In this document: in pieces, positions 1 through 64,000 of the stretch
Layout of the letters: the number at the start of each line of letters is the position of its first letter
Position numbering within the stretch: position 1 is the first letter of the stretch
NCBI GenBank assembly: GCA_000004985.1
Contig: GG738880.1
Length of the DNA stretch: 64,000 nt
Origin: Naegleria gruberi
Taxonomy: Eukaryota
Strand: one strand, 5' to 3'
Translations under genes and position numbers: made by a program
Notes under the pieces: model-generated
Databases searched by the model: none
Told to the model about the DNA's origin: nothing
What the model saw: the letters and a program-made list of their open reading frames with translations, nothing else

Positions 1-3000
1 NNNNNNNNNNNNNNNNNNNNNNNNNNNNNNNNNNNNNNNNNNNNNNNNNNNNNNNNNNNNNNNNNNNNNNNNNNNNNNNNNNNNNNNNNNNNNNNNNNNN
101 NNNNNNNNNNNNNNNNNNNNNNNNNNNNNNNNNNNNNNNNNNNNNNNNNNNNNNNNNNNNNNNNNNNNNNNNNNNNNNNNNNNNNNNNNNNNNNNNNNNN
201 NNNNNNNNNNNNNNNNNNNNNNNNNNNNNNNNNNNNNNNNNNNNNNNNNNNNNNNNNNNNNNNNNNNNNNNNNNNNNNNNNNNNNNNNNNNNNNNNNNNN
301 NNNNNNNNNNNNNNNNNNNNNNNNNNNNNNNNNNNNNNNNNNNNNNNNNNNNNNNNNNNNNNNNNNNNNNNNNNNNNNNNNNNNNNNNNNNNNNNNNNNN
401 NNNNNNNNNNNNNNNNNNNNNNNNNNNNNNNNNNNNNNNNNNNNNNNNNNNNNNNNNNNNNNNNNNNNNNNNNNNNNNNNNNNNNNNNNNNNNNNNNNNN
501 NNNNNNNNNNNNNNNNNNNNNNNNNNNNNNNNNNNNNNNNNNNNNNNNNNNNNNNNNNNNNNNNNNNNNNNNNNNNNNNNNNNNNNNNNNNNNNNNNNNN
601 NNNNNNNNNNNNNNNNNNNNNNNNNNNNNNNNNNNNNNNNNNNNNNNNNNNNNNNNNNNNNNNNNNNNNNNNNNNNNNNNNNNNNNNNNNNNNNNNNNNN
701 NNNNNNNNNNNNNNNNNNNNNNNNNNNNNNNNNNNNNNNNNNNNNNNNNNNNNNNNNNNNNNNNNNNNNNNNNNNNNNNNNNNNNNNNNNNNNNNNNNNN
801 NNNNNNNNNNNNNNNNNNNNNNNNNNNNNNNNNNNNNNNNNNNNNNNNNNNNNNNNNNNNNNNNNNNNNNNNNNNNNNNNNNNNNNNNNNNNNNNNNNNN
901 NNNNNNNNNNNNNNNNNNNNNNNNNNNNNNNNNNNNNNNNNNNNNNNNNNNNNNNNNNNNNNNNNNNNNNNNNNNNNNNNNNNNNNNNNNNNNNNNNNNN
1001 NNNNNNNNNNNNNNNNNNNNNNNNNNNNNNNNNNNNNNNNNNNNNNNNNNNNNNNNNNNNNNNNNNNNNNNNNNNNNNNNNNNNNNNNNNNNNNNNNNNN
1101 NNNNNNNNNNNNNNNNNNNNNNNNNNNNNNNNNNNNNNNNNNNNNNNNNNNNNNNNNNNNNNNNNNNNNNNNNNNNNNNNNNNNNNNNNNNNNNNNNNNN
1201 NNNNNNNNNNNNNNNNNNNNNNNNNNNNNNNNNNNNNNNNNNNNNNNNNNNNNNNNNNNNNNNNNNNNNNNNNNNNNNNNNNNNNNNNNNNNNNNNNNNN
1301 NNNNNNNNNNNNNNNNNNNNNNNNNNNNNNNNNNNNNNNNNNNNNNNNNNNNNNNNNNNNNNNNNNNNNNNNNNNNNNNNNNNNNNNNNNNNNNNNNNNN
1401 NNNNNNNNNNNNNNNNNNNNNNNNNNNNNNNNNNNNNNNNNNNNNNNNNNNNNNNNNNNNNNNNNNNNNNNNNNNNNNNNNNNNNNNNNNNNNNNNNNNN
1501 NNNNNNNNNNNNNNNNNNNNNNNNNNNNNNNNNNNNNNNNNNNNNNNNNNNNNNNNNNNNNNNNNNNNNNNNNNNNNNNNNNNNNNNNNNNNNNNNNNNN
1601 NNNNNNNNNNNNNNNNNNNNNNNNNNNNNNNNNNNNNNNNNNNNNNNNNNNNNNNNNNNNNNNNNNNNNNNNNNNNNNNNNNNNNNNNNNNNNNNNNNNN
1701 NNNNNNNNNNNNNNNNNNNNNNNNNNNNNNNNNNNNNNNNNNNNNNNNNNNNNNNNNNNNNNNNNNNNNNNNNNNNNNNNNNNNNNNNNNNNNNNNNNNN
1801 NNNNNNNNNNNNNNNNNNNNNNNNNNNNNNNNNNNNNNNNNNNNNNNNNNNNNNNNNNNNNNNNNNNNNNNNNNNNNNNNNNNNNNNNNNNNNNNNNNNN
1901 NNNNNNNNNNNNNNNNNNNNNNNNNNNNNNNNNNNNNNNNNNNNNNNNNNNNNNNNNNNNNNNNNNNNNNNNNNNNNNNNNNNNNNNNNNNNNNNNNNNN
2001 NNNNNNNNNNNNNNNNNNNNNNNNNNNNNNNNNNNNNNNNNNNNNNNNNNNNNNNNNNNNNNNNNNNNNNNNNNNNNNNNNNNNNNNNNNNNNNNNNNNN
2101 NNNNNNNNNNNNNNNNNNNNNNNNNNNNNNNNNNNNNNNNNNNNNNNNNNNNNNNNNNNNNNNNNNNNNNNNNNNNNNNNNNNNNNNNNNNNNNNNNNNN
2201 NNNNNNNNNNNNNNNNNNNNNNNNNNNNNNNNNNNNNNNNNNNNNNNNNNNNNNNNNNNNNNNNNNNNNNNNNNNNNNNNNNNNNNNNNNNNNNNNNNNN
2301 NNNNNNNNNNNNNNNNNNNNNNNNNNNNNNNNNNNNNNNNNNNNNNNNNNNNNNNNNNNNNNNNNNNNNNNNNNNNNNNNNNNNNNNNNNNNNNNNNNNN
2401 NNNNNNNNNNNNNNNNNNNNNNNNNNNNNNNNNNNNNNNNNNNNNNNNNNNNNNNNNNNNNNNNNNNNNNNNNNNNNNNNNNNNNNNNNNNNNNNNNNNN
2501 NNNNNNNNNNNNNNNNNNNNNNNNNNNNNNNNNNNNNNNNNNNNNNNNNNNNNNNNNNNNNNNNNNNNNNNNNNNNNNNNNNNNNNNNNNNNNNNNNNNN
2601 NNNNNNNNNNNNNNNNNNNNNNNNNNNNNNNNNNNNNNNNNNNNNNNNNNNNNNNNNNNNNNNNNNNNNNNNNNNNNNNNNNNNNNNNNNNNNNNNNNNN
2701 NNNNNNNNNNNNNNNNNNNNNNNNNNNNNNNNNNNNNNNNNNNNNNNNNNNNNNNNNNNNNNNNNNNNNNNNNNNNNNNNNNNNNNNNNNNNNNNNNNNN
2801 NNNNNNNNNNNNNNNNNNNNNNNNNNNNNNNNNNNNNNNNNNNNNNNNNNNNNNNNNNNNNNNNNNNNNNNNNNNNNNNNNNNNNNNNNNNNNNNNNNNN
2901 NNNNNNNNNNNNNNNNNNNNNNNNNNNNNNNNNNNNNNNNNNNNNNNNNNNNNNNNNNNNNNNNNNNNNNNNNNNNNNNNNNNNNNNNNNNNNNNNNNNN

Positions 3001-6000
3001 NNNNNNNNNNNNNNNNNNNNNNNNNNNNNNNNNNNNNNNNNNNNNNNNNNNNNNNNNNNNNNNNNNNNNNNNNNNNNNNNNNNNNNNNNNNNNNNNNNNN
3101 NNNNNNNNNNNNNNNNNNNNNNNNNNNNNNNNNNNNNNNNNNNNNNNNNNNNNNNNNNNNNNNNNNNNNNNNNNNNNNNNNNNNNNNNNNNNNNNNNNNN
3201 NNNNNNNNNNNNNNNNNNNNNNNNNNNNNNNNNNNNNNNNNNNNNNNNNNNNNNNNNNNNNNNNNNNNNNNNNNNNNNNNNNNNNNNNNNNNNNNNNNNN
3301 NNNNNNNNNNNNNNNNNNNNNNNNNNNNNNNNNNNNNNNNNNNNNNNNNNNNNNNNNNNNNNNNNNNNNNNNNNNNNNNNNNNNNNNNNNNNNNNNNNNN
3401 NNNNNNNNNNNNNNNNNNNNNNNNNNNNNNNNNNNNNNNNNNNNNNNNNNNNNNNNNNNNNNNNNNNNNNNNNNNNNNNNNNNNNNNNNNNNNNNNNNNN
3501 NNNNNNNNNNNNNNNNNNNNNNNNNNNNNNNNNNNNNNNNNNNNNNNNNNNNNNNNNNNNNNNNNNNNNNNNNNNNNNNNNNNNNNNNNNNNNNNNNNNN
3601 NNNNNNNNNNNNNNNNNNNNNNNNNNNNNNNNNNNNNNNNNNNNNNNNNNNNNNNNNNNNNNNNNNNNNNNNNNNNNNNNNNNNNNNNNNNNNNNNNNNN
3701 NNNNNNNNNNNNNNNNNNNNNNNNNNNNNNNNNNNNNNNNNNNNNNNNNNNNNNNNNNNNNNNNNNNNNNNNNNNNNNNNNNNNNNNNNNNNNNNNNNNN
3801 NNNNNNNNNNNNNNNNNNNNNNNNNNNNNNNNNNNNNNNNNNNNNNNNNNNNNNNNNNNNNNNNNNNNNNNNNNNNNNNNNNNNNNNNNNNNNNNNNNNN
3901 NNNNNNNNNNNNNNNNNNNNNNNNNNNNNNNNNNNNNNNNNNNNNNNNNNNNNNNNNNNNNNNNNNNNNNNNNNNNNNNNNNNNNNNNNNNNNNNNNNNN
4001 NNNNNNNNNNNNNNNNNNNNNNNNNNNNNNNNNNNNNNNNNNNNNNNNNNNNNNNNNNNNNNNNNNNNNNNNNNNNNNNNNNNNNNNNNNNNNNNNNNNN
4101 NNNNNNNNNNNNNNNNNNNNNNNNNNNNNNNNNNNNNNNNNNNNNNNNNNNNNNNNNNNNNNNNNNNNNNNNNNNNNNNNNNNNNNNNNNNNNNNNNNNN
4201 NNNNNNNNNNNNNNNNNNNNNNNNNNNNNNNNNNNNNNNNNNNNNNNNNNNNNNNNNNNNNNNNNNNNNNNNNNNNNNNNNNNNNNNNNNNNNNNNNNNN
4301 NNNNNNNNNNNNNNNNNNNNNNNNNNNNNNNNNNNNNNNNNNNNNNNNNNNNNNNNNNNNNNNNNNNNNNNNNNNNNNNNNNNNNNNNNNNNNNNNNNNN
4401 NNNNNNNNNNNNNNNNNNNNNNNNNNNNNNNNNNNNNNNNNNNNNNNNNNNNNNNNNNNNNNNNNNNNNNNNNNNNNNNNNNNNNNNNNNNNNNNNNNNN
4501 NNNNNNNNNNNNNNNNNNNNNNNNNNNNNNNNNNNNNNNNNNNNNNNNNNNNNNNNNNNNNNNNNNNNNNNNNNNNNNNNNNNNNNNNNNNNNNNNNNNN
4601 NNNNNNNNNNNNNNNNNNNNNNNNNNNNNNNNNNNNNNNNNNNNNNNNNNNNNNNNNNNNNNNNNNNNNNNNNNNNNNNNNNNNNNNNNNNNNNNNNNNN
4701 NNNNNNNNNNNNNNNNNNNNNNNNNNNNNNNNNNNNNNNNNNNNNNNNNNNNNNNNNNNNNNNNNNNNNNNNNNNNNNNNNNNNNNNNNNNNNNNNNNNN
4801 NNNNNNNNNNNNNNNNNNNNNNNNNNNNNNNNNNNNNNNNNNNNNNNNNNNNNNNNNNNNNNNNNNNNNNNNNNNNNNNNNNNNNNNNNNNNNNNNNNNN
4901 NNNNNNNNNNNNNNNNNNNNNNNNNNNNNNNNNNNNNNNNNNNNNNNNNNNNNNNNNNNNNNNNNNNNNNNNNNNNNNNNNNNNNNNNNNNNNNNNNNNN
5001 NNNNNNNNNNNNNNNNNNNNNNNNNNNNNNNNNNNNNNNNNNNNNNNNNNNNNNNNNNNNNNNNNNNNNNNNNNNNNNNNNNNNNNNNNNNNNNNNNNNN
5101 NNNNNNNNNNNNNNNNNNNNNNNNNNNNNNNNNNNNNNNNNNNNNNNNNNNNNNNNNNNNNNNNNNNNNNNNNNNNNNNNNNNNNNNNNNNNNNNNNNNN
5201 NNNNNNNNNNNNNNNNNNNNNNNNNNNNNNNNNNNNNNNNNNNNNNNNNNNNNNNNNNNNNNNNNNNNNNNNNNNNNNNNNNNNNNNNNNNNNNNNNNNN
5301 NNNNNNNNNNNNNNNNNNNNNNNNNNNNNNNNNNNNNNNNNNNNNNNNNNNNNNNNNNNNNNNNNNNNNNNNNNNNNNNNNNNNNNNNNNNNNNNNNNNN
5401 NNNNNNNNNNNNNNNNNNNNNNNNNNNNNNNNNNNNNNNNNNNNNNNNNNNNNNNNNNNNNNNNNNNNNNNNNNNNNNNNNNNNNNNNNNNNNNNNNNNN
5501 NNNNNNNNNNNNNNNNNNNNNNNNNNNNNNNNNNNNNNNNNNNNNNNNNNNNNNNNNNNNNNNNNNNNNNNNNNNNNNNNNNNNNNNNNNNNNNNNNNNN
5601 NNNNNNNNNNNNNNNNNNNNNNNNNNNNNNNNNNNNNNNNNNNNNNNNNNNNNNNNNNNNNNNNNNNNNNNNNNNNNNNNNNNNNNNNNNNNNNNNNNNN
5701 NNNNNNNNNNNNNNNNNNNNNNNNNNNNNNNNNNNNNNNNNNNNNNNNNNNNNNNNNNNNNNNNNNNNNNNNNNNNNNNNNNNNNNNNNNNNNNNNNNNN
5801 NNNNNNNNNNNNNNNNNNNNNNNNNNNNNNNNNNNNNNNNNNNNNNNNNNNNNNNNNNNNNNNNNNNNNNNNNNNNNNNNNNNNNNNNNNNNNNNNNNNN
5901 NNNNNNNNNNNNNNNNNNNNNNNNNNNNNNNNNNNNNNNNNNNNNNNNNNNNNNNNNNNNNNNNNNNNNNNNNNNNNNNNNNNNNNNNNNNNNNNNNNNN

Positions 6001-9000
6001 NNNNNNNNNNNNNNNNNNNNNNNNNNNNNNNNNNNNNNNNNNNNNNNNNNNNNNNNNNNNNNNNNNNNNNNNNNNNNNNNNNNNNNNNNNNNNNNNNNNN
6101 NNNNNNNNNNNNNNNNNNNNNNNNNNNNNNNNNNNNNNNNNNNNNNNNNNNNNNNNNNNNNNNNNNNNNNNNNNNNNNNNNNNNNNNNNNNNNNNNNNNN
6201 NNNNNNNNNNNNNNNNNNNNNNNNNNNNNNNNNNNNNNNNNNNNNNNNNNNNNNNNNNNNNNNNNNNNNNNNNNNNNNNNNNNNNNNNNNNNNNNNNNNN
6301 NNNNNNNNNNNNNNNNNNNNNNNNNNNNNNNNNNNNNNNNNNNNNNNNNNNNNNNNNNNNNNNNNNNNNNNNNNNNNNNNNNNNNNNNNNNNNNNNNNNN
6401 NNNNNNNNNNNNNNNNNNNNNNNNNNNNNNNNNNNNNNNNNNNNNNNNNNNNNNNNNNNNNNNNNNNNNNNNNNNNNNNNNNNNNNNNNNNNNNNNNNNN
6501 NNNNNNNNNNNNNNNNNNNNNNNNNNNNNNNNNNNNNNNNNNNNNNNNNNNNNNNNNNNNNNNNNNNNNNNNNNNNNNNNNNNNNNNNNNNNNNNNNNNN
6601 NNNNNNNNNNNNNNNNNNNNNNNNNNNNNNNNNNNNNNNNNNNNNNNNNNNNNNNNNNNNNNNNNNNNNNNNNNNNNNNNNNNNNNNNNNNNNNNNNNNN
6701 NNNNNNNNNNNNNNNNNNNNNNNNNNNNNNNNNNNNNNNNNNNNNNNNNNNNNNNNNNNNNNNNNNNNNNNNNNNNNNNNNNNNNNNNNNNNNNNNNNNN
6801 NNNNNNNNNNNNNNNNNNNNNNNNNNNNNNNNNNNNNNNNNNNNNNNNNNNNNNNNNNNNNNNNNNNNNNNNNNNNNNNNNNNNNNNNNNNNNNNNNNNN
6901 NNNNNNNNNNNNNNNNNNNNNNNNNNNNNNNNNNNNNNNNNNNNNNNNNNNNNNNNNNNNNNNNNNNNNNNNNNNNNNNNNNNNNNNNNNNNNNNNNNNN
7001 NNNNNNNNNNNNNNNNNNNNNNNNNNNNNNNNNNNNNNNNNNNNNNNNNNNNNNNNNNNNNNNNNNNNNNNNNNNNNNNNNNNNNNNNNNNNNNNNNNNN
7101 NNNNNNNNNNNNNNNNNNNNNNNNNNNNNNNNNNNNNNNNNNNNNNNNNNNNNNNNNNNNNNNNNNNNNNNNNNNNNNNNNNNNNNNNNNNNNNNNNNNN
7201 NNNNNNNNNNNNNNNNNNNNNNNNNNNNNNNNNNNNNNNNNNNNNNNNNNNNNNNNNNNNNNNNNNNNNNNNNNNNNNNNNNNNNNNNNNNNNNNNNNNN
7301 NNNNNNNNNNNNNNNNNNNNNNNNNNNNNNNNNNNNNNNNNNNNNNNNNNNNNNNNNNNNNNNNNNNNNNNNNNNNNNNNNNNNNNNNNNNNNNNNNNNN
7401 NNNNNNNNNNNNNNNNNNNNNNNNNNNNNNNNNNNNNNNNNNNNNNNNNNNNNNNNNNNNNNNNNNNNNNNNNNNNNNNNNNNNNNNNNNNNNNNNNNNN
7501 NNNNNNNNNNNNNNNNNNNNNNNNNNNNNNNNNNNNNNNNNNNNNNNNNNNNNNNNNNNNNNNNNNNNNNNNNNNNNNNNNNNNNNNNNNNNNNNNNNNN
7601 NNNNNNNNNNNNNNNNNNNNNNNNNNNNNNNNNNNNNNNNNNNNNNNNNNNNNNNNNNNNNNNNNNNNNNNNNNNNNNNNNNNNNNNNNNNNNNNNNNNN
7701 NNNNNNNNNNNNNNNNNNNNNNNNNNNNNNNNNNNNNNNNNNNNNNNNNNNNNNNNNNNNNNNNNNNNNNNNNNNNNNNNNNNNNNNNNNNNNNNNNNNN
7801 NNNNNNNNNNNNNNNNNNNNNNNNNNNNNNNNNNNNNNNNNNNNNNNNNNNNNNNNNNNNNNNNNNNNNNNNNNNNNNNNNNNNNNNNNNNNNNNNNNNN
7901 NNNNNNNNNNNNNNNNNNNNNNNNNNNNNNNNNNNNNNNNNNNNNNNNNNNNNNNNNNNNNNNNNNNNNNNNNNNNNNNNNNNNNNNNNNNNNNNNNNNN
8001 NNNNNNNNNNNNNNNNNNNNNNNNNNNNNNNNNNNNNNNNNNNNNNNNNNNNNNNNNNNNNNNNNNNNNNNNNNNNNNNNNNNNNNNNNNNNNNNNNNNN
8101 NNNNNNNNNNNNNNNNNNNNNNNNNNNNNNNNNNNNNNNNNNNNNNNNNNNNNNNNNNNNNNNNNNNNNNNNNNNNNNNNNNNNNNNNNNNNNNNNNNNN
8201 NNNNNNNNNNNNNNNNNNNNNNNNNNNNNNNNNNNNNNNNNNNNNNNNNNNNNNNNNNNNNNNNNNNNNNNNNNNNNNNNNNNNNNNNNNNNNNNNNNNN
8301 NNNNNNNNNNNNNNNNNNNNNNNNNNNNNNNNNNNNNNNNNNNNNNNNNNNNNNNNNNNNNNNNNNNNNNNNNNNNNNNNNNNNNNNNNNNNNNNNNNNN
8401 NNNNNNNNNNNNNNNNNNNNNNNNNNNNNNNNNNNNNNNNNNNNNNNNNNNNNNNNNNNNNNNNNNNNNNNNNNNNNNNNNNNNNNNNNNNNNNNNNNNN
8501 NNNNNNNNNNNNNNNNNNNNNNNNNNNNNNNNNNNNNNNNNNNNNNNNNNNNNNNNNNNNNNNNNNNNNNNNNNNNNNNNNNNNNNNNNNNNNNNNNNNN
8601 NNNNNNNNNNNNNNNNNNNNNNNNNNNNNNNNNNNNNNNNNNNNNNNNNNNNNNNNNNNNNNNNNNNNNNNNNNNNNNNNNNNNNNNNNNNNNNNNNNNN
8701 NNNNNNNNNNNNNNNNNNNNNNNNNNNNNNNNNNNNNNNNNNNNNNNNNNNNNNNNNNNNNNNNNNNNNNNNNNNNNNNNNNNNNNNNNNNNNNNNNNNN
8801 NNNNNNNNNNNNNNNNNNNNNNNNNNNNNNNNNNNNNNNNNNNNNNNNNNNNNNNNNNNNNNNNNNNNNNNNNNNNNNNNNNNNNNNNNNNNNNNNNNNN
8901 NNNNNNNNNNNNNNNNNNNNNNNNNNNNNNNNNNNNNNNNNNNNNNNNNNNNNNNNNNNNNNNNNNNNNNNNNNNNNNNNNNNNNNNNNNNNNNNNNNNN

Positions 9001-12000
9001 NNNNNNNNNNNNNNNNNNNNNNNNNNNNNNNNNNNNNNNNNNNNNNNNNNNNNNNNNNNNNNNNNNNNNNNNNNNNNNNNNNNNNNNNNNNNNNNNNNNN
9101 NNNNNNNNNNNNNNNNNNNNNNNNNNNNNNNNNNNNNNNNNNNNNNNNNNNNNNNNNNNNNNNNNNNNNNNNNNNNNNNNNNNNNNNNNNNNNNNNNNNN
9201 NNNNNNNNNNNNNNNNNNNNNNNNNNNNNNNNNNNNNNNNNNNNNNNNNNNNNNNNNNNNNNNNNNNNNNNNNNNNNNNNNNNNNNNNNNNNNNNNNNNN
9301 NNNNNNNNNNNNNNNNNNNNNNNNNNNNNNNNNNNNNNNNNNNNNNNNNNNNNNNNNNNNNNNNNNNNNNNNNNNNNNNNNNNNNNNNNNNNNNNNNNNN
9401 NNNNNNNNNNNNNNNNNNNNNNNNNNNNNNNNNNNNNNNNNNNNNNNNNNNNNNNNNNNNNNNNNNNNNNNNNNNNNNNNNNNNNNNNNNNNNNNNNNNN
9501 NNNNNNNNNNNNNNNNNNNNNNNNNNNNNNNNNNNNNNNNNNNNNNNNNNNNNNNNNNNNNNNNNNNNNNNNNNNNNNNNNNNNNNNNNNNNNNNNNNNN
9601 NNNNNNNNNNNNNNNNNNNNNNNNNNNNNNNNNNNNNNNNNNNNNNNNNNNNNNNNNNNNNNNNNNNNNNNNNNNNNNNNNNNNNNNNNNNNNNNNNNNN
9701 NNNNNNNNNNNNNNNNNNNNNNNNNNNNNNNNNNNNNNNNNNNNNNNNNNNNNNNNNNNNNNNNNNNNNNNNNNNNNNNNNNNNNNNNNNNNNNNNNNNN
9801 NNNNNNNNNNNNNNNNNNNNNNNNNNNNNNNNNNNNNNNNNNNNNNNNNNNNNNNNNNNNNNNNNNNNNNNNNNNNNNNNNNNNNNNNNNNNNNNNNNNN
9901 NNNNNNNNNNNNNNNNNNNNNNNNNNNNNNNNNNNNNNNNNNNNNNNNNNNNNNNNNNNNNNNNNNNNNNNNNNNNNNNNNNNNNNNNNNNNNNNNNNNN
10001 NNNNNNNNNNNNNNNNNNNNNNNNNNNNNNNNNNNNNNNNNNNNNNNNNNNNNNNNNNNNNNNNNNNNNNNNNNNNNNNNNNNNNNNNNNNNNNNNNNNN
10101 NNNNNNNNNNNNNNNNNNNNNNNNNNNNNNNNNNNNNNNNNNNNNNNNNNNNNNNNNNNNNNNNNNNNNNNNNNNNNNNNNNNNNNNNNNNNNNNNNNNN
10201 NNNNNNNNNNNNNNNNNNNNNNNNNNNNNNNNNNNNNNNNNNNNNNNNNNNNNNNNNNNNNNNNNNNNNNNNNNNNNNNNNNNNNNNNNNNNNNNNNNNN
10301 NNNNNNNNNNNNNNNNNNNNNNNNNNNNNNNNNNNNNNNNNNNNNNNNNNNNNNNNNNNNNNNNNNNNNNNNNNNNNNNNNNNNNNNNNNNNNNNNNNNN
10401 NNNNNNNNNNNNNNNNNNNNNNNNNNNNNNNNNNNNNNNNNNNNNNNNNNNNNNNNNNNNNNNNNNNNNNNNNNNNNNNNNNNNNNNNNNNNNNNNNNNN
10501 NNNNNNNNNNNNNNNNNNNNNNNNNNNNNNNNNNNNNNNNNNNNNNNNNNNNNNNNNNNNNNNNNNNNNNNNNNNNNNNNNNNNNNNNNNNNNNNNNNNN
10601 NNNNNNNNNNNNNNNNNNNNNNNNNNNNNNNNNNNNNNNNNNNNNNNNNNNNNNNNNNNNNNNNNNNNNNNNNNNNNNNNNNNNNNNNNNNNNNNNNNNN
10701 NNNNNNNNNNNNNNNNNNNNNNNNNNNNNNNNNNNNNNNNNNNNNNNNNNNNNNNNNNNNNNNNNNNNNNNNNNNNNNNNNNNNNNNNNNNNNNNNNNNN
10801 NNNNNNNNNNNNNNNNNNNNNNNNNNNNNNNNNNNNNNNNNNNNNNNNNNNNNNNNNNNNNNNNNNNNNNNNNNNNNNNNNNNNNNNNNNNNNNNNNNNN
10901 NNNNNNNNNNNNNNNNNNNNNNNNNNNNNNNNNNNNNNNNNNNNNNNNNNNNNNNNNNNNNNNNNNNNNNNNNNNNNNNNNNNNNNNNNNNNNNNNNNNN
11001 NNNNNNNNNNNNNNNNNNNNNNNNNNNNNNNNNNNNNNNNNNNNNNNNNNNNNNNNNNNNNNNNNNNNNNNNNNNNNNNNNNNNNNNNNNNNNNNNNNNN
11101 NNNNNNNNNNNNNNNNNNNNNNNNNNNNNNNNNNNNNNNNNNNNNNNNNNNNNNNNNNNNNNNNNNNNNNNNNNNNNNNNNNNNNNNNNNNNNNNNNNNN
11201 NNNNNNNNNNNNNNNNNNNNNNNNNNNNNNNNNNNNNNNNNNNNNNNNNNNNNNNNNNNNNNNNNNNNNNNNNNNNNNNNNNNNNNNNNNNNNNNNNNNN
11301 NNNNNNNNNNNNNNNNNNNNNNNNNNNNNNNNNNNNNNNNNNNNNNNNNNNNNNNNNNNNNNNNNNNNNNNNNNNNNNNNNNNNNNNNNNNNNNNNNNNN
11401 NNNNNNNNNNNNNNNNNNNNNNNNNNNNNNNNNNNNNNNNNNNNNNNNNNNNNNNNNNNNNNNNNNNNNNNNNNNNNNNNNNNNNNNNNNNNNNNNNNNN
11501 NNNNNNNNNNNNNNNNNNNNNNNNNNNNNNNNNNNNNNNNNNNNNNNNNNNNNNNNNNNNNNNNNNNNNNNNNNNNNNNNNNNNNNNNNNNNNNNNNNNN
11601 NNNNNNNNNNNNNNNNNNNNNNNNNNNNNNNNNNNNNNNNNNNNNNNNNNNNNNNNNNNNNNNNNNNNNNNNNNNNNNNNNNNNNNNNNNNNNNNNNNNN
11701 NNNNNNNNNNNNNNNNNNNNNNNNNNNNNNNNNNNNNNNNNNNNNNNNNNNNNNNNNNNNNNNNNNNNNNNNNNNNNNNNNNNNNNNNNNNNNNNNNNNN
11801 NNNNNNNNNNNNNNNNNNNNNNNNNNNNNNNNNNNNNNNNNNNNNNNNNNNNNNNNNNNNNNNNNNNNNNNNNNNNNNNNNNNNNNNNNNNNNNNNNNNN
11901 NNNNNNNNNNNNNNNNNNNNNNNNNNNNNNNNNNNNNNNNNNNNNNNNNNNNNNNNNNNNNNNNNNNNNNNNNNNNNNNNNNNNNNNNNNNNNNNNNNNN

Positions 12001-12353
12001 NNNNNNNNNNNNNNNNNNNNNNNNNNNNNNNNNNNNNNNNNNNNNNNNNNNNNNNNNNNNNNNNNNNNNNNNNNNNNNNNNNNNNNNNNNNNNNNNNNNN
12101 NNNNNNNNNNNNNNNNNNNNNNNNNNNNNNNNNNNNNNNNNNNNNNNNNNNNNNNNNNNNNNNNNNNNNNNNNNNNNNNNNNNNNNNNNNNNNNNNNNNN
12201 NNNNNNNNNNNNNNNNNNNNNNNNNNNNNNNNNNNNNNNNNNNNNNNNNNNNNNNNNNNNNNNNNNNNNNNNNNNNNNNNNNNNNNNNNNNNNNNNNNNN
12301 NNNNNNNNNNNNNNNNNNNNNNNNNNNNNNNNNNNNNNNNNNNNNNNNNNNNN
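1..12353. other. Assembly gap (run of N); sequence unknown
   Basis: Bases 1-12353 are all 'n'. The first real base is at 12354 and lies inside a coding exon, so the adjacent gene is truncated by the gap. Confidence 0.99.
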
Positions 12354-14107
12354 AGTTAGCAAAACCAGTCTTAACAGCTTCAACGTCTGGTTGGGTAACA
12401 TTCTTCAATGCACATCCACCGTGGAATTTAAGAGCACGAATACTGGCAACAATGACAGCAACAGATGGCTTCAAACCAGAAATTCTGCACTTGATGTCAA
12501 AGAACTTTTCACCACCAATATCACCACCAAAACCAGCTTCAGTCAAAACAAAACCATCTTCACCAACAAGTCTCAAAGCAATATCATCAGCAATAATACC
12601 ATTTTGACCAGCAGCAATATTAGCAAATGGACCAGCATGAACAAAAACTGGAGTAGATTCAATAGTTTGCATCAAAGTTGGCTTAATGGTGTCCTTCATC
12701 AAGACAGCCATAGCACCAGCAACACCAACATCTTCAGCAGTAACTGCATTACCATCACGATCATAGGCAACAGTAATCTTACCAAATCTTTCTCTCATGT
12801 CTGTCAAATTCTTGGACAATGCCAAAACAGCCATACATTCAGAGGCAACAGCAATATCAAATTGAGTTTCTCTGGTTTGACCCTTTTCATTTGGACCTTG
12901 GCCAATAGTGATCTTTCTCAAATGTCTGTCGTTAATATCAACAACTCTGTTAATCTTAATAGTGGCTGGATCAATATTTAATCTGACGAGTTTTTCTCTT
13001 TCTTCTGGTGTTAATTTATCTGGATCTTCTCTTTCAGCAATACCTAATTTGGCCAATCTTTGGATCATGGATGGAACAAATTGTCTCTTTCCGTCCTTAC
13101 CAGCTGGACAAAGGTGATCAAAGAGTTGATCAGTCTTTTGATATGATTCATGGAAAACTCTAGTATCAACAGCAGCAGCCAACAAGTTATTGGCAGCAGC
13201 AATAGCGTGAATATCACCAGTCATGTGCAAATTGAATTCTTCCATAGGAACCTATTGTCAAATGATCATAAAATTTGAAAAAACAGTTCAATTATTGTGC
13301 ACTTACAATTTGTGAATAACCACCTCCAGCAGCACCACCCTTGATACCCTATAATTATTATTTGATTAATTATCATACTCCTCATTCAAAACTTACAAAA
13401 ACAGGTCCTTGTGATGGTTGTCTTAAACAAGAAACAACCTTTTTTCCGAGATGAGCACCCAAAGCTTGTGAGATACCCAAACAAGTTGTTGATTTACCTT
13501 CACCGAGAGGTGTTGGATTAATACCAGTAATCAAAACATAATTTCCCATTGGAGCATCTTGTCCTAAACGTTTAAGAATTTTCTTTCCATCAATCTTAGC
13601 CTTGTACTTTCCGTAAAATTCCAATTCTTCGTCAACATCAATGCCATAACGTGTGGCAATATCACCAATAAATTCAGGTTTACAATGTTGAGACACTTCA
13701 ATATCACTTGGGACAGGGACACGAATTTCACTCAATTTCTTACCAGTAATTGTTTCTTGTTGGGACATTTTTTTGTTGGTGTTGTTGTTGCAACCGGTTG
13801 AAGAACTGTAAGAGCGAAAAGAAGAGCCGGTTGAAGATGTTCTTGCTGATGATTCGCTACAATCAATAATATTAACATATTTGTGATGGGAAATTTGTTT
13901 GGCGCCAAAATTTAGGGAAGTATTCTTCTTCTTGTTGGTTGCAAGGCTTTTTGAGAAGCTTCTTCTTATCGATGATGATGAAGAGGTGGTTGAGCAAGTT
14001 GTTGATGATGCATTGTTCAATTGATGATTAGGAGTGTTACCGATGAGACGATCATGACACCAAAGTGATTGAATATTACACTTGGATTTTGTAATCTTAC
14101 GAAGCAT
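12354..14107 (-). CDS. Formate--tetrahydrofolate ligase (10-formyl-THF synthetase, monofunctional FTHFS). The 3' end is lost in the gap.
   Basis: Minus-strand exons: 13397..14107 (or start at the ATG at 13768), 13307..13348, and 12354..13251, which continues into the N run. Introns 13349..13396 (48 nt) and 13252..13306 (55 nt) are both GTAAGT...TAG. The spliced translation reads ...VPVPSDIEV...[17 protein letters not shown]...QGPVF|[14 protein letters not shown]|[17 protein letters not shown]...[29 protein letters not shown]. This carries the FTHFS P-loop [10 protein letters not shown] and other core motifs. The ORF-track N-terminal 113 aa (S-rich) looks like non-coding read-through or a targeting peptide. 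A second Met, [11 protein letters not shown] at 13768, aligns with FTHFS N-termini. Confidence 0.9.
13898..13910. promoter_or_regulatory. Palindromic E2F-like site TTTGGCGCCAAAA about 130 bp upstream of the second in-frame ATG of the FTHFS gene
   Basis: A GC-rich palindrome sits in otherwise AT-rich sequence and matches the E2F consensus TTTSGCGC on both strands. It lies within the poorly conserved 5' extension of the ORF, which may really be 5' leader. Confidence 0.35.
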
Positions 14108-14597
14108 ATGACGTGGATTTAGATATTTACAATAATAGGAAGATTAAAAAGATCAATCTACTACTACAATTAATGATGAAGCAAATTACAAGCAGATGAA
14201 ATTGAACTCAGTTCCGAAGTATTATTAACCAACAAGAATTGTTTCAATTTTTTTGATTTTAAAAAGCTCGTGCTAACAAGGGTTATGTGTGTTATTTTAA
14301 TCGTCGGGTTAGAGGTGCAGTTTCTCTAAATGTCATCAAGTAATACGAACAATTGCATTTCCATTGATTGGAATAGAAAGTTTTTGAATGGCTTAATTAT
14401 AAAAAGAATCCGCTACTATTTCAATAATTTGCAAGGGTTGACTTGCACCTTTCTATTACAGTTAAATAGAATAATAAACATGTAGTGTTTCCACTTACAA
14501 CAAATGATTTCTATTTGGGGCATCTTTGTAACCAGTATTCAACTACAGTTTGTTCAAGAAACTGTATTTGTGAAATATTGTAAAGTGGAATATAATT

Positions 14598-15371
14598 TAT
14601 TGGAATTTCTTCTTGGCATATTCCTCACCAAATAATTTACAAAGTACATTCATACATGGTCCATATTCTGCTTTCTGCATTAAATCCCACTCTACAGTAA
14701 ATAATACGAAATGTTTAAATAAAGTATTGATGTGAGCTGAGATACCTAAATTATTAATATATGATCCATGTCTATGATAAATGTGTGCAAAAACTCTAAA
14801 AAGTCTTGAAAATATTTTAACAACAGTTGGTTTGACTATTTTAGAAACGGATCATGATATTCTAAACAAATTATTCTAAACTAAACTTACATTTCTTTGG
14901 ATATGCTTTATCATCTTGTTGTGGAAATACTTTTGGATCATCCAATTTAGTATCAATCCATTCAGATAATAAATTAATATACAAAGGAGCCGAAACTGTT
15001 GTTGGTTGATGATATTGTACATTAGTTGATTCATCATCGAACCATCTATATTCATAACAATCTCCACCACTCATAGATGGACAATTTAATTCAGTACAAT
15101 CATGATTTAATTTCATACTATCAATTAGTAGGAATAAATTTTCATAAAATTCCAAAACGTGTTGAGCCAACCAATCCTTCTCATCAACTTGTGAAGGTAA
15201 TTTTACCAATTGTTCCAATTCTCTAATACTTGCTGAGAGTCCTGATATGATCACTGATTGTCTGTGATGATGGTGATGATGACCATTTGATGTACTTGTG
15301 GTTGGTGCTGTTGTTTGTTGCACTGTAAAAATTGATTGTTGTCTCTTTCGTTTGAAAAAGTTAGATAACAT
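14598..15371 (-). CDS. MOB kinase activator (Mob1/phocein family)
   Basis: Exons 14881..15371 and 14598..14835, joined by intron 14836..14880 (45 nt, GTAAGT..ATAG, phase 1). The spliced protein reads ...LEFYENLFLLIDSMKLNHDCTELNCPSMSGGDCYEYRWFDD...SAPLYINLLSEWIDTKLDDPKVFPQQDDKAYPKK|FKPTVVKIFSRLFRVFAHIYHRHGSYINNLGISAHINTLFKHFVLFTVEWDLM...*. This aligns along its length with Mob1 (CPxMSxGxxYEYxWxD, VAKxIxKRLFRVYAHIY, TSFKHFxxF). There is an N-terminal His6 run. Confidence 0.85.
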
Positions 15372-16021
15372 CCTTGCTGCTGTTGATATTGATTATAATA
15401 AAGAAGTCTCGTTCAAGAAAACACAAAGGTTTACAGTACTGGTTAGTTGATTAATTGTTGAGACTTTTTTTTCAGTTTGGTGAACAATCAACTATCAACA
15501 ATGAAGGGATTATTGGGTTTGAGGTGGTACAGAGGTTAGTGGAACTTCCAATAAATTAGAACATAGTGGTGTTGCATTCAAAATATTTGTGGTTGCAATT
15601 TTGAAATAAACAATAGAATTCTAATCTACTTTGTATGTTGGAAATGAAATCATTTGATTTTTTAAAAAAAATATTAAGACCTTAAACACGCATTTTCTTA
15701 GCCCTTTTATGTTCAAATAGAATTACCATTCTCAAATTTATGAATGAAAAAATTTCACATGATAGTCCATTTCTTTTTTGTTACATAAATGAATTGGGAT
15801 TTAAATATCCAATAGGACAATGTTGTCGCAATAATAGTGTATATGATATTGTAGACAACTTGTATCACATGAGTTCAGAAAAATAATTGTCTCAAAAATA
15901 CTGCAAAGTTCATTATTCACTAAGTGAAATCCTTTAAGGTAACACTTTATCCTGCAGCAACCTCTTTAATTGCTAATAAATTGAGGCTCGTAGAAAAATT
16001 CCAAATAACAAAGCACAAAAA

Positions 16022-16420
16022 ATGGCATTAGAGAATGATTTCAAAGATAGTTGGACCTGCAAATGTGGAGCCCTCAATGGAAAACAAGATATTCGGACAG
16101 CAACGGATGGTAGAATTTATAGGATTTGTAATTCATGCAGTTGTACAATAGATGTGTGTATTCCTGCACATGATATAATCTCACATAGATATGTCAATAA
16201 ATGTTGTGGTTTACGACGTTCAATTCCCCGAACAGGCTGTAATTGTACTGCTTACCAACCTGTTAGAGGATTTGAATGTCGTTGTGGACATCATGGATCA
16301 ATTCATCGCATTGCTAGCATTCCTTATAAAACTGGTACAGTGAATACTAAAGTGAAGAAGAGTGAATTGAAAGACAGTGGATTATCTTTTGATATTAATT
16401 CTGTTGACGATCTCCAATAA
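16022..16420 (+). CDS. Hypothetical Cys-rich protein (15 Cys; possible zinc-binding) with no confident family assignment
   Basis: Single 132-aa ORF with ATG start, organism-typical codon usage, and many C-x-C/C-x2-C pairs (WTCKCG...ICNSCSC...CRCGHHG). It is transcribed divergently from the MOB gene. Confidence 0.45.
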   Translation: MALENDFKDSWTCKCGALNGKQDIRTATDGRIYRICNSCSCTIDVCIPAHDIISHRYVNKCCGLRRSIPRTGCNCTAYQPVRGFECRCGHHGSIHRIASIPYKTGTVNTKVKKSELKDSGLSFDINSVDDLQ

Positions 16421-16504
16421 ATTATTTATTGAGAGAGGTTTACAGTTTTAGATTTCCTAGCTTAAATCTCAGTCCATTTTCTCTAGAATTTAATGTCACA
16501 TAAA

Positions 16505-17332
16505 TCAATAGGATGGATTATTTGTAAAGACAATACTACTGTTTGTTGCTTGGAGAGTGGATGATGAATTTGGAACTGAATTATGTATTTGTTTTCTAGA
16601 GGAATTTCCTCCTCGAATTGAGGAAGGCATTTCAGAATAGGTGTGACCATCTGAGGGTGTTGCATCCAGAGCTATACTATATGGAGCTGCACTTGTTGTA
16701 GAGTTGGCCGTTAAATTAACACTTTGAATTGGCCTTTTTCTTTGATTATTTACAGAACTTGTTTGTTGTACATTTCGAATATTTGCATTATCTTTAGGTT
16801 CAATGCAAGGAGAAATTGGATTCTGTGAATCACCAATTGATGGATCATCCAAAAGAAGTGATAAAGGAGTTGCCAATACTTGTTGTGAAGAGAGAGTCAT
16901 GGATAGTTGTGGAGGTGGCATTTGCTGTTTTGGTTTTCCTCCAATCTGATGATTCATCTTATTTGATTTCTCAATTTGATGCATTCTATAAACATCTTGT
17001 TTCAATTTCTTTAATTTCTTTGCAAGTCTCATCTTTTGATTCGAAAGTTTTTCCAAAATGTGATGAATTGTTTTTTCCTTTAATTCCCATTGATTTAAAC
17101 TTGAATTATGATGGTGATGTTGTTGAATTAGAATTTGTTCTCTCTGTTGAAGAAGAGCAGAAAGGCCATGTTGTATTTGATGATAATGATGAGAAGTAGA
17201 ATCAAATGGTTGTTCCGATAGAGTTTGATAAGCAATCGGAGAAGAATTTAAATAATTATTATTATTGTGGCGATGATGATGGTGATTATGAAGAGTTTGA
17301 GGTTGATTATTACTATTCATCACAACAAGCAA
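16505..17332 (-). CDS. Hypothetical His/Gln/Asn-rich protein with a short coiled-coil or basic segment
   Basis: 275-aa ORF containing HNHHHHRHNNNN and QQHHHH runs and a K/L-rich heptad stretch (EKLSNQKMRLAKKLKKLKQDV). It is low-complexity with no recognisable enzymatic domain. The plus-strand ORFs 16816..17199 and 17206..17406 are its antisense shadows. Confidence 0.45.
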   Translation of the reverse strand: MLVVMNSNNQPQTLHNHHHHRHNNNNYLNSSPIAYQTLSEQPFDSTSHHYHQIQHGLSALLQQREQILIQQHHHHNSSLNQWELKEKTIHHILEKLSNQKMRLAKKLKKLKQDVYRMHQIEKSNKMNHQIGGKPKQQMPPPQLSMTLSSQQVLATPLSLLLDDPSIGDSQNPISPCIEPKDNANIRNVQQTSSVNNQRKRPIQSVNLTANSTTSAAPYSIALDATPSDGHTYSEMPSSIRGGNSSRKQIHNSVPNSSSTLQATNSSIVFTNNPSY

Positions 17333-17590
17333 TTAAAAAGTTTTGTCTTTCTTTGTTGGACGTTAGTTCGAATGTTTGGTGGAATTTTTTTTGTATTGAA
17401 AATTAAATAATTTTTCAAAAAAGAAATTTCGAATTAATTTTCCAATAAACTCTACCTTACCATCAACTTAACGACACAAATGACAGATTTAATTCGGTCA
17501 TCAATAACGTCATCAACTATTTTTATAATTTCCAAGTTCAAAAAATTATCACCACACTGATCATCCCTTGTTTCATCATTAATTTCATTC

Positions 17591-18253
17591 ATGCTATTTT
17601 TCTTTGATTTTATCTATCACCAGGTTTATAAATTTCTCTATTCTGCCTTGGATTTGTTTCTTCCCCAGAAGAAATTTCAGCTTTTGTCATTTGAAACTAC
17701 TTCTAAAACTTATTCTGAACTGATGCAATGTATGCAGTTGGCCTTCCAAAAAGATGACTTTCGCACATTAGATAATCAAAGAGATCAGATACTCAATGAT
17801 ACTGGGTATGGTGTTGAGTTTAAGAATTTTTTTCTGAGCTATGTACAGATTTCTTCTTATTACTATTCAACGGATGATTTATACAGATATAGTATGAAGG
17901 GATGTGCTGCATTTATTGTAGTTATGGATTCTAATACAGGTTATGGATTGAGTACTAGTACATATAGTAGTGTTACAGTAAAAGAGTTAATTGAACTTTC
18001 ATCGGTGGATGATTCTCAATATTCAGAAAAGAAACCTAAAGTTTACTTGAAGAAAAATCATAGACCAATGCTATTCATTCTACGAGGTACAGATAAGGCA
18101 ATGATTAAAAAAGCAGAAGAAGAAATAGAAAAAGGAATTTCTGAATGCCAATACGAAAGGGATAAATATTATATTGCCTATCATGATTCAACTTTGGAGA
18201 AGGAAACTATTTATGAAGGAATGGAATGGATATTATCCAAACAATCTTCTTAA
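17591..18253 (+). CDS. Divergent Arf/Arl-like small GTPase-fold protein with degenerate G-motifs
   Basis: 220-aa ORF. The C-terminal half aligns with Arf (AAFIVVMDSN ~ GLIFVVDSND; YLKKNHRPMLFIL ~ LVFANKQDL; ...ETIYEGMEWILSKQ ~ GDGLYEGLDWLSNQ). The N-terminus, LYSALDLFLPQKKFQLLSFETTSKTYSEL, mimics the Arf amphipathic helix plus P-loop, with the Gly residues replaced (GLDxAGKT -> SFETTSKT). The DxxGQ switch II is absent. Confidence 0.5.
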   Translation: MLFFFDFIYHQVYKFLYSALDLFLPQKKFQLLSFETTSKTYSELMQCMQLAFQKDDFRTLDNQRDQILNDTGYGVEFKNFFLSYVQISSYYYSTDDLYRYSMKGCAAFIVVMDSNTGYGLSTSTYSSVTVKELIELSSVDDSQYSEKKPKVYLKKNHRPMLFILRGTDKAMIKKAEEEIEKGISECQYERDKYYIAYHDSTLEKETIYEGMEWILSKQSS

Positions 18254-18411
18254 TATAAATTATATTATTATTTAATTATTATTTATCATTCATAAAATCA
18301 ATCCCTTTATTGAGATTGCATTCAATAAACTCATAAATTATCAAATTCCATCATACCATCAATACTACCATTATTATACGTTTCATATATTTCAATTTTT
18401 CAATTCCAAAA

Positions 18412-18822
18412 TTAAGTTTTAATACTTCCTTCGTTTGGAATTTCATAGAAATATTTATACAAAACTCCAACACCTGGAATTCCAAGCAATGCAAGCATTA
18501 TCATTTCTCCAACACTCAAATGCTTCTTTATCATAAAAAGATTTTGTTTAGCAAGTCGGAACAAGGCTAAAAAACTGCCATCATCCACAACCTTTTTTCT
18601 TTCTGCTCTTTGTCTGGCATCTTCGGAAGTAGAAACAGGTGCTGGTGTTGTTGTTGTTTCCTTCTTTGATTCTGAGTATTCTCTTCTTACAGAAGTGACA
18701 ATATTCGAACGAATGGAAATATTTGATGATGAGAAAGATTTTAAACCTTGGGAGGCTTTTTTGATTTGGCGTGCAAGCATTTTTTTCTTATTTGAAAATT
18801 TCCATATTGAGTTTAAACTCAA
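18412..18822 (-). CDS. Hypothetical small tail-anchored membrane protein
   Basis: 136-aa ORF with a basic, S/T-rich N-terminal part and a single C-terminal hydrophobic helix (MIMLALLGIPGVGVLYKYFY). No family recognised. Confidence 0.4.
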   Translation of the reverse strand: MSLNSIWKFSNKKKMLARQIKKASQGLKSFSSSNISIRSNIVTSVRREYSESKKETTTTPAPVSTSEDARQRAERKKVVDDGSFLALFRLAKQNLFMIKKHLSVGEMIMLALLGIPGVGVLYKYFYEIPNEGSIKT

Positions 18823-18946
18823 TAATAATTGGCTAAGAAGATAACATGTTTACAATTTTAATATTATCAGTTTACTCAATTACAATAAATATTTTGTAAT
18901 GAATAATGAATGGTAACACTTGTAATAAAATTCAACGACAAAAAAA

Positions 18947-19494
18947 ATGAATCATCAACAAGGATATTCCTTGCTTTCAATTTTATGTGGAGTAACAATC
19001 AGTCTATCTCTGATAATGCTCCTAACTCCGAATGGTGGTGGGTTGCAAGCTCAAAATTTAGGATGTACTTCTTATAACTTTAAGTGTTGTAGAAATATTC
19101 ATTATCCAGTGATGGCCATAGTTGCCAATACTTTTGATCAATCAACTTGTAAAACGATTGATATCATGTTGAGAGGACAGTTGGCAAATGCTACAGTAGC
19201 ATGTAAACAAGCCTATGTTGAGACATATTGTCTTTCTGCTATTCCTCAATGTTGTCCAAATCAACCAGTAAGTTGACATATCTCACTAAATTAATTTTAA
19301 TATTTTGACAGGTTGTTTATCATGTCTGTGCCAGTTCATGTAGAAATTTATTGAACCAATGTGGTCACCACGTAAATTTTACAAGCTGTGACTCTGCTCC
19401 ATTCTATCCTGAACCTTGCAATAGTGGTCGTGGTGTTTCTTGTGCACAATCTTACAAGATTTTAGGAGATAATGATGAAGAACTCGAACCTTAA
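18947..19494 (+). CDS. Secreted cysteine-rich protein (14 Cys), possibly a Frizzled-type CRD-like fold
   Basis: Exons 18947..19267 and 19312..19494, with intron 19268..19311 (44 nt, GTAAGT..ACAG, phase 0). N-terminal signal peptide (LLSILCGVTISLSLIMLL). The Cys spacing, ...C..YCLSAIPQCCPNQP|VVYHVCASSCRNLLNQCGHHVNFTSCDSAPFYPEPC, resembles a Fz CRD only loosely. Confidence 0.55.
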
Positions 19495-19574
19495 AAAGGT
19501 AAACTATTTATTTACAAGTGAATTTAATTATGCAATCGATCGTCAATAAAGATAATGGTCCAATCATATCCTTA

Positions 19575-19950
19575 TTAATTCTTTTGTCTTTGTTTAATAA
19601 CATCATTGTATTCCTTCTCCTGTGTCAGACGTGGATTTTCTGTTCCGGCAGGGATCTCACGTTTGAATAAAAGAATATGTTGTTCGCTTGATGAAGGAGA
19701 GTATCCATAATGAACCCATCCTCTGGACATTTGAATGCCCAAGCCTCGCCATTCCTTCTCAGCGAGAAGTCTCTCACAATTTTGAATACATTCTGCCAAC
19801 TTTTCTGGTAAAATTACATGTCTATATTCATATTCATCATCATAATACTATTAAATTTCCGTTGATAAATTAGTAATCAATAATTGTTGTTGTATAGTCA
19901 CTGAAACAACTAACCTTGTCAGAGTAGTAAATTTCGTCCTTGTTGCTCAT
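19575..19950 (-). CDS. cks1: Cyclin-dependent kinase regulatory subunit Cks1/Suc1, with an apparent 1-nt frameshift in the gene model
   Basis: Exon 1 (19915..19950) encodes [12 protein letters not shown]. Intron 19847..19914 (68 nt) has a GTTAGT donor and AATAG acceptor. Exon 2 (19575..19846) begins [15 protein letters not shown]. After a T3/A3 homopolymer near 19801-19803 the conserved continuation [32 protein letters not shown]...HILLFKR is in the +1 frame. Both pieces match Cks (YSDKYxDDxYEYRHVxLP and EWRxLGVQQSxGWxHY...HILLFRR). Confidence 0.8.
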
Positions 19951-19981
19951 TTTTTTTTAATTTGATTATTAATTAAAATTG

Positions 19982-20023
19982 GGCGCCAAAATTTTGACAA
20001 TTTAAATAATCATTTTTGGCGGT
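19982..20023. promoter_or_regulatory. Two E2F-like sites (TTTTGGCGCC at 19982..19995 on the gene strand; TTTTTGGCGG at 20014..20023) 30–75 bp upstream of the cks1 ATG
   Basis: GC-rich GGCGCC/GGCGG cores flanked by T-runs in an AT-rich spacer, matching the E2F consensus TTTSGCGC. cks1 is a canonical cell-cycle gene. Confidence 0.4.
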
Positions 20024-20271
20024 TCTAGCGTTGGAAGGAACATTGAATGTTTTAAATTACAAATCATAACGGTAACATGAAAGAAATTCCATCAATTAGA
20101 GAACTTAATGATGTGTAATATTCTTAACTTGTTGAACAATTGATTTTTAATCTTTCTTGTAAATTAAAATCGAAATAAAATTGAATAGAATGAAATGGCA
20201 GCTTTTTTCATTAATTTTAAATAGAATGAATTTATTTGCACCAAATATCAAAAAACCTTTTTTAAATTAAT

Positions 20272-21225
20272 TTACTTCTTTTCAGCAGCTGGAGCTTCAT
20301 CCAATTCTCTGCAGTATGGCTTTGGAAGATCACCATCTTGGAAAAGGAGAGTCTTTTGTCCACCAAGTGGTTCAGCATATCTACGTCCATTTTGAGAACC
20401 AATTTGTTTTGGATATTCACCCTTCTTCAACATTTCAATAATTTCAATAGCACGAACAGCTGTCAAATCTTCGAAATAATCATATTTAAATTCTGGAGGG
20501 TTAGAGTAATCGGAAACAGCAATCATTGGAGCATTAGCACAACAACCCATACATTCCATTTCTCCTAAAGTGAACAAACCATCTTGAGTAGTTTCACCCA
20601 ATTTAATTCCTAAATGTTGTTCAAGAGTAGCCAAAATATTATCACATCCAGTTATCATACATGGAGTAGTAATACAGACTTGAATGTGGTACTTTCCGAC
20701 AGGTTGAGTATTGAACATAGTATAGAAGGAAACACATTCAAAAACATTTCTTGGATTAACTTCACAGATTTCAGCAATCTTGTTAATAGCAGCCAATGGA
20801 ATCCATCCACCATTTTGACGTTGAGCCAAGTGGAGCAAAGGTAAGATACCAGATTGTTTGTGTTTACTTGGATATTTAGCAAGAATTTTCTTGATTTCAG
20901 CATATGATTCTGGTGAGAAATCAAAAGGAGTGTTAACATTATTGTATTCAGTATCAACATGCTGTAATAATAATAACATTCAATTATAATTGTAGTAATC
21001 ATTTAAAATTAATAACAACAAGAATAATTTCAATAATAATAAAATCCGTGATGAAAAAATTCATATGAAGATAACAACAAGAATAAAATCCACACATTTT
21101 CAATAAAACTTGATTCCATCATCACTACATACCTTGTATTGCAAGAATGAAGAGCGGGTTGTAGAGAAACATCTCTTATTGTTGAGGACGACTCTTCTGA
21201 GAAGGTTGTTGGTATTTCTAAGCAT
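20272..21225 (-). CDS. NADH dehydrogenase [ubiquinone] flavoprotein 2 (complex I 24-kDa subunit, NDUFV2)
   Basis: Exon 1 (21133..21225) encodes MLRNTNNLLRRVVLNNKRCFSTTRSSFLQYK, a mitochondrial presequence. Intron 20962..21132 (171 nt) is GTATGT..TTACAG. Exon 2 (20272..20961) encodes HVDTEYNNVNTPFDFSPESYAEIKKILAKYP...GKYHIQVCITTPCMITGCDNILATLEQHLGIKLGETTQDGLFTLGEMECMGCCANAPMIAV.... This is collinear with NDUFV2 including the 2Fe-2S Cys ligands. Confidence 0.9.
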
Positions 21226-21450
21226 TTTTATCTTGTTGGTAAAATTTTTACAAGCCTTTGTTTGTTCTTGTCGTTGTCTAGTCAAATATACAAATGAAGG
21301 CTTGAACCAATGCTCCAAATACATCCAAATTTAATTGGAGTGCAATGAGCTGTTGCTGGTGATCCAAGATCATTTAATAATTAAATAATTGATTTTATGT
21401 ATTGAAAATGTAAATTACCTGCTGTGTAAACAATTGGCCAAATAACAAAC

Positions 21451-22818
21451 ATGATTTTATTAGATTTAAAAATGTCTTCACCACAATTGGGCCAATCATC
21501 GGGTGTTGCTGTTGCTTCTCCCACAACATTGCAATCTCCCCGATTTCTACAACAGCAATCAATGATTACCTCTCCTAAACCTACTCTATTTGATTGGATC
21601 AAGGAACATTTATTGTTCATGAATAATTCAACTCCGTACAAGATTAATATTTCAAATATGGGTAAAAGTAATAGGAAACAACTTAATTTTGATAGATTTC
21701 AATTGGAAATACCTGTATTTTGTATAGGGGAGTGCAGTTTGTCAATTCATTTGTTTTATGATGGATCAAGACCTCATTCTCCTTTTGATTTTCAAATAAT
21801 TTCGGATTTGTCATCATCTTATCTGCAGAATTTCATGATTGACTCATCAAAATTGCAGAGTATGATTGAATGGAGAGATTTGTATATTAGATATTTGCAA
21901 CATCATGATGTTTCTAAAGAACTTTGTACATTTACATTTAGAACTATTAGTGAAATAATAGAATTTTTAACAGAATACTACAAGCTTGTAATTTCAAAAC
22001 ATAAGAATGATAATATTAGATTCGAATTTGATACTACTCAAAGTATTGGAGGAGCTAATTTTTATATTAAGGAATTATATTCAAATGATGGAACAGAATG
22101 CTCAACTGAGAAGATTTACTTTCTAGTTCCACTTTCAATTTCAGGCTTAGAAAAAATTGAGGAATATCAAAGATTATTCGATGTAAATACTATTCAATTA
22201 CCTGATTCCAAACCAAAACTACTTGTCGTCTACTCCTATGATAAGTCAAGAGATGTAATTGTTAATGTAAATACAGAAATTATCTATCCAACCAGTGTAA
22301 AGAACAGTAAGAGATTACAATGGTTGACACAAATTCCAATTCCATCATGGAATCAAGGTAAATCATGTATAATTGAATATATGTTAGAAGCTGTGGAAAA
22401 TATTGAATCTGAGGTTGAAAAGTACACTCAAAAACTCAAAGCTCGTCTAGAGTTTATCAAACAATTACTTGCTGCCTTTGGCAATCCTACAGACTTTTCT
22501 GAGAATGAATCTCTTACTAAGATTTCATTTCTAATGGAACGAGACAAGTTTCAATTCTTCCTTCACATTACACTTGAAAGAGAGGGTTTCCCAATTGTGC
22601 AACCAGTGATTAGAATGCAATCAACTCAATACTTTAAATCCTCGGATAGAGTTAAAGATAAATTATTGCCTGTTCGTGTTCGAGTACAACAATTGAACTG
22701 GACAGAAGGAGGGAGTGCTGAAGTGATGACAAAGAACGTTGAACAAATCCGTATTCAAGTTCTGGCCTTGTTGGGCGAATTTATCAAAGTTTGCCAATCG
22801 GAAGGAACAAGCCAATAA
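21451..22818 (+). CDS. BRISC/BRCA1-A complex member 2 (BABAM2/BRE/BRCC45)-like protein
   Basis: 455-aa ORF. The C-terminal region FLHITLEREGFPIVQPVIRMQSTQYF...W...MTK aligns with the BABAM2 UEV-like C-terminus ([26 protein letters not shown]...W...MAK). The N-terminal half shows weaker collinear similarity (FDFQIISDL...LQNF). There is no RING, so FANCL is excluded. Confidence 0.45.
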   Translation: MILLDLKMSSPQLGQSSGVAVASPTTLQSPRFLQQQSMITSPKPTLFDWIKEHLLFMNNSTPYKINISNMGKSNRKQLNFDRFQLEIPVFCIGECSLSIHLFYDGSRPHSPFDFQIISDLSSSYLQNFMIDSSKLQSMIEWRDLYIRYLQHHDVSKELCTFTFRTISEIIEFLTEYYKLVISKHKNDNIRFEFDTTQSIGGANFYIKELYSNDGTECSTEKIYFLVPLSISGLEKIEEYQRLFDVNTIQLPDSKPKLLVVYSYDKSRDVIVNVNTEIIYPTSVKNSKRLQWLTQIPIPSWNQGKSCIIEYMLEAVENIESEVEKYTQKLKARLEFIKQLLAAFGNPTDFSENESLTKISFLMERDKFQFFLHITLEREGFPIVQPVIRMQSTQYFKSSDRVKDKLLPVRVRVQQLNWTEGGSAEVMTKNVEQIRIQVLALLGEFIKVCQSEGTSQ

Positions 22819-22923
22819 ATAGTTTACTTTATTACTTTTCCAACAAGACAATAACCAATAATTAAAAATAAATAAGAATTGAATTTTATATTTTGAATTT
22901 TTAAATATATACCGGTAATTAGT

Positions 22924-23367
<444 letters not shown>

Positions 23368-23904
23368 TCAACAAACATTTTACAATAAAATATTTCTCTC
23401 TCATCCACAAGCTAAAAACCTGAACCAAATAAAATAGTAATATTTTGATTAATAATGAATATTTCATGAACGAAATTGAAGTCAATTTAATCTTTGAATG
23501 ATAATTCAGAATGAACGTGTGTTTGTTTCTTGAAAGTCTATACAACGTCCCTTTAAATCATTCTCTAAATTTTAAAGAAGAAACTTGAGGACTCCTTCAT
23601 TTCTGTAATTAAAAGAAAGAATTTCAATTTCCAAATTAAAAGAACACAACAGAATAAATTGATGATTCCATCATACAAATTGGTGTTCTATTAAATAATA
23701 GAATTAATATTCATTGAACATATTAATTTTAGGCTTTCCTTCCCGCCATACAGAATGCAAAATTCAAAAAAATTGCTCCACATTTTTGTTCGTCATCATC
23801 ACGACCCGATTTTTGGAATAATTACTCATCAATTCACTGCACGAGTTTTATAAATCGGATTATTCCTGCTACAACATAGTTAATAGTAGAGTTGATTTAT
23901 CGGA

Positions 23905-25551
23905 ATGTTTGATTTTTTAAAAAGATTTCTTCCAACAAGCCTTGGTGGAAACGTCACGCAAGAACCTATCAACAAGAGAAAGAGAGAGGATATGGCTGCA
24001 GACCAACATGATGAATTTGCTAATAATAATAATAACAATACAAAGAAAACAAAGCCAAACATACCAGAAATGCCAATAACGACAACAACATCAGAAAACA
24101 ACAAATTACCAAATACTACTCAACAAGTTAAGGATAGTAAAAAGGAAGAATCGAGTGAACTAGCAATATTCTTGAAAAAACAACAAGAAACGGAAAACCA
24201 AATAATACCTATACGATCCCATAAGAAGAAGAATGTGAAAAAAGCAAAATCTAAATTAATTTCCGAAAAACCAATACTAACAGATGAAGTAATTGTTTTG
24301 GATGATGACGAAGATGATTTGAAACATGCTTACAAAAAGTTAGATGGAAATCTTGTGAATGAAAAGTATATTCAAAACCACAGTGAGGCTATTCATACTA
24401 AGCTTAACACTCAACAAAAGGTCAATTCCGAAATCAAAGTTCCACATATGCCAGTGGGAGGAATGGTTACAGAAAAGAAGAATGAAAAGAAAGTAGAATC
24501 GGTACCTATTCGTGTACAACCAAAACCACCTATAATTATTTCTAGAAAGCTTTTCAACAATAAGGATAAGGGTCCAACACTCTTTAGAGGAGATCAAGTT
24601 GATAGATTAACATCAAAGTTGGATTCAATTTTATCATTGAAGGAAAAATCAGAGGAAACTAGAATCACTAGATCTTTCATTGAAAAGGAGGCCATAAATA
24701 GAGCATCATCTAAGATTATTTCAATACTTTGTAAAGAGCTTTTGGGAGAGGAAGCAAAAAAACTTCATGCTGATTCACTACCACAAGCAGTGTATAACAA
24801 ATTAGTTTCTGAAATTATTACAGAGACTGTTGCTAAGGAAAAAGAGACTTTCCCACTATCAGAAAGAGACAGGAATTTTGTGGCACAAATTTTCCGAGAT
24901 GCACACAAAAAACCTCAAGAAGTTCTTGTACTTAAATTCAATATTGACATTACTAGAGCTAAAATTCAATGTCTTAATGGACTTGAATGGCTAAATGATG
25001 AAGTAATCAACTTTTATCTCAACATGGTCAAAGAAAGAAGTGAAAAGAATCCAGACAAGTATCCTAAAATCCATGTTTTCAACACATTTTTCTATGCCAA
25101 GTTGACTGGTGAACATAATAACACTTATAATTATAGTGCTGTGAGAAGGTGGACCAAGAAAATTGATCTTTTAGAATATGATAAGATTATTATTCCTATC
25201 CACTTGTCAGTTCACTGGACTCTTGCAATAATTAATTTGAGAGATAGCAAATTTGAATTTTTTGATTCAATGAATGGTCATAGAACAGGTATGAAGGTAT
25301 TACAAAATTTGGAAAAATACTTAGTTGACGAGATTAAAGACAAGAAGGGTGTTACATACGAAACGTCTTCTTGGGAGAAGAGTATGCCACCAGTTCCTCA
25401 ACAAGCAAATGGATCAGATTGTGGAGTTTTCACTTGTAAATTTGCCAATTATGCTGCCCAAGATTTGCCATTTTCCTTTTCACAAAAACACATGCGTTAT
25501 TTTAGAGATAGAATGGTTTTGGAGATTGTTAGAGCTAAAGAATTACTATAA
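23905..25551 (+). CDS. SUMO-specific protease (Ulp1/SENP family, peptidase C48)
   Basis: 548-aa ORF with an N-terminal K/N-rich region. The C-terminal catalytic domain reads LEWLNDEVINFYLNMV...IHVFNTFFYAKL...IIIPIHLSVHWTLAI...FDSMNG...QQANGSDCGVFTCKFANYAA, carrying the conserved His, Asp and Cys triad context of Ulp1. Confidence 0.8.
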   Translation: MFDFLKRFLPTSLGGNVTQEPINKRKREDMAADQHDEFANNNNNNTKKTKPNIPEMPITTTTSENNKLPNTTQQVKDSKKEESSELAIFLKKQQETENQIIPIRSHKKKNVKKAKSKLISEKPILTDEVIVLDDDEDDLKHAYKKLDGNLVNEKYIQNHSEAIHTKLNTQQKVNSEIKVPHMPVGGMVTEKKNEKKVESVPIRVQPKPPIIISRKLFNNKDKGPTLFRGDQVDRLTSKLDSILSLKEKSEETRITRSFIEKEAINRASSKIISILCKELLGEEAKKLHADSLPQAVYNKLVSEIITETVAKEKETFPLSERDRNFVAQIFRDAHKKPQEVLVLKFNIDITRAKIQCLNGLEWLNDEVINFYLNMVKERSEKNPDKYPKIHVFNTFFYAKLTGEHNNTYNYSAVRRWTKKIDLLEYDKIIIPIHLSVHWTLAIINLRDSKFEFFDSMNGHRTGMKVLQNLEKYLVDEIKDKKGVTYETSSWEKSMPPVPQQANGSDCGVFTCKFANYAAQDLPFSFSQKHMRYFRDRMVLEIVRAKELL

Positions 25552-25556
25552 ATTAT

Positions 25557-28500
25557 TTATTTTGAAAACAATTTGGCCTGTGAGAGTAGTTCTGTACTTA
25601 ATTGAATGATATTGTTGCACTTTAATCCACAAGTTTCAAAATTGATAATGTCAGACGTATCTTGCTTTAAAGAGTTAGCTAAAAGAACCCATCCGCTCAA
25701 TCTCTTATAAAACAAGTCTACAACAGATTCATCCAAGCGTAGTATTGGAGTTGGGGCTTCTTTTGCTTGCTCTCCATCTTTTGGCTTAATATTCGTAAGA
25801 ATGGAGGCTGAGGATACTGTTTCCTCAGATGCTAATCTTCTTTTTGTGAGCTGTCTTTCTAATTTGAAATTTCGTTTCAAAAGCTCAAATAGATATCTGT
25901 CTGCTTTTAAGGTTTCATTGATATTGGAGGGTTTCTCATTTCTCATAGAATTGTCTTCCAAGAAAACTACTTTCTTTTTAGAGCTTGTTGGATAGTTCAA
26001 ATAACAACCTGTTTTGATTATTTTTCTAGATAGGCTCATCACTACTTGAATGTTAAACGGTGTAAGGAGAATATTCAAACATTTCTCAAATTCACTTTCG
26101 AATAATGAGAGCAAATTTAAATTGTGTAATAAATTTTGCAAATCTAAATCCAATCTGAAAGGAGAGCAATAATCTTTACGAGTGGCATGCACAAAAGCAC
26201 ATGCCATATTATCAAACAAAACTCTTCCTTTTTCCATATCAAATATAATAGAATCATCCCTAACATTGCCCAATCCAATAAACCAACTAATAGCAGACCA
26301 TTTAGCAAGGTCTCTAACAACCCTTTCACACATGTCGTACCAGGAATTTTTGTAAATGTGATATTTCGTTATTAAGACAGTGTTTTTCTTCTTGGTTTCC
26401 ACATCATAGGACATGAGTGAATAGTGTTGGGATGCGTGCTGAGAAAAATATTGGAATAATACAGTTTCTGGCTTTTTGAGAGAAAAATTGAGTGATTTCA
26501 AAGACTGTAAATCCACAAATGAAGAGTTTGATTGTTTTCTAATTACTTTGAAATAATTTCCTCCCATCTTCATAATTGGTATCATTTCCAACTGTTCCAT
26601 CCCAATAAAATTCCCAATTGCATTCGAGGTTAACATTTCCAAATTTGAGGCATCCATGGTTGGAATGGGAGAAAGTGTAATGGCGAGACTTTCTTTTGAG
26701 GTTTCCTGATCAAAATCTCTATCAATTTGAATTCGCATCTCCCACAAATTATTGTTATTTTCATATGAAAATTTGGAAATTTCGATCGAGTTAACAAATT
26801 GCATCCATTTAAAACCAGTATCCTTTGCTGTTGATTTTCCAATATATTTAAACAGTTCCAATAATGAATTAAAGAATTCTTCTTTGTTAACTGAGGATTC
26901 CAAATTATTATGTAGCACATTATTGATCACTGATAAGGAAGCTTGAATCATTTTAAATTTGTGGTCATCACAATATTCCATAAATTTTCTGAACATTTCC
27001 AAGTTGCAAAATCTAAGAAAGTCCAAAACAAAGTTAATATTTTCCAGAGATGAATACTTTTGAATCGATTTGTAAGAGTTCTTAAAGAGAAATAATGATA
27101 CTAATCGGTTCAATTCTTCTCCATTGAATGTCTCAATAATGAAGGAGAAAATTTTAGCCCATCCCGTACAGAATGTAACACTTTCAAGCATGTCTTTGTC
27201 AATAAATCTGTATTCTATAAGATATGACAGTATATTGATGCAATGTTTTAGCTCTGTTACTGTCATTGAATTCTTACAATCTATTAATTTTGAAATATTC
27301 TCCAAAAAATCAAATATTAATAAATGTACACAATAGAAAACCGATGGCTTTTGTGTTTCTAAATCTGGTTGATAAGTAAATGATCCAAAATTGGAAGGGC
27401 ATAGGTTAGTGCATGTTTGGGAGAGAATTTCTTCCATTGTGAAATTTCTATTTGAATACTTATTGTTGGAAACTACAGATGAGAATAGGATGATTACAGA
27501 TTCTAGTGTTATAGTTCTTAAACAAAAGGAAATATTTTCAGGTAGTTCTATTTTAGAAGAGAGTAGCGCATAACCTATTCTCCAATCTAGCATTCCATTG
27601 TCTTGTGAAATCTTCCTAAGACCAAAGGTATCCTCATTTTTGATTGGATTATCTGTATTGGTAATGAATTCAACAAACTCTTTCCAATCTACCTTTTTTG
27701 ATTTTCGTATTGTAGTCTTTGATTGAAGTAAGAGCTGCTTTCTGACAAAATCGAATACTTTTGTGGAATCTCTTTCAAGAGAAGCATAGCAATCAGATAA
27801 CATTGAACAAAAAAGATTCAAAAACTCTCCACATGTTTTGAGTTCGATTTTGTTCAATCTGAATTTCAAAGATTCATCCTTAATTGACCATTCATGTAGA
27901 ATGAAATTTAAATTAATGGATATATCTTCAATATTACTAGTTTGTTCACAAATGATTTGAATTCTTTCATGAATAACAGCATCACTCGAAGTATCATTAA
28001 ATATATAGAAAATACATTTCCAAAATAGAGAATTTTTCTTTCCATGTATAAATTTAGAATCAAATTCTTCACTTATTACTATTTGTATAGGTTCCTCTGT
28101 TGTTTGTTTGTTTGTTTCTAGATTCATTTCTTCAACTGTTTCTACAAGTGGCTCTGTATTTCTATCAATAAAATCTTGGGCTAAGTCTAATAAACTATGG
28201 CGATTCAAATACCATTCAGAAGAATCCACAGTATGAATTGAAGAGTCAGATTGTGAAAGTTTCATAATATGAAGAAGGATAAGATGTGACTCAACAACAG
28301 GCTCCTTATATCTACTTGTAATTGATTCTACTGTTTTAACATAATCAATGATGGTATTTGTAGACAAATTCTCAATAGAACTAAAAATGTTTCTACTAGA
28401 ATTATTGGATTCGGGGTTCATTCCCTGCAATATATCAAAGAAGGGAGTCTTTTGATCTCTCCTACTCAGTTCGTATTGAATCCATTGTAAACAGGTGGAA

Positions 28501-31500
28501 GAGATCTTATCTTTGAGTACCAACTCTATTACTTTGATTTTTTCTGTTGTTAAAAGCTTGTTCTCAGTAAGCATCTTCTTGATAATATTCTCATAGGTGG
28601 TGGTGTTAATTTGTCGAGCAAAGTTGGCCAAATCTGATACAGTGTTCATTTCTTTCGAGTTGAGGAATGAAACATCTCCTTTCTTTAGAGTTTCCACTAG
28701 TTGGTAGTTGATTTTTTGTTCAGAATTCATTGAGTCAGAGTACGACTTGAGGAATAACTCGAAATTCTTCTTTTTCTCATCCTCTCTTATAGATCTATCC
28801 AATAGATTCTTTGCAAACAAGTAGGGAATAACATCAGGATACTCATTGGAAATTTTCTGAATGAAACTATCATTGGAATTAGTTAAAGATATGTATGATC
28901 CCAATATTTCACAAATATTTTCCTTATACAACCCTTTCAAATAATTCAAATAGGGCCAAAGATTATTAAAACCCATCTTGAACTCCTCAATCAATGAGGA
29001 ATATTCAATATTTGCATTGGATCTATTAAACTTGTTTAGAGTAACTCTTAATTTGAATAAATCAAACTCTGATAGCAGCTGTCTGGTCTCAATCGATTTG
29101 GCTTGCATTTTGATAATACTCAAATCTAGTTTCGATAAATATGATTCAAGATTATCGTTTAGGCCTATAAGAAAAGCAATTTTACATAGAGGATATAGCG
29201 TGTCAATTCTTGCAAATCTTGTAGAACCCATATTATTAGAAATTATCAGTGCTTGCTTTTTCATATTATTGGTGAGTAAATAAATTATTATCCATTGCCA
29301 ACAAGAAGTTTGAAACTTGGGATCAATTTCTTTAAGTGCTTGTTGTGCCTTTTCATAGAATTGAGTTTGATAGTATTGACTAGAGGGTGATCGTAAACTG
29401 AACTTCAATTCAAATATGATTGTCTTTGGTTTTTTCATGTAATCAGCACTTATACTGTGAATTGGATTCAGTGTTGAGAAGTAGCTCTCATTTGAAATGT
29501 AAGATATGTTTGCCTTAAGAAAGTGAATTGAAGATTTGTAGTTTTCCAAATTGAATATTTGGGCATGTTCAATCATGTTTGTTTTAAGCCAGTCTGGAAT
29601 ATTCTCAACAATTTTCTCAAGCTTTTCAAGCTCAGTTCTTGATTTTTCTATATCAAAATGATTGACATAGTATTTGGTTCCTAGTTTTAGTTTTTTGAGT
29701 TGAAATTCAATTGTGATTGGATTGAAATCTCTGTATACACTCGAAAAATTAGAGTCATCCAAAATATAGAATGTCTTTAACCGTAGATAGACGTATTCGT
29801 AATTCTTTGGGCTAGATCTTTGTAGATTTGATAATATTTGAAGAGCTTGCCTTGAAGATATGGTACTCTTCTTTTTGTAAAGAATTTTGGCTTGCAATAA
29901 CTGAAACTCTGGCGAAAGTTCACTAATATTTGAAACCTTAGGTATGTATTGTGATGCATTATTATAATCTTCAATGTTGTAATGATAAAGTGCTTTTTCA
30001 AAATCCACAGCAGATAAATTTCCACTTCCTTTATATCAAAAATTAATTAATTCGATAGATGAACTACACTTACTTGTTGCTTCGACCAAGCTTGTTTCAA
30101 TATATTTCCTAAGTTTTGAATTTGTTTTCAATGCACATTTCCCCATTCTATTGTAAGCATAAACTTGCATATAGTACGAAGAGTCATCCCTTTTAGTGAC
30201 CTCATCAAAAATCCACTTTGAATAGTCTAATAATTTCCAAGGACTTCCAGCACTTGCCAATGATATATAGTACCAGAAAAAAGTTGAGGAATCTTTACCT
30301 CCTGGCTTTTTGCCAATCATTACATGTCTGTCATAGAATAACTGCATCAAGATGAGTGATGTTTTGGCACATCCAAGTTTTGTTAAGTAGAACCACAATA
30401 GACGTAATGTTTGTGGATATTGAGAGCAAATGCTTTGGATTGTATAGTTATTGTAAATATCTTGAGTAAAGATAATTGGATCAATATTGAAAGAAGTTAA
30501 CAAGTATGAAAGAGCTCCCTCTATATCACCATTATAGTACTTCAATAGAGAAACATTATTACAAGCAGATTTTTCAATTTCAACAGATCTAAAACCAAGT
30601 GGTAATTGATTAAATCCAAACTGAAGTTTGGTACTATTTAGAAATCGTTCAAAAATAGTCGAGTTTGCATTGAATTGATTGGAATCGTCCTGAGATAAAA
30701 GCGAATCCAATAAGTTTTTCTTATATTCCAAACTTGCTAAACAATCACTCCCTGAAAATAATTCCAAAGCTTTTGTAATTACATTTTGTGCCAACTCATA
30801 ATTCCCTGTTTCCCAATAAATATCCACAATATTTTCAATTGATATTATTTGATATGGTGCTAATTCTAATCCCTTCATAAAAAATTCAATAGATTGCTTA
30901 TATAAACATCTATCTTTAAAAATAATTCCAAATAAATGATAAATTGATGGATTATTTGGATCTCTCTGTTTCATTTCATCCAAAATATGTATTGCCTCTG
31001 AATCCCAGCCCATATTATGTTTGATTAGTGCCAATGTTAATAAATAGGCAGTGTTATTTGGTTCACACTTTTTTGCTTTATAGCAACATTGAATGGCCTC
31101 TTCGTATTCCTCATGAATCATGTAAATTTCAGATAATGCTATCCAAGCATCAAAACTCGAATCTGTTTGTTTAATTATATTCAAGAAATATCCCTCAGCC
31201 CTATCTATATCATTTAATATCCTCAAATATCTTATTCCATTGTTTTTTATATTGAATTTCTCAATAAAAATACTTACAAATATCCTAAATTCAATAGTGG
31301 ATTAATTATTAAATGTTCATTTCTAATTTGTTGACTTTTTTGAAGGGAATATGTAAATGATTCGATGGATTTTTCAATTTCACCTCTATGTAATTGTAAG
31401 ACTCCAATATTATTAGTTACAAGAATATCCTCTTTTAGTAGTTCCTTTTTTCTCCCTATTAATTCTTTTGATTTTGCAAAACTGTCAAACGAAGATTGTA

Positions 31501-31671
31501 AATCTCCAATTTTATAATATAAATATCCTAATGTATTATATCCAACAATACTATTTTCGTTTGTTATTGATTTAGACACTTTAATATTTAAACAACAATA
31601 TCCGATAATTATTTACCTCGATCTATTAAATTATTTATTTCGGAAGTGTTATCCGAGAGGTGTGGAATCAT
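25557..31671 (-). CDS. Giant (~1995 aa) TPR/FAT-like protein ending in a degenerate PI3K/PIKK-type kinase domain (pseudokinase); possibly TRRAP-related
   Basis: Proposed exons: 31617..31671 (ATG; MIPHLSDNTSEINNLIDR), 31278..31578, 30074..31230 and 25557..30028. Introns: 31579..31616 (38 nt), 31231..31277 (47 nt) and 30029..30073 (45 nt), all phase-consistent. The N-terminal ~600 aa hold clear TPRs (AYLLTLALIKHNMGWDSEAIHILDEMKQRDPNNP...). The C-terminus has PIKK spacing: ...FKVIRKQSNSSFVDLQSLKS...WFIGLGNVRDDSIIFDMEKGRVLFDNMACAF...SPFRLD.... That matches GLGDRHxxNIMx6GxLFHIDFG with DRH->NVR and DFG->DNM, so the catalytic residues are lost. A FATC-like ...LFYKRLSGW lies near the end. Confidence 0.6.
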
Positions 31672-31708
31672 TTTTTTTGGTCGTATTTACAATTGTTTGT
31701 CTTACTTA

Positions 31709-33087
31709 TTAATATCCTGAAAGCTTTGAAGAGGACATCTTCTTTCCAGTTTTGCGTGGATCACCATTACGTTCAATTTCAGCACATTCATGAGTGATTG
31801 GATTATACTGAACAAATCTCTTATTAGGACTAGGTGTTGAAAGACCATTCTGTGAATAAAAAGATTGAGCAGTTGTTGTGTAAAAGTTTTGAGGATTTGA
31901 AGAGTAGAAGCTCTGAGATGATGGACTTCTGAATGGCTGTGGTTGATTGTTATATGATGAAGGACTCCTGTACATTTGAGGAGGAGGAGAGGTATATTGT
32001 GGAGATGCATACACATTTTGAGATGAAGGACTTCTGTACTGAACAGGTGATTGATTATTCGTAGTTCTATATTGCACTGCTTGATTATTTTGTGGACTCT
32101 TATTAGCGCTTTGGATTGGGTATTGGCTATAGTTTGTTTGAGGTGGATGTTGACTATAGTTGTTTTGTGGGCTCGAATAATTTTGAGGACTGGAATAATT
32201 ATTTTGTGGACTATATCCAGTTTGAGGGGAATAATCATTCTGAGTGTAACTTGGTGGTGATGGTTCTGGTTGATTTAGTGTTCTACTATCAATAGTACTC
32301 ATCATAATTGGAGTGATTGCAGTTAGGTCACTATCATTTCTCTTTAGTGGAGGTCTTTGAGATGGAACCTCATTAGAGGATGAAATAGTAGGATTTGGAA
32401 CCAATAAGGGAGCCCCACTAACAAAATACTGCTTAAATACAACAAAATTATTGCTTTGAGGAATATAGTCAGAGAGTCCGTAGTGTCTTCTAAGGAAACC
32501 AATAAGCTTTGGAGATGGTCTGTCGTAGGCAAATCTTTCAGGAGATGTTTTCTCAAAAGCTAGCATTGCTTCAAAGAGTATTTTACCAATACCTTTCCTT
32601 TGCACTGCTTCACTAACGTAAAAATCCAAAACACAAAGTGGTTCAATTTCCTTGAAATCTCCAGTCATACTCTGATAATAATTACTAAATAGTGTAGCGA
32701 CGCAATACTTACTCTATAGAATAGCTTTTTTCTTCCTACTTTTAAAATTCCAAATGCCTTATTATCTACACTATAAAGATAGAGATTATTATCATTAAAT
32801 TGAATTTTTGATGATGTTGTTATTGCTGTAGGAAGAACTTGGGCCTAAAAATCATCACATAATAATAAATATCAATTAGTGTTGCCAATAAAACTAACCT
32901 TTGCCGATGCATCACCCATTCTATCAATAACAGAGCAAATTACATTGTAATATTCCGCCTTTTTAGATTTAAGCAATGTAAGGGTTGTTTTGTTCCACAA
33001 TGAAATACAAGGATCATCTATATTGTTGTTGGGATTCAAAGTAAACGCCTTTGAGATACGTTGGATGTTGTGATGACCAAAATCCAT
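31709..33087 (-). CDS. Alpha-tubulin N-acetyltransferase (ATAT1 / MEC-17) with a long Y/S/P/Q-rich C-terminal tail
   Basis: Exons 32899..33087 (MDFGHH...[15 protein letters not shown]), 32713..32844 ([44 protein letters not shown]) and 31709..32671 ([83 protein letters not shown]...). Introns: 32845..32898 (GTTAGT..TTTTAG) and 32672..32712 (GTAAGT..TCAG), both phase 0. The catalytic core aligns near-identically with human ATAT1 ([22 protein letters not shown]...AIDRPSQKLLKFLNKHYNL...QVNNFVIFEGFF). Residues ~100–300 of exon 3 are degenerate YSPQNN/SPSSQ repeats. Confidence 0.9.
31830..32290 (-). repeat. Degenerate tandem Y/S/P/Q/N-rich coding repeats (prion-like low-complexity tail of ATAT1)
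   Basis: The translation reads [39 protein letters not shown]...[55 protein letters not shown]. The DNA shows recurring ggactat/ggagtat/tgaggact motifs. Confidence 0.7.
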
Positions 33088-33116
33088 CTTGATGCTTGTT
33101 TTTAATACAATATGAA

Positions 33117-33166
33117 GTTGCGCCTTTTTTTAGACGAGAAAGTACAATTTTCTGTTGGCGCGCTTT
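33117..33166. promoter_or_regulatory. GC-rich promoter motifs upstream of ATAT1 (GCGCCTTTTTTT at 33120..33131; palindromic TTGGCGCGCTTT at 33155..33166, E2F-like)
   Basis: These are rare GC cores in an AT-rich spacer 30–80 bp upstream of the ATAT1 ATG (33087, minus strand). The second is a palindromic E2F-type TTGGCGCGC. The first resembles the GGCGCCCTTTTTT element at 42362. Confidence 0.3.
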
Positions 33167-33603
33167 CAAGTACATTTACACCAATTAGGTTGTTGAGGGT
33201 GGACAAAGTTGCCATTAATGGATGCCTTATGTGTTCATATCACCACAAACTGAAGTGGAATTTAATTTTAAAATCACCTCAACACCTGAAACAATACTAG
33301 GTATTTTTTACTTCCTTATTAAGCAAAATAACATGCAGCAACCACAATGTTATTGTTTAAAAAACAGACTCTCTGGTGGTTAGATCCTAAATGGAATTAT
33401 TGGCCATATGTGAAAATAATTCAAATTGGAATTATAAATTCAACAGCAATATTTGAAACTTTAAGTTTCTTGCTCATATTGCAACCTGAAGTTTCCATTT
33501 GTTTCCACCTTCTTTGGCTTTATCAATATCTCCAAATGAATTAAAGCAATCAATATATTTGTTTTCATCACAAACGAAATACATTCTTAAATATAATTCA
33601 AAA

Positions 33604-33972
33604 TTATTTTTGTGGCCTACTGGTAGTATTTTCCTGATTGTTATTGTTTGAATTATCATCATTTGATACCTCTTCATCCTCCCATTGATTTAATAAATTT
33701 TGGGCGATGAGAGACACTGCTTCGGGATGCAAATATCTTGGATAATAAAAAAACATTTGATATGGCTCGTTTCTCTCCTTCTCCTTTCTAATGTTTTCTT
33801 CAATTTTTAAAGCTTTTTCGGATGATGACTCTTCCTCATTTGTAATATCATTATTATTGGTTTTATTCGATGTGGACGAATTGTTCTCCTCTGGTTCAAG
33901 CGAATAATCAGAGATATTGCTCCTAAAGTTGAGTTTGTTCATTTTTTCTCTCTTTGCCGGAGTCCTTTTCAA
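33604..33972 (-). CDS. Small N/S/E-rich protein, possibly DDA1-like (DET1/DDB1-associated 1); weak
   Basis: 122-aa ORF. MNKLNFRSNISDYS resembles the DDA1 N-terminal YNKSNFSRF. YYPRYLHPEAVSLIAQNLLNQWEDEE resembles the DDA1 YLPTREYPSEQIIV...LRYLHQQWDKK helix. The rest is low complexity. Confidence 0.3.
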   Translation of the reverse strand: MKRTPAKREKMNKLNFRSNISDYSLEPEENNSSTSNKTNNNDITNEEESSSEKALKIEENIRKEKERNEPYQMFFYYPRYLHPEAVSLIAQNLLNQWEDEEVSNDDNSNNNNQENTTSRPQK

Positions 33973-34242
33973 TTACAAACGTTTGATAGACTTGTTGTGA
34001 TACTGCTGTCATTCAAAGTATTCAATCAAGGTTCAAAGCCTGAAGGAGTGAGTAATTCAATAGCCAAATCAAAAACATCCTCCTTAATCCCATAATGAGA
34101 ACTCTTTTTGCTGACCGCACAATTTTATCTGCCTTTACCAGATCTATATTAATAAAAGCTAACCAATTTAGATTCTTCTCCATCCTTGCTCAATTCAGGT
34201 CCAAAAAAACATAACCATCTCTCATATCGAGAATAGAAAAAA

Positions 34243-35688
34243 ATGCAAGTCCCATCATCTTCGACTGCTGGTAATGGAGGTGGAAATAATCATCAACAAC
34301 AACCACTCAATAATGGTGTTAGTGAAACAACAATAGCAAACGCTAAACAACCTTATGTTCATCATTTTAGGATTGCAAAGAAGAAAACAACACTAGAATT
34401 CAAGATGGTTGATGCAAAGGATATCAGAAAGAATATGTATGGAGCACAAAACAGATTAAATCATCAACAACAAGAATTACTACTGAATTCTTTTACTGCT
34501 TCATCAGATATGAATGTATCACCTAATGATCAAATATCAACATCACAACAACAACATTTGACATTACCAGATAATTCTTCATCACCCCAAAACGCAACAA
34601 CATCACAACAACAACATTTTAATCACGACAAATCAAGAAAACCAAGAGCCCCGAGTCTATTTTCAACAAATAGTAAAATTACAAAGAAGCAACAAGCTAA
34701 TAGAAGAAACTCTACTATTATGATATCAGATCCAACTGGTTTTCTCCAACAAGTTTCTCCTACGAATAATAACTATCATCAAGATACAAACAGCTTTTCA
34801 CAATCATCTAGTGTTTTTGTTTCATCTAATAAGAATGTACATCCGGTAAATAACAACAGAAGAAAATCGACAACATCCCTATCAACAAATGAAACTTCTG
34901 CAATTTTCCCACCAACCACTACTAATACAACCACTACTAATCATCCGCAACATTCTCACTCACCTATTTATAATAATACCATCAACTCTCCTCCTTCAAC
35001 ACCTTCCCAACAACAAACGGCACCAACTTCATATTTTACTACAGGTTTTTCATTCGGCAATTCCCAAAAAGATGAATACACACCACCTATGGCTAATACT
35101 TTAACAAGTGGATTTTCTAACTTTAAAAATTCTAATGAAACAAACAGTTTTCAAGACAATTTATATGGAGATGCTTATGTAAGCACTTTAACACCTGAGC
35201 AGAGACGTTATTTAATGCAAGGAGCAAGAAGAACTTTTGCAACTCTTCCAAGTATTGAGGAAATGACTAGGTATGATGAAATGAGAAGAAATTCTATTGA
35301 GGAACTTACTCAAAACTTCTCACAAGTTTCAACATCGGAATCACCAAATAATAATAATAATAATAGCAATAACAATAATCAAAGAAGGCCAAGTACCGAT
35401 TCTCAAAATATGTTGGTTATTTCTGAAAATTTCAGAAATGATCAAAGATTCAGAAGGAGACAAACTTATGCATTTGATACAGAACATTTCTCTAGTTATG
35501 ATAACAGTTGCTTAGAATCATTTAACTTCCCTTGCAAACCTCCAACAAATTTTCAACCCCCTAATTCCACACCAAATAATCATCCTCAATCGAATGGCTC
35601 AGGCTCATCCTATCCCAATAATAATTCTTCTGCAGATAATAACCACCCTTACTACCTTCCTCCATTATCCAAATTAATACACGAATAA
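34243..35688 (+). CDS. Hypothetical N/Q/S/T-rich low-complexity protein (481 aa)
   Basis: Long ORF with consistent codon usage, poly-Q/N/T tracts and an (AAT)n run at 35347..35385 encoding NNNNNNSNNNN. The only non-repetitive block is ...LYGDAYVSTLTPEQRRYLMQGARRTFATLPSIEEMTRYDEMRRNSIEELTQNF. Confidence 0.45.
   Translation: MQVPSSSTAGNGGGNNHQQQPLNNGVSETTIANAKQPYVHHFRIAKKKTTLEFKMVDAKDIRKNMYGAQNRLNHQQQELLLNSFTASSDMNVSPNDQISTSQQQHLTLPDNSSSPQNATTSQQQHFNHDKSRKPRAPSLFSTNSKITKKQQANRRNSTIMISDPTGFLQQVSPTNNNYHQDTNSFSQSSSVFVSSNKNVHPVNNNRRKSTTSLSTNETSAIFPPTTTNTTTTNHPQHSHSPIYNNTINSPPSTPSQQQTAPTSYFTTGFSFGNSQKDEYTPPMANTLTSGFSNFKNSNETNSFQDNLYGDAYVSTLTPEQRRYLMQGARRTFATLPSIEEMTRYDEMRRNSIEELTQNFSQVSTSESPNNNNNNSNNNNQRRPSTDSQNMLVISENFRNDQRFRRRQTYAFDTEHFSSYDNSCLESFNFPCKPPTNFQPPNSTPNNHPQSNGSGSSYPNNNSSADNNHPYYLPPLSKLIHE
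35347..35385 (+). repeat. (AAT)n-type trinucleotide microsatellite within coding sequence (poly-Asn tract)
   Basis: aataataataataataatagcaataacaataat encodes NNNNNNSNNNN inside the 34243..35688 ORF. Confidence 0.8.
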
Positions 35689-35722
35689 TATTTCTTTTTG
35701 AAAATACTAAAATAATGTCAAT

Positions 35723-37354
35723 TTGTTTGAATTGAAAAAAATGAACACTTTGTGGAGACGATTGTCTATCCTGAATAAATCCTCTAAAATACTAAAATCA
35801 TCTTCATCATCAGCAACTTTAGTAAAATTAAATTCGGGAAGGAATAATTTTAGTACATCATCCAACAAAATTCTCTCAACACAACAAAATAATGATAATA
35901 ATTATACAGTTTTAAGTGTGGATACATCGGGACTTGTTCAAGAGACTTACGATAGTACAATAGTCAAAGAACATGAAACTCCAATGGTAAAACATTTAAA
36001 AAACAAAATTAAAGGAGCAGGACCAATTTCCGTATCAACATTTATTCAAGAAACATTATTGAATCCAATTTATGGTTATTATTACACTGCAAAGAAAACA
36101 TCATTGGACAATTCAAAACAAAATGTGATCGGAAGAGAGGGTGATTTCGTTACTTCACCAGAAATTTCTTCAGTATTCAGTGAAATGATTGGATTGTGGT
36201 GTGTAGATATGTGGACAAAATTAGGAAAGCCAAAGCAAATAGAACTTGTTGAATTAGGTCCTGGTAAAGGTACTTTAATGCACGATTTATTGGATAGTTT
36301 AGTTCAATCTAAAAATTCACCAACTATTGATGCTTTCAGACAATCTGTAAAGAAAGTTACAATGTGTGAAGCTTCAGAGGCTTTAAAGGAGGTACAAAAG
36401 GACAAACTCAAGTCATTTACAGAAACACACGAATTTAATTGGATTGACAGATTTGACAAGTATTCTGACTTTGATAGTAATATGCCTGTACTAATTATTG
36501 CTCATGAATTCTTTGATGCCTTACCTGTATATCATTTTGAGGTGAGTTTTAATTGAGAAGTTGAAAATTTAATTTTGGAATAGTACACTGAAAGAGGTTG
36601 GATGGAAGTATTGGTTGATATTGATGATGCAAAGGATTCACCACATCATTTCAAGTTTGTATTATCACCAGGACCAACAATGGCAACAGCATTTGTTAAC
36701 TTGGTTGAAGGAAAGAAGGATGTTGGTTCTATCAGAGAAGTTTGTGCAATGGGTATTGGATATGTTGAAAAAATTGGTGAAATTTTGAACAATAGAAAAG
36801 GTGGTTCATTAATTATTGACTACGGAAATGATTATCCTATGGGATTCACCCTTCAGGGTATTTATCAACACAGGTTTACTGAAACTCCTTTGGAAAAGCC
36901 AGGTGAAGTTGACTTGTCTACTTTTGTTGATTTTTCAAGTTTGAGGAAGGCAGTTGAAAAATTCAAAAATGTTAAGGTTTATGGACCTCAATACCAAGCA
37001 GACTTTTTACATCAAATGGGAATGGATGCAAGATTTGCCAAATTACTTCAAAATCCAAAACTTTCTCCTGAACAAGTTACATCAATGATAACAGCTTATG
37101 AAAGATTAACACACCCAACTGAAATGGGTCATCACTACAAGGCCATGGCTCTTGCCCATTTACCATCCAACAAGCTCACAGCCACAGGTTTCGATATTAA
37201 TCTCATTCCAAAGAGGGAAGCAACCCCAAACATGAAATCCCAAAGAGTTGCCCCAACACCAACCATTATTCATGGTAATAAGGAGGGTGAAACATCTAGA
37301 ATCAAACCATCTGATAAGAAAACTGTTCCAGCTGATGTTGGTATGTTCATATAA
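35723..37354 (+). CDS. Complex I assembly factor NDUFAF7 (MidA; DUF185 protein arginine methyltransferase)
   Basis: Exons 35723..36541 and 36584..37354, with intron 36542..36583 (42 nt, GTGAGT..ATAG, phase 0). The N-terminal S-rich presequence is followed by PISVSTFIQETLLNPIYGYYY...IGREGDFVTSPEISSVFSEMIGLWCVDMWTKLGKPKQIELVELGPGKGTLMHDLL...|YTERGWMEVLVDID...GSLIIDYGN.... This is collinear with NDUFAF7/MidA (DFITSPEISQxFGELLGxW...LVELGPGRGTL). Confidence 0.85.
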
Positions 37355-37608
37355 ATCAATGACTTTACAAAATTCATCCAAATATGTTAATTTCTGTATG
37401 CCATTCAATTTTGGTCATAATATTGTGCTCTGCAGTTTCTCAATGATCTCACAACTAAGCAAACAACAAACATATCATGTGAACATCTAGCTGTTGCATT
37501 CCGAAGCATATCTATCCGTTTTAATGTCCTAATATTGTTGATCTTGATTTCTTTCATGCTTTGTTCATCTCTATGGAAATTTTCCTTCCCTAACCAAAAC
37601 AAAAGAAA

Positions 37609-37830
37609 ATGTCCTCAGCAGCCAAATCAACAACAACCTCACCAAGCACTGCCACTCTTCCACAAAAGAAGGAAAGAACTGGAGCTGGTCCACAATCAAT
37701 GTGGTATAAATCCTTTATAGTATTTATCTGGTATTTCGGATCATCAGTTGGATTTGTTGGATTGTTTGCATTGTTAGCCTATTATTATGAACATTATTAC
37801 TCGAAGGGAATTGTCAATCCATTCGAATAA
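37609..37830 (+). CDS. Hypothetical small tail-anchored membrane protein (73 aa)
   Basis: S/T-rich N-terminus and a single C-terminal transmembrane helix (FIVFIWYFGSSVGFVGLFALLAYYY). It resembles Sec61-beta only weakly and lacks the YTEDSPGLKV motif, so it is unassigned. Confidence 0.35.
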   Translation: MSSAAKSTTTSPSTATLPQKKERTGAGPQSMWYKSFIVFIWYFGSSVGFVGLFALLAYYYEHYYSKGIVNPFE

Positions 37831-38156
37831 ACACCATCCATCATCATTAAATAATTTTCCCTTTATCACCTAATTCCTTCTCTTCTGTAATAGTATGGAT
37901 CATCTTTAACGGTGATCAACAAATTCAAATTAAATAATTAATTTTGTAATTAATAAAGTCTTGATACTACATTCCGTTTTGATATTGAAAAAATTAGCAG
38001 TAAACACAATTACTACTACTCTCATCATTACAGAAATCATCAATTAGATATTTTGTGAATTTGAAATAATTTTCGTATCGATTTGAAATTGCACAAAATC
38101 CTTCAAATTCAAACTGGATACACTGGTGTGAAAACAGAAACAAAAAAACAAACAAA

Positions 38157-38840
38157 ATGGAAATCACAAAGATTAATGATTATATTTTCAAAATTTCTAA
38201 TCAAAAGAGACAAACAAATGAGACTGATGTTTCTTTCGAGTGGTTCATCTTGAGAATGGATTATTCGAGTGCAGAGACAGATGGCTTGATTTATTTTGAC
38301 TTTCTCGTGAGAAATCAAACATTCCTCAAAGTACACCTTCCTCACTATCCGAATGAGGCCTATGAAAACTTGAGCTGGAGTGTGAATAGAATGAAAAGAT
38401 TATCCTCAGCTCACAATTACTTTGTTCTTGTCAAGAGTGAACAAACACCTTCCTATATTGAAAAGGTAAATCAATCAGAACCTGTGTTTGAATTCTTGAA
38501 GGATAAACTCACTATTGGAGTTTGTGGAGGGTTTACTGGTGGTAAGACAGAGTTTGATTTAATGGAGGTGGGTTATGCTCTCGATGAAAAGTTTCAATCT
38601 CATGGTATTGTTTCCAATACTTTAAAATTCATTATTGAGAAGGCCTTTAAAGAAGTTTCCTCCCTAAATCTCATCAAGCTCGTATGTAATGACTATAATG
38701 TGAAGAGTGCAGCTGTTGGAAAGAGACTGGGTTTTACATTCAATGAGGAAGAATCTGAAAAGGCAAGTAAGGAAGATAATGTAGCTCTCCATTGTTTCAC
38801 AATGACCAGAGAAGAAGCAACCAAACTCTTCCAATTGTGA
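38157..38840 (+). CDS. GNAT-family N-acetyltransferase (RimJ/RimL-like)
   Basis: 227-aa ORF. The C-terminal half, EVGYALDEKFQSHGIVSNTLKFIIEKAFKEVSSLNLIKLVCNDYNVKSAAVGKRLGFTFNEEE, fits GNAT motifs A/B (acetyl-CoA binding Q/RxxGxG/A-like, RI...xxNxxSxxVxEKxGF). Confidence 0.6.
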   Translation: MEITKINDYIFKISNQKRQTNETDVSFEWFILRMDYSSAETDGLIYFDFLVRNQTFLKVHLPHYPNEAYENLSWSVNRMKRLSSAHNYFVLVKSEQTPSYIEKVNQSEPVFEFLKDKLTIGVCGGFTGGKTEFDLMEVGYALDEKFQSHGIVSNTLKFIIEKAFKEVSSLNLIKLVCNDYNVKSAAVGKRLGFTFNEEESEKASKEDNVALHCFTMTREEATKLFQL

Positions 38841-38936
38841 AAGCAATATTTTCTAATGAAAGCATTAAACAAGGCCATTATTAAATTTTCCTAAATTTCC
38901 CGCCTTGGAGAATCGTTACATAATTTTTTAAAAAAA

Positions 38937-40034
38937 ATGCAAAGATTTCTCGCTCGAATGATTGGTGCTCATGATGAAACTCCAGAACATCACACACCAA
39001 TGTCCAGTGCCTCTGAGATGAGTGACCACTTCTCACCAGATTTTAACTCCTTCCTCGATACCGTTCCTTCCATAAATTCCAAACATTCTGATTCATCAAC
39101 TGCTGCCTATCCCATCACATCGAAACAGAACCAATTGGTTGTGAATATAGGATCTGTTCCATCATCGAATATACAATCATCGACCACTGCAGCTGTTGCT
39201 CCAATCAGCATTGGTACCAAACTCTTTGACTCGAATGTGAATGTTATGCAACCATCCGATTTGGAATGTCCATCAAACTTGAGAACAGGAGCTTTTACCT
39301 TTGATCCATCTTCATCAATTGTTAGACCTGCTGCTGGAGTGGCCACTGTTCAAACTGATGATCTTTCCAAGCTATTGGCTCAACATTCTAATAGTCTAGT
39401 ACACAATCAAACAACTTTGGAAACAGCCATAACACCAAAGAGAAATTCACACAATTTGGATTCTTTATTATTGGATAGTGAAGATTCAATATCTCAATTT
39501 AGTGTGCAAAGTAGTTGTAATAGTGAAATGACAAGATCTACCAAAAGTAAAATGTCAACTAAGAGTATTCCAAAAACTCCACTTGGCACTTCATCAACAC
39601 GTAAAAGAGAATATTTGGCACTCACTAATAACTTTAATTCATTCTATAATGGCATGATTGAGAATCAAAATACTATTCTAAATGCACTTTCTGAAAAGAA
39701 TCAAGAAATCATCTCTGAAATTGCTCAATCGAGTCAATCCATTAATGATATGGGATTTAAGATTAATGATTTTGTTGCTCAACAAGTTGGTTGTTTGAAA
39801 TTGGATTTGGAAAGGGAAATTTCTCAATTACAATCCATGAATAATCAAGTATTACAACAATTAATTACCAATCAAACTCAACTCATTTCACAAATTCAAT
39901 CCCTTAATCAAACTGCACAAACTAACCAAGAAGAAAACAAAAACTTGAAACTCATGCTCTCTGGATCCATCACTATTGCCATTATTGGATTTTTGGCACA
40001 ATTTATTGTGAATAAATCTTCAAAGAGTTTGTAA
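38937..40034 (+). CDS. Hypothetical coiled-coil protein with a C-terminal transmembrane anchor (tail-anchored; 365 aa)
   Basis: S/T-rich N-terminal two-thirds, then a heptad-repeat region (ISQLQSMNNQVLQQLITNQTQLISQIQSLNQTAQTNQEE) and a terminal TM (ITIAIIGFLAQFIVN). Its stop (40032..40034) is only 4 nt from the next gene's ATG. Confidence 0.45.
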   Translation: MQRFLARMIGAHDETPEHHTPMSSASEMSDHFSPDFNSFLDTVPSINSKHSDSSTAAYPITSKQNQLVVNIGSVPSSNIQSSTTAAVAPISIGTKLFDSNVNVMQPSDLECPSNLRTGAFTFDPSSSIVRPAAGVATVQTDDLSKLLAQHSNSLVHNQTTLETAITPKRNSHNLDSLLLDSEDSISQFSVQSSCNSEMTRSTKSKMSTKSIPKTPLGTSSTRKREYLALTNNFNSFYNGMIENQNTILNALSEKNQEIISEIAQSSQSINDMGFKINDFVAQQVGCLKLDLEREISQLQSMNNQVLQQLITNQTQLISQIQSLNQTAQTNQEENKNLKLMLSGSITIAIIGFLAQFIVNKSSKSL

Positions 40035-40038
40035 TTCT

Positions 40039-41280
40039 TTGAAGCACTTGCACATTGTAATTCAATTTGCTTTGAGAAATAATTTTTATTTAAAATTTAC
40101 AAAAAAATGTTTAAACAAGTGCTTGGTTTCGGAAAGAGGAAAGGTTAATAATAATTCATTGGGAAAAATTGTAGGCTTGAGATGTTTTAGTACAAGAAAT
40201 AATTTACTATCATCAAATCAAAAGAGAATTTTGTTTTTTGGATCGGATTCATTCTCACTGGAAACACTCAAGTTATTACATTCGGAATTTGTAAAAACCA
40301 ATGAAGCTGATTTGTGTGTTCTTTGTCCACCTGATAGAAAGACAATTAGAAGAAATCAAGCCGAATATAAGGAATGTATTGTCAAGAATTATTGCATGGA
40401 AAATAATATTGATTATTTCCATCCGATTGAAACTGAAAAATCACCAGAGGAGAGAAAGAAAATTCAACGATTGGATATTACAGACATTCCGAGAGAGGAA
40501 CGATTATTTGGAGGAAATCAAGACAATTTTACTCCAAGCTTTGATGTTGGAGTGGTTGTGAGTTTCTCTTACTTCCTTCAGAAGGGATTATTGGATCAAT
40601 TTAAAACAAGGGATGGTCAACATTCTACCATATTTAATATTCACCCTAGTTTATTGCCACGTTATAGAGGACCTGCTCCTATTCATCACGCCTTACTGAA
40701 TGGAGATTCAGAGACTGGTGTCACAATTATGGAATTGGATGATAAGGAATTTGATATTGGTAATATTGTAAAGCAACAAAAATTCAACATTGAAAAAACA
40801 GAAACATTTACTCAACTTCATGATAGGTTGGCAGTACGTGGGGCTGAAATGATGATTGATACAATTCGTGCATGTAATTTTGATTTTACAAAAGTACAAA
40901 GAATCAATCAGGAAAATCTCACTAAAACCATTGCTGCCACTAGAGCTAAGAAGGTCAACTTTGCTATAGGTGAAATTTCTCTTAAGGATGAAAACGTATT
41001 TACCATTTACAATAAGTGGAGGGCTTTGGAGAAAATACACGTCCCATTCCAAAACACAAAGATTTTACTGAAACAATTAGATTATCCAGTAATTGATTCT
41101 TCAGAGGATAATACTCCAATAGGAACATTATATATTGATAGCGACAAATCTCTTTCACTCAAATGTGTTGGTGGTAAATTGAAAATCAAAGCTTTACAAA
41201 TGGAAAATAAGAAGGAAATGTCAGCAAATGATTTCATAAACGGAAATAGAGGAAAACTACCAATGAAATTATTGGCTTAA
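40039..41280 (+). CDS. Methionyl-tRNA formyltransferase, mitochondrial type (MTFMT/Fmt)
   Basis: 413-aa ORF with a presequence-like N-terminus (...GLRCFSTRNN), then RILFFGSDSFSLETLKLL...DVGVVVSFSYFL...FNIHPSLLPRYRGPAPIHHALLNGDSETGVTIMELDDKEFDIGNIVKQQKF..., which carries the formyltransferase SLLP(R/K)(Y/W)RG and HxxLxxGD motifs. The C-terminal Fmt C-domain is present. Confidence 0.85.
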   Translation: MKHLHIVIQFALRNNFYLKFTKKCLNKCLVSERGKVNNNSLGKIVGLRCFSTRNNLLSSNQKRILFFGSDSFSLETLKLLHSEFVKTNEADLCVLCPPDRKTIRRNQAEYKECIVKNYCMENNIDYFHPIETEKSPEERKKIQRLDITDIPREERLFGGNQDNFTPSFDVGVVVSFSYFLQKGLLDQFKTRDGQHSTIFNIHPSLLPRYRGPAPIHHALLNGDSETGVTIMELDDKEFDIGNIVKQQKFNIEKTETFTQLHDRLAVRGAEMMIDTIRACNFDFTKVQRINQENLTKTIAATRAKKVNFAIGEISLKDENVFTIYNKWRALEKIHVPFQNTKILLKQLDYPVIDSSEDNTPIGTLYIDSDKSLSLKCVGGKLKIKALQMENKKEMSANDFINGNRGKLPMKLLA

Positions 41281-41301
41281 TTTATAAAATACAGATGTAT
41301 G

Positions 41302-42330
41302 TTACATGATAGAGTTTTTGATAAGATCGCACCTAGCAGACTCAAATTTCATAGTCATTTCAATAAGTTGCTCCTCCCTTTTGAAGAGCTTTGTTTCTAA
41401 ATCTTGTTTGGCAAGCAACAGTTGTTCATACTTATCTTCCAACTCAACATCTCCTACGTGTTTGTTGTTTTCCTGATACAGGTCAAGAAATATCCTAAAG
41501 GAATCATTTTTCTCCTTTTCAAAGTGACTGCTAAGAATTGAATTTTTTGCTTGATCGAGTAATTGATCTTTTGTCACTCGCTGGTGTTCTAATTGACTCA
41601 GTAAGCATTCAACATTATCCTCGGTTTCCTTATTAATCATTTTCAATTTTTCAAACTTTTCTTCTGATGCTTTCAATTTTGCTCTCAACAATTCCAACTC
41701 CTTTTTTAGTACTTGAGTTTCACTACTATTCGGTGATCGAGAGGTTTCTCTTCTAGGTCTCATATCCACACTGTGCGATATTAAACTTTCCATCTTTTCT
41801 TGTTGCTCCCTTATGTCTGATTCTCTCTTCTTGATTATTGTTTTCAACTTTTTCAACTCTTCCTGTGCCGAGAATAAGGACGTGGAGAGAAAAAAGTTTT
41901 CCTCCTTCTGACAATTTAATAGTAATTTCATATTATCCATTTCTCTCCTTAATTTTGAATTATCATCTCGGAGAGTTATAATTTCCTCACTAATTGATCT
42001 TCTCCTTGTTTCAGGTTCCAAAGTATAACCTTCAGATTGTCCCTTCTTAGAAGCCCATTTGTTATTATTCCTAATAGGTGAATTTGATGATCTACTACCA
42101 CTGCTATTAGATGAGGAACGAATGGGAGATGTTTTATAATTCCTGATGGGGCTATTAACTTCTCTTGTTATTGAATTGGGCACGATCTTACCTCGTGGTG
42201 TGCTACTAGGATTTGATGAGTGGGATTGATTGAGAGAGGAATTATTGCCCCGAGCAGATAATGGAGCTCTAGCTATTGCTGATGATGAAGATGATGAGAA
42301 GGAAGAGCTCTCAATGGTTATTCCAATCAT
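41302..42330 (-). CDS. Hypothetical coiled-coil protein with an N-terminal S-rich region holding repeated SPIR(N) motifs
   Basis: 342-aa ORF. The N-terminal 100 aa have repeated (N/T/S)SPIRN/SPIRS motifs (minimal proline-directed S-P-x-R sites). The rest is a long K/E/L-rich coiled coil. No family assigned. Confidence 0.45.
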   Translation of the reverse strand: MIGITIESSSFSSSSSSAIARAPLSARGNNSSLNQSHSSNPSSTPRGKIVPNSITREVNSPIRNYKTSPIRSSSNSSGSRSSNSPIRNNNKWASKKGQSEGYTLEPETRRRSISEEIITLRDDNSKLRREMDNMKLLLNCQKEENFFLSTSLFSAQEELKKLKTIIKKRESDIREQQEKMESLISHSVDMRPRRETSRSPNSSETQVLKKELELLRAKLKASEEKFEKLKMINKETEDNVECLLSQLEHQRVTKDQLLDQAKNSILSSHFEKEKNDSFRIFLDLYQENNKHVGDVELEDKYEQLLLAKQDLETKLFKREEQLIEMTMKFESARCDLIKNSIM

Positions 42331-42361
42331 TTTTTAGTTATTTTAAAAAACTAGTCGTTAA

Positions 42362-42393
42362 GGCGCCCTTTTTTGAAATTAATGTGGCGCTCG
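42362..42393. promoter_or_regulatory. GC-rich motif GGCGCCCTTTTTT (42362..42374) plus GTGGCGCTCG in the divergent promoter between 41302..42330(-) and 42511..43998(+)
   Basis: Rare GC cores in a 180-bp AT-rich bidirectional spacer. The motif is similar to GCGCCTTTTTTT at 33120. Confidence 0.25.
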
Positions 42394-42510
42394 TGATCCT
42401 TAATGATTCTTAGTTTTTAGAAAATTTTGAAAACTTAGAAAAGTCAGGATATGAAATTTGCATTTTCTTAATTTCGAAATAAATTTCATCAAATTAATTA
42501 TTAAATAAAA

Positions 42511-43998
42511 ATGTCATCATCAACCACAGCAACAACTCGGTTTAAATCTAATGAACGTTATAAAGATTCTAAACAATTGGCTGAATGGTTAAAATCTTCA
42601 ACTAAATGTCCTCCTTCTCTTGTGGAAAGTACGTAAACGTTTTATGAAAGTAATCAACAACATCATCATCATAAACTCTAAAAGAATTGGAAGAGTACGG
42701 ATTGGATGAATGGACATTAATGAGTATAAATGATGAAAATCTATTGATGGAAGAGTTGGGAATTAATAAATTACAAGCTAAAGCCCTGATGAAGGTAATA
42801 GCTGACAGTGGAAATGGTAATAGCAATACTGAACAGAAAAATTCATCACAACAACTTGAACAAAACACGAGTCAACAAGCAACAAGTAATGTTGACAACA
42901 TTGGTGAAGAATTGTTGAGGAATAATACGAATGAGAATGGAAATCAGACAAGTGATACTCATCAGCCCAGTAGTTCTACCTCTACAAATATAGCATCTGC
43001 ACCCAATTCTTCAGAGGGTTTATTTATTGAAATGGGTAAGTCTGATTTGCTCATAATGTGAAATAGGTTGACCAACATATTAAATAGGAGGATTGGATGA
43101 TGGTCTAACCAACGAGCCATATACTCCAATTGAGGAAGAGGAAAATGCAGCTAATGACGGAGACAATGAAGCTCAAACAAAACTAGGAGATCGATATTAC
43201 TCTGGGGATGGTGTCGAAAAATCGTTTGAAAAGGCATTGGAATGGTATAGGAAAGCAGCAGCTCAAGGAAATACTACTGCTCAATTTCATATTGGAAAAA
43301 TGTATGAGAAGGGAGAAGGAGTTCCCATATCACCAGAAAAAGCATTCGTTTGGTATAAAACAGCAGCACAATTAGGGGATGCAGCAGCTCAGCATCAAAC
43401 AGGGAAAATGTATTTTTGGGGATTTGGAGTTGAAAAATCAAATGACTTGGCATTTGAGTGGATATCTAAATCAGCCAATCAAGAATATTCACACGCAGAA
43501 TATGATTTGGGAAATTTATATTATGAAGGAAATGGAGTTGAACAATCACTTACAGATGCTTTTAAATGGTATGAAAAGGCAGCTAATCAAGGTGATGCAT
43601 ATGTACAAAATCTTATAGGGGCCATGTATCAGGAAGGTGAAGGAGTAGCTCAGTCATACTCAAAAGCATTTGAATGGTATGAGAAAGCAGCCAATCAAGG
43701 AGAGGTCAATGCTCAATTTCATTTAGCCCTACTGTACCAAGAAGAAGGAGTTCACCAGTCATACGAGAAGTCCTATAACTTACTGGAGAAATTAGCTAGT
43801 TCCAATGATAAGGATGCTCAAATTGCCTTAGGTGATATGCTTTGTGAGGAGGAAAGTGTTAGAGAAATGGCCATTTCATGGTATGAAAAGGCAGCCAATT
43901 TAGGGAATGATGATGCTAAAATCAAACTAGAAGAATTGAAAAAGAAGAGAAAGAGGTTGGCTATAAGAAAACCAAGGAGAGGCAGAAAAAGAAAATAG
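42511..43998 (+). CDS. SAM-domain plus Sel1-like repeat (SLR) protein with a basic C-terminal tail
   Basis: Exons 42511..42628, 42685..43035 and 43088..43998, with introns 42629..42684 (GTACGT..AAAAG) and 43036..43087 (GTAAGT..AAATAG), both phase 1. Exons 1–2 encode a SAM-like helix bundle (SKQLAEWLKSSTKCPPSLVEK|LEEYGLDEWTLMSINDENLLMEELGINKLQAKALMKVI). Exon 3 encodes about 7 Sel1 repeats (LGDRYYSGDGVEKSFEKALEWYRKAAAQGNTTAQFHIGKMYEKGEGV...). It ends in KKKRKRLAIRKPRRGRKRK. Confidence 0.7.
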
Positions 43999-44359
43999 GT
44001 TCACCTTATAGAAGTCTTGATTTAAGCGAACAAACATTGTTTTAATTGCACATATTAGCTATTTGCTATTCAGCTAAAAAGATTATTGTTTGCAGACTTT
44101 TTATTTTAATAAACATCTCAAACAACTAAGAGAACATAGATGCAGAAACTTAGATGATTATGACATGTTAATATTTGTAATTATAGTAATTTAGAATGAC
44201 GTTTAAGTTAGTTTGTTCTTTCAAATTCGAATCTCCCAGTAATAATAAGCCTTAATAAATCACCAATACAATGTGAAAGAACTTATTAGTAAAAATCTTT
44301 TTCAAAGTTTGGTAAATTTTAAGATCACACTCCGAAAATTTAAATAATATTTAAAAAAA

Positions 44360-45205
44360 ATGAGTGGAGAAGTAGCAAAAGCACTTAATCTTGTCAAACA
44401 AAATCTTGTTCAAACATTAAAGGTAGATATTTTGATAATTACATCCGATGGAAATATTTAATTTTGGATCATTTAGAAATTAAATAGAGGAGAAAATACA
44501 TGCCGATTGGTTGCTGTCAGCAAGACAAAACCTGTGGAATTAATTCAAGAATGTTTGGATGCTGGACAATTACATTTTGGAGAAAATTATATTCAAGAAA
44601 TATGTGAAAAAGCACCAGTAATGTCAAAGGATATTAAATGGCACTTTATTGGACATCTTCAATCAAACAAAATTAAACAACTTGTAGAGAAAGTTGAAAG
44701 TTTATACATGGTAGAAACAGTTGACAGAGTTAAAATTGCTCAAACTTTGGAAAAAGCTTGGGCTGCTACTCAACGTGAAAATAAGCTTAACGTTCTTGTT
44801 CAAATTAATACTTCAAATGAGGAAAGCAAATCTGGAATTACAACAGTTGAGGAATGTGAAGAAGTTGTCAAATATATTCAAGGTAGGTGTTATTTGTTTT
44901 ATTACCAACCATGAAATACCAAACTGTTTCTGCCAAAAGAACAATGTCCACATCTTAGTTTTAGAGGTCTGATGACAATTGGAAGCTTCGAACACAGCCA
45001 AGATCCAGAAAGAAATCCTGACTTTGAAAAATTAGTTTGGTTCAGAGACGAATTATTGAAAAAGATGGAATCTTTGACAAACATTGAAAACTTTGAATTG
45101 AGTATGGGAATGTCACATGACTATGAAATTGCCATCAAGTATGGAAGTACCAATGTTCGTGTGGGAAGCACAATTTTCGGTGCCAGAAATTATGCAAACC
45201 AATAA
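44360..45205 (+). CDS. Pyridoxal-phosphate homeostasis protein (PLPBP / PROSC / YggS family)
   Basis: Exons 44360..44422 (MSGEVAKALNLVKQNLVQTLK), 44477..44882 (KLNRGENTCRLVAVSKTKPVELIQECLDAGQLHFGENYIQE...IKWHFIGHLQSNKIKQL...VQINTSNEESKSGI...) and 44940..45205 (EQCPHLSFRGLMTIGSFEHSQDPERNPDFEKL...ELSMGMSHDYEIAIKYGSTNVRVGSTIFGARNY). Introns: 44423..44476 and 44883..44939. It is collinear with human PLPBP (RLVAVSKTKP, HFIGHLQ, VQINTSGEESK, GLMTIGS, LSMGMS, GSTNVRIGSTIFG). Confidence 0.9.
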
Positions 45206-45206
45206 A

Positions 45207-47591
45207 TTATTTAAAGTATGAATATTTCACTTTCTGTTGTTCTGGTTGTGAATCATAGAATGGAAGAGATCTCTTCTTTGTTGAAGCTACATCCTCATCT
45301 TGATAATCTTCATACTCAACCACTACATCTTGATTTTGTTGTTGCTGTTGATACATGTATTGTTGTTGGGCATATTGTTGTTGAGCTTGAAGTTGAGCCT
45401 GTTGTTGAGCTGCATACATTTCTTCATCAGATTTAAGAGCAGAGTCTTTCAACATTCTACAAAATGATCTTAATCTTCTATACTTGTTAGTAATATATTC
45501 TATTAATAATTTCCAATCTTCATCCTTCTTTTCAAGAACAAAATATGATTTAGTTGATAAAATCAATTGAACAAATTTCTTATATCCATTAACTCCAGCG
45601 CTACTTTTGAGGGTAATTTGGAAAAGACCCTTCAGACTTGCGTGAATTTGTCTCATATAGGCGTGGAGATGAGGATCTAATTGTGCAATATATTCCATTA
45701 ATATCTTTCTTTGTTCTTGAAGTGCAGGATCTTCAGTTTCAATTTCATCCATCTGTCTCAATACAGTTGTAGTTGTATAAGAATAATAGTAAGAAGTTTC
45801 TTCCATTGGTGTAACTGGAGGTATCCATGATACATATCTCAAGAAAATCATTACAGCTTGTCTGTCTTGGATATTTTCGTTTCTCAAAATATAGGCATAA
45901 ATCTTACCCAAAAGAATATTTGCTTGTATGACTGTTTCCTTTTGGTTTTGGTGTGAAATGGCTGCATAAGACAATAAATGCAGCACGAGTTGCAGATATT
46001 CACTATCAAAATGAATATATTGATCTGTTTCTGCAAGAATGTCTTCAGTAAAGTGCCCAGATTCAGTAGGATCAGATGTTATGAAATTCAAATGATCTAT
46101 TCCTGTCACTCCAACAAGTTTGACGGCATAAGCAATAACTCCACCAATGTTGGCTGGAGTAACAACATCCAAAAGTGATCTAATTATTTCTACAGTTCTG
46201 TTCATGTTTGGATGTTTTTCCACTTCTTCCATTTGTTCCATGAATAATGAAAGAAGATTCACTAATTTTTTGGCTTCTGCATCCTTTCCTTCCTTGTCCT
46301 TGATTCTTGCCAAATGTTCAAAACATTTTCTCAAAAAGGCTTCTTCCTTTGGATTTTCTCCAAAAGCAGAAATGTCAGCACCCTCGTTTTTAATTCTGAG
46401 CTTCTTTTCTTCAAAGAGCTCCTCAAGTAATATTTCAACGAGTGGTCCTTCCTCTTTGGCATCTGTACAAAATTGTTTGACTTCATCAACTAAATCACTA
46501 TTTCTCAAGGAAAGGAGAACAACATTTTTAAGTACAAATATTAATCCAAAGCCAAGCTCTGAATTTTCTACCAGCAAATTGTAAACTTTCTCGTTCATAT
46601 CCAGCACAAACTCTTCTTCTATCGATTCTACTTTCTTATTTACAAGGTTAGTCACATATGATGGTACTCGAAGATAATTCACTAAATTGGATTTTTTCCA
46701 TACTACTTCCAACTCCTTTTCAAATTCAACAATTTTTTCATTAACTGTTGGTTGAGCATCTTCATCTCCATTGTCATCACCAACTGAAAAAGTGGAAGGT
46801 GCTGGCGTTACTATAGTGTTTGCATTATTTTTGAAATTTGTTTCTATTACACATTCCGTAATTTGAAGGAGGATTTTGGCCTTGAAATCTAAAAACTCCT
46901 TTTTAGTTTTCTTTTTGCTTTTCTTTTTAGCTTTAGGTTCTGTTTGTTGTAATAGATAACCTAAAATTTGTTTTATCAGTGTGGAATCCAGCTTTCCGTC
47001 CTTCATAATTTTAGGTTTAATAGAGGCATCATCCAAAAACTTCATAGTTTTAGATTTAATGGTTTGTGATGAGAGTTCATCAAAAACCCTCTTATTATCT
47101 CGCAAAGCAATTTCTTGTACACCAGACCAAAAAACTTTGCCTGTATATGTTTTCCTTGTTAAAACACTTTCCTTTTCGAACACTGTTACTGTTGGAACTA
47201 TATTTTCTATTGATGATGGTTGTGTTGTGTTTGGTGGTAAGTTGTGTTGTTCCTCTGGTTTTTGTTCAAACAAGAAGATGTCATCATTGTGGTCGTTTAC
47301 CTTTTCCAGCAAAAACAGGCCACTGGTATCATGTGATGAATTATTCACTAAATTTGAAGTATTATTACTAGCAAAAACATCCAAACTTTCACCCGATAAC
47401 ATAACCTCTTCTTTATCACTCTTTCCAAATAACAAGGAACCATTACTAGCTGCTATAGAAGAGGTATTCAACAACTCTGTTGGAGGTTGATGCTCCTCTA
47501 TCTTTATCAAAGAAGGATCAACACTCGGTGATGAAGTAAAATCATTCTCCAAACTAGTTGTATGTTGTTGTTGGTGTTCAGTATCGCTCAT
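45207..47591 (-). CDS. Hypothetical large helical-repeat protein (794 aa) with a Q-rich C-terminus
   Basis: Continuous ORF with good codon usage, a helical armadillo/HEAT-like composition and a C-terminal AQQQAQLQAQQQYAQQQYMYQQQQQNQ tract. No motif I can name. Its stop (45207..45209) is 1 nt from the PLPBP stop. The plus-strand ORFs 46147..46584 and 46981..47490 are antisense shadows. Confidence 0.5.
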   Translation of the reverse strand: MSDTEHQQQHTTSLENDFTSSPSVDPSLIKIEEHQPPTELLNTSSIAASNGSLLFGKSDKEEVMLSGESLDVFASNNTSNLVNNSSHDTSGLFLLEKVNDHNDDIFLFEQKPEEQHNLPPNTTQPSSIENIVPTVTVFEKESVLTRKTYTGKVFWSGVQEIALRDNKRVFDELSSQTIKSKTMKFLDDASIKPKIMKDGKLDSTLIKQILGYLLQQTEPKAKKKSKKKTKKEFLDFKAKILLQITECVIETNFKNNANTIVTPAPSTFSVGDDNGDEDAQPTVNEKIVEFEKELEVVWKKSNLVNYLRVPSYVTNLVNKKVESIEEEFVLDMNEKVYNLLVENSELGFGLIFVLKNVVLLSLRNSDLVDEVKQFCTDAKEEGPLVEILLEELFEEKKLRIKNEGADISAFGENPKEEAFLRKCFEHLARIKDKEGKDAEAKKLVNLLSLFMEQMEEVEKHPNMNRTVEIIRSLLDVVTPANIGGVIAYAVKLVGVTGIDHLNFITSDPTESGHFTEDILAETDQYIHFDSEYLQLVLHLLSYAAISHQNQKETVIQANILLGKIYAYILRNENIQDRQAVMIFLRYVSWIPPVTPMEETSYYYSYTTTTVLRQMDEIETEDPALQEQRKILMEYIAQLDPHLHAYMRQIHASLKGLFQITLKSSAGVNGYKKFVQLILSTKSYFVLEKKDEDWKLLIEYITNKYRRLRSFCRMLKDSALKSDEEMYAAQQQAQLQAQQQYAQQQYMYQQQQQNQDVVVEYEDYQDEDVASTKKRSLPFYDSQPEQQKVKYSYFK

Positions 47592-47821
47592 TTTTTTTCC
47601 ATATTTTTAAAGCAAGCGGTTGAATCGTCGATCTTATTGCGCTTGAATTGTTGTGCTCCACCAACTCCTCGTAAATCATCAGCACAAGGACTTTTGCTAA
47701 TATTTGATGAAACAATAGTACTCAATACTCAATATTATTATCCACATCAAGGAATTAATAGGGTATTTGAAAGAATTTAAAAGGGAATATTTAATAATTT
47801 ATTTTGAAAAATCATTAAAAA

Positions 47822-48733
47822 ATGTGCTTGTTCGGAATTGAAAAGATTACTCAAGGAATTGCCTCTTATTGTTCATCGTTGAATGATGTGAGAGCTGTGG
47901 GCAGTGTTTGTAAATCGAGTCATCAAGCAGTGTTTGTATCTAGTGGATCGGAGAGTGTTATTTGGAAAGTACAGTATGATAGAATTTCCAAGAAGGCTTC
48001 ATCATTGCCATCATCATCGGGTAATAATGAAACATTTAAATCTAAATTAATGAAATTGGTTATCAATGAAAAGTTTACCAAAATGAAATCGGTCTTCTCT
48101 GCAAAGAAGGGTCAATATATTCTCTTACAAGATATTGAATTTCCATCAAAATTTACATTGTTGGAAAAGAATTCTTTATTATTAGTGGATCAACTCTTCA
48201 CCTTTTTAAATGTCAATAATAAGAATAAGGGACATGGTGATAGAATTTCTAAGTGTTTCCTTGTGATTGTTAGATGTTTGGTTGCTGTGAGTCAATTCCA
48301 CTCTTCGGAAAAGTTATTGGATTTATTCAAGAAAGTGGTGAACAAGTTTATTGAATTATTTGGATCTCAATTCCATGATTCATTGGTGGATTTTGCTCCA
48401 AAACATAAGCCAAGATCTGTTCCAAAGGAAAAGGCCCTTGCACTCATCATTGAATTGGAACAAAGTGTTGTAGGAGTATTATCATACTTGATTCTTGTTG
48501 AAAAACTCAATTCAGCAAATCACAAGGCAGGTCTCTTCTCAAATTTATTGGATTATCAGGTTAAAGCTCAAAATGAAGAGTTAAAGTCCACTTTGTGGAA
48601 TGTATTAGTAGAGATTTTCAATAATCATGCATCAACTCTTGAAATTCTGAAGAAAAAGGGTTCCAAAGATATCATTTCAAATTTATCAGTGGAAAGTGAC
48701 GAAAAAACCAAAATATTGAGTGTATTCAATTGA
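47822..48733 (+). CDS. Hypothetical protein (303 aa), with a possible N-terminal F-box-like helix
   Basis: ORF with typical codon usage. The N-terminus, FGIEKITQGIASYCSSLNDVRAVGSVCKSSHQAV, is loosely F-box-like. The remainder is alpha-helical with no recognised domain. Confidence 0.4.
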   Translation: MCLFGIEKITQGIASYCSSLNDVRAVGSVCKSSHQAVFVSSGSESVIWKVQYDRISKKASSLPSSSGNNETFKSKLMKLVINEKFTKMKSVFSAKKGQYILLQDIEFPSKFTLLEKNSLLLVDQLFTFLNVNNKNKGHGDRISKCFLVIVRCLVAVSQFHSSEKLLDLFKKVVNKFIELFGSQFHDSLVDFAPKHKPRSVPKEKALALIIELEQSVVGVLSYLILVEKLNSANHKAGLFSNLLDYQVKAQNEELKSTLWNVLVEIFNNHASTLEILKKKGSKDIISNLSVESDEKTKILSVFN

Positions 48734-48786
48734 GTTTGACCATAAACTAATTGATTTTATTCAATGGGTTTGAGTTTATACAAAAT

Positions 48787-49431
48787 TTAATCCGAAGTAT
48801 CCATTTTGTTTGAATTATTGGAAAGCAAAAAGGAGGAGGAAAATACAGCTCTATCTTGTGGAATATCTTTAGATGTTGGTTCAACTTGTTCCTTTACAGC
48901 TGGTGTTCCAACAGATGAAGAAGCAGCCTGATTTGGAACATTGGATTGAGAATAGGTTAGTGTAGTTGTTGGTGTTGTTTGCTTCTTTTCAAATTTATCA
49001 ACATCAATGAGAGCACTGACATCATCGAATGGACAACATTTTAGAATGGCCATTGTTGGAGTTTGTTTCTTCTTCTTATTTGGATATGCTTGAAGTGAGG
49101 AGGAGGGATATGTTTTCTCAACCTCAGTTTCAATTGGAGTATTATTTGCTTGTGCCTTTTCAAAATCTGAAAGTTTCATTGGAGCAGCTGTTGCATTTGA
49201 TGATGTTGAAATGTTATCATTTTCATTTCTACTTGTTTGCTGATTGAGAAATTTACCCAATCCATACTCTTCTGTACAACATTTCTGTGCCAATTCTTTA
49301 GGAGTTGATCTCTTCTTAGATTGATGATGTAACTGTGGACTAGAATCCATAAAGGATGTAAAGAATGATCGATTCTTCTTATCCTTCTTTGCTGGAGCAA
49401 TATTTGAAGTGGAAAGATTGAAAAAGCCCAT
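48787..49431 (-). CDS. Hypothetical S/T/K-rich protein (214 aa)
   Basis: ORF with an ATG start, typical codon usage and two CC pairs (KCCTEEYG, KCCPFDD). No assignable domain. The ORFs 49029..49247(+) and 49176..49502(-) overlap it and are probably spurious. Confidence 0.35.
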   Translation of the reverse strand: MGFFNLSTSNIAPAKKDKKNRSFFTSFMDSSPQLHHQSKKRSTPKELAQKCCTEEYGLGKFLNQQTSRNENDNISTSSNATAAPMKLSDFEKAQANNTPIETEVEKTYPSSSLQAYPNKKKKQTPTMAILKCCPFDDVSALIDVDKFEKKQTTPTTTLTYSQSNVPNQAASSSVGTPAVKEQVEPTSKDIPQDRAVFSSSFLLSNNSNKMDTSD

Positions 49432-49628
49432 TGAATTGATTTGGTTGTTTTTTTACTATTTGTTTCTTGTTCAATGAATAGTTTCTTCAGGAAAGATAAC
49501 ACACTCTGTTCTCAAAATGGAGAATTACATATATAGAGTTGTTACTTTTTTACTTGAGTGAAGTGGGAAGTTTCTCATTTTTAATGAATTTGAACTTTAT
49601 TTACAAAATATTTACAAAATAGTAACAA

Positions 49629-50096
49629 TTATTGAATATCAATTGATCTAGTCTTTTTCTTTGGTTCTTCAACTACTTTTGGAACAGTAACTCTCAAAAC
49701 ACCATGTTCCAAAGCTGCCTTGACCTTATCAAAATCAGCATTTGGTGGTAAATAGACAGTTCTACTGAAAGAACCATGTGATCTTTCAACGCAGTGATAT
49801 CTTTCATTATCTTCCTTCTTTTCCTTTTCAACATGACCACTGACAGTCATGGTTCTATGCTCTTCATCAATATCAATCTTTAAATCATCCTTTGTCATAC
49901 CAGGAACATTACAAACAATTTTAACTTCATTTGTAGTTTCAGAAACATCAGTGGTTGGTTTAAATTCAGGAACTAATCTATCATCAAATCTATCAAATGC
50001 TCTCAAGAATGGATCATCAAAGAAAGTATCAACCCAATTATTGGTTCTGTGTTGTCTGGCCAATTGCTTATTATTGTGATGATTGTTGGAGCTCAT
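49629..50096 (-). CDS. Small heat-shock protein (alpha-crystallin / Hsp20 domain)
   Basis: Start taken at the Met at 50096 (MSSNNHHNNKQLARQHRTNNWVDTFFDDPF...). The alpha-crystallin domain reads PTTDVSETTNEVKIVCNVPGMTKDDLKIDIDEEHRTMTVSGHVEKEKKEDNERYHCVERSHGSFSRTVYLPPNADFDKVKAALEHGVLRVTVPKV. The ORF-track upstream extension to 50282 reads as low-complexity leader, and its start is uncertain. Confidence 0.85.
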   Translation of the reverse strand: MSSNNHHNNKQLARQHRTNNWVDTFFDDPFLRAFDRFDDRLVPEFKPTTDVSETTNEVKIVCNVPGMTKDDLKIDIDEEHRTMTVSGHVEKEKKEDNERYHCVERSHGSFSRTVYLPPNADFDKVKAALEHGVLRVTVPKVVEEPKKKTRSIDIQ

Positions 50097-50616
50097 TTTC
50101 AGTTGTTGCTTGTTTTGCAGTAGTGATTGTGTATTATTTGTTTTTTTTGTTGTGTATAAAAGGATTAGAGTGTTGTGATTGAATTTATAGTCCTGTATCT
50201 CAAATTCCGAGGAAACTTTTTTGGAAATTTTAAAATTAAAATTTTGTAATTCCGTTACAATACAAATTTGGCTTGCATTCAAAAATGGTTTCCAACAAAG
50301 TTGTGATCTCGATTCCGATGGTGCTTTTTACGGAACTTCCACTGGATAGCAACACCTTGAATCATCCATTCACATACAACAAGTCTTGTCCTTCTTCCTC
50401 CAAGCAACTATACAGTATATCCATCAAGGTTTCATTATTTTCCTTGACTATTAATATTTCTATATTTCACAATAGCTCGCAACAATTTAAATCCATTTCA
50501 ATTATTTTATTCTGAAGTATGTTTATAAATTGAAACAAATGTTAAAAATGAATGTCTTAATCATCCTTAAATTAGAAAGACAGTATTGTGAACAATACAT
50601 CCAAAAAGTATCCTAA

Positions 50617-50805
50617 ATCCAAACCGCTTTCCGCAGTTACTTTGAAGAGTGCCTCAAAGATATCGAAAAAAGATGGGAAAATCAATCTGAAAGATATTTA
50701 TTTTACAGAGATAAGCATCAAATTGATGAAGAACAGTTGTTTGCCATTTTGAGTACTGAAAGACAAGCACCTTTAGAATTTGAACCTTGTGATGAAGATG
50801 ATTAA
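50617..50805 (+). CDS. Unlisted ATG-less ORF, probably the terminal exon of a small acidic protein
   Basis: Open frame 50617..50805 (stop TAA at 50803) encodes IQTAFRSYFEECLKDIEKRWENQSERYLFYRDKHQIDEEQLFAILSTERQAPLEFEPCDEDD with good codon usage. It has no Met, so an upstream exon is needed (for example, the ATG-initiated segment at 50283..~50426 ends ...SISIK before a GT). It does not overlap any annotated gene. Confidence 0.3.
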   Translation: MQTAFRSYFEECLKDIEKRWENQSERYLFYRDKHQIDEEQLFAILSTERQAPLEFEPCDEDD

Positions 50806-50852
50806 ATAAAGGGAATAGAATGCGAAATATTGAATTGGCTGACAATGATAAT

Positions 50853-53800
50853 TTATTGTTTGAGAGCAGAGCCCATTTGTTCTTTCAATTCGAATAATTT
50901 GTTCATTTGTTGATAACTGGATGTAATGAAGAAACGAGAGAAAGTATCATCCAAGTTAACCATCAAAGCACAATACATATCCTTTAAAGTCTCTTTCAAA
51001 TCATCGCTTTCAATCTTGCCACTTTTAATCAATTCGAATTGAGAATTGAATGATTTCTTGATGTGATGAGAAAAATTGATTTCCATTGGAGAATTAGTTG
51101 CCACAAAATTTTCATTCCATTCAGTAAATTCTTTTTCCAGATCTTCCATTGATGGAATATTTCCCCTATTAATTTCCTCAAGAATAGGATAAAGTTTCTT
51201 CCAAAATATTACATTTTCTAATGAATGTTCTGTCTTGGCAAATTGTTCAAAAACTTGACAAAGTATTGGTTGAATAAGAATATCCTTGATTTGATTATCC
51301 TCTTCCACATCTTCATTTCCAATCTGTGAAGTATAACCCTTTTTAGAAGCCAAGTATTCATAAATGGAAATAATTGAAACTAATCCACCAAAACTTAAAA
51401 TCAAAAGTAAATTATAAATCACTTCAAAAATATAGCCAACAATTAAATAGCTCTCTCTTGCATTGAGTGAAGTCTGTGAGGTGAGATAGGAGAAACCCAT
51501 TGCATTGGAAATTACATAGAACGCAATACTAATGAAAAATAAGGCAAATTCCTTTCTGAAGGAAAGATTGTCATTCACAATAAAGTAATTCTTGATTGGG
51601 TTAATGAAGAGTTTCTTATCTGTTTCTTTCAATTTGGAATTCAATTGAACATATCTCAATTCCATATAAATATCCACTGCATAGATAACACAAACAAGTA
51701 ATGAAATGGTCATTACAAATGCAAATAATGAGCTTGACATAATTTTTGTGTAGGTGTCTCCATCAATTGCACTCCTTCCCATCAGTGAAATGAAGATAAC
51801 AAAATAAATAATAATGAATAGAGCAATAACAGCATTCCACACAATAGAGAAAAACTTGTTGGTGAGAATGATCTTGGTCCACTTTAAAAAGGTATCAGTT
51901 TGAGTTTCTTTCTTTTCACTCAAAATGGCCATCAATTCATAAACATATTTGAATGTAATATATCTCAAATTGAACATTAAATAGTTCAATAATGAGAGGC
52001 AATAGAAAGTGCAACTAATCATTGTAAAAACGGATTGGACTATTGAGCTATCTCCACTTCTATCCAATAACATTGAACCAGGAATAATCACGCTAAAAAG
52101 CAGTTCAATAATAAGAGATACCAGGGCAAAGTAAGGAAGATACCATCTGCTCTTTGTTGGATTCCTTCGTGAGGTTATAATTAATCCAACAATTGCAACA
52201 ATAGCCAATACAATCAAAATTGAGCTGACAACAATTTTTCCAATGGTGAGAGGTATGCTACTGTATTTGGTAAATTGAAGGAATGCAGAGAATGTAGTGG
52301 TATGATTACATTGACAGTCAATAATACCATTAGATTGGTCAACCAGAGTTTTACATCCATCTGTTTTCCATAATCTTTCAGTTTCATCGAAATACTTGCA
52401 AGAAATAGTTAGTTGTGTGGAATTGGATTGGATGCTTTCTATGGTGCTCTTATCTACATTAAATTTAATGCTGATAGGGTTAGAGAGATTCGAAACGTTG
52501 AGAACTTGACCATTGGAAATATACTTGAGATCAGTAACCTTGGCCAAATTGACAAATGACGTTCCTGCTAATCCAATTAAATTATTGTAGGAATAGTTAT
52601 TACTCAATACAGATCCAGATATTAAGGAGGCCAACTTTTCAACATTTAAATAGGTAACACTTCCAATAGAAATATCTTTTAAAGTACTTAGCTCACTAGG
52701 AGTTACTACTGTGGTATTTCCATCAGAAACAATTGATTGATTGATATTTCTGGCAACTGACACTATAAAAGAAGCTGTAACCACTTGGAAAATACTATCT
52801 GATTGGGATGAAATTCTAGTGGCCACCATTACCGTTTTCTCAATAATTGAATTACTTTCTGAGCTAATATTGAAATTTTGAGACGAGTAGCAGTTAGAAT
52901 ATGCCATTAATACATTTGACAATGTTGATTCGTATGAAGCACTTGAGGTCTTTAAGGTATTCGAATCCAGTTGACTAAGTTCCTTGGAAATATTAACAGC
53001 TAAATTAGAGATGGTGTTCAGAATAGTCGAACTAACTTGAGATTGGGATGTAATGACAGACAATGCTTCTGTAACTTTGAGAGTTTCATCAGCATTGGAT
53101 GCATTTCTTTGTAAAGTTGAAATAGCGTTAGTGACAAGTTCCAAAACTTGAACAACATTAGTTGACTTGGAATAGGTATCCTTATTAGATGCAATGGTAG
53201 CAACATCACTAATTGGTAAAGTTTTGAGGAAACTTTCAGAAAAAACACTTTCGTATTCCATTACTTGTAAAGTATTGGAAAAGTCAACTGTGAATGATTC
53301 AGTTCCTAACGTGGCTGTTATAGAACATGAATAATTTCCCTTCTTCATGAACTTATCAATTGAAATAATCAATGGATTGGTGAATGATTGGATGTTCAAA
53401 GGTGTATTGAAATATGTGGTCAATTGATTTTTGCATTTCATTTCATAAGTAGCTGATTGGTAAACTGATTTGAATGATTCCGCATAGTTCAGTACTACTT
53501 TAACACTTGTATTAGTGTAAGTGACAGTTGAATAAAACTTTACATCAAATACAGGAGTCAGGCAATCTTTTCCATACCATCCACTTGTACAACCTGAAAT
53601 TACATACTTTCTAATAGTTGAATCTGCAACAATTATAGATCCATCATTAGTAATAGAAAGTGAGTTTGGCTGGAAGAGTATTATTTCATTCTTTCCTGGT
53701 GTTCCAATTATTGTTGAGATAGTATTCGATGATCTATACCATCTTCTAATACATTGATTGGATTTTTCTAAAATAGCCATATCTCCATTAGAAAAGAATG

Positions 53801-55630
53801 CAAAGTGATTTAATCTCATTGAATAAGTTTCTGGTGTTAGATCTGTTTCATTAGAATAAGTAATACAATCAGATTTTCCAAATAAGGTAATAAGTGATTT
53901 GTTTTGCATAATCTTGTACATATTACACAAAACTGAATCATAAAATACAATATTACCATCAATGGGATCTACTGACAAACGGTTAACAGATTTTCCAAAC
54001 AATGTATCGTTACCAACAAACACATCAAGAATTCCATTACTGTCAACTGTAAAAATTGACCCAACACTGCCAATAAATATCTTTGAATCATTCATCATAA
54101 CTGATCCTATTTTGATTGATGAATTAGAAGCCAAGCCCCCATATTGAACTTCATTATGAGCGTGGTATCCTCCAATTATTGTTGTCATTACTCCACTCAC
54201 ATCAATTTTCATCACTGCTGTAGTGTTGGCAAAGTACAGATTATCAGAGTTTTCAAACAATGAAATTGAAGTACCAACAGGTGAATTAATGGCAAGAGTT
54301 TCACCTACAACATAGGAAATGCCAAACGAATCTGTTCTTCCATTACCAGCAATAATAGTAGAAATACCATTCGTATATTTGTGAATGAATGGAACAGCAG
54401 CTTGGTAGGCATATCTCAACTCTCCACTCTGCTTATCCACAATAAATTGTGAAACAGTATTCAAATTGGTATTGTTTGCCAGAGTTGGCTCATTATTTCT
54501 CACAAAATATTTGGTTGAGCATTCTCCTGCAATAACAGCATTTGAAGTTCTATTGTAAATAAATCTTGTTCTTTCTGAAACAATTACATTACCAAATGAA
54601 TCAATCAAATAGGCATATGGTGAATTAATTCCTGTATTATTCAATACAGCTTGTTGAGCAGTATTAATTTCATAAGCTAAAATTGGTTGACCATTAGCAC
54701 TCGACATGTAGAGAGTTTCTCCAAATTTAACTAGTTTAGTTGGATAGAGTGTTGGATCATACACTACAGTTTGCATTTGTCTTGTATTCAAATCGATAGC
54801 TGTAAGTTTTCCAACAATTGCTTCGACCACAAATAATGTATATCCATCTAAAACCAATCCTTGAGGATTTCCAAGTGAAACTTTAGCAGCCCCAACCGTA
54901 TTAATATTACCATCACCTGCTACAGTGGTTATGTTACGATAAATCATATCATACATTCTCACTTTGTTATTGCTTGTATCTGAAATATACATGTATCGTC
55001 CAGTTTCGGATATAGCAAGGCCCATTACACCATTAAATTGAATTGTTTCCATTGGATTATTATCACCACCGTAACCAGAACTACCACAAACTCCAACAAA
55101 ATCCTCAATAATATTCGTCATCAAATTTACCCTTCTAACGCAACTGTTACCAGCATCTAATATGTTTCGAATAAAAACAAAATAAACATTCATGACATAC
55201 CTGCAATATAAACATATCCTCCAAACTCAACAATATCCAAAGGGTTTGCAAGTATGGCCAAAGTAGCCAAAACACCATTTCCATAATATCCATAGGCATA
55301 ACTTCCAGCAAATTGTGAAATTTTTCCATCACTTGAAATTCGTCTAATAACATCATGTCCAGAATCGACAATATAAATCGTATTATTTGAGCCCATTTTC
55401 ACAACCTCTATCGTATCCAAACATGCCATTTTAGCATCCAATCCATCGCCATACTTGTTGAGTGAATTCAATGACATGCCACCAGCAAGTAAAGTGGAAG
55501 TTGTTGAATATTTGAAGGAACCTGAAGGATTGGACTTGGCAGTTGTTGTTATCGAAAGGAGGAGTAACAACAGTGCATGTAGTAGTACAGCCACTGACAG
55601 CAGTGAGATCAATGACGTGGGATTTGGCAT
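50853..55630 (-). CDS. Adhesion-GPCR-like receptor: signal peptide, NHL beta-propeller repeats, GAIN/GPS motif, 7TM and a C-terminal RGS domain (1577 aa)
   Basis: Exon 1 (55201..55630) encodes MPNPTSLISLLSVAVLLHALLLLLLSITTTA, a signal peptide, plus the first NHL blade (IYIVDSGHDVIRRISSDG...FAG...GGYVYIA). Intron 55157..55200 (44 nt, GTATGT..ATTAG, phase 1). Exon 2 (50853..55156) continues DAGNSCVRRVNL..., holds many more NHL-like blades (YISDTSNNKVRMYD, ...) and then a GPS motif, ERLWKTDGCKTLVDQSNGIIDCQCNHTTTFSAF (W..C..C.C.H.T.FA). Seven hydrophobic helices follow (IVVSSILIVLAIVAIVGLIITS ... YLIVGYIFEVIYNLLLILSFGGLVSIISIY). It ends in an RGS box: LCQVFEQFAKTEHSLENVIFWKKL...IEKEFTEWNENFVATNSPMEINFS...LKDMYCALMVNLDDTFSRFFITS, compare RGS4 AFKAFLKSEYSEENIDFW...IYNEFISVQATKEVNLD...IFNLMEKDSYRRFLKS. 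Confidence 0.8.
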
Positions 55631-55962
55631 GTATCAAAATGTCAAGTAGTTGTTTTTGATTTTTTTTGGAGTGGATTGAAAGTTTGTTGGGTTGACTGCA
55701 AATTGGTAGGTTCTGGTCTGTTCGTTGGTAGTTTCTGCTGATCACTAGATTTTGATTAAACTGTTTATTTTGATTACCATAGTCTAAAAGTGTACCATTA
55801 CCTATTTACAATATTTAATGATCAATAGTTACATTTCGATATTCACTTTGTAAAAGATTAACAATGAACATTATTAATAATTGCTTCATTAGGTATTTCT
55901 AAAAGATATTTCCCCATTAGTCAATTACAAAGTATTTTATTTACAATTTGATAATTCAATAA

Positions 55963-56313
55963 TTACATTTCAATATGCACCTTGTAAAGTGATGGGAAGT
56001 TTTGATGTGGAATTTGAGCCATCTTTTTAACACAATCACTGATATTTCTCATTTCAGTCATAGCCTTTTGGAATTTCTCTGGAGATTCCCAATGAGCATA
56101 ATTAATATATTGATATTGAGATTTTTCCATATCAAGTGCCTTATGAAGAGAGGTGTGAATGTAACCATCTTGTTTCTTCAAGAATTGAGCACATTCAACC
56201 CAAGCCAATTCAAATTCCTTTTCATCTTTGCTGTCAATATGGAATGGATTCATTAAGATGACATGTTTAGTTTTCATGGATTTCAATGGACAGTTTGGAT
56301 TGTTGAAGAACAT
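55963..56313 (-). CDS. Small ABM/Dabb-like (antibiotic-biosynthesis-monooxygenase fold) protein; tentative
   Basis: 116-aa ORF, ...VILMNPFHIDSKDEKEFELAWVECAQFLKKQDGYIHTSLHKALDMEKSQYQYINYAHWESPEKFQKAMTEMRN.... The pattern fits the ferredoxin-like ABM/stress-responsive dimeric alpha+beta barrel (a beta-strand, helix with E/F, then HxxL...WxSxExxxA). No catalytic assignment is possible. Confidence 0.4.
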   Translation of the reverse strand: MFFNNPNCPLKSMKTKHVILMNPFHIDSKDEKEFELAWVECAQFLKKQDGYIHTSLHKALDMEKSQYQYINYAHWESPEKFQKAMTEMRNISDCVKKMAQIPHQNFPSLYKVHIEM

Positions 56314-56532
56314 GTTGAGTTGATTAGGGCAGTATTATATCTTAATTAGATTTGCTTGTTTTTTTCAAATTGTTGTTTGATTCAATTGTCCAAAAGTGTT
56401 TCTTTAAATAGTCCGCAAAAATTACTCCACCAAATTTCTCTCCAAGCAAACAGAGGACAGTTTCAAAAAGACTGAGGACATTTTTCATATCTCTCTTATG
56501 TGAGTGGATATTTTTGAAATGATAGGAAGGGA

Positions 56533-58062
56533 TTATTCTTCTCTAATATCCTCTAATTTCTCTAATAACTTGTCAACTGTGAGCTTTTTGTAATTTTCGA
56601 ATATGTCTTTGAAAAATAGAATCAACTCTTTGGAGAGAATTCTCTGGGTTTCTAAGAGTGCTATCTTTTCAGAGAGGCTTTTCTTGGCAGGAATCTCTCC
56701 TGTGGAAACATAGAACATAGTGGCTGCGTATGAATACAAATCCTCTACTTTTGAATGATTTCCTGTTCCAGAGCTATAATCATGCTTTCCTCTAAACGAA
56801 ACAGATTCAACAGTATTTTCAATAACTCTGCCAAAATCTCCCAAAGCTATTGAAATTTCTTCATTTTGTAATTTTTTGATAAACACATTGCATGGTGAAA
56901 TGTCACAATGAATTTTTTCCTTATCATGTAGGTCCTTCATTCCTTTGAGTAATTGCTTTGAAATCTCCAATATCATCTTGTTGGAAAACTTTTTTCGTTC
57001 TAATAATGTTCCGTGTTCAAAATATTCCATGAAATAATACACCTTATTATCCTTAACAAAAATCTTATTGAAATGAATCAAGTAATTGCTGTTGATATTT
57101 GCAATTTTGACTTCCTCTAATGCCTCCCTCACTGTAGCAGTGTGTAATACTCGCACTACTACATTCTCTTTTCCAGTATTCACTTTATAAATTAGAGCAT
57201 CTCCACCTTTTCCCAATTGCACTATATCGCTCTCTCCACATACTAGCAAATCCATAATCACTTTTCTTGGTTCTGTATACATTTTCAGATGAACTACTCG
57301 ATCCTTCTTATTAAGAGGAGCCAATTTTCTAATCATTACTTGAATGTCATTATCATCATTGACAATTATTGAACTATTGTTGAATTCATATTTACATATA
57401 AAATCTATTGTTGACTCTAAAGCTAATTTACTTCTGCATGCTTGTGTGAATGTAGCAAAAGATTCAAGATTTTCCTTTGTAAAACTTGTGTCTACCTTTC
57501 CATCATAATTTGTTTTCAAATTCAAAATTAGTGGGAATTTTTGTTTCGTATCAAGTTTTCTGAACTCACGAGGAACAAAACTAAATTCTGAAATCATCAC
57601 TTTCACATCGTCATCATCACTGACAACTTCCAAACTTGAATTATCTTTTCCCTTCAAAAGAAAACAATCCTCCTCAATTCCAATTAATTCAATCAGTTTC
57701 AAATAACTAATTTCCGTTGATATCCTAATCCACCTGTCCCTAAACAAAATTTCCATACCATTTGGTGATCCGACACTCGCAGTAGAACTATTCGATAGAG
57801 AGGTTGAATATTCTTCATCATTCAAAACTCTAGATATTGATGTTTTACTAGAATTACTACTTCGTATCGTTACACTCGTTGGAGAGCAAGAGAGTGGTGA
57901 TAGACCACCCCCTTCCGATTTTAAATCTAAAATATTCTCATCATCAGCACCTGGGTTGGAAATAATCGTCACCTCTGATGTTGGTAATTTTGAGGTTGTT
58001 TTGAAGAATTTGTTGAGCCACATTTTTTTAAAGTTTCTTTTCGTATTTGAAAGATAAGTCAT
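56533..58062 (-). CDS. PB1–PB1–protein-kinase-like protein (MEKK-like architecture) with an atypical catalytic motif set; probable pseudokinase
   Basis: 509 aa. There are two PB1-like modules (...RWIRISTEISYLKLIELIGIEEDCFLLKGKDNSSLEVVSDDDDVKVMISEF...; ...IDFICKYEFNNSSIIVNDDNDIQVMIRKL...KDRVVHLKMY). The kinase fold has QLGKGGDALIYKV (Gly loop), VVVRVLH (beta-3 Lys replaced by Arg), HCDISPCNVF (in place of HRDLKPxN), DFG retained, and no clear APE. Confidence 0.65.
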   Translation of the reverse strand: MTYLSNTKRNFKKMWLNKFFKTTSKLPTSEVTIISNPGADDENILDLKSEGGGLSPLSCSPTSVTIRSSNSSKTSISRVLNDEEYSTSLSNSSTASVGSPNGMEILFRDRWIRISTEISYLKLIELIGIEEDCFLLKGKDNSSLEVVSDDDDVKVMISEFSFVPREFRKLDTKQKFPLILNLKTNYDGKVDTSFTKENLESFATFTQACRSKLALESTIDFICKYEFNNSSIIVNDDNDIQVMIRKLAPLNKKDRVVHLKMYTEPRKVIMDLLVCGESDIVQLGKGGDALIYKVNTGKENVVVRVLHTATVREALEEVKIANINSNYLIHFNKIFVKDNKVYYFMEYFEHGTLLERKKFSNKMILEISKQLLKGMKDLHDKEKIHCDISPCNVFIKKLQNEEISIALGDFGRVIENTVESVSFRGKHDYSSGTGNHSKVEDLYSYAATMFYVSTGEIPAKKSLSEKIALLETQRILSKELILFFKDIFENYKKLTVDKLLEKLEDIREE

Positions 58063-58158
58063 TATTGGAAATGAACCGAGGTGTTGAATATGATAACATT
58101 GTTAATATCCATGAAATTTGTAATATATTTAAATAATATTAACAAATATTGAAAAAAA

Positions 58159-59589
58159 ATGAAACATTTTAAATCTTGTTTTTCATCATCATTCAAGACA
58201 CTCTCACAACATCAAAGTAATAATAATAATAATGTAGTGGTACTATTAAATAATAGCCAAGGCTTCATCAAGAGAAATATCTATCAGAGACCACAGCCTA
58301 AATTGTATGTTTTTTTAAAAATCATCATCGGAATGAATAATCGGAATGAATAATATTTAATAATATATTTGAAATATAAATTGATGATAATATAGAACAC
58401 TTTTTGATAGAAATCAAGTTAGAAAACATAAAGAATACTCACTTAAATGTACAGATGGAAAGGAAGGAGAATATGATTATGTAAAGGCTATTATTGCCAA
58501 TAGTATTGTGGATAGATTGAGTGTAGGTTTGTTAAATATTATTATTGTGGATTTATCATGTGGTGGATTTAAAGTATTTCTCGAAATCATTAAAGAGTGT
58601 TTGTGAAATTGGATGTGGAAAGGGATTTTTAATTGATAGACTATTGAATAAGACAATTATTGATTTTTTACCACCTGACGAACGTAAAACTGCTTTAGAA
58701 CAAGCAAAGAAAAACAAATCATCAATTGGAGAAACCGAACTTAATTATCCAGTATTGCATTTCCAAGGAATTGAAAATTATACACTTTGTGACCAAAGTC
58801 AATTGCATTTGGATGCTATTCAAATACCGAGTGATTTAGGATTAATTAAAGGAAATACTATCAAGAATATTACTAAAGTGCATTTGGATGAGGATGGTGC
58901 ATCACTGCCGTTTGAGGATAATTCATTGGATTGTGTAGTTGCTGGATTCTATTTGCATTGGGTAAATGATTTACCAGGATTTTTAAAGGAAGTGGAAAGA
59001 GTATTGAAACCTGACGGTGCATTTGTTGGAGCATTACTTGGAGGAAATACTTTATCAGAGTTGAGAACAAGTTTCGTCCTTTCTGAACAGGAAAGAGAAG
59101 GAGGTGTTTCTCCACACGTCTCCCCACTCAGTTCCATTGAGGATGCAGGAAATGTCTTGACAAGAGCAGGTTTTAAATTACCAACAATCGATGCCGAAAC
59201 AATCAAAGTATACTATCCTGATCCATTCACTTTAATGCACCACTTACAAGGAATGGGAGAAAATAATGCCTTATTCAAGAGAAGAACTGTTATTTCCAGA
59301 CAAACATTAATAGGAGCTGCAGCCATTTATGATCACATGTTTAGAGAAAATGATAGAGGAGTGCCAGCAACCTTTGAGGTTATTCACATGATTGGATGGA
59401 AGCATGACGAAAGTCAACCAAAGTAAGTTATTTCCTAAATATTTTGAATTCTAATTATTGTAAAAAAGACCCGCTAAAAGAGGTTCAGGAACTCTATCAA
59501 TGAAAGATTTTGCTAAAGAAATAGGTACACAATTACATGTCGCTGTTGATGATGAATCAAATCCAGGTAGTTCTTGTAGCACAAAATAA
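58159..59589 (+). CDS. Complex I assembly factor NDUFAF5 (SAM-dependent methyltransferase fold), a 4-exon model
   Basis: Exons 58159..58304, 58396..58522, 58575..59422 and 59469..59589. Introns: 58305..58395 (GTATGT..ATATAG), 58523..58574 (GTAGGT..TAAAG) and 59423..59468 (GTAAGT..AAAAG). The spliced protein reads ...QRPQPKL|TLFDRNQVRKHKEYSLKCTDGKEGEYDYVKAIIANSIVDRLS|YFSKSLKSVCEIGCGKGFLIDRLL...CVVAGFYLHWVNDLPGFLKEVERVLKPDGAFVGALLGGNTLSELRTSFVLSEQEREGGVSPHVSPL...ATFEVIHMIGWKHDESQPK|PAKRGSGTLSMKDFAKEIG.... It is collinear with human NDUFAF5, including the N-terminal IFDRDLKRKQK...DYLKEEVGSRIADRVYDI and the C-terminal PAERGSATVSFGELGK. Confidence 0.85.
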
Positions 59590-59737
59590 AATTCCTTCCT
59601 CTCTTCAAAATATATAAAAGACCTATTCTAAATTTTTAATCTTCCAATCTGATTCCTTCTCTCCTTTCTCAATTGTAACTTCCAAACTCTTATCATTTAC
59701 CAAAATCTTTGCGATTTTAGTAATGTGTGAAATAAAA

Positions 59738-60019
59738 TCAACCTACCAACATGCAAGCTCTCAAATCTTCCCATTCATTTCTACAACCATTTTCAACACC
59801 CTTTCCTTTCAAAAAAGTATTTGAGTACCAATCATCAAAACAATATTTATAAGCAGCCTCCAACTTTGGACATTCCTTCTCCAAATTTACATTAAAAGTG
59901 TGTTGAGTAATTGTTCCTCTTTCACTATCCTTACGTGTTTCCTCTCTAACATTATAGAATGATGATTCCGATGATGAATTCTCTCCTCCTCCAATAGTAG
60001 CACTTTCTTGTGATGACAT
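59738..60019 (-). CDS. Twin Cx9C protein, TRIAP1/Mdm35-like (mitochondrial intermembrane space)
   Basis: 93-aa ORF with CPKLEAAYKYC and CRNEWEDLRAC (two Cx9C pairs) flanking DDWYSNTFLKGKG, matching the TRIAP1/Mdm35 core CxxxxxxYxxCFNxWFxEKFLKG...C. Confidence 0.6.
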   Translation of the reverse strand: MSSQESATIGGGENSSSESSFYNVREETRKDSERGTITQHTFNVNLEKECPKLEAAYKYCFDDWYSNTFLKGKGVENGCRNEWEDLRACMLVG

Positions 60020-60214
60020 TTTTTAAAAAAATTAAATTTTATCTTTTCTTTAAAATTGCAATTTGGGAAGATTTAATCTGCAATTTTAAGTTCTATTCCA
60101 ATAGACCTAACTGCCATCATGAATTATTTACATTCACTATTCTAAAATTCAAAGGCTTTTTATCAAAGTTTAAAATTTATTTTTAAATTCAATCAAAAAA
60201 AAATTGAATAAAAA

Positions 60215-61687
60215 ATGCAAAAACTTTCCAACAACAAGAAATTTATTCATCAACTCATTCATCACACTCTCAAGAGTGGTAGTACTACTGTTACATACGG
60301 AGGAGGGAGGCAATCAGCATTATCAATTTTGAATAATTTTAATGGACAACAACAATTTTTCAGAGAATTACAACAATTGAGAAGGTTTTCATCATGCCAA
60401 TTATTAAAATCAACAACAACACCTCCTACTCCTACTCCAACATCAAATCAGAATAATGCTAATAATTCCGTAGCCTCTACTTCCACCAATGAAGCAAAAA
60501 GCACAGAAAACACCACACCACAAGCTAATACTACTACTGCTGCTGAACAAACTCCTCAAGAAACACCAAAACGTTCTAAATATTATGATGTAGACCTTGG
60601 AAGAGAATTAACACAAGAGGAAATTCTTCAAAAACAAAGGAAGAGAAAGTATTTATATGCCTTCCTTGTTTTTGCAGCAATTGGTGGTATTATTACTCTT
60701 GGATTGTACAAGGCAATGATTGAAATTCAAAATTTGACTGTCTTCTCGGATATGGTTGAAACTTTATTTATTAATAATGATAGAGAATTAGTTCTTAATG
60801 CAGAGAGTGCAGTTTTGGAAAGTTTTAAATATTTGGACGAATTCAAATTCTCTGACGAAATGTTACAAAATTTCCACGCAATTTTTGGAGATTTTGAGTC
60901 CATGAAGTCTATTAAACTTTTAGGACCTAATTTTGTTGAACAAACAGTTCACAGACTTTACCTCGTTTCAAAAGAGTATGTGTTAATAGTATTTGAATGA
61001 TTTACATTATTTTATAGAAATATTCCAGGAGGAAAATACGGAGCTTTTGATATGGAATCGAGATTATACTATTTCTTCCCTATTGTTAATAAGGATACAG
61101 GTGCTACTTCTGCATTAAAAGTTACATTTTATGTTAATGATAAACATACAGCTGACCTGAGAGCTAGAAGAGAAAAGACAAAGAAAGATATGGAAGAAAG
61201 ACAAAAGAAAGAAAAGGAAGCTAGATATCAAAAAGAAAAAAGAGATAAAATCAATGATGAAAGAATTAAAAAAGGAGAAGCTCCACTTGAAGAACCAGAA
61301 CCAGAACCAATAGTAGAAGAGCCAAAGGAAGAAAAACCTATTTTTGTTCCACCAGTAATTTTGGAAAGTATTCACTTGTGTGATCCAGCTCAACTTGCTG
61401 AAGCATTCGAAGAAAATTTCTTTGCTCAACATGACAAGCATCATTTATATGGACTTAAGGAATTATCATATTCTTGGCCTTTTGGTCAAACATATAATGG
61501 AGGAAAATCAGAAATTCAAATCTTTAAAAATCCTGAACTTGCTGACAAAATTCCAGTTATAATAACACAGCTTGGTGCCATTAATATGCCTTCACCAATC
61601 CAAAAAGTAGGACATTTTTATTTAGAAAATCTTGACAATGAACGAGTGAAATTGGATTTGAGATCATCTTTACCAACCTCAAATTAA
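60215..61687 (+). CDS. Mitochondrial-type membrane protein (presequence-like N-terminus, single TM, K/E-rich coiled segment); the TIM21-like assignment is tentative
   Basis: Two ORF-track ORFs joined by intron 60976..61017 (42 nt, GTATGT..TTATAG, phase 2): exons 60215..60975 and 61018..61687, 476 aa. The N-terminus is R/S/T-rich (LKSGSTTVTYGGGRQSALS..RRFSSCQLLKS) and there is one TM (YLYAFLVFAAIGGIITLGLY). The downstream region, ...LLGPNFVEQTVHRLYLVSKE|NIPGGKYGAFDMESRLYYFFPIVNKDTGATSALKVTFYVND, loosely resembles the Tim21 IMS domain. The C-terminal ~180 aa are unassigned. Confidence 0.5.
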
Positions 61688-61707
61688 ATACATTTCTATT
61701 TATTCAA

Positions 61708-64000
61708 TTACTGTACATTTTGTAAAAATGAATTTTTTAACAGCTCATCATTACTCTTGGAAATTGTAGTCAAGACATCTGTAAAATACTTCTTGTAAAA
61801 ATCAAATACTTCTGGTTTTGCTTCTTTTAACTGATCCATTAAAGAAAGTAATTTTTCGAAATGTTTCTTTGACTGATTCAGCGTTATGAACAGCTTACTT
61901 TCCACATTTCTTAAATCATCAACTCTAGAACAAACACTCTCCCAATAATTGTCATCTTTTCCAATTAACAAACAGAATAAATGTAGAATACTTACTTTCG
62001 GATCTTGTTGCCTCCTGAAGACTATTCTTGAAAAACTCAACTACATCTGGTTGATTCAAATTTTTAGTGGCATTTGTCTGAATACCTAAATTAGACAAGC
62101 TCTTATCTTGATCCTCCGTGGCAACTGGGGTTGATACTTCTTTCTGTACAATTTGAACACTTGGAACACTTTTGATAACATCTCGTGTCTGTTCACAAAA
62201 ATCTCGTTGTGCTTCAATAATGGTTTCCTCCAAAGCCTCAGAGCAACCCTCAATTAACCCCTTAGACTCCTCAGCTAGAACTACAAATAAATCATCATGT
62301 TCCTTCAAAGTATCTTCTAGATATTCGTTCAACATTTCTATTAGATTTTCTCTGAAGGCTGTTACTCCAAGACTTAAATTATTTTTCATCTCTTCAGTTA
62401 TTGATTCAAACTTTGCAGCTGCCTGCCTATCGGTTTCTGGCTTTCTTTCCTGTATTTGGCGTATCATATCCTCGTTTGCTTTCTCTTCTTTCAGTTTTTT
62501 GATATATTCATCCTTTTCCTTGATTAACTTGACATGGTTTTGGATTTCTGCTGTTTTTTCATCTAAATCCTCTTTTATAATCTTGACATCTCTTAAGAAT
62601 AAAGTTTTTGTGCGCTCCAGCTCTTTAGCCTGCATCTTGATCGACGTTTCCATTAGCTTTAATCGTTCCTTTATATCCAGGCTATAGTCCTCTCCCTCAT
62701 ATTTTACCGGTATTGAATGTAACCAATCATGATAGTCCTCCAACTCCTTTTGTCTTCCTCTTTGATCTTTTTCAATTTCCTCAAGAGTCTCCAATTTTTT
62801 GTAAAATCTTGTGTGTACATTAACCTCATCTGAGTTTAATATGGAAACAGGCCCCATCCCTTTGTTATTAATGAAATCTCTTAATTGCTTATTTTCCTCT
62901 CTTAATTTTGAATTTTCCTCAGTTAAATTTGCAATTCTCTATTTGGATAAGAGGGCAATTATTGATCATACTTACCGAAGAGGCTTTTGAATTTTGTTCA
63001 ACTGTTTTTCTAAGCCTGTCGATTTCTTTTTCATACCTCTTGATTAAAATAGAGTCGTCAATCATTTCATTGACTTTGGCGTTGAGAACTACTCTTTTGG
63101 CTCTGTCTGCGAACTTTAAAGTAGAAAGTGATTCATCATAAGCCAATACTGATGATGAAACAGTAGCAACGAAAACTGTCTTGGTATTTCCTCCAAGTGA
63201 GTCCTGAAGTAGTCTTGTAAGTTTTGAATCTCTAAAAGGTATGTGACTTCTATTACTTTGCATCAATGCTGAGATACAATTACCAAGGGCAGATAAACTC
63301 AAATTGATAGAGTTCATTTCTTGAATTCTTCTATCTCCCATTTTGTTTGAATATATGGTGTTCCATTTTTCCTTATTAAATTTGTGAGATTTTTAATTCT
63401 TTGATTCCAAGTACTTACACTACCAGCCAAATCGACAAGATTTAACTTTGATACCTTGACGAATGCCTCTTCCTGGTTGCTTGGGTTTACAGGCTCTTGC
63501 TCGATAAACATTTGGAAAATTGTATGTGATCTACTTGATCTCTCGTTCATGTCAGTAGAAGAAATACTTCTGTTCTTTGCTCCCTTCTCCATTAAAGCGA
63601 AAATCTCCTCCTCCTTAGATACGCATACTGTAGTCAGATCTTGAACATAAACACCTCTTTTTCTGTCCTCTCTAACATCCAAATGACTAACCTTATCATT
63701 ATAATTTAACAGATCGAAAATTTTCTCATTATAAATCTCCAAATATGAACAATAAACTCTATACTTGATACTCTTTTTTGTTTTTTTAATGTGCTGAATA
63801 ATCTGCTCCACAGATCTAGGTATAATACCTCTTCTTTCATCGTGTAAAATGGTTGACTTGGATTGAATTATCTTTAAACCAAATATAAAATTGAAAACTT
63901 ACCATTGAATTTTCTCCATTAAAATTTTCTGAACTAAAGTCTATTCCCATCATTCTGTTATAAATTGTTATTCCTCATTCCGCCTCAGTCAATTAAAAAC
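61708..64000 (-). CDS. Kinesin (N-terminal motor domain plus coiled-coil tail); the 5' end lies beyond the window edge
   Basis: Exons in the window: 63903..63954 (phase-1 start; ...[18 protein letters not shown]), 63419..63856 ([19 protein letters not shown]...[19 protein letters not shown]...[14 protein letters not shown]...[10 protein letters not shown]), 62976..63371 (EKWNT...[12 protein letters not shown]...[23 protein letters not shown]...[11 protein letters not shown]...[22 protein letters not shown]...KASS), 61996..62938 and 61708..61955 (the last two encode the coiled-coil tail). Introns: 63857..63902, 63372..63418, 62939..62975 (37 nt) and 61956..61995 (40 nt), all GTAAGT and all phase-consistent. 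Switch I (SSRSH), switch II (DLAGS) and the neck are all present. Confidence 0.85.

Follow-up and report, generated by a model that had tools for sequence, protein, structure and literature searches.

The locus considered here raises the question of whether the scarce GC-rich elements of an AT-rich Naegleria gruberi sequence are E2F-type regulatory sites and, if so, which genes they serve. The window, by which we mean the whole 64-kb stretch of DNA that was analyzed, comprises 51.6 kb of actual sequence after an initial run of N (positions 1-12353, either a contig end or padding), with about 32% GC, a high density of genes and short introns. A preliminary description had drawn attention to GC motifs upstream of cks1, FTHFS and ATAT1 and had suggested that they reflect a G1/S regulon under an E2F/DP-like factor. 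All four of the motifs that it listed are present and rare, and their counts exceed the expectation from shuffling. GGCGCC was observed three times against 0.25 expected, a count of at least three being reached in none of 100 dinucleotide-preserving shuffles; the consensus TTTSSCGC was found four times against 0.81 expected (0/100 shuffles reaching 4), and TTGGCGS five times against 1.41 expected (1/100 reaching 5). A full listing of SSCGS-type CpG cores gave just ~13 clusters across the 51.6 kb, and those inside coding exons lie in exon 1 of NDUFV2 and exon 1 of ATAT1. The exact TTTSSCGC matches are the proximal site of cks1 (19983-19990, minus strand), the FTHFS palindrome, which matches on both strands, and a site at 38896-38903; the distal sites of cks1 and ATAT1 and a site at 42383 carry one mismatch, while the proximal site of ATAT1 and a site at 42362 retain the core only.

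Two GC elements upstream of cks1

The cks1 gene consists of two exons separated by a 67-nt intron, starts at an ATG at 19950 and encodes a product of 102 aa that matches PF01111 (CKS) and is 87% identical to Cks1 from an environmental Naegleria contig, 75% to that of N. fowleri and 61% to that of Willaertia magna. Since the gene lies on the minus strand, both GC sites are 5′ of it, and our measurements bore out the claim that they lie within 75 bp of its ATG: in gene sense, the upstream region reads ...CCGCCAAAAA (-72 to -63) ...TTTTGGCGCCC (-41 to -31) ...AAAAAAAAATG. The proximal site is near-palindromic, its plus strand reading TTGGGCGC at 19979-19986. The coordinates given previously for the FTHFS and ATAT1 motifs (13898-13910 and 33155-33166) were exact, while those of the cks1 pair were slightly off: the distal site had been placed at 20014..20023, one base from where it lies, and the proximal site, reported as TTTTGGCGCC at 19982..19995, had been given the wrong strand and length, the plus strand reading GGGCGCCAAAA at 19981-19991. 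The positions of these and the other features are collected in Table 1.

Table 1. GC elements and associated features of the window. Distances are in nucleotides from the ATG of the gene named.
Feature	Position	Strand	Sequence	Distance from ATG	Core (distance from ATG)	Remarks
FTHFS palindrome	13898..13910	.	TTTGGCGCCAAAA			Perfect palindrome, double exact E2F consensus; inside in-frame ORF from ATG 14107
cks1	19575..19950	-				Exon 1 19915-19950, intron 19848-19914, exon 2 19575-19847 including stop
cks1 ATG to NDUFV2 stop, intergenic	19951..20271	.				Contains cks1 promoter
cks1 proximal E2F-type site	19981..19991	-	TTTTGGCGCCC in gene sense	-31..-41	GGCGCC (-32..-37)	Exact TTTSSCGC match
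cks1 distal site	20013..20022	+	TTTTTGGCGG (CCGCCAAAAA in gene sense)	-63..-72	second element (-68..-72)	Inverted relative to cks1; one mismatch
Site upstream of Ulp1/C48	23739..23747	+	CTTCCCGCC	~160 nt upstream of ATG 23905		Doubtful member
ATAT1 (ATG 33087, -), proximal core	33120..33124	-	AAAAAAAGGCGCAAC in gene sense	-33..-37	GGCGC (-33..-37)	No T-run
ATAT1 distal GC element	33155..33166	+	TTGGCGCGCTTT	-68..-79	second element (-70..-76)	One mismatch
365-aa tail-anchored coiled-coil gene (ATG 38937)	38896..38904	+	TTTCCCGCC	-41..-33	CCCGCC (-33..-38)	Exact consensus; no second element
342-aa S-rich coiled-coil gene (41302-42330, -; ATG 42330)	42362..42367	.	GGCGCC	-32..-37	GGCGCC (-32..-37)	Core only
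342-aa gene, second element	42383..42390	+	TGTGGCGC	-53..-60	second element (-56..-60)	One mismatch

Conservation of the cks1 elements in Heterolobosea

We compared the region with the cks1 loci of N. fowleri (L001), Willaertia magna (L002), Acrasis kona (L003) and an environmental Naegleria (L004), and an E2F-like site was found in all four relatives 25-55 nt before the cks1 ATG. N. fowleri carries TTCCCCGC, with its core at -25..-31, and TTTCGCGT farther up, each with one mismatch; Willaertia has an exact TTTCCCGC, with a CCCGCC core at -24..-29; Acrasis has TTGGCGCCC at -45..-50 and the environmental Naegleria CCGCCAAA at -33..-37. When up to one mismatch to TTTSSCGC was allowed, provided that the CG was intact, a site within 100 nt upstream of the ATG was present in 5/5 cks1 genes compared to 6/54 other annotated genes, drawn as controls from heterolobosean loci totalling ~106 kb (Fisher p = 9.2e-5). 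Dinucleotide shuffling of each cks1 upstream region gave a joint P of ~7e-5, which is conservative because the shuffles retain CpGs. A weaker CG-containing element lies ~25 nt above the proximal site in N. fowleri (TTTCGCGT) and in Acrasis, where its sequence, TTTTCGCC, falls outside the limit of one mismatch. The non-coding DNA flanking the sites, judged by eye and unaligned, bears no obvious likeness across the five species, suggesting that the cks1 sites are independent retentions. With their match to the consensus, their rarity and their recurrence at an equivalent promoter-proximal position in all five heteroloboseans, the description of the cks1 sites as E2F-type appears well founded, and they are likely to be real, conserved cis-elements.

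That rare GC words should have landed close to start codons by accident, the genome being AT-rich, is an explanation invited by the shortness of the motifs, the small size of the window and the relaxed one-mismatch definition, which matches 11% of control promoters. Against it stand the observed counts, reached in 0/100 shuffles, the difference between cks1 orthologues and controls (p = 9e-5), and the fact that four cores in the window fall within a single 7-nt register, as described below; chance throughout is therefore scarcely credible.

The gene order Ulp1/C48 - UbL40 (ubiquitin-L40) - BRE - NDUFV2 - cks1 is common to the window (20272-25551) and to Willaertia magna (L002 36-5401), while the neighbours of N. 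fowleri cks1 differ from both. No GC core was found upstream of the syntenic neighbours NDUFV2, BRE, C48 and UbL40 in Willaertia, indicating that the site upstream of Ulp1 in the window is not conserved. This site is a doubtful member of the set because it is far from its ATG and because the 200 nt upstream of the Willaertia C48 ATG contain no GC core. The control loci yielded further exact promoter-proximal sites, at Willaertia MGMT and at an N. lovaniensis cNMP-binding gene, so that it seems to serve a minority of the genes in these genomes. The MGMT site, TTTGCCGC, lies at -39..-46 (L006 15210-15217) in a divergent promoter common with a BTB/WWE gene, and the N. lovaniensis site, TTTGGCGCC, at -41..-48 (L008 15127-15134).

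E2F, DP and Rb proteins

The preliminary description had named the absence of E2F and DP genes as grounds for rejecting its proposal, and such genes were found both for the genus and for its relatives. E2F, DP, an E2F7/8-like DEL and RB of N. gruberi (NgruE2F, NgruDP, NgruDEL and NgruRB) are among the supplementary sequences of Medina et al. 2016 (PMC4862756). Our database searches recovered E2F orthologues from N. fowleri, N. lovaniensis, Willaertia and Acrasis, and DP orthologues from N. gruberi, N. fowleri, N. lovaniensis and Acrasis. In the E2F4-DP2-DNA structure, the CGCG/GCGC core is read by RRXYD motifs. Alignment to this DNA complex (1CF7) showed no difference between the E2F and DP recognition helices of Naegleria, RRIYDITNVLEG and RRRVYDALNVLMA, and the human ones of E2F4 and DP2, and given that these motifs read the core, an unchanged specificity is the natural expectation.

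These observations, together with the conservation of the sites, lead us to favour the reading that the two cks1 GC elements, 31-72 nt upstream of the ATG, are promoter-proximal E2F-DP sites, to which we assign a probability of roughly 0.6 on the evidence of sequence. The Naegleria E2F-DP heterodimer would bind both elements, which might also be bound by the DEL/E2F7-like protein, and this would make cks1 subject to Rb-E2F control, as it is in animals, plants and Dictyostelium, with E2F-DP binding predicted to give cell-cycle-phased cks1 transcription. The E2F promoter code of animals and plants would then probably operate in this remote branch of the eukaryotes too. For such control Dictyostelium offers a precedent: its cks1 belongs to the genes that RblA represses and is de-repressed on loss of the Rb orthologue (PMC3386910).

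Several observations weigh against this reading. The motif was absent within 250 nt of the E2F genes of N. lovaniensis, Willaertia and Acrasis and of the DP gene of N. lovaniensis; autoregulation is no defining feature of these factors, yet such motif-free promoters lend no support. The degenerate members of the set, such as the mismatched N. fowleri sites and those with A-runs, would also fit another GC-box factor. The canonical S-phase genes (MCM, PCNA, RNR, CDC6 and the DNA polymerases) are found neither in the window nor in the ~106 kb of related loci. Separately, the annotated CDS of the Willaertia E2F gene includes, 46 nt from its start, an exact TTTGGCGC (L006 10046-10053) that encodes F-G-A; this may be a coding occurrence, or else the start codon may have been annotated wrongly.

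The FTHFS palindrome

The palindrome upstream of FTHFS lies, as had been reported, about 130 bp above the conserved Met of the enzyme (130-142 nt from the ATG at 13768). It had also been proposed that the S-rich N-terminal extension of this ORF is in fact a leader or promoter, and three lines of evidence speak against this. The extension (13769-14107) comprises 113 in-frame codons and is the sole open frame, which shuffling would produce with a chance of 3.5e-4. Its codon log-likelihood of +0.13 per codon is the best of the three frames (-0.005 and -0.54 for the others), yet low beside the 0.2-0.36 of confirmed coding sequence, intergenic controls scoring -0.03 to -0.5. Finally, the 740-aa FTHFS of N. 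fowleri has a similar S/T-rich, basic extension of ~100 aa that starts with MLKR and ends with KKM before the domain; the extension in the window starts with MLRK, giving the shared pattern ML[KR][KR]. The extension is thus probably translated and resembles a mitochondrial presequence, and the palindrome, which encodes F-G-A-K in frame with the ATG at 14107, most likely lies within translated sequence. The most that the palindrome might provide is an internal promoter for a short FTHFS isoform.

This bears on a narrower account of the window, according to which the palindrome is mere coding sequence in a presequence-like extension, the other matches outside cks1 are weak or due to chance, and a real element exists solely at cks1. 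To this we give even odds. The open frame with its codon score and the equivalent extension in N. fowleri favour it, as does the exact TTTGGCGC inside the annotated Willaertia E2F CDS, which indicates that coding occurrences of the consensus do happen and which encodes the same F-G-A peptide as the FTHFS palindrome; the lack of the Ulp1 site in Willaertia points in the same direction. On the other hand, this perfect 12-nt double consensus accounts for one of the three GGCGCC words in 51.6 kb, of which an estimated ~35 kb is coding. The internal Met of FTHFS (ATG 13768) also keeps the A-rich AAAAAAATG start context found at most genes here, and its equivalent in the protein, KKM, is conserved in N. 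fowleri; both are compatible with a shorter isoform made from an internal promoter. The narrower account also leaves unexplained by chance a placement of the core that cks1 has in common with three other genes of the window.

A constant position of the core in four genes

This placement is new with respect to the preliminary description: a GC core lies at a nearly constant -32..-38 in four genes of the window. An SSCGS core of any kind occurs in the 100 nt before just four of ~27 putative starts, and in each of these cases one core falls at -32..-38 (Table 1). The four starts belong to cks1, ATAT1, the 365-aa gene starting at 38937 and the 342-aa gene at 41302-42330, whose sites together lie 31-79 nt 5′ of the ATG. 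The TTTCCCGCC site occupies a 96-bp intergenic gap, and the 42362 site is located in a 181-bp divergent promoter that the 342-aa gene has in common with a Sel1-repeat gene (ATG 42512). Neither of the two coiled-coil proteins has Pfam or PDB relatives or belongs to a recognisable family. The recurrence of the core at -32..-38 in three genes besides cks1 makes it probable that the element is the mark of a small group of genes whose promoter layout is constrained in position. Such constancy hints at uniform, very short 5′ leaders and could aid the annotation of promoters and transcription start sites.

The gene model of ATAT1 is sound, and the GC element reported upstream of it is present; its proximal core had escaped the preliminary description. 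Its status as a G1/S gene is doubtful, given that its sites are one-mismatch or core-only and that alphaTAT of N. gruberi is upregulated solely as cells differentiate into flagellates, with no such rise in mitosis (bioRxiv 10.1101/2024.01.08.573270). Differentiation-only expression makes it a poor fit to a proliferation regulon. Among the carriers, then, cks1 fits proliferation, ATAT1 is differentiation-specific, two are coiled-coil genes of no known family and the FTHFS site is probably coding, so a wider G1/S regulon that includes FTHFS and ATAT1 is not established. No orthologous ATAT1 DNA was found in two metagenome scans. As a separate matter, the N. fowleri ATAT1 model (P0122) has 143 more residues at its N terminus, ahead of MDFGNYNIQRI; the counterpart of this peptide in the window (33087-33200) is preceded by stop codons, so that the model for N. 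fowleri may have been extended too far or fused.

The fixed position also raises the possibility of a lineage-specific, position-constrained box, formed by a W-run and GGCGCC or CCCGCC ~35 nt before the ATG, that serves a non-E2F factor or sets the core promoter and transcription start, its likeness to E2F sites being coincidental. A core hexamer held at -32..-38 in 4/4 carriers is indeed tighter than is usual for an activator site; in two of the four (ATAT1 and the gene at 41302-42330) an A-run replaces the T-run that E2F favours; and the carriers, with a differentiation-specific gene among them, form no textbook S-phase set. The cks1 element, however, varies exactly within the degeneracy of E2F sites (GGCGCC, CCCGCC, CCCCGCG, GGCGG, with a T-run) and in either orientation, and its distance to the cks1 ATG ranges elsewhere from -24 to -50. 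Moreover, E2F-DP is present with unchanged recognition helices, and the box is carried by just ~10-15% of genes, which argues that it is no general core element. We therefore consider a non-E2F box unlikely, and retain E2F-DP binding as the preferred reading of the cks1 elements.

A bolder extension of the E2F reading would have a position-fixed E2F-type GC box drive cks1, the ciliary ATAT1/alphaTAT and the two coiled-coil genes alike. E2F is tied to centriole and cilium biogenesis in animal multiciliated cells, where E2F4/5 act with multicilin. If the extension were true, this link would be ancestral to eukaryotes and not an animal invention; we regard it as highly unlikely.

Relation to known regulatory systems

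The cks1 elements are probably of a known type, the Rb-E2F site, and their unexpected feature is the constant placement at -32..-38. They match the consensus TTTSSCGC known for E2F/DP sites in animals, plants and Dictyostelium, and the agreement extends to its high-affinity palindromic form TTTGGCGCCAAA. E2F sites in promoters are typically paired, in either orientation and near the gene start, and the cks1 pair is likewise of mixed orientation and close to the start of the gene. As in other Rb-E2F systems, Naegleria has E2F, DP, an E2F7/8-like DEL and Rb. Three differences can be noted: the candidate sites belong to Heterolobosea (Discoba) and are read from sequence, in contrast to E2F targets elsewhere; the core in this genome keeps to -32..-38 from the ATG, unlike that of known E2F sites; and the carriers, unlike known E2F target sets, include the differentiation-specific ATAT1 and no demonstrated S-phase gene.

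Two other systems resemble the cks1 arrangement. Mammalian G2/M genes of the CKS1B/CKS2 type are controlled by tandem CDE/CHR elements, as targets of DREAM/MuvB, and the GC-rich core near the start of cks1 (GGCGG/GGCGCC) is CDE-like. The elements here, in contrast, carry the T-run typical of E2F sites and not of the CDE, and no CHR (TTYGAA) four nucleotides after the core is conserved in the five cks1 promoters, which rules out a CDE/CHR reading. In fungi, an analogous G1/S role is played by SBF and MBF, which use the sites SCB (CRCGAAA) and MCB (ACGCGT), and the distal element of N. fowleri, TTTTCGCG (= CGCGAAAA), is also SCB-like. Naegleria instead has E2F, DP and Rb, and the SBF and Whi5 regulators are confined to fungi according to Medina et al. 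(PMC4862756).

A literature search returned no earlier description of E2F cis-elements in Heterolobosea. The view that the Rb-E2F module goes back to the last eukaryotic common ancestor relies mostly on the presence of its proteins. A conserved cks1 element that obeys the consensus would carry its cis-regulatory side into Discoba as well, a group that includes the pathogen N. fowleri and whose promoters are, to our knowledge, almost wholly unstudied.

Additional observations on the window

No RNA families or tRNAs were found in the window, and local repeats around the region are merely AT-rich chance pairs. A 19-nt direct repeat, TAAAATTGAATAGAATGAA / TAATTTTAAATAGAATGAA, with copies 36 nt apart, lies between NDUFV2 and cks1, immediately 3′ of the stop codon of NDUFV2 (20176-20230), and may also be due to chance in AT-rich DNA. 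An ORF of 1483 aa at 25557-30008 (minus strand), with no Pfam match, adjoins a TPR-repeat ORF (30036-31226), and the two may form one large gene. NDUFV2 has a short 5′ exon at ~21134-21225 (minus strand), which starts at an ATG at 21225 with the presequence-like MLRNTNNLLRR... and is followed by a GTATGT intron, indicating that the start given in the ORF list, an ATG at 20979, is a false one; the GCGGG at 21154 belongs to the coding sequence of NDUFV2. Finally, an A-run (AAAAAAATG) precedes most start codons in the window as well as in N. fowleri, Willaertia and N. lovaniensis, and provides a cue for choosing among candidate starts.

Follow-up and report, generated by a model that had tools for sequence, protein, structure and literature searches.

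A Naegleria gruberi TPR protein with a C-terminal domain probably derived from a PIKK-type kinase and predicted to be catalytically dead

The gene analyzed here, contained in a 64,000-nucleotide stretch of Naegleria gruberi DNA (contig GG738880.1, assembly GCA_000004985.1; hereafter the window), likely encodes a non-enzymatic scaffold protein of 1,994 amino acids, in which an N-terminal array of TPRs is followed by an extended helical middle region, which shows the highest conservation, and by a C-terminal domain that derives from a PIKK-type kinase similar to SMG1, ATR, TOR and ATM. Together with its relatives, this protein probably represents a second, previously undescribed family of dead PIKKs besides TRRAP.

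Retranslation of the four-exon model (Table 1) gave a product one residue shorter than the ~1,995 aa originally predicted, and the proposed start codon indeed lies 37 nt past the stop codon of the upstream ATAT1 gene, with an in-frame TAA six codons 5' of it. The three introns, located after residues 18/19, 119/120 and 505/506, each have a counterpart at the same position in the N. lovaniensis orthologue (intron 3, at R506, corresponding to that at K561), and the two proteins are colinear over 100% of the N. gruberi sequence at 39% identity, with the residues of exon 1 aligning to positions ~34-56 of the orthologue. The order of ATAT1 and the target gene recurs in N. lovaniensis and Willaertia, and the C48 protease gene, whose stop codon lies 5 nt from that of the target, is also a neighbour in N. 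lovaniensis. In keeping with the N. gruberi origin of the DNA, three ORFs neighbouring the gene match XP_002675099, XP_002675020 and XP_002675098 identically. Because the position of intron 1 and the gene order are conserved, earlier doubts about the 5' end are largely answered, as far as sequence evidence goes. The locus, which apparently lacks annotation, has no N. gruberi protein in the searched collections, and an in-frame TGA divides its two long ORFs, as might be expected for an artefact, be it a decaying pseudogene or the wrong fusion of a small TPR gene with a large ORF (two or three genes in all). However, this TGA sits within the 45-nt intron 3, which occupies a conserved position in N. 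lovaniensis. Single annotated proteins of three further species match the joined protein colinearly along its entire length, and without selection an open frame of 4.4 kb would not persist at a GC content of 31%. An artefact is thus highly improbable, and the gene model is sound, describing what looks like an intact, conserved gene.

Table 1. Features of the locus and its surroundings (window coordinates).
Feature	Position	Strand	Residues	Details
Whole gene	25557..31671	(-)	1-1994	4 exons, 1,994 codons plus stop codon (25557-25559); rebuilt splice model translates without stops
Exon 1	31617..31671	(-)	1-18	start codon at 31671; extends to base 1 of codon 19
Intron 1	31579..31616	(-)		38 nt, GTAAAT..AG
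Exon 2	31278..31578	(-)		first TPRs; Pfam TPR_1 and TPR_2 matches on its ORF
Intron 2	31231..31277	(-)		47 nt, GTAAGT..AG; same place in N. lovaniensis, near residue 176
Exon 3	30074..31230	(-)		TPR array and start of conserved core; Pfam TPR_8 1.7e-14, TPR_2 2.5e-14
Intron 3	30029..30073	(-)		45 nt, GTAAGT..AG; in frame, contains TGA dividing the two long ORFs
Exon 4	25557..30028	(-)	506-1994	one 4.4-kb open frame, 31% GC
Canonical TPR array	30687..31555	(-)	~27-300	spans introns 1-2; matches Pfam TPR families (lowest E 1e-14)
Best-conserved family core	28842..30599	(-)	~330-900	ranked by per-block identity
Helical repeats	26772..27344	(-)	~1400-1590	just upstream of kinase-like domain; expected site of FAT or helical domain
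Predicted PI3K/PIKK-like pseudokinase domain	25992..26810	(-)	~1578-1850	Pfam PF00454, PDB PIKK matches, hhalign
Helix and catalytic-loop remnant NSWYDMCERVVRDLAKWSAISWFIGLGNVRDDS	26250..26348	(-)	1732-1764	HMMER alignments to mTOR and SMG1, family alignment
DFG remnant LFDNM	26205..26219	(-)	1775-1779	DFG Asp falls on N1778, D1777 one earlier (mTOR alignment)
Activation-segment motif SPFRLDLDLQNLL	26127..26165	(-)	1793-1805	matches PIKK vPFRLT motif
Family-wide C-terminal motif DRYLFELLKRNFKLER	25854..25901	(-)	1881-1896	most conserved tail element, 8/8 members
FYKRLSGW	25689..25712	(-)	1944-1951	43 residues from C-terminus; conserved in Naegleria and Willaertia only
ATAT1/Mec-17 (alpha-tubulin acetyltransferase) gene	31709..33087	(-)		upstream neighbour, same strand; Pfam Acetyltransf_16 1e-32
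Ulp1/SENP C48 protease gene	23905..25551	(+)		convergent downstream neighbour; Pfam Peptidase_C48 2e-48

Colinear relatives were identified in N. lovaniensis, N. fowleri, Willaertia, Percolomonas and Gefionella, along with two further proteins, and all of them share the N-terminal TPR array. Naegleria, Willaertia and Percolomonas are members of the Heterolobosea; Gefionella, represented by a 1,280-aa transcript, is a malawimonad. The original suggestion of a lineage-specific pseudokinase scaffold derived from a PIKK is supported as to the scaffold and its ancestry but not as to its restriction to one lineage. Six complete-looking relatives measure 1,708-2,356 aa (the upper value referring to the Willaertia protein after removal of a fused ATAT1 part), so that being short characterizes the family as a whole and does not reflect truncation. 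When 1.84 billion proteins were searched exhaustively with a profile, most eukaryotes turned out to lack the family. Its members occur in flagellate or amoeboflagellate lineages.

The case for a PIKK ancestry of the C-terminal domain is built on several types of comparison. PI3_PI4_kinase (PF00454) was the only Pfam family to match this segment (residues ~1681-1831; E=0.0046), with a score of 17.3 bits that falls below the gathering score of 27.1 bits. When the C-terminus of the N. gruberi protein was compared with the PDB using phmmer, all 23 matches were PIKKs. A profile of eight family members, spanning 502 aa of the N. gruberi protein, retrieved SMG1 (E=0.003), and a 114-position family profile recovered SMG1 (7.9e-4), Mec1 (5e-3), mTOR (0.02), Tel1 (0.056), ATM (0.18) and ATR (0.24), with PIKKs accounting for 32 of its 34 matches among 177,635 distinct PDB sequences, all on the same segment. 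Consistently, hhalign aligned the family to a profile built from 88 SMG1 fragments with a probability of 94.5% (P=8.3e-8) and a score of 59.6, compared with at most 17.9 for 30 column shuffles and 11.8 for the reversed alignment. The signal was retained when the N. gruberi sequence was removed (91%, P=1.1e-6) and when the profile was reduced to the four members from outside Naegleria (90.4%, P=1.4e-6). No PIKK matches were obtained with a three-sequence Naegleria/Willaertia profile or when the N. lovaniensis C-terminus was used by itself. The detectable similarity covers only ~80-150 residues, in which the order of elements (helix, G-x-G/S loop, D-rich strand, PFR motif, G..F helix) matches that of PIKKs.

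In principle, the TPR/solenoid protein could end in a domain that has nothing to do with kinases and has come to resemble PIKKs by chance or by convergence. Such a scenario would agree with the sub-threshold Pfam score, with the finding that some members alone give nothing (hhalign P=0.26 for P0009), with two AlphaFold2 runs that yielded no confident fold for this domain (pLDDT 25-40), and with a Foldseek search of a 435-aa model that returned noise. However, it is at odds with the alignment of independent family subsets to the same SMG1 profile columns (P ~1e-6), the far lower scores of the shuffled and reversed controls, the predominance of PIKKs among the PDB matches and the shared order of elements, and we consider it unlikely. 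Instead, the comparisons statistically support the identification of residues ~1720-1830 as a remote homologue of the PIKK catalytic-loop/activation-loop segment, and the resemblance noted earlier goes beyond chance.

A lipid-kinase ancestor (PI3K or PI4K), comprising a helical and a kinase domain, would account equally well for the helical-plus-kinase size and the absence of FAT and FATC, and PF00454 spans both groups. The class I PI3K subunits p110 gamma and delta, in which a PI3K-type kinase domain likewise follows a helical domain, with a similar overall length, were also the top Foldseek matches of an 835-aa model (mostly PI3K catalytic subunits, with mTOR ranking 50th; E values of 3e-3 to 6e-2). 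However, given the low confidence of this model (pLDDT 42), TM values of ~0.13 make these matches unreliable, and redundant PI3K-gamma entries in the PDB inflate their number. Moreover, neither the N. gruberi sequence nor the family profiles matched any lipid kinase, although the PDB contains many PI3K and PI4K chains, and the kinases retrieved were PIKKs from four classes. The PFRL-type motif, a PIKK consensus, also argues against a lipid kinase as the ancestor, which we regard as quite improbable. For the favored descent from a PIKK-type kinase, the Foldseek result offers no more than weak corroboration.

The loss of catalytic residues is evident from an ungapped HMMER alignment with mTOR residues 2312-2388, which starts with the helix that precedes the catalytic loop and runs up to the PFRLT motif. 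It places N1759 at the position of the DRH Asp and S1764 at that of the catalytic Asn, and the predicted spacing of the catalytic and activation loops holds to within one residue. The substituted motifs GLGNVR (residues 1756-1761) and LFDNM were found where they had been placed, and further downstream SPFRLDLDLQNLL is aligned to IPFRLTRMLTNAM of mTOR and VPFRMTQNIE of SMG1. Across the family alignment, the DRH Asp is missing in all eight members, and the catalytic Asn, the DFG Asp and a candidate ATP-binding Lys are each retained in some members only. The universal loss of the catalytic Asp thus identifies the domain as a predicted pseudokinase, and with the other residues kept so patchily, the family is not expected to mediate phosphotransfer. 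As a separate observation, FVDLQSLKS (residues 1675-1683; LDLRSVKSLYF in N. lovaniensis) is, by eye, a plausible DLRQD-like N-lobe motif.

Outside the kinase-like domain, Pfam searches confirmed the canonical N-terminal TPRs (TPR_8 and TPR_2, E ~1e-14). The conserved core, with motifs such as FWYY..LA.aG.PW, AKILYKKKS and NNMGSTRFARxDTLYPL, matched no Pfam family except TPR, and its profile returned nothing meaningful from the PDB. The helical repeats further downstream, the sole confident part of the AlphaFold2 model (pLDDT 70-88, all helices), gave no FAT signal in Pfam or the PDB, and neither did the rest of the protein, leaving the original FAT label unsupported. Likewise, no FRB was found in the N. 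gruberi protein. YKRLSGW is present at residues 1945-1951, but its reading as FATC-like is not supported, given its distance from the C-terminus, its limited conservation (Table 1) and the lack of a Pfam FATC match. The tail motif DRYLFELLKRNFKLER is without known counterpart.

The pseudokinase domain may have been retained as a rigid structural 'head', comparable to that of Tra1/TRRAP, with the TPRs and solenoid recruiting partner proteins. Folding may require the TTT-HSP90 co-chaperone, as for other PIKKs. The conserved linkage to the tubulin acetyltransferase gene and the occurrence in flagellate or amoeboflagellate lineages could be faint hints at the cellular pathway involved. A scaffold function, TTT dependence and any link to microtubules can only be inferred at this point.

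Among the relatives of the catalytic segment of the family, SMG1 scores best. Between its kinase core and C-terminal tail it carries a variable insertion, as do the family members. In contrast to the family, SMG1 has kinase activity and keeps the DRH..N..DFG signature intact, and it contains a HEAT N-terminus, FAT and FATC. Since its lead over Mec1 and mTOR is small, assignment of the family to a subfamily does not appear justified. The kinase domains of mTOR, ATR and ATM share ~20-25% identity with the family over only ~80 residues, without conservation of the catalytic Asp, Asn and DFG. SMG1 and SMG9 of its own have been reported for N. gruberi (PMC5709506, PMC6173133), and canonical SMG1, ATM and ATR (PMC5709506) as well as DNA-PKcs (PMC8021618) have been reported separately in this species. 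The family may represent a paralogue beyond the canonical PIKKs that is orthologous to neither TRRAP nor SMG1.

A PIKK-like domain without catalytic residues could also point to a drastically shortened Naegleria TRRAP/Tra1 orthologue in which the HEAT region has been replaced and which would still provide the SAGA and NuA4/TIP60 acetyltransferase complexes with their activator-binding scaffold. This reduced TRRAP, one of the options initially proposed, is disfavored by the PDB searches, which detected similarity to four active PIKK classes (SMG1, ATR, TOR, ATM) but no Tra1/TRRAP chain up to E=10. Moreover, TRRAP is about twice as large as the family members, throughout the six complete-looking ones, and it has a HEAT N-terminus as well as FAT and FATC, whereas the family has canonical TPRs and no detectable FAT or FATC. 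TRRAP is near-universal in eukaryotes, in contrast to the patchy distribution of the family. A TRRAP orthologue is thus very unlikely, and a separate PIKK-derived family remains the preferred reading. Reviews name TRRAP as the only PIKK pseudokinase (PMC8926402, PMC8625110). Both TRRAP/Tra1 and the new family are large helical-repeat proteins that end in a PIKK-type kinase domain without catalytic residues, and both presumably have purely structural or adaptor roles.

The C-terminal region of the 1,994-residue protein encoded by the target gene carries a faint PIKK signal. A phmmer search of a 1,483-aa open reading frame (ORF) against all PDB chains returned mTOR alone, at a weak E-value of 0.34, with an ungapped alignment that starts at the helix preceding the catalytic loop and reaches the PFRLT motif. 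When the query was reduced to the final 435 residues, all 23 PDB matches were PIKKs aligned on this helix-to-PFRLT segment, including mTOR (E = 0.048), SMG1 (0.11) and ATR (0.24). In Pfam, the last 502 residues matched PI3_PI4_kinase (PF00454) as the sole family, with an E-value of 0.0046 and a score of 17.3 bits, which lies under the gathering score of 27.1 bits. The C-terminus of the Naegleria lovaniensis orthologue alone and a three-sequence profile gave no PIKK matches, indicating that the signal needed the broader family. A C-terminal profile of eight members (the window protein and relatives from Naegleria, Willaertia, Percolomonas and Gefionella, plus P0008 and P0009, two full-length sequences from a Logan assembly and EukProt, respectively) matched SMG1 in the PDB at E = 0.003. 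Once trimmed to 114 positions, it matched SMG1 (7.9e-4), Mec1 (5e-3), mTOR (0.02), Tel1 (0.056), ATM (0.18) and ATR (0.24). PIKKs accounted for 32 of the 34 PDB matches of the trimmed profile, every one on the same segment, and neither PI3K/PI4K lipid kinases nor Tra1/TRRAP or DNA-PKcs were found among them.

The possibility that the PIKK-like loop spacing of the protein arose by chance was addressed by profile-profile comparison. Aligned by hhalign with an SMG1 profile of 88 exon-sized catalytic-segment fragments (70-142 aa), which had been collected in a search with an 81-aa human SMG1 segment, the family reached a probability of 94.5%, a P-value of 8.3e-8 and a score of 59.6 over 79 columns, compared to scores of at most 17.9 for 30 column shuffles and of 11.8 for the reversed alignment. 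Leaving out the window sequence (91%, P = 1.1e-6) or restricting the family to its four non-Naegleria members (90.4%, P = 1.4e-6) recovered the same template columns. Because of these profile, hhalign and control results, we regard residues ~1720-1830 as a remote homologue of the PIKK C-lobe core and place the affinity of the C-terminus, as far as sequence can tell, with PIKKs and not with lipid kinases. The detectable similarity covers the C-lobe core only, corresponding to ~80-150 residues.

Within this segment, the residues required for catalysis in active PIKKs are replaced. At the positions of the PIKK motifs GLGDRHxxN and HIDFG, the window protein reads GLGNVRDDS and LFDNM, respectively. 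In the ungapped alignment with mTOR, the Asp, Arg and His of the DRH motif correspond to N1759, Val and Arg, respectively, the catalytic Asn to S1764 and the Asp of the DFG motif to N1778, with D1777 located one residue before it. The corresponding loops of the family include GLSMRSR, GIPINNN, GLKPRSA, ELSNRQL, GIQYFNT and GVSERSS. None of the eight members has kept the DRH Asp, and the catalytic Asn, the DFG Asp and a candidate N-lobe Lys are each retained sporadically, in some members only. Given that the catalytic Asp is absent from every member, the pseudokinase state is a property of the whole family, which rules out a sequencing error confined to a single genome. Visual inspection suggests a plausible candidate for the DLRQD-like segment of the N-lobe, at which N. 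lovaniensis reads LDLRSVKSLYF, compared with EDLRQDERVMQLF in TOR.

The original prediction of a catalytically dead, PIKK-like domain is thus borne out, and two of its further elements are not. One was a FAT domain: Pfam failed to detect FAT (PF02259) in any member, and a profile search with the pre-kinase helices (residues 1160-1600) retrieved no relatives from the PDB. Sequence conservation among FAT domains is low, and AlphaFold2 predicts helical repeats for residues 1400-1590 (pLDDT 70-88). The other was a FATC-like YKRLSGW motif, which lies 43 residues from the C-terminus and is conserved in Naegleria and Willaertia only. The protein ends in ...ELLSQAKLFSK, without a terminal aromatic/Trp signature, and none of the eight C-termini matched FATC (PF02260) at E-values up to 10.

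Structure prediction contributed little for the kinase-like part, which was unusable both in a model of residues 1160-1994 based on a three-sequence alignment (pLDDT 42) and in a model of residues 1560-1994 (pLDDT 38). Foldseek matched the former, 835-aa model mostly to the catalytic subunits of PI3K-gamma/delta, with mTOR at rank 50 (E-values of 3e-3 to 6e-2, TM ~0.13), and returned noise for the 435-aa model, so that these lists may at most be corroborative and carry little weight. A lipid-kinase affinity, which only the unreliable Foldseek matches would favor, was rejected, as PI3K/PI4K chains are missing from the PDB sequence matches. An identity as the SMG1 orthologue was likewise rejected, because the catalytic residues are absent and separate SMG1 and SMG9 proteins have been reported for N. 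gruberi, along with ATM and ATR (PMC5709506, PMC6173133). DNA-PKcs has been reported for this species as well (PMC8021618).

To assess the distribution of the family, 1.84 billion representative proteins were searched exhaustively by HMMER with a profile of residues 120-1140. The true relatives form a small set that ranks above very many generic TPR proteins, and most eukaryotes lack the family in this search. In addition to the N. lovaniensis (P0001, 2,126 aa) and Willaertia magna proteins, the relatives comprise those of N. fowleri (XP_044558902, 2,119 aa) and Percolomonas cosmopolitus (1,935 aa), a transcript of the malawimonad Gefionella okellyi (1,280 aa), P0008 and P0009 (the latter EukProt 'gene5076-8676_t'; the two sequences measure 1,708 and 1,903 aa), as well as several fragments. 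P0008 and P0009 stem from very AT-rich organisms, and in both, as in Percolomonas, the core motif takes its RFPR form; depending on where the two belong, the range of lineages known to carry the family could grow or shrink. A metagenome locus scan returned generic TPR matches only.

In BLAST comparisons, the TPR region, the core and the C-terminus of the relatives all align colinearly with those of the window protein, and the six relatives that look complete range from 1,708 to 2,356 aa. In a per-block comparison, conservation peaks at residues 100-900 and rises again locally at residues 1701-1800, which correspond to the kinase-like core. Several canonical 34-residue TPRs occupy residues ~27-300, encoded by exons 2 and 3 (Pfam TPR_8, 1.7e-14; TPR_2, 2.5e-14; TPR_1, 1.6e-7). 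At default settings, Pfam reports nothing besides TPRs anywhere in the window protein, and every relative carries TPR matches alone; in particular, no HEAT-repeat family matched the window protein or its relatives, whose N-termini consist of TPRs instead. A profile of the conserved core (residues 330-900) found no solved relatives in the PDB. Separase, PI4KIIIalpha, IFT139/TTC21 and CFAP46 were considered as identities and dropped, since no Pfam family except TPR matches any member. In the literature, we found no statement on this protein family, which appears to be undescribed.

The gene itself is reconstructed from three long ORFs in AT-rich DNA (~31% GC), whose exons join into a clean frame of 1,994 codons (see table). 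The TGA between the two largest ORFs falls within the 45-nt intron, and the start codon is preceded by a run of A residues and an in-frame TAA six codons upstream. P0001, annotated as one protein, is colinear with the model over its entire length (39% identity), as is the W. magna protein P0002, and all three intron positions align with introns of N. lovaniensis, as determined by tblastn of P0001 against its own locus. Together with the conserved gene order, these correspondences leave the sequence-derived model, exon 1 included, well supported. Judging from the tblastn breaks, the N. lovaniensis orthologue (locus L001, 6001-12981) contains at least seven introns vs. three in N. gruberi, with the latter three common to both, implying that introns were either lost in N. 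gruberi or gained in N. lovaniensis. A collection of 15 billion proteins contains no exact copy of the product and no near-identical N. gruberi protein, whereas three neighboring ORFs of the window are identical to N. gruberi XP_002675099, XP_002675020 and XP_002675098, which all come from one 416,450-bp scaffold. The reference annotation and protein set of N. gruberi therefore seem to lack the 6-kb gene. No tRNA genes, Rfam matches or significant tandem repeats were detected at 23000-34000.

Coordinates of the target gene and of other features in the window
Feature	Coordinates	Strand	Remarks
Assembly gap in the N. gruberi scaffold	1-12353		all N
Ulp1/SENP C48 protease gene	23905-25551	plus	convergent with the target gene
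Interval between the protease and target stops	25552-25556		5 nt
Long ORFs underlying the target gene	31274-31579, 30036-31226, 25557-30008	minus	
Target gene, exon 1	31671-31617	minus	ATG at 31671
Target gene, exon 2	31578-31278	minus	
Target gene, exon 3	31230-30074	minus	
Target gene, exon 4	30028-25557	minus	
Target gene, introns		minus	38, 47 and 45 nt; GTAAAT/GTAAGT..AG
Interval between the ATAT1 stop and the target ATG	31672-31708		37 nt
Alpha-tubulin acetyltransferase (ATAT1/Mec-17) gene	31709-33087	minus	Pfam Acetyltransf_16, 1e-32
Tandem repeat in the ATAT1 tail region	32163-32200		
Very long uninterrupted ORF	50853-55193	minus	1,446 aa; exact sequence absent from the protein collection

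The target gene is tightly embedded between its neighbors. In all three genomes, ATAT1 lies directly upstream, head-to-tail on the same strand, at a distance of 37 nt in N. gruberi, 112 nt in N. lovaniensis (L001 4848-6001) and ~100 nt in W. magna (locus L002, ~5960-6100). Given this short gap, the target promoter must overlap the 3' end of ATAT1, or both genes must be co-transcribed. Similarly, the proximity of the two stop codons at the other end implies that the 3' untranslated regions of the target and the C48 protease gene overlap. The order of ATAT1, the target and the convergent Ulp1 gene is identical in N. lovaniensis. The deposited P0002 (ABK040_003005; 2,686 aa; L002 5001-13463) fuses ATAT1 with the TPR protein. 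This fusion is probably a gene-prediction artefact, because at the DNA level the ATAT1 frame has its own stop (...SPSKIL*) and the TPR exon begins ~100 nt further on in a different frame (MTDFKFFERALQSEEWFDHIGEW). After its Mec-17 domain, N. gruberi ATAT1 carries a long low-complexity tail (window 31709-32400, minus strand) rich in S, P, Q, N and Y, with SPQNNYS-like repeats, which ends in a KTGKKMxSxSK motif also kept in Willaertia.

Collectively, the results show an intact, conserved gene for a protein in which a PIKK-derived domain devoid of the catalytic residues is joined to a TPR array and a conserved helical core. Such a protein could act as a non-enzymatic scaffold, with the TPRs and the solenoid binding partners and the dead kinase 'head' serving as a structural platform, by analogy to Tra1/TRRAP. 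The PIKK chaperone TTT-HSP90 may also count it among its clients. The linkage to ATAT1 and the occurrence in flagellate lineages give a weak hint that it might have a microtubule-related or flagellar role.

Two origins were initially envisaged for the protein, a PIKK-derived pseudokinase scaffold and a reduced TRRAP, and our results fit the former. TRRAP/Tra1, which belongs to the SAGA and NuA4/TIP60 complexes, also ends in a pseudokinase, but it measures ~3,400-3,900 aa and consists of HEAT, FAT, pseudokinase and FATC regions, whereas the window protein has 1,994 aa and a TPR N-terminus. Moreover, Tra1/TRRAP chains are missing from the PDB matches up to E = 10, which do include the four active classes SMG1, Mec1/ATR, mTOR/Tor2 and Tel1/ATM. 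In view of this pattern of similarity, the family-wide size, the TPR N-terminus and the patchy occurrence, a reduced TRRAP seems unlikely. The literature yielded no statement on a Naegleria TRRAP.

For a PIKK-derived pseudokinase, it is tempting, albeit rather doubtful, to speculate that the family constitutes a seventh ancient PIKK branch, a TPR-fused dead paralogue that would predate the split between Heterolobosea (Discoba) and malawimonads, close to LECA, and have been lost in most lineages. The impact of such a finding is limited by the remote homology, the position of the organisms outside the mainstream models and the lack of an assigned function. The family would supply one more character for working out which PIKKs early eukaryotes possessed. 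Two reviews describe TRRAP/Tra1 as the only catalytically dead PIKK (PMC8926402, PMC8625110); if the seventh branch were real, TRRAP would no longer be the sole PIKK pseudokinase. A second, independently degenerated member would mean that the kinase 'head' was reused non-enzymatically more than once, in this case as a TPR fusion that several lineages of free-living protists have retained.

Follow-up and report, generated by a model that had tools for sequence, protein, structure and literature searches.

A Naegleria gruberi alpha-tubulin acetyltransferase gene with a lineage-restricted tyrosine-rich insert in its predicted disordered tail

Results

A three-exon ATAT1 gene

We analysed a stretch of 64,000 nucleotides (the window) from contig GG738880.1 of the Naegleria gruberi assembly GCA_000004985.1. 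The window's opening 12353 bases are N. A gene for the alpha-tubulin acetyltransferase ATAT1 (also known as MEC-17 or aTAT) lies at 31709-33087 on the minus strand and has three exons. An earlier note, made from the letters of this DNA alone, had placed an ATAT1 ortholog at exactly this CDS span, and the peptides it quoted are in exon 3, within a minus-strand open reading frame (ORF) at 31709-32668. In our splice model, the CDS (33087-32899, 32844-32713, and 32671-31709) has 1284 nt and encodes 427 amino acids. The parts of the gene, from its 5' end, are:

32899..33087, minus strand: exon 1 (aa 1-63); in-frame splice model, match to the N. lovaniensis N-terminus, upstream in-frame stop
32845..32898, minus strand: intron 1, 54 nt, GTTAGT...TTTTTAG, phase 0; it follows ...ASAK, as it does in N. 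lovaniensis (locus L001)
32713..32844, minus strand: exon 2 (aa 64-107); contains Q65, equivalent to human Q58 and invariant in 71 homologs
32672..32712, minus strand: intron 2, 41 nt, GTAAGT...TATCAG, phase 0; it follows ...LFYR, again as in N. lovaniensis
32417..32671, minus strand: exon 3, part encoding the catalytic core (aa 108-192); invariant or near-invariant alignment columns, Pfam match
32258..32416, minus strand: exon 3, linker (aa 193-245), P/S/T-rich and predicted to be disordered; composition, codon usage, pLDDT about 50, no differences in a second haplotype (L002, below)
31817..32257, minus strand: exon 3, low-complexity insert (aa 246-392); composition, repeat spacings, codon usage, pLDDT 44-57, haplotype comparison, absence from related lineages
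31712..31816, minus strand: exon 3, conserved C-terminal module (aa 393-427), ...RKTGKK...SGY-COOH; BLASTP with the tail, profile-profile match, no differences in L002
31709..31711, minus strand: stop codon TAA, followed by a second TAA

The proposed start codon is the ATG at 33087. There is an in-frame stop 14 codons 5' of it, and the 11-residue N-terminus agrees with that of the N. lovaniensis protein (MDFGHYNIQRI). The two introns that the earlier note had proposed are borne out: both are GT..AG introns, and both are at homologous positions in the N. lovaniensis gene. Synteny between the two species is also kept, with a small acidic gene upstream of ATAT1 and a giant TPR protein downstream.

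From the presence of ATAT1, the earlier note had concluded that the DNA came from a ciliated or flagellated organism, and this was right: N. gruberi is an amoeboflagellate, and four ORFs near ATAT1 are exact N. gruberi proteins (NAEGRDRAFT_69712, 50492, 69718, and 50490). It had also cited a downstream kinesin in support. A kinesin motor domain (PF00225) is indeed in the window, at 63317-63811 on the minus strand. But it is about 30 kb from ATAT1 rather than adjacent to it, and it adds nothing to the inference about the source, as kinesins do not discriminate ciliated lineages.

Neither the exact 427-residue product nor the product of the exon-3 ORF had a match in a collection of 15 billion proteins that holds the N. 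gruberi proteins of NCBI and UniProt. The close relatives returned by our homolog search were from N. lovaniensis and N. fowleri only. (The same search also missed the 318-residue ORF product of the ENA contig L002, so absence there is no proof that there is no existing N. gruberi model.) We found no close relatives in JGI metagenome contigs with a protein-derived scan or with a degenerate DNA pattern ending in [VI]FKQYF.

The catalytic core

Homology searches confirm that the N-terminal ~192 residues are an ATAT1/MEC-17 domain with the full set of catalytic and acetyl-CoA-binding residues, as the earlier note had claimed. The Pfam family that it had named for confirmation, PF05301 (Acetyltransf_16, Mec-17), matches aa 40-190 with E = 1.3e-52 and 178.6 bits, far above the cut-off of 27 bits. 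The sequences of the zebrafish and human ATAT1 crystal structures match the core at E ~ 1e-37 to 1e-34, and over the aligned catalytic core, the orthologues from N. lovaniensis and N. fowleri are 76% and 73% identical.

The core residues encoded by exon 3 include C120, D123, Q131-R132-K133-G134-I135-G136, D157-R158-P159-S160, K162, and N182-F183. In an alignment of 71 sequences, C120, D157, S160, Q65 (human Q58), G134, G136, and D123 are invariant, and R132, R158, K162, N182, and F183 are nearly so. D157 and C120 are catalytic, while R132 and S160 bind acetyl-CoA (PMC11039541). The human and zebrafish enzymes (PDB 4GS4, 4PK2, and 4HKF) share with the N. gruberi protein a GNAT domain of about 190 residues, with C120, D157, the equivalent of Q58, R132, S160, and the QRxGxG motif at near-identical numbering.

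For the fold, we relied on the N. lovaniensis orthologue, whose AlphaFold model served as a proxy for N. gruberi. The core of this model has pLDDT above 90, and ATAT1 structures account for all of its best PDB matches (E ~ 1e-18, target-normalised TM of 0.80-0.86). By this proxy, the N. gruberi core is predicted to have the ATAT1-type GNAT fold.

Evidence that the tail is coding

The core is followed by a tail of 235 residues. The earlier note had described a long tail of about 200 residues; a long tail is there, but it is longer than that. The tail is laid out as a P/S/T-rich linker, then a 147-residue insert of low complexity, and then an old, conserved C-terminal peptide module. We considered whether the low-complexity stretch might instead be an intron, or lie past an early end of the transcript, with a frame that is open only because of biased composition. 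Openness by itself is weak evidence: a second frame on the same strand, at 31702-32238, is open for 178 codons. Furthermore, the hexamer GTTAGT, which resembles a 5' splice site, occurs at the boundary between core and tail (32422), and an AG follows in frame 54 nt further on.

To score the frames, we trained a table of codon log-odds on 11 long ORFs from this window. The gene's frame scores best in all four segments of exon 3. Within the insert, it scores +0.18, as compared to -0.14 for the other open frame (and -0.14 or lower for the remaining frames), and we rejected the alternative frame on this basis. Only 8 of 20,000 mononucleotide shuffles of the insert were free of stop codons in frame. 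The spacings of direct repeats in the tail DNA are all multiples of 3 (11/11: 18, 21 (twice), 27, 30, 39, 66, 93, 294, 327, and 471 nt). And downstream of the insert, in the same frame, is the YNPIT...KTGKK module, which three Naegleria species share with diplonemid-like proteins. We also rejected the cryptic in-frame 54-nt intron: its GAG acceptor is poor, its coding score is high, and the same GTTAGT hexamer recurs within the conserved core, at aa 126.

An ENA metagenome assembly (ERZ929261) offers a second, N. gruberi-like haplotype (locus L002, 5061 nt, 98.96% identical); we found no mention in the literature of the ENA project behind it. Within the ATAT1 gene, L002 has one substitution in an intron (intron 1, its only difference in the gene outside the tail) and four coding differences, all of which are in the insert. 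Two of these are synonymous, one is N277T, and one is a 3-nt deletion that removes one proline of SPPPQ. The remaining 843 nt of the CDS have no differences (Fisher p = 0.014), although this comparison involves just one extra haplotype with 4 coding differences, which is too few for a test of selection. Across the alignment with L002, the indels within ORFs are all of 3 nt (4/4), while those in non-coding DNA are of 5, 2, 3, and 6 nt. The earlier note had reasoned that if the reading frame of the repeat region differed between haplotypes, then the region would be non-coding. The region does vary, but the frame is kept (three substitutions and one 3-nt deletion).

Given the codon usage, the repeat spacings in multiples of 3 nt, the in-frame variation between haplotypes, and the conserved module downstream, sequence analysis indicates that the entire 235-residue tail is coding, as the earlier note had supposed. 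We consider a non-coding repeat region to be very improbable.

A tyrosine-rich insert that is restricted to the N. gruberi lineage

The 147-residue insert is 20% serine, 16% proline, 16% glutamine, 13% asparagine, 12% tyrosine, and just 2% glycine (Q+N = 29%). It has 1 acidic and 7 basic residues, 21 aromatic residues (14%), and 12 SP dipeptides. Two kinds of degenerate units are visible: Y-S-(S)-P-Q-N-(N), with 6-7 residues, occurs five times, and [YF]-R-S-P-S-S occurs three times, with irregular spacing. Tandem Repeats Finder detects an 18-nt unit with just 2.1 copies. The aromatic residues are 6.5 +/- 3.6 residues apart. Spacing this even arose in 1.3% of shuffles (or 0.03% if FY pairs are merged).

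The tails of the N. lovaniensis and N. fowleri proteins (P0001 and P0002) have 108 and 103 residues, with almost no tyrosine and without the Y-rich repeats. In N. lovaniensis, nothing is hidden past the end of ATAT1, as the next gene begins only 113 nt away. Of the three Naegleria species that we compared, only the N. gruberi lineage has the insert. These relatives share the intron positions, the synteny, the C-terminal YNPIT...(R/K)TGK(K/R), and the aromatic C-terminus with N. gruberi.

To see how unusual the insert is, we ranked the composition of 165 ATAT1 homologs whose tails have at least 100 residues. The best 100-residue window from N. gruberi is 81% Y/S/P/Q/N, as compared to 65% for the next protein, and it has the highest tyrosine content (13%) and the lowest charge (4%). 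When 47 long ORF segments from the window are compared, the insert again has the most extreme composition. With the tail alone as the query, we found no homolog at E <= 0.01 among 5.8 billion proteins. Tails rich in Q, N, and Y also occur in ATAT1 proteins of other protists with AT-rich genomes; that of MEC-17 from the ciliate Tetrahymena thermophila (P0038), for example, has Y 8.2% and Q+N 31% over 219 residues. But ciliate-type tails are more charged (about 20% DEKR, versus 4% in the best 100-residue window from N. gruberi and 5% in the whole insert) and less rich in serine and proline, and they cannot be aligned with the N. gruberi insert.

Disordered tails are common in the ATAT1 family

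AlphaFold's prediction for the N. gruberi exon-3 product has pLDDT of 44-57 and no secondary structure across the whole tail. The N. lovaniensis tail has pLDDT of about 50. Among 120 ATAT1 homologs, the median length of the tail is 184 residues and the 90th percentile is 313 residues. In human ATAT1, aa 214-421 form a disordered regulatory tail, with functions in nuclear export (NES), nuclear localization (NLS), and binding to 14-3-3 and AP2 (PMC9565784, PMC11039541). A long disordered tail is the norm for the family, animals included. The earlier note had considered the N. gruberi tail not to be a feature of animal ATAT1. This is correct for its composition but not for the presence of a long disordered tail.

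The human and zebrafish proteins have a disordered C-terminal tail of about 200 residues as well, and theirs carries short regulatory motifs. The N. gruberi tail differs in being rich in Y/S/P/Q/N and almost uncharged. We could not recognise the mammalian NES or the PAQRRRT switch (NLS/14-3-3) in the N. gruberi tail, and the pattern R..[ST].P does not occur in it.

A conserved module at the C-terminus

The last 35 residues (aa 393-427) form a conserved module, YNPIT-x13-KTGKK, with an aromatic C-terminus. AP-2 mu is a candidate partner for it, as YNPI conforms to the Yxx-hydrophobic pattern. BLASTP with the tail only found YNPIT...(R/K)TGK(K/R) in N. fowleri (E = 1e-6) and in N. lovaniensis (E = 0.002). 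We also compared a profile of the three Naegleria C-termini to the C-termini of three diplonemid-like ATAT1 proteins, which have the pattern YNIIT-x13-17-[RK]TGKRLVRP; the profiles matched with a probability of 82% (E = 1e-5). Diplonema papillatum P0028 has the RTGKRLVRP half of the module.

A broader motif, SPTRSGxxY[ND]II[TS], is found in 13 ATAT1 proteins from outside Naegleria. With an HMM of this motif, the Naegleria tails score no higher than shuffled tails, so this comparison gives no support for homology of the Naegleria module to the broader motif. What supports a putative wider kinship of the module is the bipartite comparison with the three diplonemid-like sequences.

The earlier note had passed over both this module and the lineage-specific nature of the tyrosine-rich part.

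Is the insert a prion-like or FUS-like domain?

The earlier note had called the tail prion-like, had compared it to the tyrosine-rich low-complexity domains of FUS and of the C-terminal domain (CTD) of RNA polymerase II, and had suggested that it might mediate the formation of condensates or partitioning into the microtubule lattice. The comparison to tyrosine-rich domains holds up for composition and for the evenly spaced aromatics. Like the low-complexity domains of the FUS family, the Pol II CTD, and yeast prion domains, the insert has about 12% tyrosine, with a tyrosine every 6-7 residues; it is rich in S, Q, and N, has little charge, and has many SP dipeptides. By cosine similarity, its composition resembles that of the FUS low-complexity domain (0.84) and the consensus of the Pol II CTD (0.80). 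The insert has the uncharged polar composition and regular aromatics of such domains (12% Y, with spacing more even than in 98.7% of shuffles).

In contrast, the insert has no sequence homology to any of these domains. It does not have the profile of a prion-like domain, which would be Gly-rich or dominated by Q/N, Pro-poor, and of high propensity: instead, it has 2% Gly, 16% Pro, and 29% Q+N. A rough PAPA-like score averages -0.065, and the best 41-residue window scores 0.067, relative to a cut-off of about 0.05 (these values are indicative only). Given this borderline score and the proline and glycine contents, "prion-like" is a poor fit. Nor is the insert a CTD-like array of heptads with a fixed period, as it has just five Y-S-(S)-P-Q units and three [YF]RSPSS units, without a strict heptad.

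The insert might nevertheless be a functional domain of the sticker-and-spacer type, as in FUS or the CTD. It would then form condensates, or it would enrich the enzyme on or within microtubule structures as these assemble, when the flagellar apparatus is rapidly built de novo. The 21 aromatic residues, with a mean spacing of 6.5 that is more even than in shuffles, could be the stickers, and with only 8 charged residues in 147, the insert is almost uncharged. The similarity to FUS and the CTD in composition, the extreme composition among both the 165 ATAT1 tails and the 47 ORF segments of the window, and the maintenance of the frame in the second haplotype are all consistent with this idea. 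However, N. fowleri and N. lovaniensis also build flagella, and they lack the insert. Since the gene's only coding polymorphisms are in the insert, its sequence seems to be under relaxed constraint. Its 16% proline and 2% glycine are unlike FUS-type or yeast prion domains, its PAPA-like score is borderline, and tandem duplication alone would give evenly spaced aromatics. Also, we found no literature that links tubulin acetyltransferases to phase separation. Overall, a sticker-and-spacer domain seems unlikely.

Discussion

We propose that this gene encodes the alpha-tubulin K40 acetyltransferase of N. gruberi, and that the protein's predicted disordered tail comprises a linker, a lineage-restricted insert that may act as a spacer, and an old C-terminal module. 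We put the probability of this reading at roughly 85%.

The substrate fits the first part of this proposal. According to Velle et al. 2022 (PMC9036621), the flagellate alpha-tubulins of N. gruberi keep K40, which the mitotic ones lack, and the antibody 6-11B-1, which recognises acetylated K40, stains the microtubules of flagellates but not spindles (PMC9036621). The earlier note's claim had hinged on whether the organism's alpha-tubulin has K40, and in the flagellate forms it does. A 2024 preprint (bioRxiv 10.1101/2024.01.08.573270) reported that aTAT is confined to flagellated organisms and is present in Naegleria, where differentiation is the only time when it is upregulated. In this, it differs from the human and zebrafish enzymes: the N. 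gruberi gene is expressed only in the flagellate programme. According to the published data, then, aTAT is induced as amoebae differentiate into flagellates. Its target would then be K40 of the alpha-tubulins that are specific to flagellates, in the axonemes, the basal bodies, and the cytoplasmic array of the flagellate; the divergent mitotic tubulins, which lack K40, would not be substrates.

As for the insert, it may have arisen by in-frame duplication of the Y-S-(S)-P-Q-N-(N) and [YF]-R-S-P-S-S units, which would have degenerated since. It would now be a flexible, uncharged spacer that links the enzyme to the C-terminal module and is under weak constraint: its exact sequence could drift, and codons could be added or lost, provided that the reading frame was maintained. 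If the tail is coding, then we lean slightly towards this role as a flexible spacer.

A neutral spacer does not obviously account for the even spacing of the aromatics or for a composition that is extreme for the family. Both of these could simply mirror an origin by tandem duplication. With 21 aromatics and 12 SP sites, multivalent or phospho-regulated interactions are possible, but a functional sticker-and-spacer or phospho-regulated role for the insert strikes us as improbable. More speculatively, the evenly spaced Tyr/Ser-Pro insert could be a multivalent module (sticker-and-spacer, possibly phospho-regulated) that concentrates aTAT at the de novo flagellar apparatus, together with a previously undescribed and ancient C-terminal targeting peptide (in Discoba, YN[IP]IT-x13-17-[RK]TGK[RK]; in many other lineages, a basic stretch that terminates in R-[PLI]-[WFY]-COOH). 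We consider this combination to be a long shot.

That N. gruberi has an aTAT, its expression pattern, and its substrate were already known from the publications above. Because the ortholog, the K40 substrate, and the timing of expression are all published, finding the gene matters little in itself. The three-exon model, with introns that are supported by conservation, may help annotation, as the 427-residue product was missing from the collection of 15 billion proteins. Within the tail, as we read it, an insert that evolves quickly and is specific to the lineage is cleanly separable from a C-terminal module that is deeply conserved. Should this module prove to be a docking motif, then it would offer a way into how ATAT1 is targeted outside of animals.

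A bipartite C-terminal module

ATAT1 from all three Naegleria species (N. gruberi, N. lovaniensis and N. fowleri) has the same bipartite module at its C-terminus as diplonemid-like ATAT1s: YN[IP]I[TN]-x13-17-[RK]TGK[RK][LMI]. When we compared the Naegleria and diplonemid-like modules with hhalign, the probability was 82% (E = 1e-5). We know of no earlier description of this module. In N. gruberi, the module and two short linear patterns are found at:

31712–31816, minus strand (aa 393–427): C-terminal module of ATAT1, with the motif common to homologs P0028 (from Diplonema papillatum), P0033, P0143 and P0155
aa 246–249 of ATAT1: PPSY, one copy, which fits PPxY, the WW-domain ligand pattern (pattern match only)
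aa 388–391 of ATAT1: SPNK, one copy, which fits a full CDK-type S-P-x-K site (pattern match only)

Ligands of AP-2 mu carry a Yxx-hydrophobic pattern, which the YNPI or YNII of the module matches (a pattern match only), and mammalian aTAT1 does bind AP2 (PMC9565784, PMC11039541).

The SPNK directly precedes the conserved YNPIT motif. Many protist ATAT1 tails have another well conserved motif, RRxxSPTRSGxxY[ND]II[TS]L, at 20–55 amino acids from the C-terminus (P0015, P0020, P0027, P0031, P0048, P0060, P0077, P0090, P0093, P0094, P0130, P0176 and P0230). This widespread motif likewise includes an S-P-T-R, which as a pattern resembles the S-P-x-K before YNPIT in N. gruberi. An HMM of the protist motif gave the Naegleria tails scores that were not above those of shuffles, so kinship to the Naegleria YNPIT is unproven.

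Reading of the tail DNA

A contig that matches this region, the 5061-nt locus L002, is from an ENA 'metagenome' assembly (ERZ929261, run ERR1078381) and corresponds to 31418–36474 of the window. Because L002 is 98.96% identical to the N. gruberi region across its whole length, a second strain or haplotype exists. The density of differences between L002 and the window was 1.7% in non-coding DNA and 0.35% in the other ORFs. Within ATAT1, it was 0.9% in the low-complexity insert of the tail and 0 in the remainder.

We rejected a candidate 54-nt in-frame intron (GTTAGT...GAG; 32369–32422, minus strand), which has a poor acceptor and a high coding score. Its GTTAGT hexamer is also found within the conserved ATAT1 core, and we judged the candidate to be a chance match. 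Splicing this stretch out would delete 18 amino acids at the boundary between core and tail, where N. gruberi carries residues that its relatives lack. Several overlapping ORFs of 59–178 amino acids run across the low-complexity DNA in other frames (31702–32238, minus strand, and 32051–32295, plus strand). Their codon-usage scores are poor; they are by-products of biased composition.

Neighboring genes

33604–33972, minus strand: ORF for a small acidic gene upstream of ATAT1, at the same position in all three Naegleria species
25557–31579, minus strand: very large TPR-repeat protein directly downstream of ATAT1, with ORFs of 1483, 396 and 101 amino acids

The product of the small acidic gene has the conserved sequence ...EKERNEPYQMFFYYP[RK]YLHPEAV...LIAQNLLN.WE.EE and no Pfam family. 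In the N. fowleri entry in nr (P0002, 440 amino acids), this gene is fused to ATAT1, which looks like an annotation error. The three TPR ORFs are probably a single gene, and N. lovaniensis has a syntenic TPR protein of 2126 amino acids. Positions 1–12353 of the window are all N, either because of a gap in the assembly or because of masking.

Unusual homologs and C-terminal residues

One ATAT1 homolog from nr (P0119) is labelled as from Entrophospora candida, a glomeromycotan fungus; these fungi lack flagella. Either this sequence is contamination or it is an exception to the rule that ATAT1 is found only in flagellated organisms. Another homolog, P0128 (753 amino acids), has three tandem ATAT1 catalytic domains and an animal-like sequence. 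In a search of 1.84 billion representatives, it was the second-best match after the query itself (E = 5e-97, 3 matched stretches).

Among the C-termini of P0001–P0120, the last residue is W, F or Y in 21 of 58 non-redundant homologs (binomial probability 2e-11, versus 6.3% aromatic residues in the tails). These ends are mostly R-[PLI]-[WFY]-COOH; examples of aromatic ends are ...RRVGNRLW, ...SRPF, ...NRIYY and, in a flatworm (P0099), ...HTRLW. N. gruberi ATAT1 ends in ...SGY. As judged from these sequences, an aromatic C-terminus may be an ancient motif of the ATAT1 family.

What the first reader, a model, noticed from the sequence alone, without database searches (positions are those of the whole stretch)
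50853..55630. Single receptor combining NHL propeller, GAIN/GPS, 7TM and an intracellular RGS domain
The spliced 1577-aa product has a cleavable signal peptide, about 700 aa of NHL-type beta-propeller blades, and a recognisable GPS autoproteolysis motif (W..DGC..........C.C.HTTTFSAF) right before the first of seven TM helices. Its cytoplasmic tail ends in a bona fide RGS box (conserved F..F...E.S.EN..FW, then helices alpha5-alpha7). GAIN-7TM is the hallmark of adhesion GPCRs. RGS domains normally act in trans as GAPs for G-alpha. The 7TM+RGS fusions I know of (plant RGS1, fungal GprK-type) lack a GAIN or adhesion ectodomain. A receptor that carries its own G-alpha GAP behind a GPS-cleavable, NHL ligand-binding ectodomain would be a self-terminating or ligand-relieved-brake signalling unit. 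I do not know of a described family with this exact architecture.
Basis: partly seen in the sequence, partly recalled or inferred. Interest (0 to 1): 0.85.

Follow-up and report, generated by a model that had tools for sequence, protein, structure and literature searches.

The report
Naegleria NHL–GAIN–7TM–RGS receptor
This Naegleria gruberi gene really does encode one membrane receptor with an NHL propeller ectodomain, a self-cleaving-type GAIN/GPS domain, seven membrane helices and a built-in G-protein "off-switch" (RGS) domain, but the GPS–7TM–RGS design was already described in 2022 for the sister species N. fowleri, so this is a new member of a known family.

Summary
Observation confirmed. 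On the minus strand, exon 1 (55630..55201), a 44-nt GT..AG intron (55200..55157) and exon 2 (55156..50853) give a 1577-aa protein. It is identical to the NCBI model "RGS-domain-containing protein [Naegleria gruberi]".

All four modules were verified:
- NHL propeller region: Pfam above cut-off; teneurin-like NHL in PDB at E 1e-29.
- A cytoplasmic RGS box: Pfam 30.2 bits; TM-score 0.72-0.79 to RGS8/1/16; Gα-contact residues invariant across paralogues.

The 7TM and RGS lie in one uninterrupted exon.

The claim of novelty does not hold. Bosch et al. 2022 (PMC9283941) described 28 "7TM RGS" proteins in N. fowleri. A number of them have GPS motifs and adhesion-type ectodomains, and GAP activity was shown for three isolated RGS boxes. 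I found at least 69 distinct representatives with GPS+7TM+RGS. Every named one is from Naegleria or Willaertia.

Two things appear new here: the NHL-ectodomain subgroup, and a family-wide tethered-peptide motif (H-T|T-x-F-x-x-F-[ILV]).

The 7TM is not a detectable 7tm_2 member. I read the protein as a receptor-GAP. The direction of its regulation is unknown.

The parts
55201..55630 (-). Coding exon 1 (residues 1-143 plus the first base of codon 144): start codon, signal peptide and the first two NHL blades.
   Evidence: ORF and sequence. The spliced translation is identical to annotated protein P0001.
55157..55200 (-). 44-nt GT..AG intron.
   Evidence: Sequence read. Unspliced, the frame hits TGA at 55190-55192. 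Splicing restores the frame and an NHL blade core. The alignment to paralogue P0121 runs across the junction. No transcript data were available.
50853..55156 (-). Coding exon 2 (residues 144-1577 plus the stop codon): the rest of the NHL region, GAIN, 7TM and RGS in one open frame.
55538..55630 (-). Predicted signal peptide (residues 1-31, MPNPTSLISLLSVAVLLHALLLLLLSITTTA).
   Evidence: Hydropathy peak of 2.82 at residues 3-33. Coordinates checked by translation. The cleavage position is inferred, not computed with a dedicated predictor.
53592..55423 (-). NHL-type beta-propeller region (residues about 70-665, spanning the intron). It has about 11-12 blade-like repeats, consistent with two six-bladed propellers.
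   Evidence: Pfam TEN_NHL and NHL above cut-off. phmmer against PDB gives teneurin-like protein NHL at 1.3e-29, plus SOQ1, NHLRC2 and PknD, and TRIM2 NHL for residues about 590-655. Blade cores were found by regex and by eye. The number of propellers was not verified structurally.
53562..53591 (-). Short EGF-like cysteine knot remnant, CTSGWYGKDC (residues 666-675).
   Evidence: Sequence only. Relatives carry EGF_2 or teneurin-type EGF domains at the equivalent place. There is no Pfam hit in this protein itself.
53250..53558 (-). Spacer of about 100 aa between the EGF-like knot and the GAIN domain (residues 677-779). It is probably beta-rich.
   Evidence: Sequence only. It was not modelled and has no Pfam hit. 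It is conserved in paralogue P0121.
52272..53213 (-). GAIN domain (residues about 792-1105): a helical subdomain A followed by a beta-sandwich subdomain B.
52287..52403 (-). GPS motif (residues 1062-1100) with four cysteines: C1063, C1078, C1091 and C1093.
   Evidence: Pfam GPS at 32.9 bits. These residues, with W1073, G1077, H1095, T1096, T1097 and F1099, are invariant in 31 full-length relatives. The family profile hits adhesion GPCRs in PDB, best ADGRF1 at 4.3e-9.
52296..52301 (-). Putative autoproteolysis site T1096|T1097 (H-T|T; metazoan consensus H-L|T/S).
   Evidence: Position by alignment to ADGRF1 'CTHLTSF'. The residue before the cleavage point (P1) is Thr in 88 of 109 family members, and the first residue after it is Thr in 104 of 109. 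Cleavage itself is untested.
52272..52298 (-). Tethered-peptide (Stachel-like) segment TTFSAFLQF (residues 1097-1105), the last beta-strand of the GAIN model.
   Evidence: Strand 319-326 of the model. Family logo: position 1 T 104/109, position 3 F 104/109, position 6 F 82/109, position 7 I/L/V 85/109. This parallels the adhesion-GPCR consensus TxFAVLM (PMC9046087).
51336..52265 (-). Seven-transmembrane domain (residues 1108-1417) with a GPCR fold.
50907..51287 (-). Cytoplasmic RGS box (residues 1434-1560).
   Evidence: Pfam RGS at 30.2 bits. phmmer alignment to GAIP and RGS18. Foldseek to RGS8, RGS1 and RGS16, including Gα complexes, with target-normalised TM-score 0.72-0.79. E1453, E1457, N1458, N1504, N1544, T1548 and R1551 are invariant in the family.

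Best explanation
The locus encodes a Naegleria gruberi member of the heterolobosean '7TM RGS' receptor family, in its GAIN/GPS-bearing form and with an NHL-propeller ectodomain.

Shown here:
- One polypeptide has a signal peptide, about 600 aa of NHL blades, an EGF-like knot, a GAIN domain with a canonical four-cysteine GPS, a GPCR-fold 7TM and a C-terminal RGS box. By topology the RGS box is cytoplasmic.
- The RGS box keeps the residues that, in RGS4-type proteins, contact the Gα switch regions. The RGS4 equivalents are E83, S85, E87, N88, N128, D163 and R167 (numbering from my own knowledge). Here they are E1453, S1455, E1457, N1458, N1504, D1547 and R1551.

Inferred mechanism:
- The 7TM holds the RGS box at the membrane, where it accelerates GTP hydrolysis on one or more of the many Naegleria Gα subunits. 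Some of these exchange nucleotide spontaneously in N. fowleri.
- The ectodomain is the sensor. After GAIN autoproteolysis at H1095-T1096|T1097, the NHL-bearing N-terminal fragment stays non-covalently bound.
- Ligand binding or pulling force exposes the conserved TTFSAFL peptide, which docks into the 7TM bundle.
- The resulting conformational change alters access of the RGS box to Gα, or triggers removal of the receptor from the membrane as in plant AtRGS1. Either way it changes the lifetime of Gα-GTP.

Whether the stimulus strengthens or relieves the GAP 'brake' cannot be told from sequence.
For: - Gene model and identity with the annotated N. gruberi protein.
- Domain HMMs above curated cut-offs.
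- NHL homology to solved NHL propellers.
- AlphaFold model of residues 780-1577 with a 39-sequence alignment, mean pLDDT 82.7.
- GAIN, GPCR-fold and RGS structural matches.
- The family profile hits only adhesion GPCRs in PDB through GPS, tethered peptide and TM1.
- Gα-contact residues of the RGS box are invariant across 31 relatives, and the alignment to GAIP and RGS18 places them correctly.
- Family size and architecture: 250 representatives at E<=1e-3, of which 69 of the 144 hits re-matched locally have GPS+7TM+RGS.
- The same NHL-GPS-7TM-RGS order occurs in an N. gruberi paralogue, N. fowleri and Willaertia magna.
- The tethered-peptide logo is conserved.
- Experimental precedent in the sister species: isolated RGS boxes of Nf 7TM RGS2/3/4 are GAPs for Nf Gα2/3/5/7, bind the transition-state form, and are blocked by the switch-1 G-to-S mutation (PMC9283941).
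Against: - Nothing about this particular protein has been tested. There are no data here on expression, cleavage, localisation or GAP activity.
- The cleavage site has Thr rather than Leu before the scissile bond. I do not know whether H-T|T is cleaved.
- The 7TM cannot be assigned to any GPCR class, so docking of the tethered peptide into it is an analogy.
- The RGS Pfam score is modest (30.2 bits), and phmmer E-values to solved RGS proteins are only about 0.01.
- A GEF role of the 7TM is not excluded.
- The linker between TM7 and the RGS box is poorly modelled (pLDDT <50 at model residues 639-648), so the geometry of RGS relative to the 7TM is unknown.
Confidence: 0.75

Rival explanations
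1. It is a true G-protein-activating receptor, working like an adhesion GPCR. The exposed tethered peptide turns the 7TM into a GEF for a slow-exchanging Gα. The fused RGS box then terminates that same signal quickly. This is the 'self-terminating unit' of the first reader.
For: - The 7TM has a GPCR fold.
- The tethered-agonist-like motif is under strong constraint.
- Invariant residues sit in cytoplasmic loops: S1146, R1147 and P1151 after TM1; R1208 and Y1216 after TM3; L1341, F1343 and R1344 before TM6. These could form a G-protein interface.
- Bosch et al. found both fast- and slow-exchanging Gα subunits in N. fowleri but only one conventional GPCR candidate, and both Gα types engage 7TM RGS proteins.
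Against: - There is no detectable 7tm_2 or other GPCR-family sequence signature.
- The only 7TM-RGS protein studied in depth, AtRGS1, is described as a GAP, not a GEF (abstracts of PMC3386157 and PMC3718340).
- No GEF activity has been reported for any Naegleria 7TM RGS protein.
Confidence: 0.2
2. The GAIN domain is not cleaved and serves only as a rigid stalk. The receptor signals by ligand-induced clustering or endocytosis, without any tethered-agonist step.
For: - The residue before the cleavage point is Thr, not the metazoan Leu.
- Cleavage is dispensable for activity in some adhesion GPCRs, such as ADGRF1 H565A/T567A (PMC9046087).
- AtRGS1 is a 7TM-RGS protein whose endocytosis accompanies signalling (abstracts of PMC6695760 and PMC6747245).
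Against: - H1095, T1097, F1099 and the hydrophobic sixth and seventh positions of the tethered peptide are nearly invariant across more than 100 divergent paralogues. That is hard to explain for a purely structural strand.
- The vertebrate ADGRG7 sequences retrieved here also carry H-T-T, so this variant is not unique to the family.
Confidence: 0.25
3. The RGS-like domain is a non-catalytic scaffold, as in GRK or axin RGS-homology domains. It anchors Gα or other partners without accelerating GTP hydrolysis.
For: - Some RGS domains have lost GAP activity (de Mendoza et al. 2014, PMC3971589).
- The Pfam score is modest.
Against: - The Gα-contact residues, including the Asn equivalent to RGS4 N128 (N1504), are invariant in the family.
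- The best structural matches are RGS8, RGS1, RGS16 and RGS2, including Gα-bound complexes. To my knowledge these are catalytic R4-type RGS proteins.
- Three related N. fowleri RGS boxes are active GAPs.
Confidence: 0.05
4. It is a gene-model artefact in which two neighbouring genes, an NHL/GAIN surface protein and a 7TM-RGS protein, have been fused by prediction.
For: No transcript evidence was available to me. The only intron is predicted.
Against: - Residues 144-1577, from the second NHL blade through the RGS box, are a single open frame with no stop.
- The GPS motif abuts TM1, as in all GAIN-containing receptors.
- The same full-length order recurs in a 39%-identical paralogue and in N. 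fowleri and Willaertia.
Confidence: 0.02

Closest known systems
Naegleria fowleri '7TM RGS' proteins, e.g. Nf 7TM RGS1-4 (Bosch et al. 2022, J Biol Chem, PMC9283941)
   Same: They share seven TM helices with a C-terminal RGS box. A number have a GPS motif before TM1 and large adhesion-type ectodomains. They come from the same family of organisms (Naegleriidae). An N. fowleri relative, P0124 (FDP41_008291), matches the C-terminal 672 aa at E 1.9e-89 and also carries NHL and GPS. GAP activity has been shown for three of their RGS boxes.
   Different: The paper describes EGF-like and lectin ectodomains and never mentions NHL (0 occurrences). It describes only the GPS motif and never names the GAIN domain (0 occurrences). 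The present protein is from N. gruberi and is itself untested.
Metazoan adhesion GPCRs (class B2), e.g. ADGRF1, ADGRE5/CD97, ADGRG6, ADGRG7
   Different: There is no 7tm_2 signature. In a by-eye reading of alignment A3 I saw no counterpart of the invariant W-G-x-P stretch of the vertebrate ADGRG7 alignment A4, which I take from memory to be the class-B TM4 GWGxP motif. Profile homology ends after TM1. The residue before the cleavage point is Thr instead of Leu. A cytoplasmic RGS box is fused in cis, which to my knowledge no metazoan adhesion GPCR has.
Plant AtRGS1-type 7TM-RGS proteins
   Same: Both have seven TM helices followed by a cytoplasmic RGS box in one polypeptide. AtRGS1 is the best-studied receptor-GAP that regulates a self-activating Gα (abstracts of PMC3386157 and PMC3718340). 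It is the functional model for this family.
   Different: Sequence relatedness of the two 7TM domains could not be tested with these tools.
GPR158/GPR179 with RGS7-Gβ5 (class C orphan receptors that recruit an RGS protein in trans)
   Different: There the RGS protein is a separate subunit bound non-covalently. Here it is fused. The structural match is at the level of the general GPCR fold only.
Polycystin-1 / PKD1-like proteins
   Same: They have a GAIN/GPS domain directly before the first TM helix, and REJ domains occur in some relatives of this family (3 of 31). GAIN is shared by adhesion GPCRs and PKD proteins (PMC3321182).
   Different: Polycystin-1 has 11 TM helices (PMC9672506 abstract) and, to my knowledge, a PLAT domain. 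This protein has exactly 7 TM helices, no PLAT hit and an RGS tail.

Membership tests
Naegleria-type 7TM RGS receptor family (Bosch et al. 2022) | Seven transmembrane helices. | tested here: met
   Seven hydrophobic segments between residues 1108 and 1413. Seven long helices in the AlphaFold model.
Naegleria-type 7TM RGS receptor family (Bosch et al. 2022) | RGS box C-terminal to TM7 on the same polypeptide. | tested here: met
   Pfam RGS at 30.2 bits against a cut-off of 23.9, residues 1434-1560. It lies in the same exon as the 7TM. Foldseek to RGS8, RGS1 and RGS16 gives target-normalised TM-score 0.72-0.79.
Naegleria-type 7TM RGS receptor family (Bosch et al. 2022) | Sequence homology of the 7TM-RGS core to N. 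fowleri members. | tested here: met
   P0124 (N. fowleri FDP41_008291) at E 1.9e-89. P0123 (N. lovaniensis) at E 1.3e-105. A member of the P0195 cluster is N. fowleri FDP41_013758. I could not map these to the paper's Nf 7TM RGS1-4 identifiers.
Naegleria-type 7TM RGS receptor family (Bosch et al. 2022) | GAP activity of the RGS box on a cognate Gα. | not testable with these tools
   Only the conservation of contact residues could be checked. Activity is shown for three N. fowleri relatives.
Adhesion GPCR (class B2) | GAIN domain containing the GPS motif immediately N-terminal to TM1. | tested here: met
Adhesion GPCR (class B2) | Autoproteolysis at the H-L|T/S consensus. | tested here: inconclusive
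   His and the nucleophilic Thr are present and invariant, but the residue before the cleavage point is Thr (H-T|T). Cleavage cannot be tested in silico.
Adhesion GPCR (class B2) | 7TM domain belonging to the secretin/adhesion family (Pfam 7tm_2, PF00002). | tested here: not met
Adhesion GPCR (class B2) | Tethered agonist of consensus TxFAVLM. | tested here: met
   This protein has TTFSAFL. In the family logo, positions 1 (T), 3 (F), 6 (F) and 7 (I/L/V) are conserved. The consensus is from PMC9046087. Agonist function is untested.
Plant AtRGS1-type 7TM-RGS | 7TM followed by a C-terminal RGS box. | tested here: met
Plant AtRGS1-type 7TM-RGS | Sequence homology of the 7TM to AtRGS1. | not tested
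Plant AtRGS1-type 7TM-RGS | Minimal extracellular N-terminus with no ectodomain. | tested here: not met
   This protein has an ectodomain of about 1100 aa. Minimal relatives do exist in N. gruberi, for example P0200 (523 aa), whose match starts at TM1.
Polycystin-1-like (GAIN + 11TM) | Eleven TM helices with a PLAT domain after TM1. | tested here: not met
   Exactly seven TM segments and no PLAT hit.
NHL-repeat beta-propeller | Repeated NHL blades detectable by profile. | tested here: met
   Pfam NHL at 25.6 bits (cut-off 20) and TEN_NHL at 28.3 (cut-off 27.1). Teneurin-like NHL in PDB at 1.3e-29, plus SOQ1, NHLRC2, PknD and TRIM2.

The most novel reading that the evidence does not exclude
In this Discoba lineage, the GAIN/tethered-peptide switch known from adhesion GPCRs may be coupled to a different 7TM scaffold, not 7tm_2, whose output is a fused GAP rather than a GEF, or a GAP in addition to a GEF. 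Force or ligand on the NHL ectodomain would then act by changing how fast Gα-GTP is destroyed. If so, the GAIN-Stachel-7TM mechanism is older than, and separable from, the adhesion-GPCR class. It would be either a feature of the last eukaryotic common ancestor or a transferable module. Naegleria would then offer a natural system in which tethered agonism controls a brake.
Probability: 0.3. Interest if true: 0.7.

Novelty: new member of a known kind. Interest (0 to 1): 0.4.

Why it matters
The finding is real but not a new class. It adds an NHL-propeller subgroup, conserved in N. gruberi, N. fowleri and Willaertia, to the published Naegleria GPS-7TM-RGS receptors.

It also supplies three things the 2022 paper did not give:
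- A confident model showing a complete GAIN fold.
- Evidence that the 7TM has a GPCR fold but is not a recognisable class-B member.
- A family-wide, strongly conserved tethered-peptide motif (H-T|T-x-F-x-x-F-[ILV]).

This makes one open question directly testable: can an adhesion-GPCR-style tethered agonist regulate a receptor-linked GAP? The family is also of practical interest, because N. fowleri is a lethal pathogen and these are its most numerous candidate surface receptors for G-protein signalling.

Tried and rejected
- The search for homologous proteins with the C-terminal 672 aa returned nothing, not even the protein itself. I attribute this to saturation of the word index. With the alignment A3 it returned only 10 hits. 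The exhaustive HMMER search was used instead.
- Single-sequence AlphaFold gave pLDDT 40 and was discarded.
- Aligning 65 full-length relatives failed internally. A 39-sequence set worked.
- The AFDB Foldseek library was not installed, so AtRGS1 and other predicted 7TM-RGS structures could not be compared.
- The look-up of encoding contigs had no record for the protein.
- The N. gruberi genome paper (Cell 2010) is not held.
- tblastn of the protein against the window found no paralogue nearby.
- I considered a polycystin-like reading (GAIN + 11TM) and rejected it, because the protein has exactly seven TM helices and no PLAT domain.
- I considered a fused-gene artefact and rejected it, because the frame is open from the NHL blades to the RGS box and the architecture is conserved.
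- I considered filing it as an adhesion GPCR and rejected membership, because the 7tm_2 criterion is not met.


Full report
**Observation**

The gene is on the minus strand. ORF listing shows a 146-aa ORF (55190..55630) and a 1446-aa ORF (50853..55193) in different frames. The sequence between them contains a 44-nt intron with GT at 55200 and AG at 55157.

Joining 55630..55201 to 55156..50853 gives a 4734-nt CDS. It encodes 1577 aa with only the terminal stop. The junction recreates 'YIADAGNSCVRRV', a typical NHL blade core. Unspliced, the frame ends after 146 aa.

The spliced protein is 100% identical over its full length to P0001, named by NCBI/UniRef 'RGS-domain-containing protein [Naegleria gruberi]'. 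The organism is Naegleria gruberi (Discoba, Heterolobosea, Naegleriidae). No transcript data were available to me.

**Domains by sequence**

Pfam finds four families, all above their curated cut-offs:

| Family | Residues | Bits | Cut-off |
|---|---|---|---|
| GPS | 1062-1100 | 32.9 | 22.5 |
| RGS | 1434-1560 | 30.2 | 23.9 |
| TEN_NHL | best stretch 434-499 | 28.3 | 27.1 |
| NHL | best stretch 639-656 | 25.6 | 20 |

- The ectodomain matches solved NHL propellers: teneurin-like protein at 1.3e-29, then SOQ1, NHLRC2 and PknD, and TRIM2 for the distal part.
- Regex and inspection give about 11-12 blade cores, consistent with two six-bladed propellers. I could not verify the number of propellers structurally.
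- Hydropathy shows an N-terminal signal-like segment and exactly seven hydrophobic segments between residues 1108 and 1413. There are 23 N-glycosylation sequons in residues 1-1100. This topology puts the RGS box in the cytoplasm.
- TM7 and the RGS box are in one uninterrupted exon.

**Family**

An exhaustive HMMER search with residues 906-1577 found 250 representatives (clusters at 50% identity) at E<=1e-3, and 47 at E<=1e-30.

I re-matched the 149 listed hits other than the query's own protein against residues 780-1577; 144 matched. Of these, 69 cover GPS+7TM+RGS. Another 20 cover 7TM+RGS without GPS. One of those is P0200, a 523-aa N. gruberi protein whose match begins at TM1.

All 17 representatives for which a source gave an organism name are from Naegleria gruberi, N. 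fowleri, N. lovaniensis or Willaertia magna, all Naegleriidae. The rest are unnamed metagenomic sequences.

Pfam on 31 full-length members gave RGS in 28 and GPS in 25. Ectodomains vary: EGF in 10, NHL in 7, RCC1-like propellers in 5, REJ in 3, and an ephrin-receptor-like domain in one. None had a 7TM family hit.

The NHL-GPS-7TM-RGS order recurs in several relatives:
- N. gruberi paralogue P0121, 39% identical end to end, with the alignment running through the exon junction.
- Willaertia P0127 and an environmental sequence, P0122.
- N. fowleri P0124, where Pfam finds NHL and GPS and the RGS end is supported by the HMMER match to query residues 333-670 and by the EFSLENVIFW motif.

**Structure**

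A single-sequence AlphaFold run was useless (pLDDT 40). With a 39-sequence alignment (A2), the model of residues 780-1577 has mean pLDDT 82.7 and pTM 0.58. In order, it shows:
- a helical subdomain;
- a beta-sandwich whose last strand is FSAFLQFT;
- seven long helices;
- a poorly modelled linker;
- a helical bundle.

Foldseek against PDB (TM-scores normalised to target length):
- The top hit is inactive CD97 (GAIN+7TM) at E 5e-9.
- Next are the GAIN domains of BAI2, BAI3 and latrophilin-1.
- Class A GPCRs (MT1, GPR34, CB1) match the 7TM with TM-score 0.60-0.67.
- RGS8, RGS1 and RGS16, including Gα complexes, match the tail with TM-score 0.72-0.79.

The 7TM is therefore a genuine GPCR fold, but its class is unresolved.

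**Is the 7TM an adhesion-GPCR 7TM?**

A profile of GPS+7TM from 24 members (A3) hits only adhesion GPCRs in PDB at E<=0.001, with ADGRF1 best at 4.3e-9. The alignments cover GPS, the tethered peptide and TM1, reaching the start of TM2.

hhalign against an alignment of mostly vertebrate ADGRG7-like sequences (A4) gives 98.3% probability and E 2.4e-14. Again only columns 4-101 align. No member matches 7tm_2 or any other 7TM Pfam family even at E<=10.

A4 has an invariant W-G-x-P stretch, which I take from memory to be the class-B TM4 GWGxP motif. On a by-eye reading of A3 I saw no counterpart in this family.

The GAIN/GPS module is thus homologous to that of adhesion GPCRs. Membership of the 7TM in class B2 is a tested criterion that is not met. 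The 7TM-RGS core also exists without GAIN, so I describe the protein as a 7TM-RGS receptor that carries a GAIN-containing ectodomain.

**Functional residues**

Across 31 full-length relatives:
- In the GPS, the invariant residues are C1063, W1073, G1077, C1078, C1091, C1093, H1095, T1096, T1097 and F1099.
- In or next to cytoplasmic loops, the invariant residues are S1146, R1147, P1151, R1208, Y1216, D1305, L1341, F1343 and R1344.
- In the RGS box, E1453, E1457, N1458, N1504, N1544, T1548 and R1551 are invariant. S1455 and D1547 are at least 90% conserved.

The phmmer alignment to GAIP and RGS18 places EHSLEN on E(Y/F)SEEN and SPMEINFS on SPKEV(S/N)LD. Assigning these to RGS4 E83/S85/E87/N88 and N128 rests on my own knowledge of RGS4 numbering.

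In 109 family members with a C-x-C-x-H motif, the positions around the cleavage point are:

| Position | Commonest residue | Count |
|---|---|---|
| Residue before cleavage | T | 88/109 |
| Peptide position 1 | T | 104/109 |
| Peptide position 3 | F | 104/109 |
| Peptide position 6 | F | 82/109 |
| Peptide position 7 | I/L/V | 85/109 |

This parallels the adhesion-GPCR tethered agonist TxFAVLM. There, positions 3 (F), 6 (L) and 7 (M) insert into the 7TM pocket (PMC9046087).

**Prior art**

Bosch et al. 2022 (PMC9283941) reported 28 7TM RGS proteins in N. fowleri. [quoted passage not shown]

They also showed that the RGS boxes of Nf 7TM RGS2, 3 and 4 accelerate GTP hydrolysis on Nf Gα2, 3, 5 and 7. 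These boxes bind the AlF4 transition-state form, and the switch-1 G-to-S mutation blocks them. They left open whether extracellular cues alter GAP activity.

De Mendoza et al. 2014 (PMC3971589) noted that many bikonts have 7TM-RGS architectures and that N. gruberi has a lineage-specific expansion of Gα subunits. Araç et al. 2012 (PMC3321182) showed that GAIN domains exist in Dictyostelium and Tetrahymena.

Neither 'NHL' nor 'GAIN' occurs in the Bosch paper. The GPS-7TM-RGS architecture is therefore published. The NHL subgroup, the full GAIN fold, the non-7tm_2 nature of the 7TM and the conserved H-T|T-x-F-x-x-F motif are additions made here.

**Mechanism**

- Best-supported reading (confidence 0.75 for identity and GAP role): a receptor-GAP. 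The membrane-anchored RGS box deactivates Gα. The NHL/GAIN ectodomain senses a ligand or force. Exposure of the tethered peptide changes the 7TM and thereby the reach or residence of the RGS box. The sign of the regulation is unknown. AtRGS1 offers the precedent of stimulus-induced endocytosis relieving the brake.
- Main rival (0.2): the 7TM is also a GEF, and the RGS box makes the unit self-terminating.
- Non-exclusive alternative (0.25): the GAIN domain is uncleaved and purely structural.
- Minor rivals: a non-catalytic RGS scaffold (0.05) and a gene-fusion artefact (0.02).

**Verdict**

This is a new member (NHL subgroup) of a known kind. Interest is moderate. The protein is a good handle for asking whether tethered agonism can control a GAP, but the family and its biochemistry are already in the literature.

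Noticed in passing
window 1..12353: The first 12,353 bases of the window are a run of N, either an assembly gap or padding. Composition there reads as 0.
   Followed up: partly
window 49632..50090 (-): A small heat-shock protein gene (Pfam HSP20, E 1.2e-24) lies about 760 bp downstream of the receptor's stop codon, on the same strand.
   Followed up: partly
window 55966..56313 (-), 56536..58062 (-), 58545..59423 (+): Upstream neighbours are an ABM (antibiotic biosynthesis monooxygenase-like) protein, a 509-aa protein kinase with a long non-kinase N-terminus, and a class I methyltransferase. Nothing links them functionally to the receptor.
   Followed up: partly
window 25557..30008 (-) and 45207..47591 (-): Two long ORFs (1483 aa and 794 aa) have no Pfam match at E<=1e-3. 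They are large uncharacterised Naegleria proteins.
   Followed up: no
related proteins P0216, P0221, P0240 (metagenomic, 740-810 aa): These are distant relatives in which the 7TM-RGS core is preceded by about 300-400 aa. JGI labels two of them (P0221, P0240) and a cluster-mate of P0216 'pimeloyl-ACP methyl ester carboxylesterase', an alpha/beta-hydrolase label. That would be a different ectodomain or N-terminal module on the same core.
   Followed up: no
related protein P0200 (N. gruberi XP_002680023, 523 aa): This is a minimal 7TM-RGS paralogue with only about 18 residues before TM1. The GAIN-bearing and bare forms therefore share one 7TM-RGS core within the same genome.
   Followed up: partly
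alignment A4 (ADGRG7-like proteins P0286-P0292; the named ones are vertebrate): These adhesion GPCRs also have H-T-T rather than H-L-T at the GPS (invariant N331, H332, T333, T334, F336). This is why they were the best non-family hits. Whether H-T|T sites are cleaved was not looked up.
   Followed up: no
cluster of P0124 (N. fowleri FDP41_008291/008292; CAG4707918.1): The N. fowleri relative is annotated as two adjacent genes (1782 aa and 480 aa) in one assembly and as a single 2233-aa product in another. This suggests inconsistent gene models for this family.
   Followed up: no
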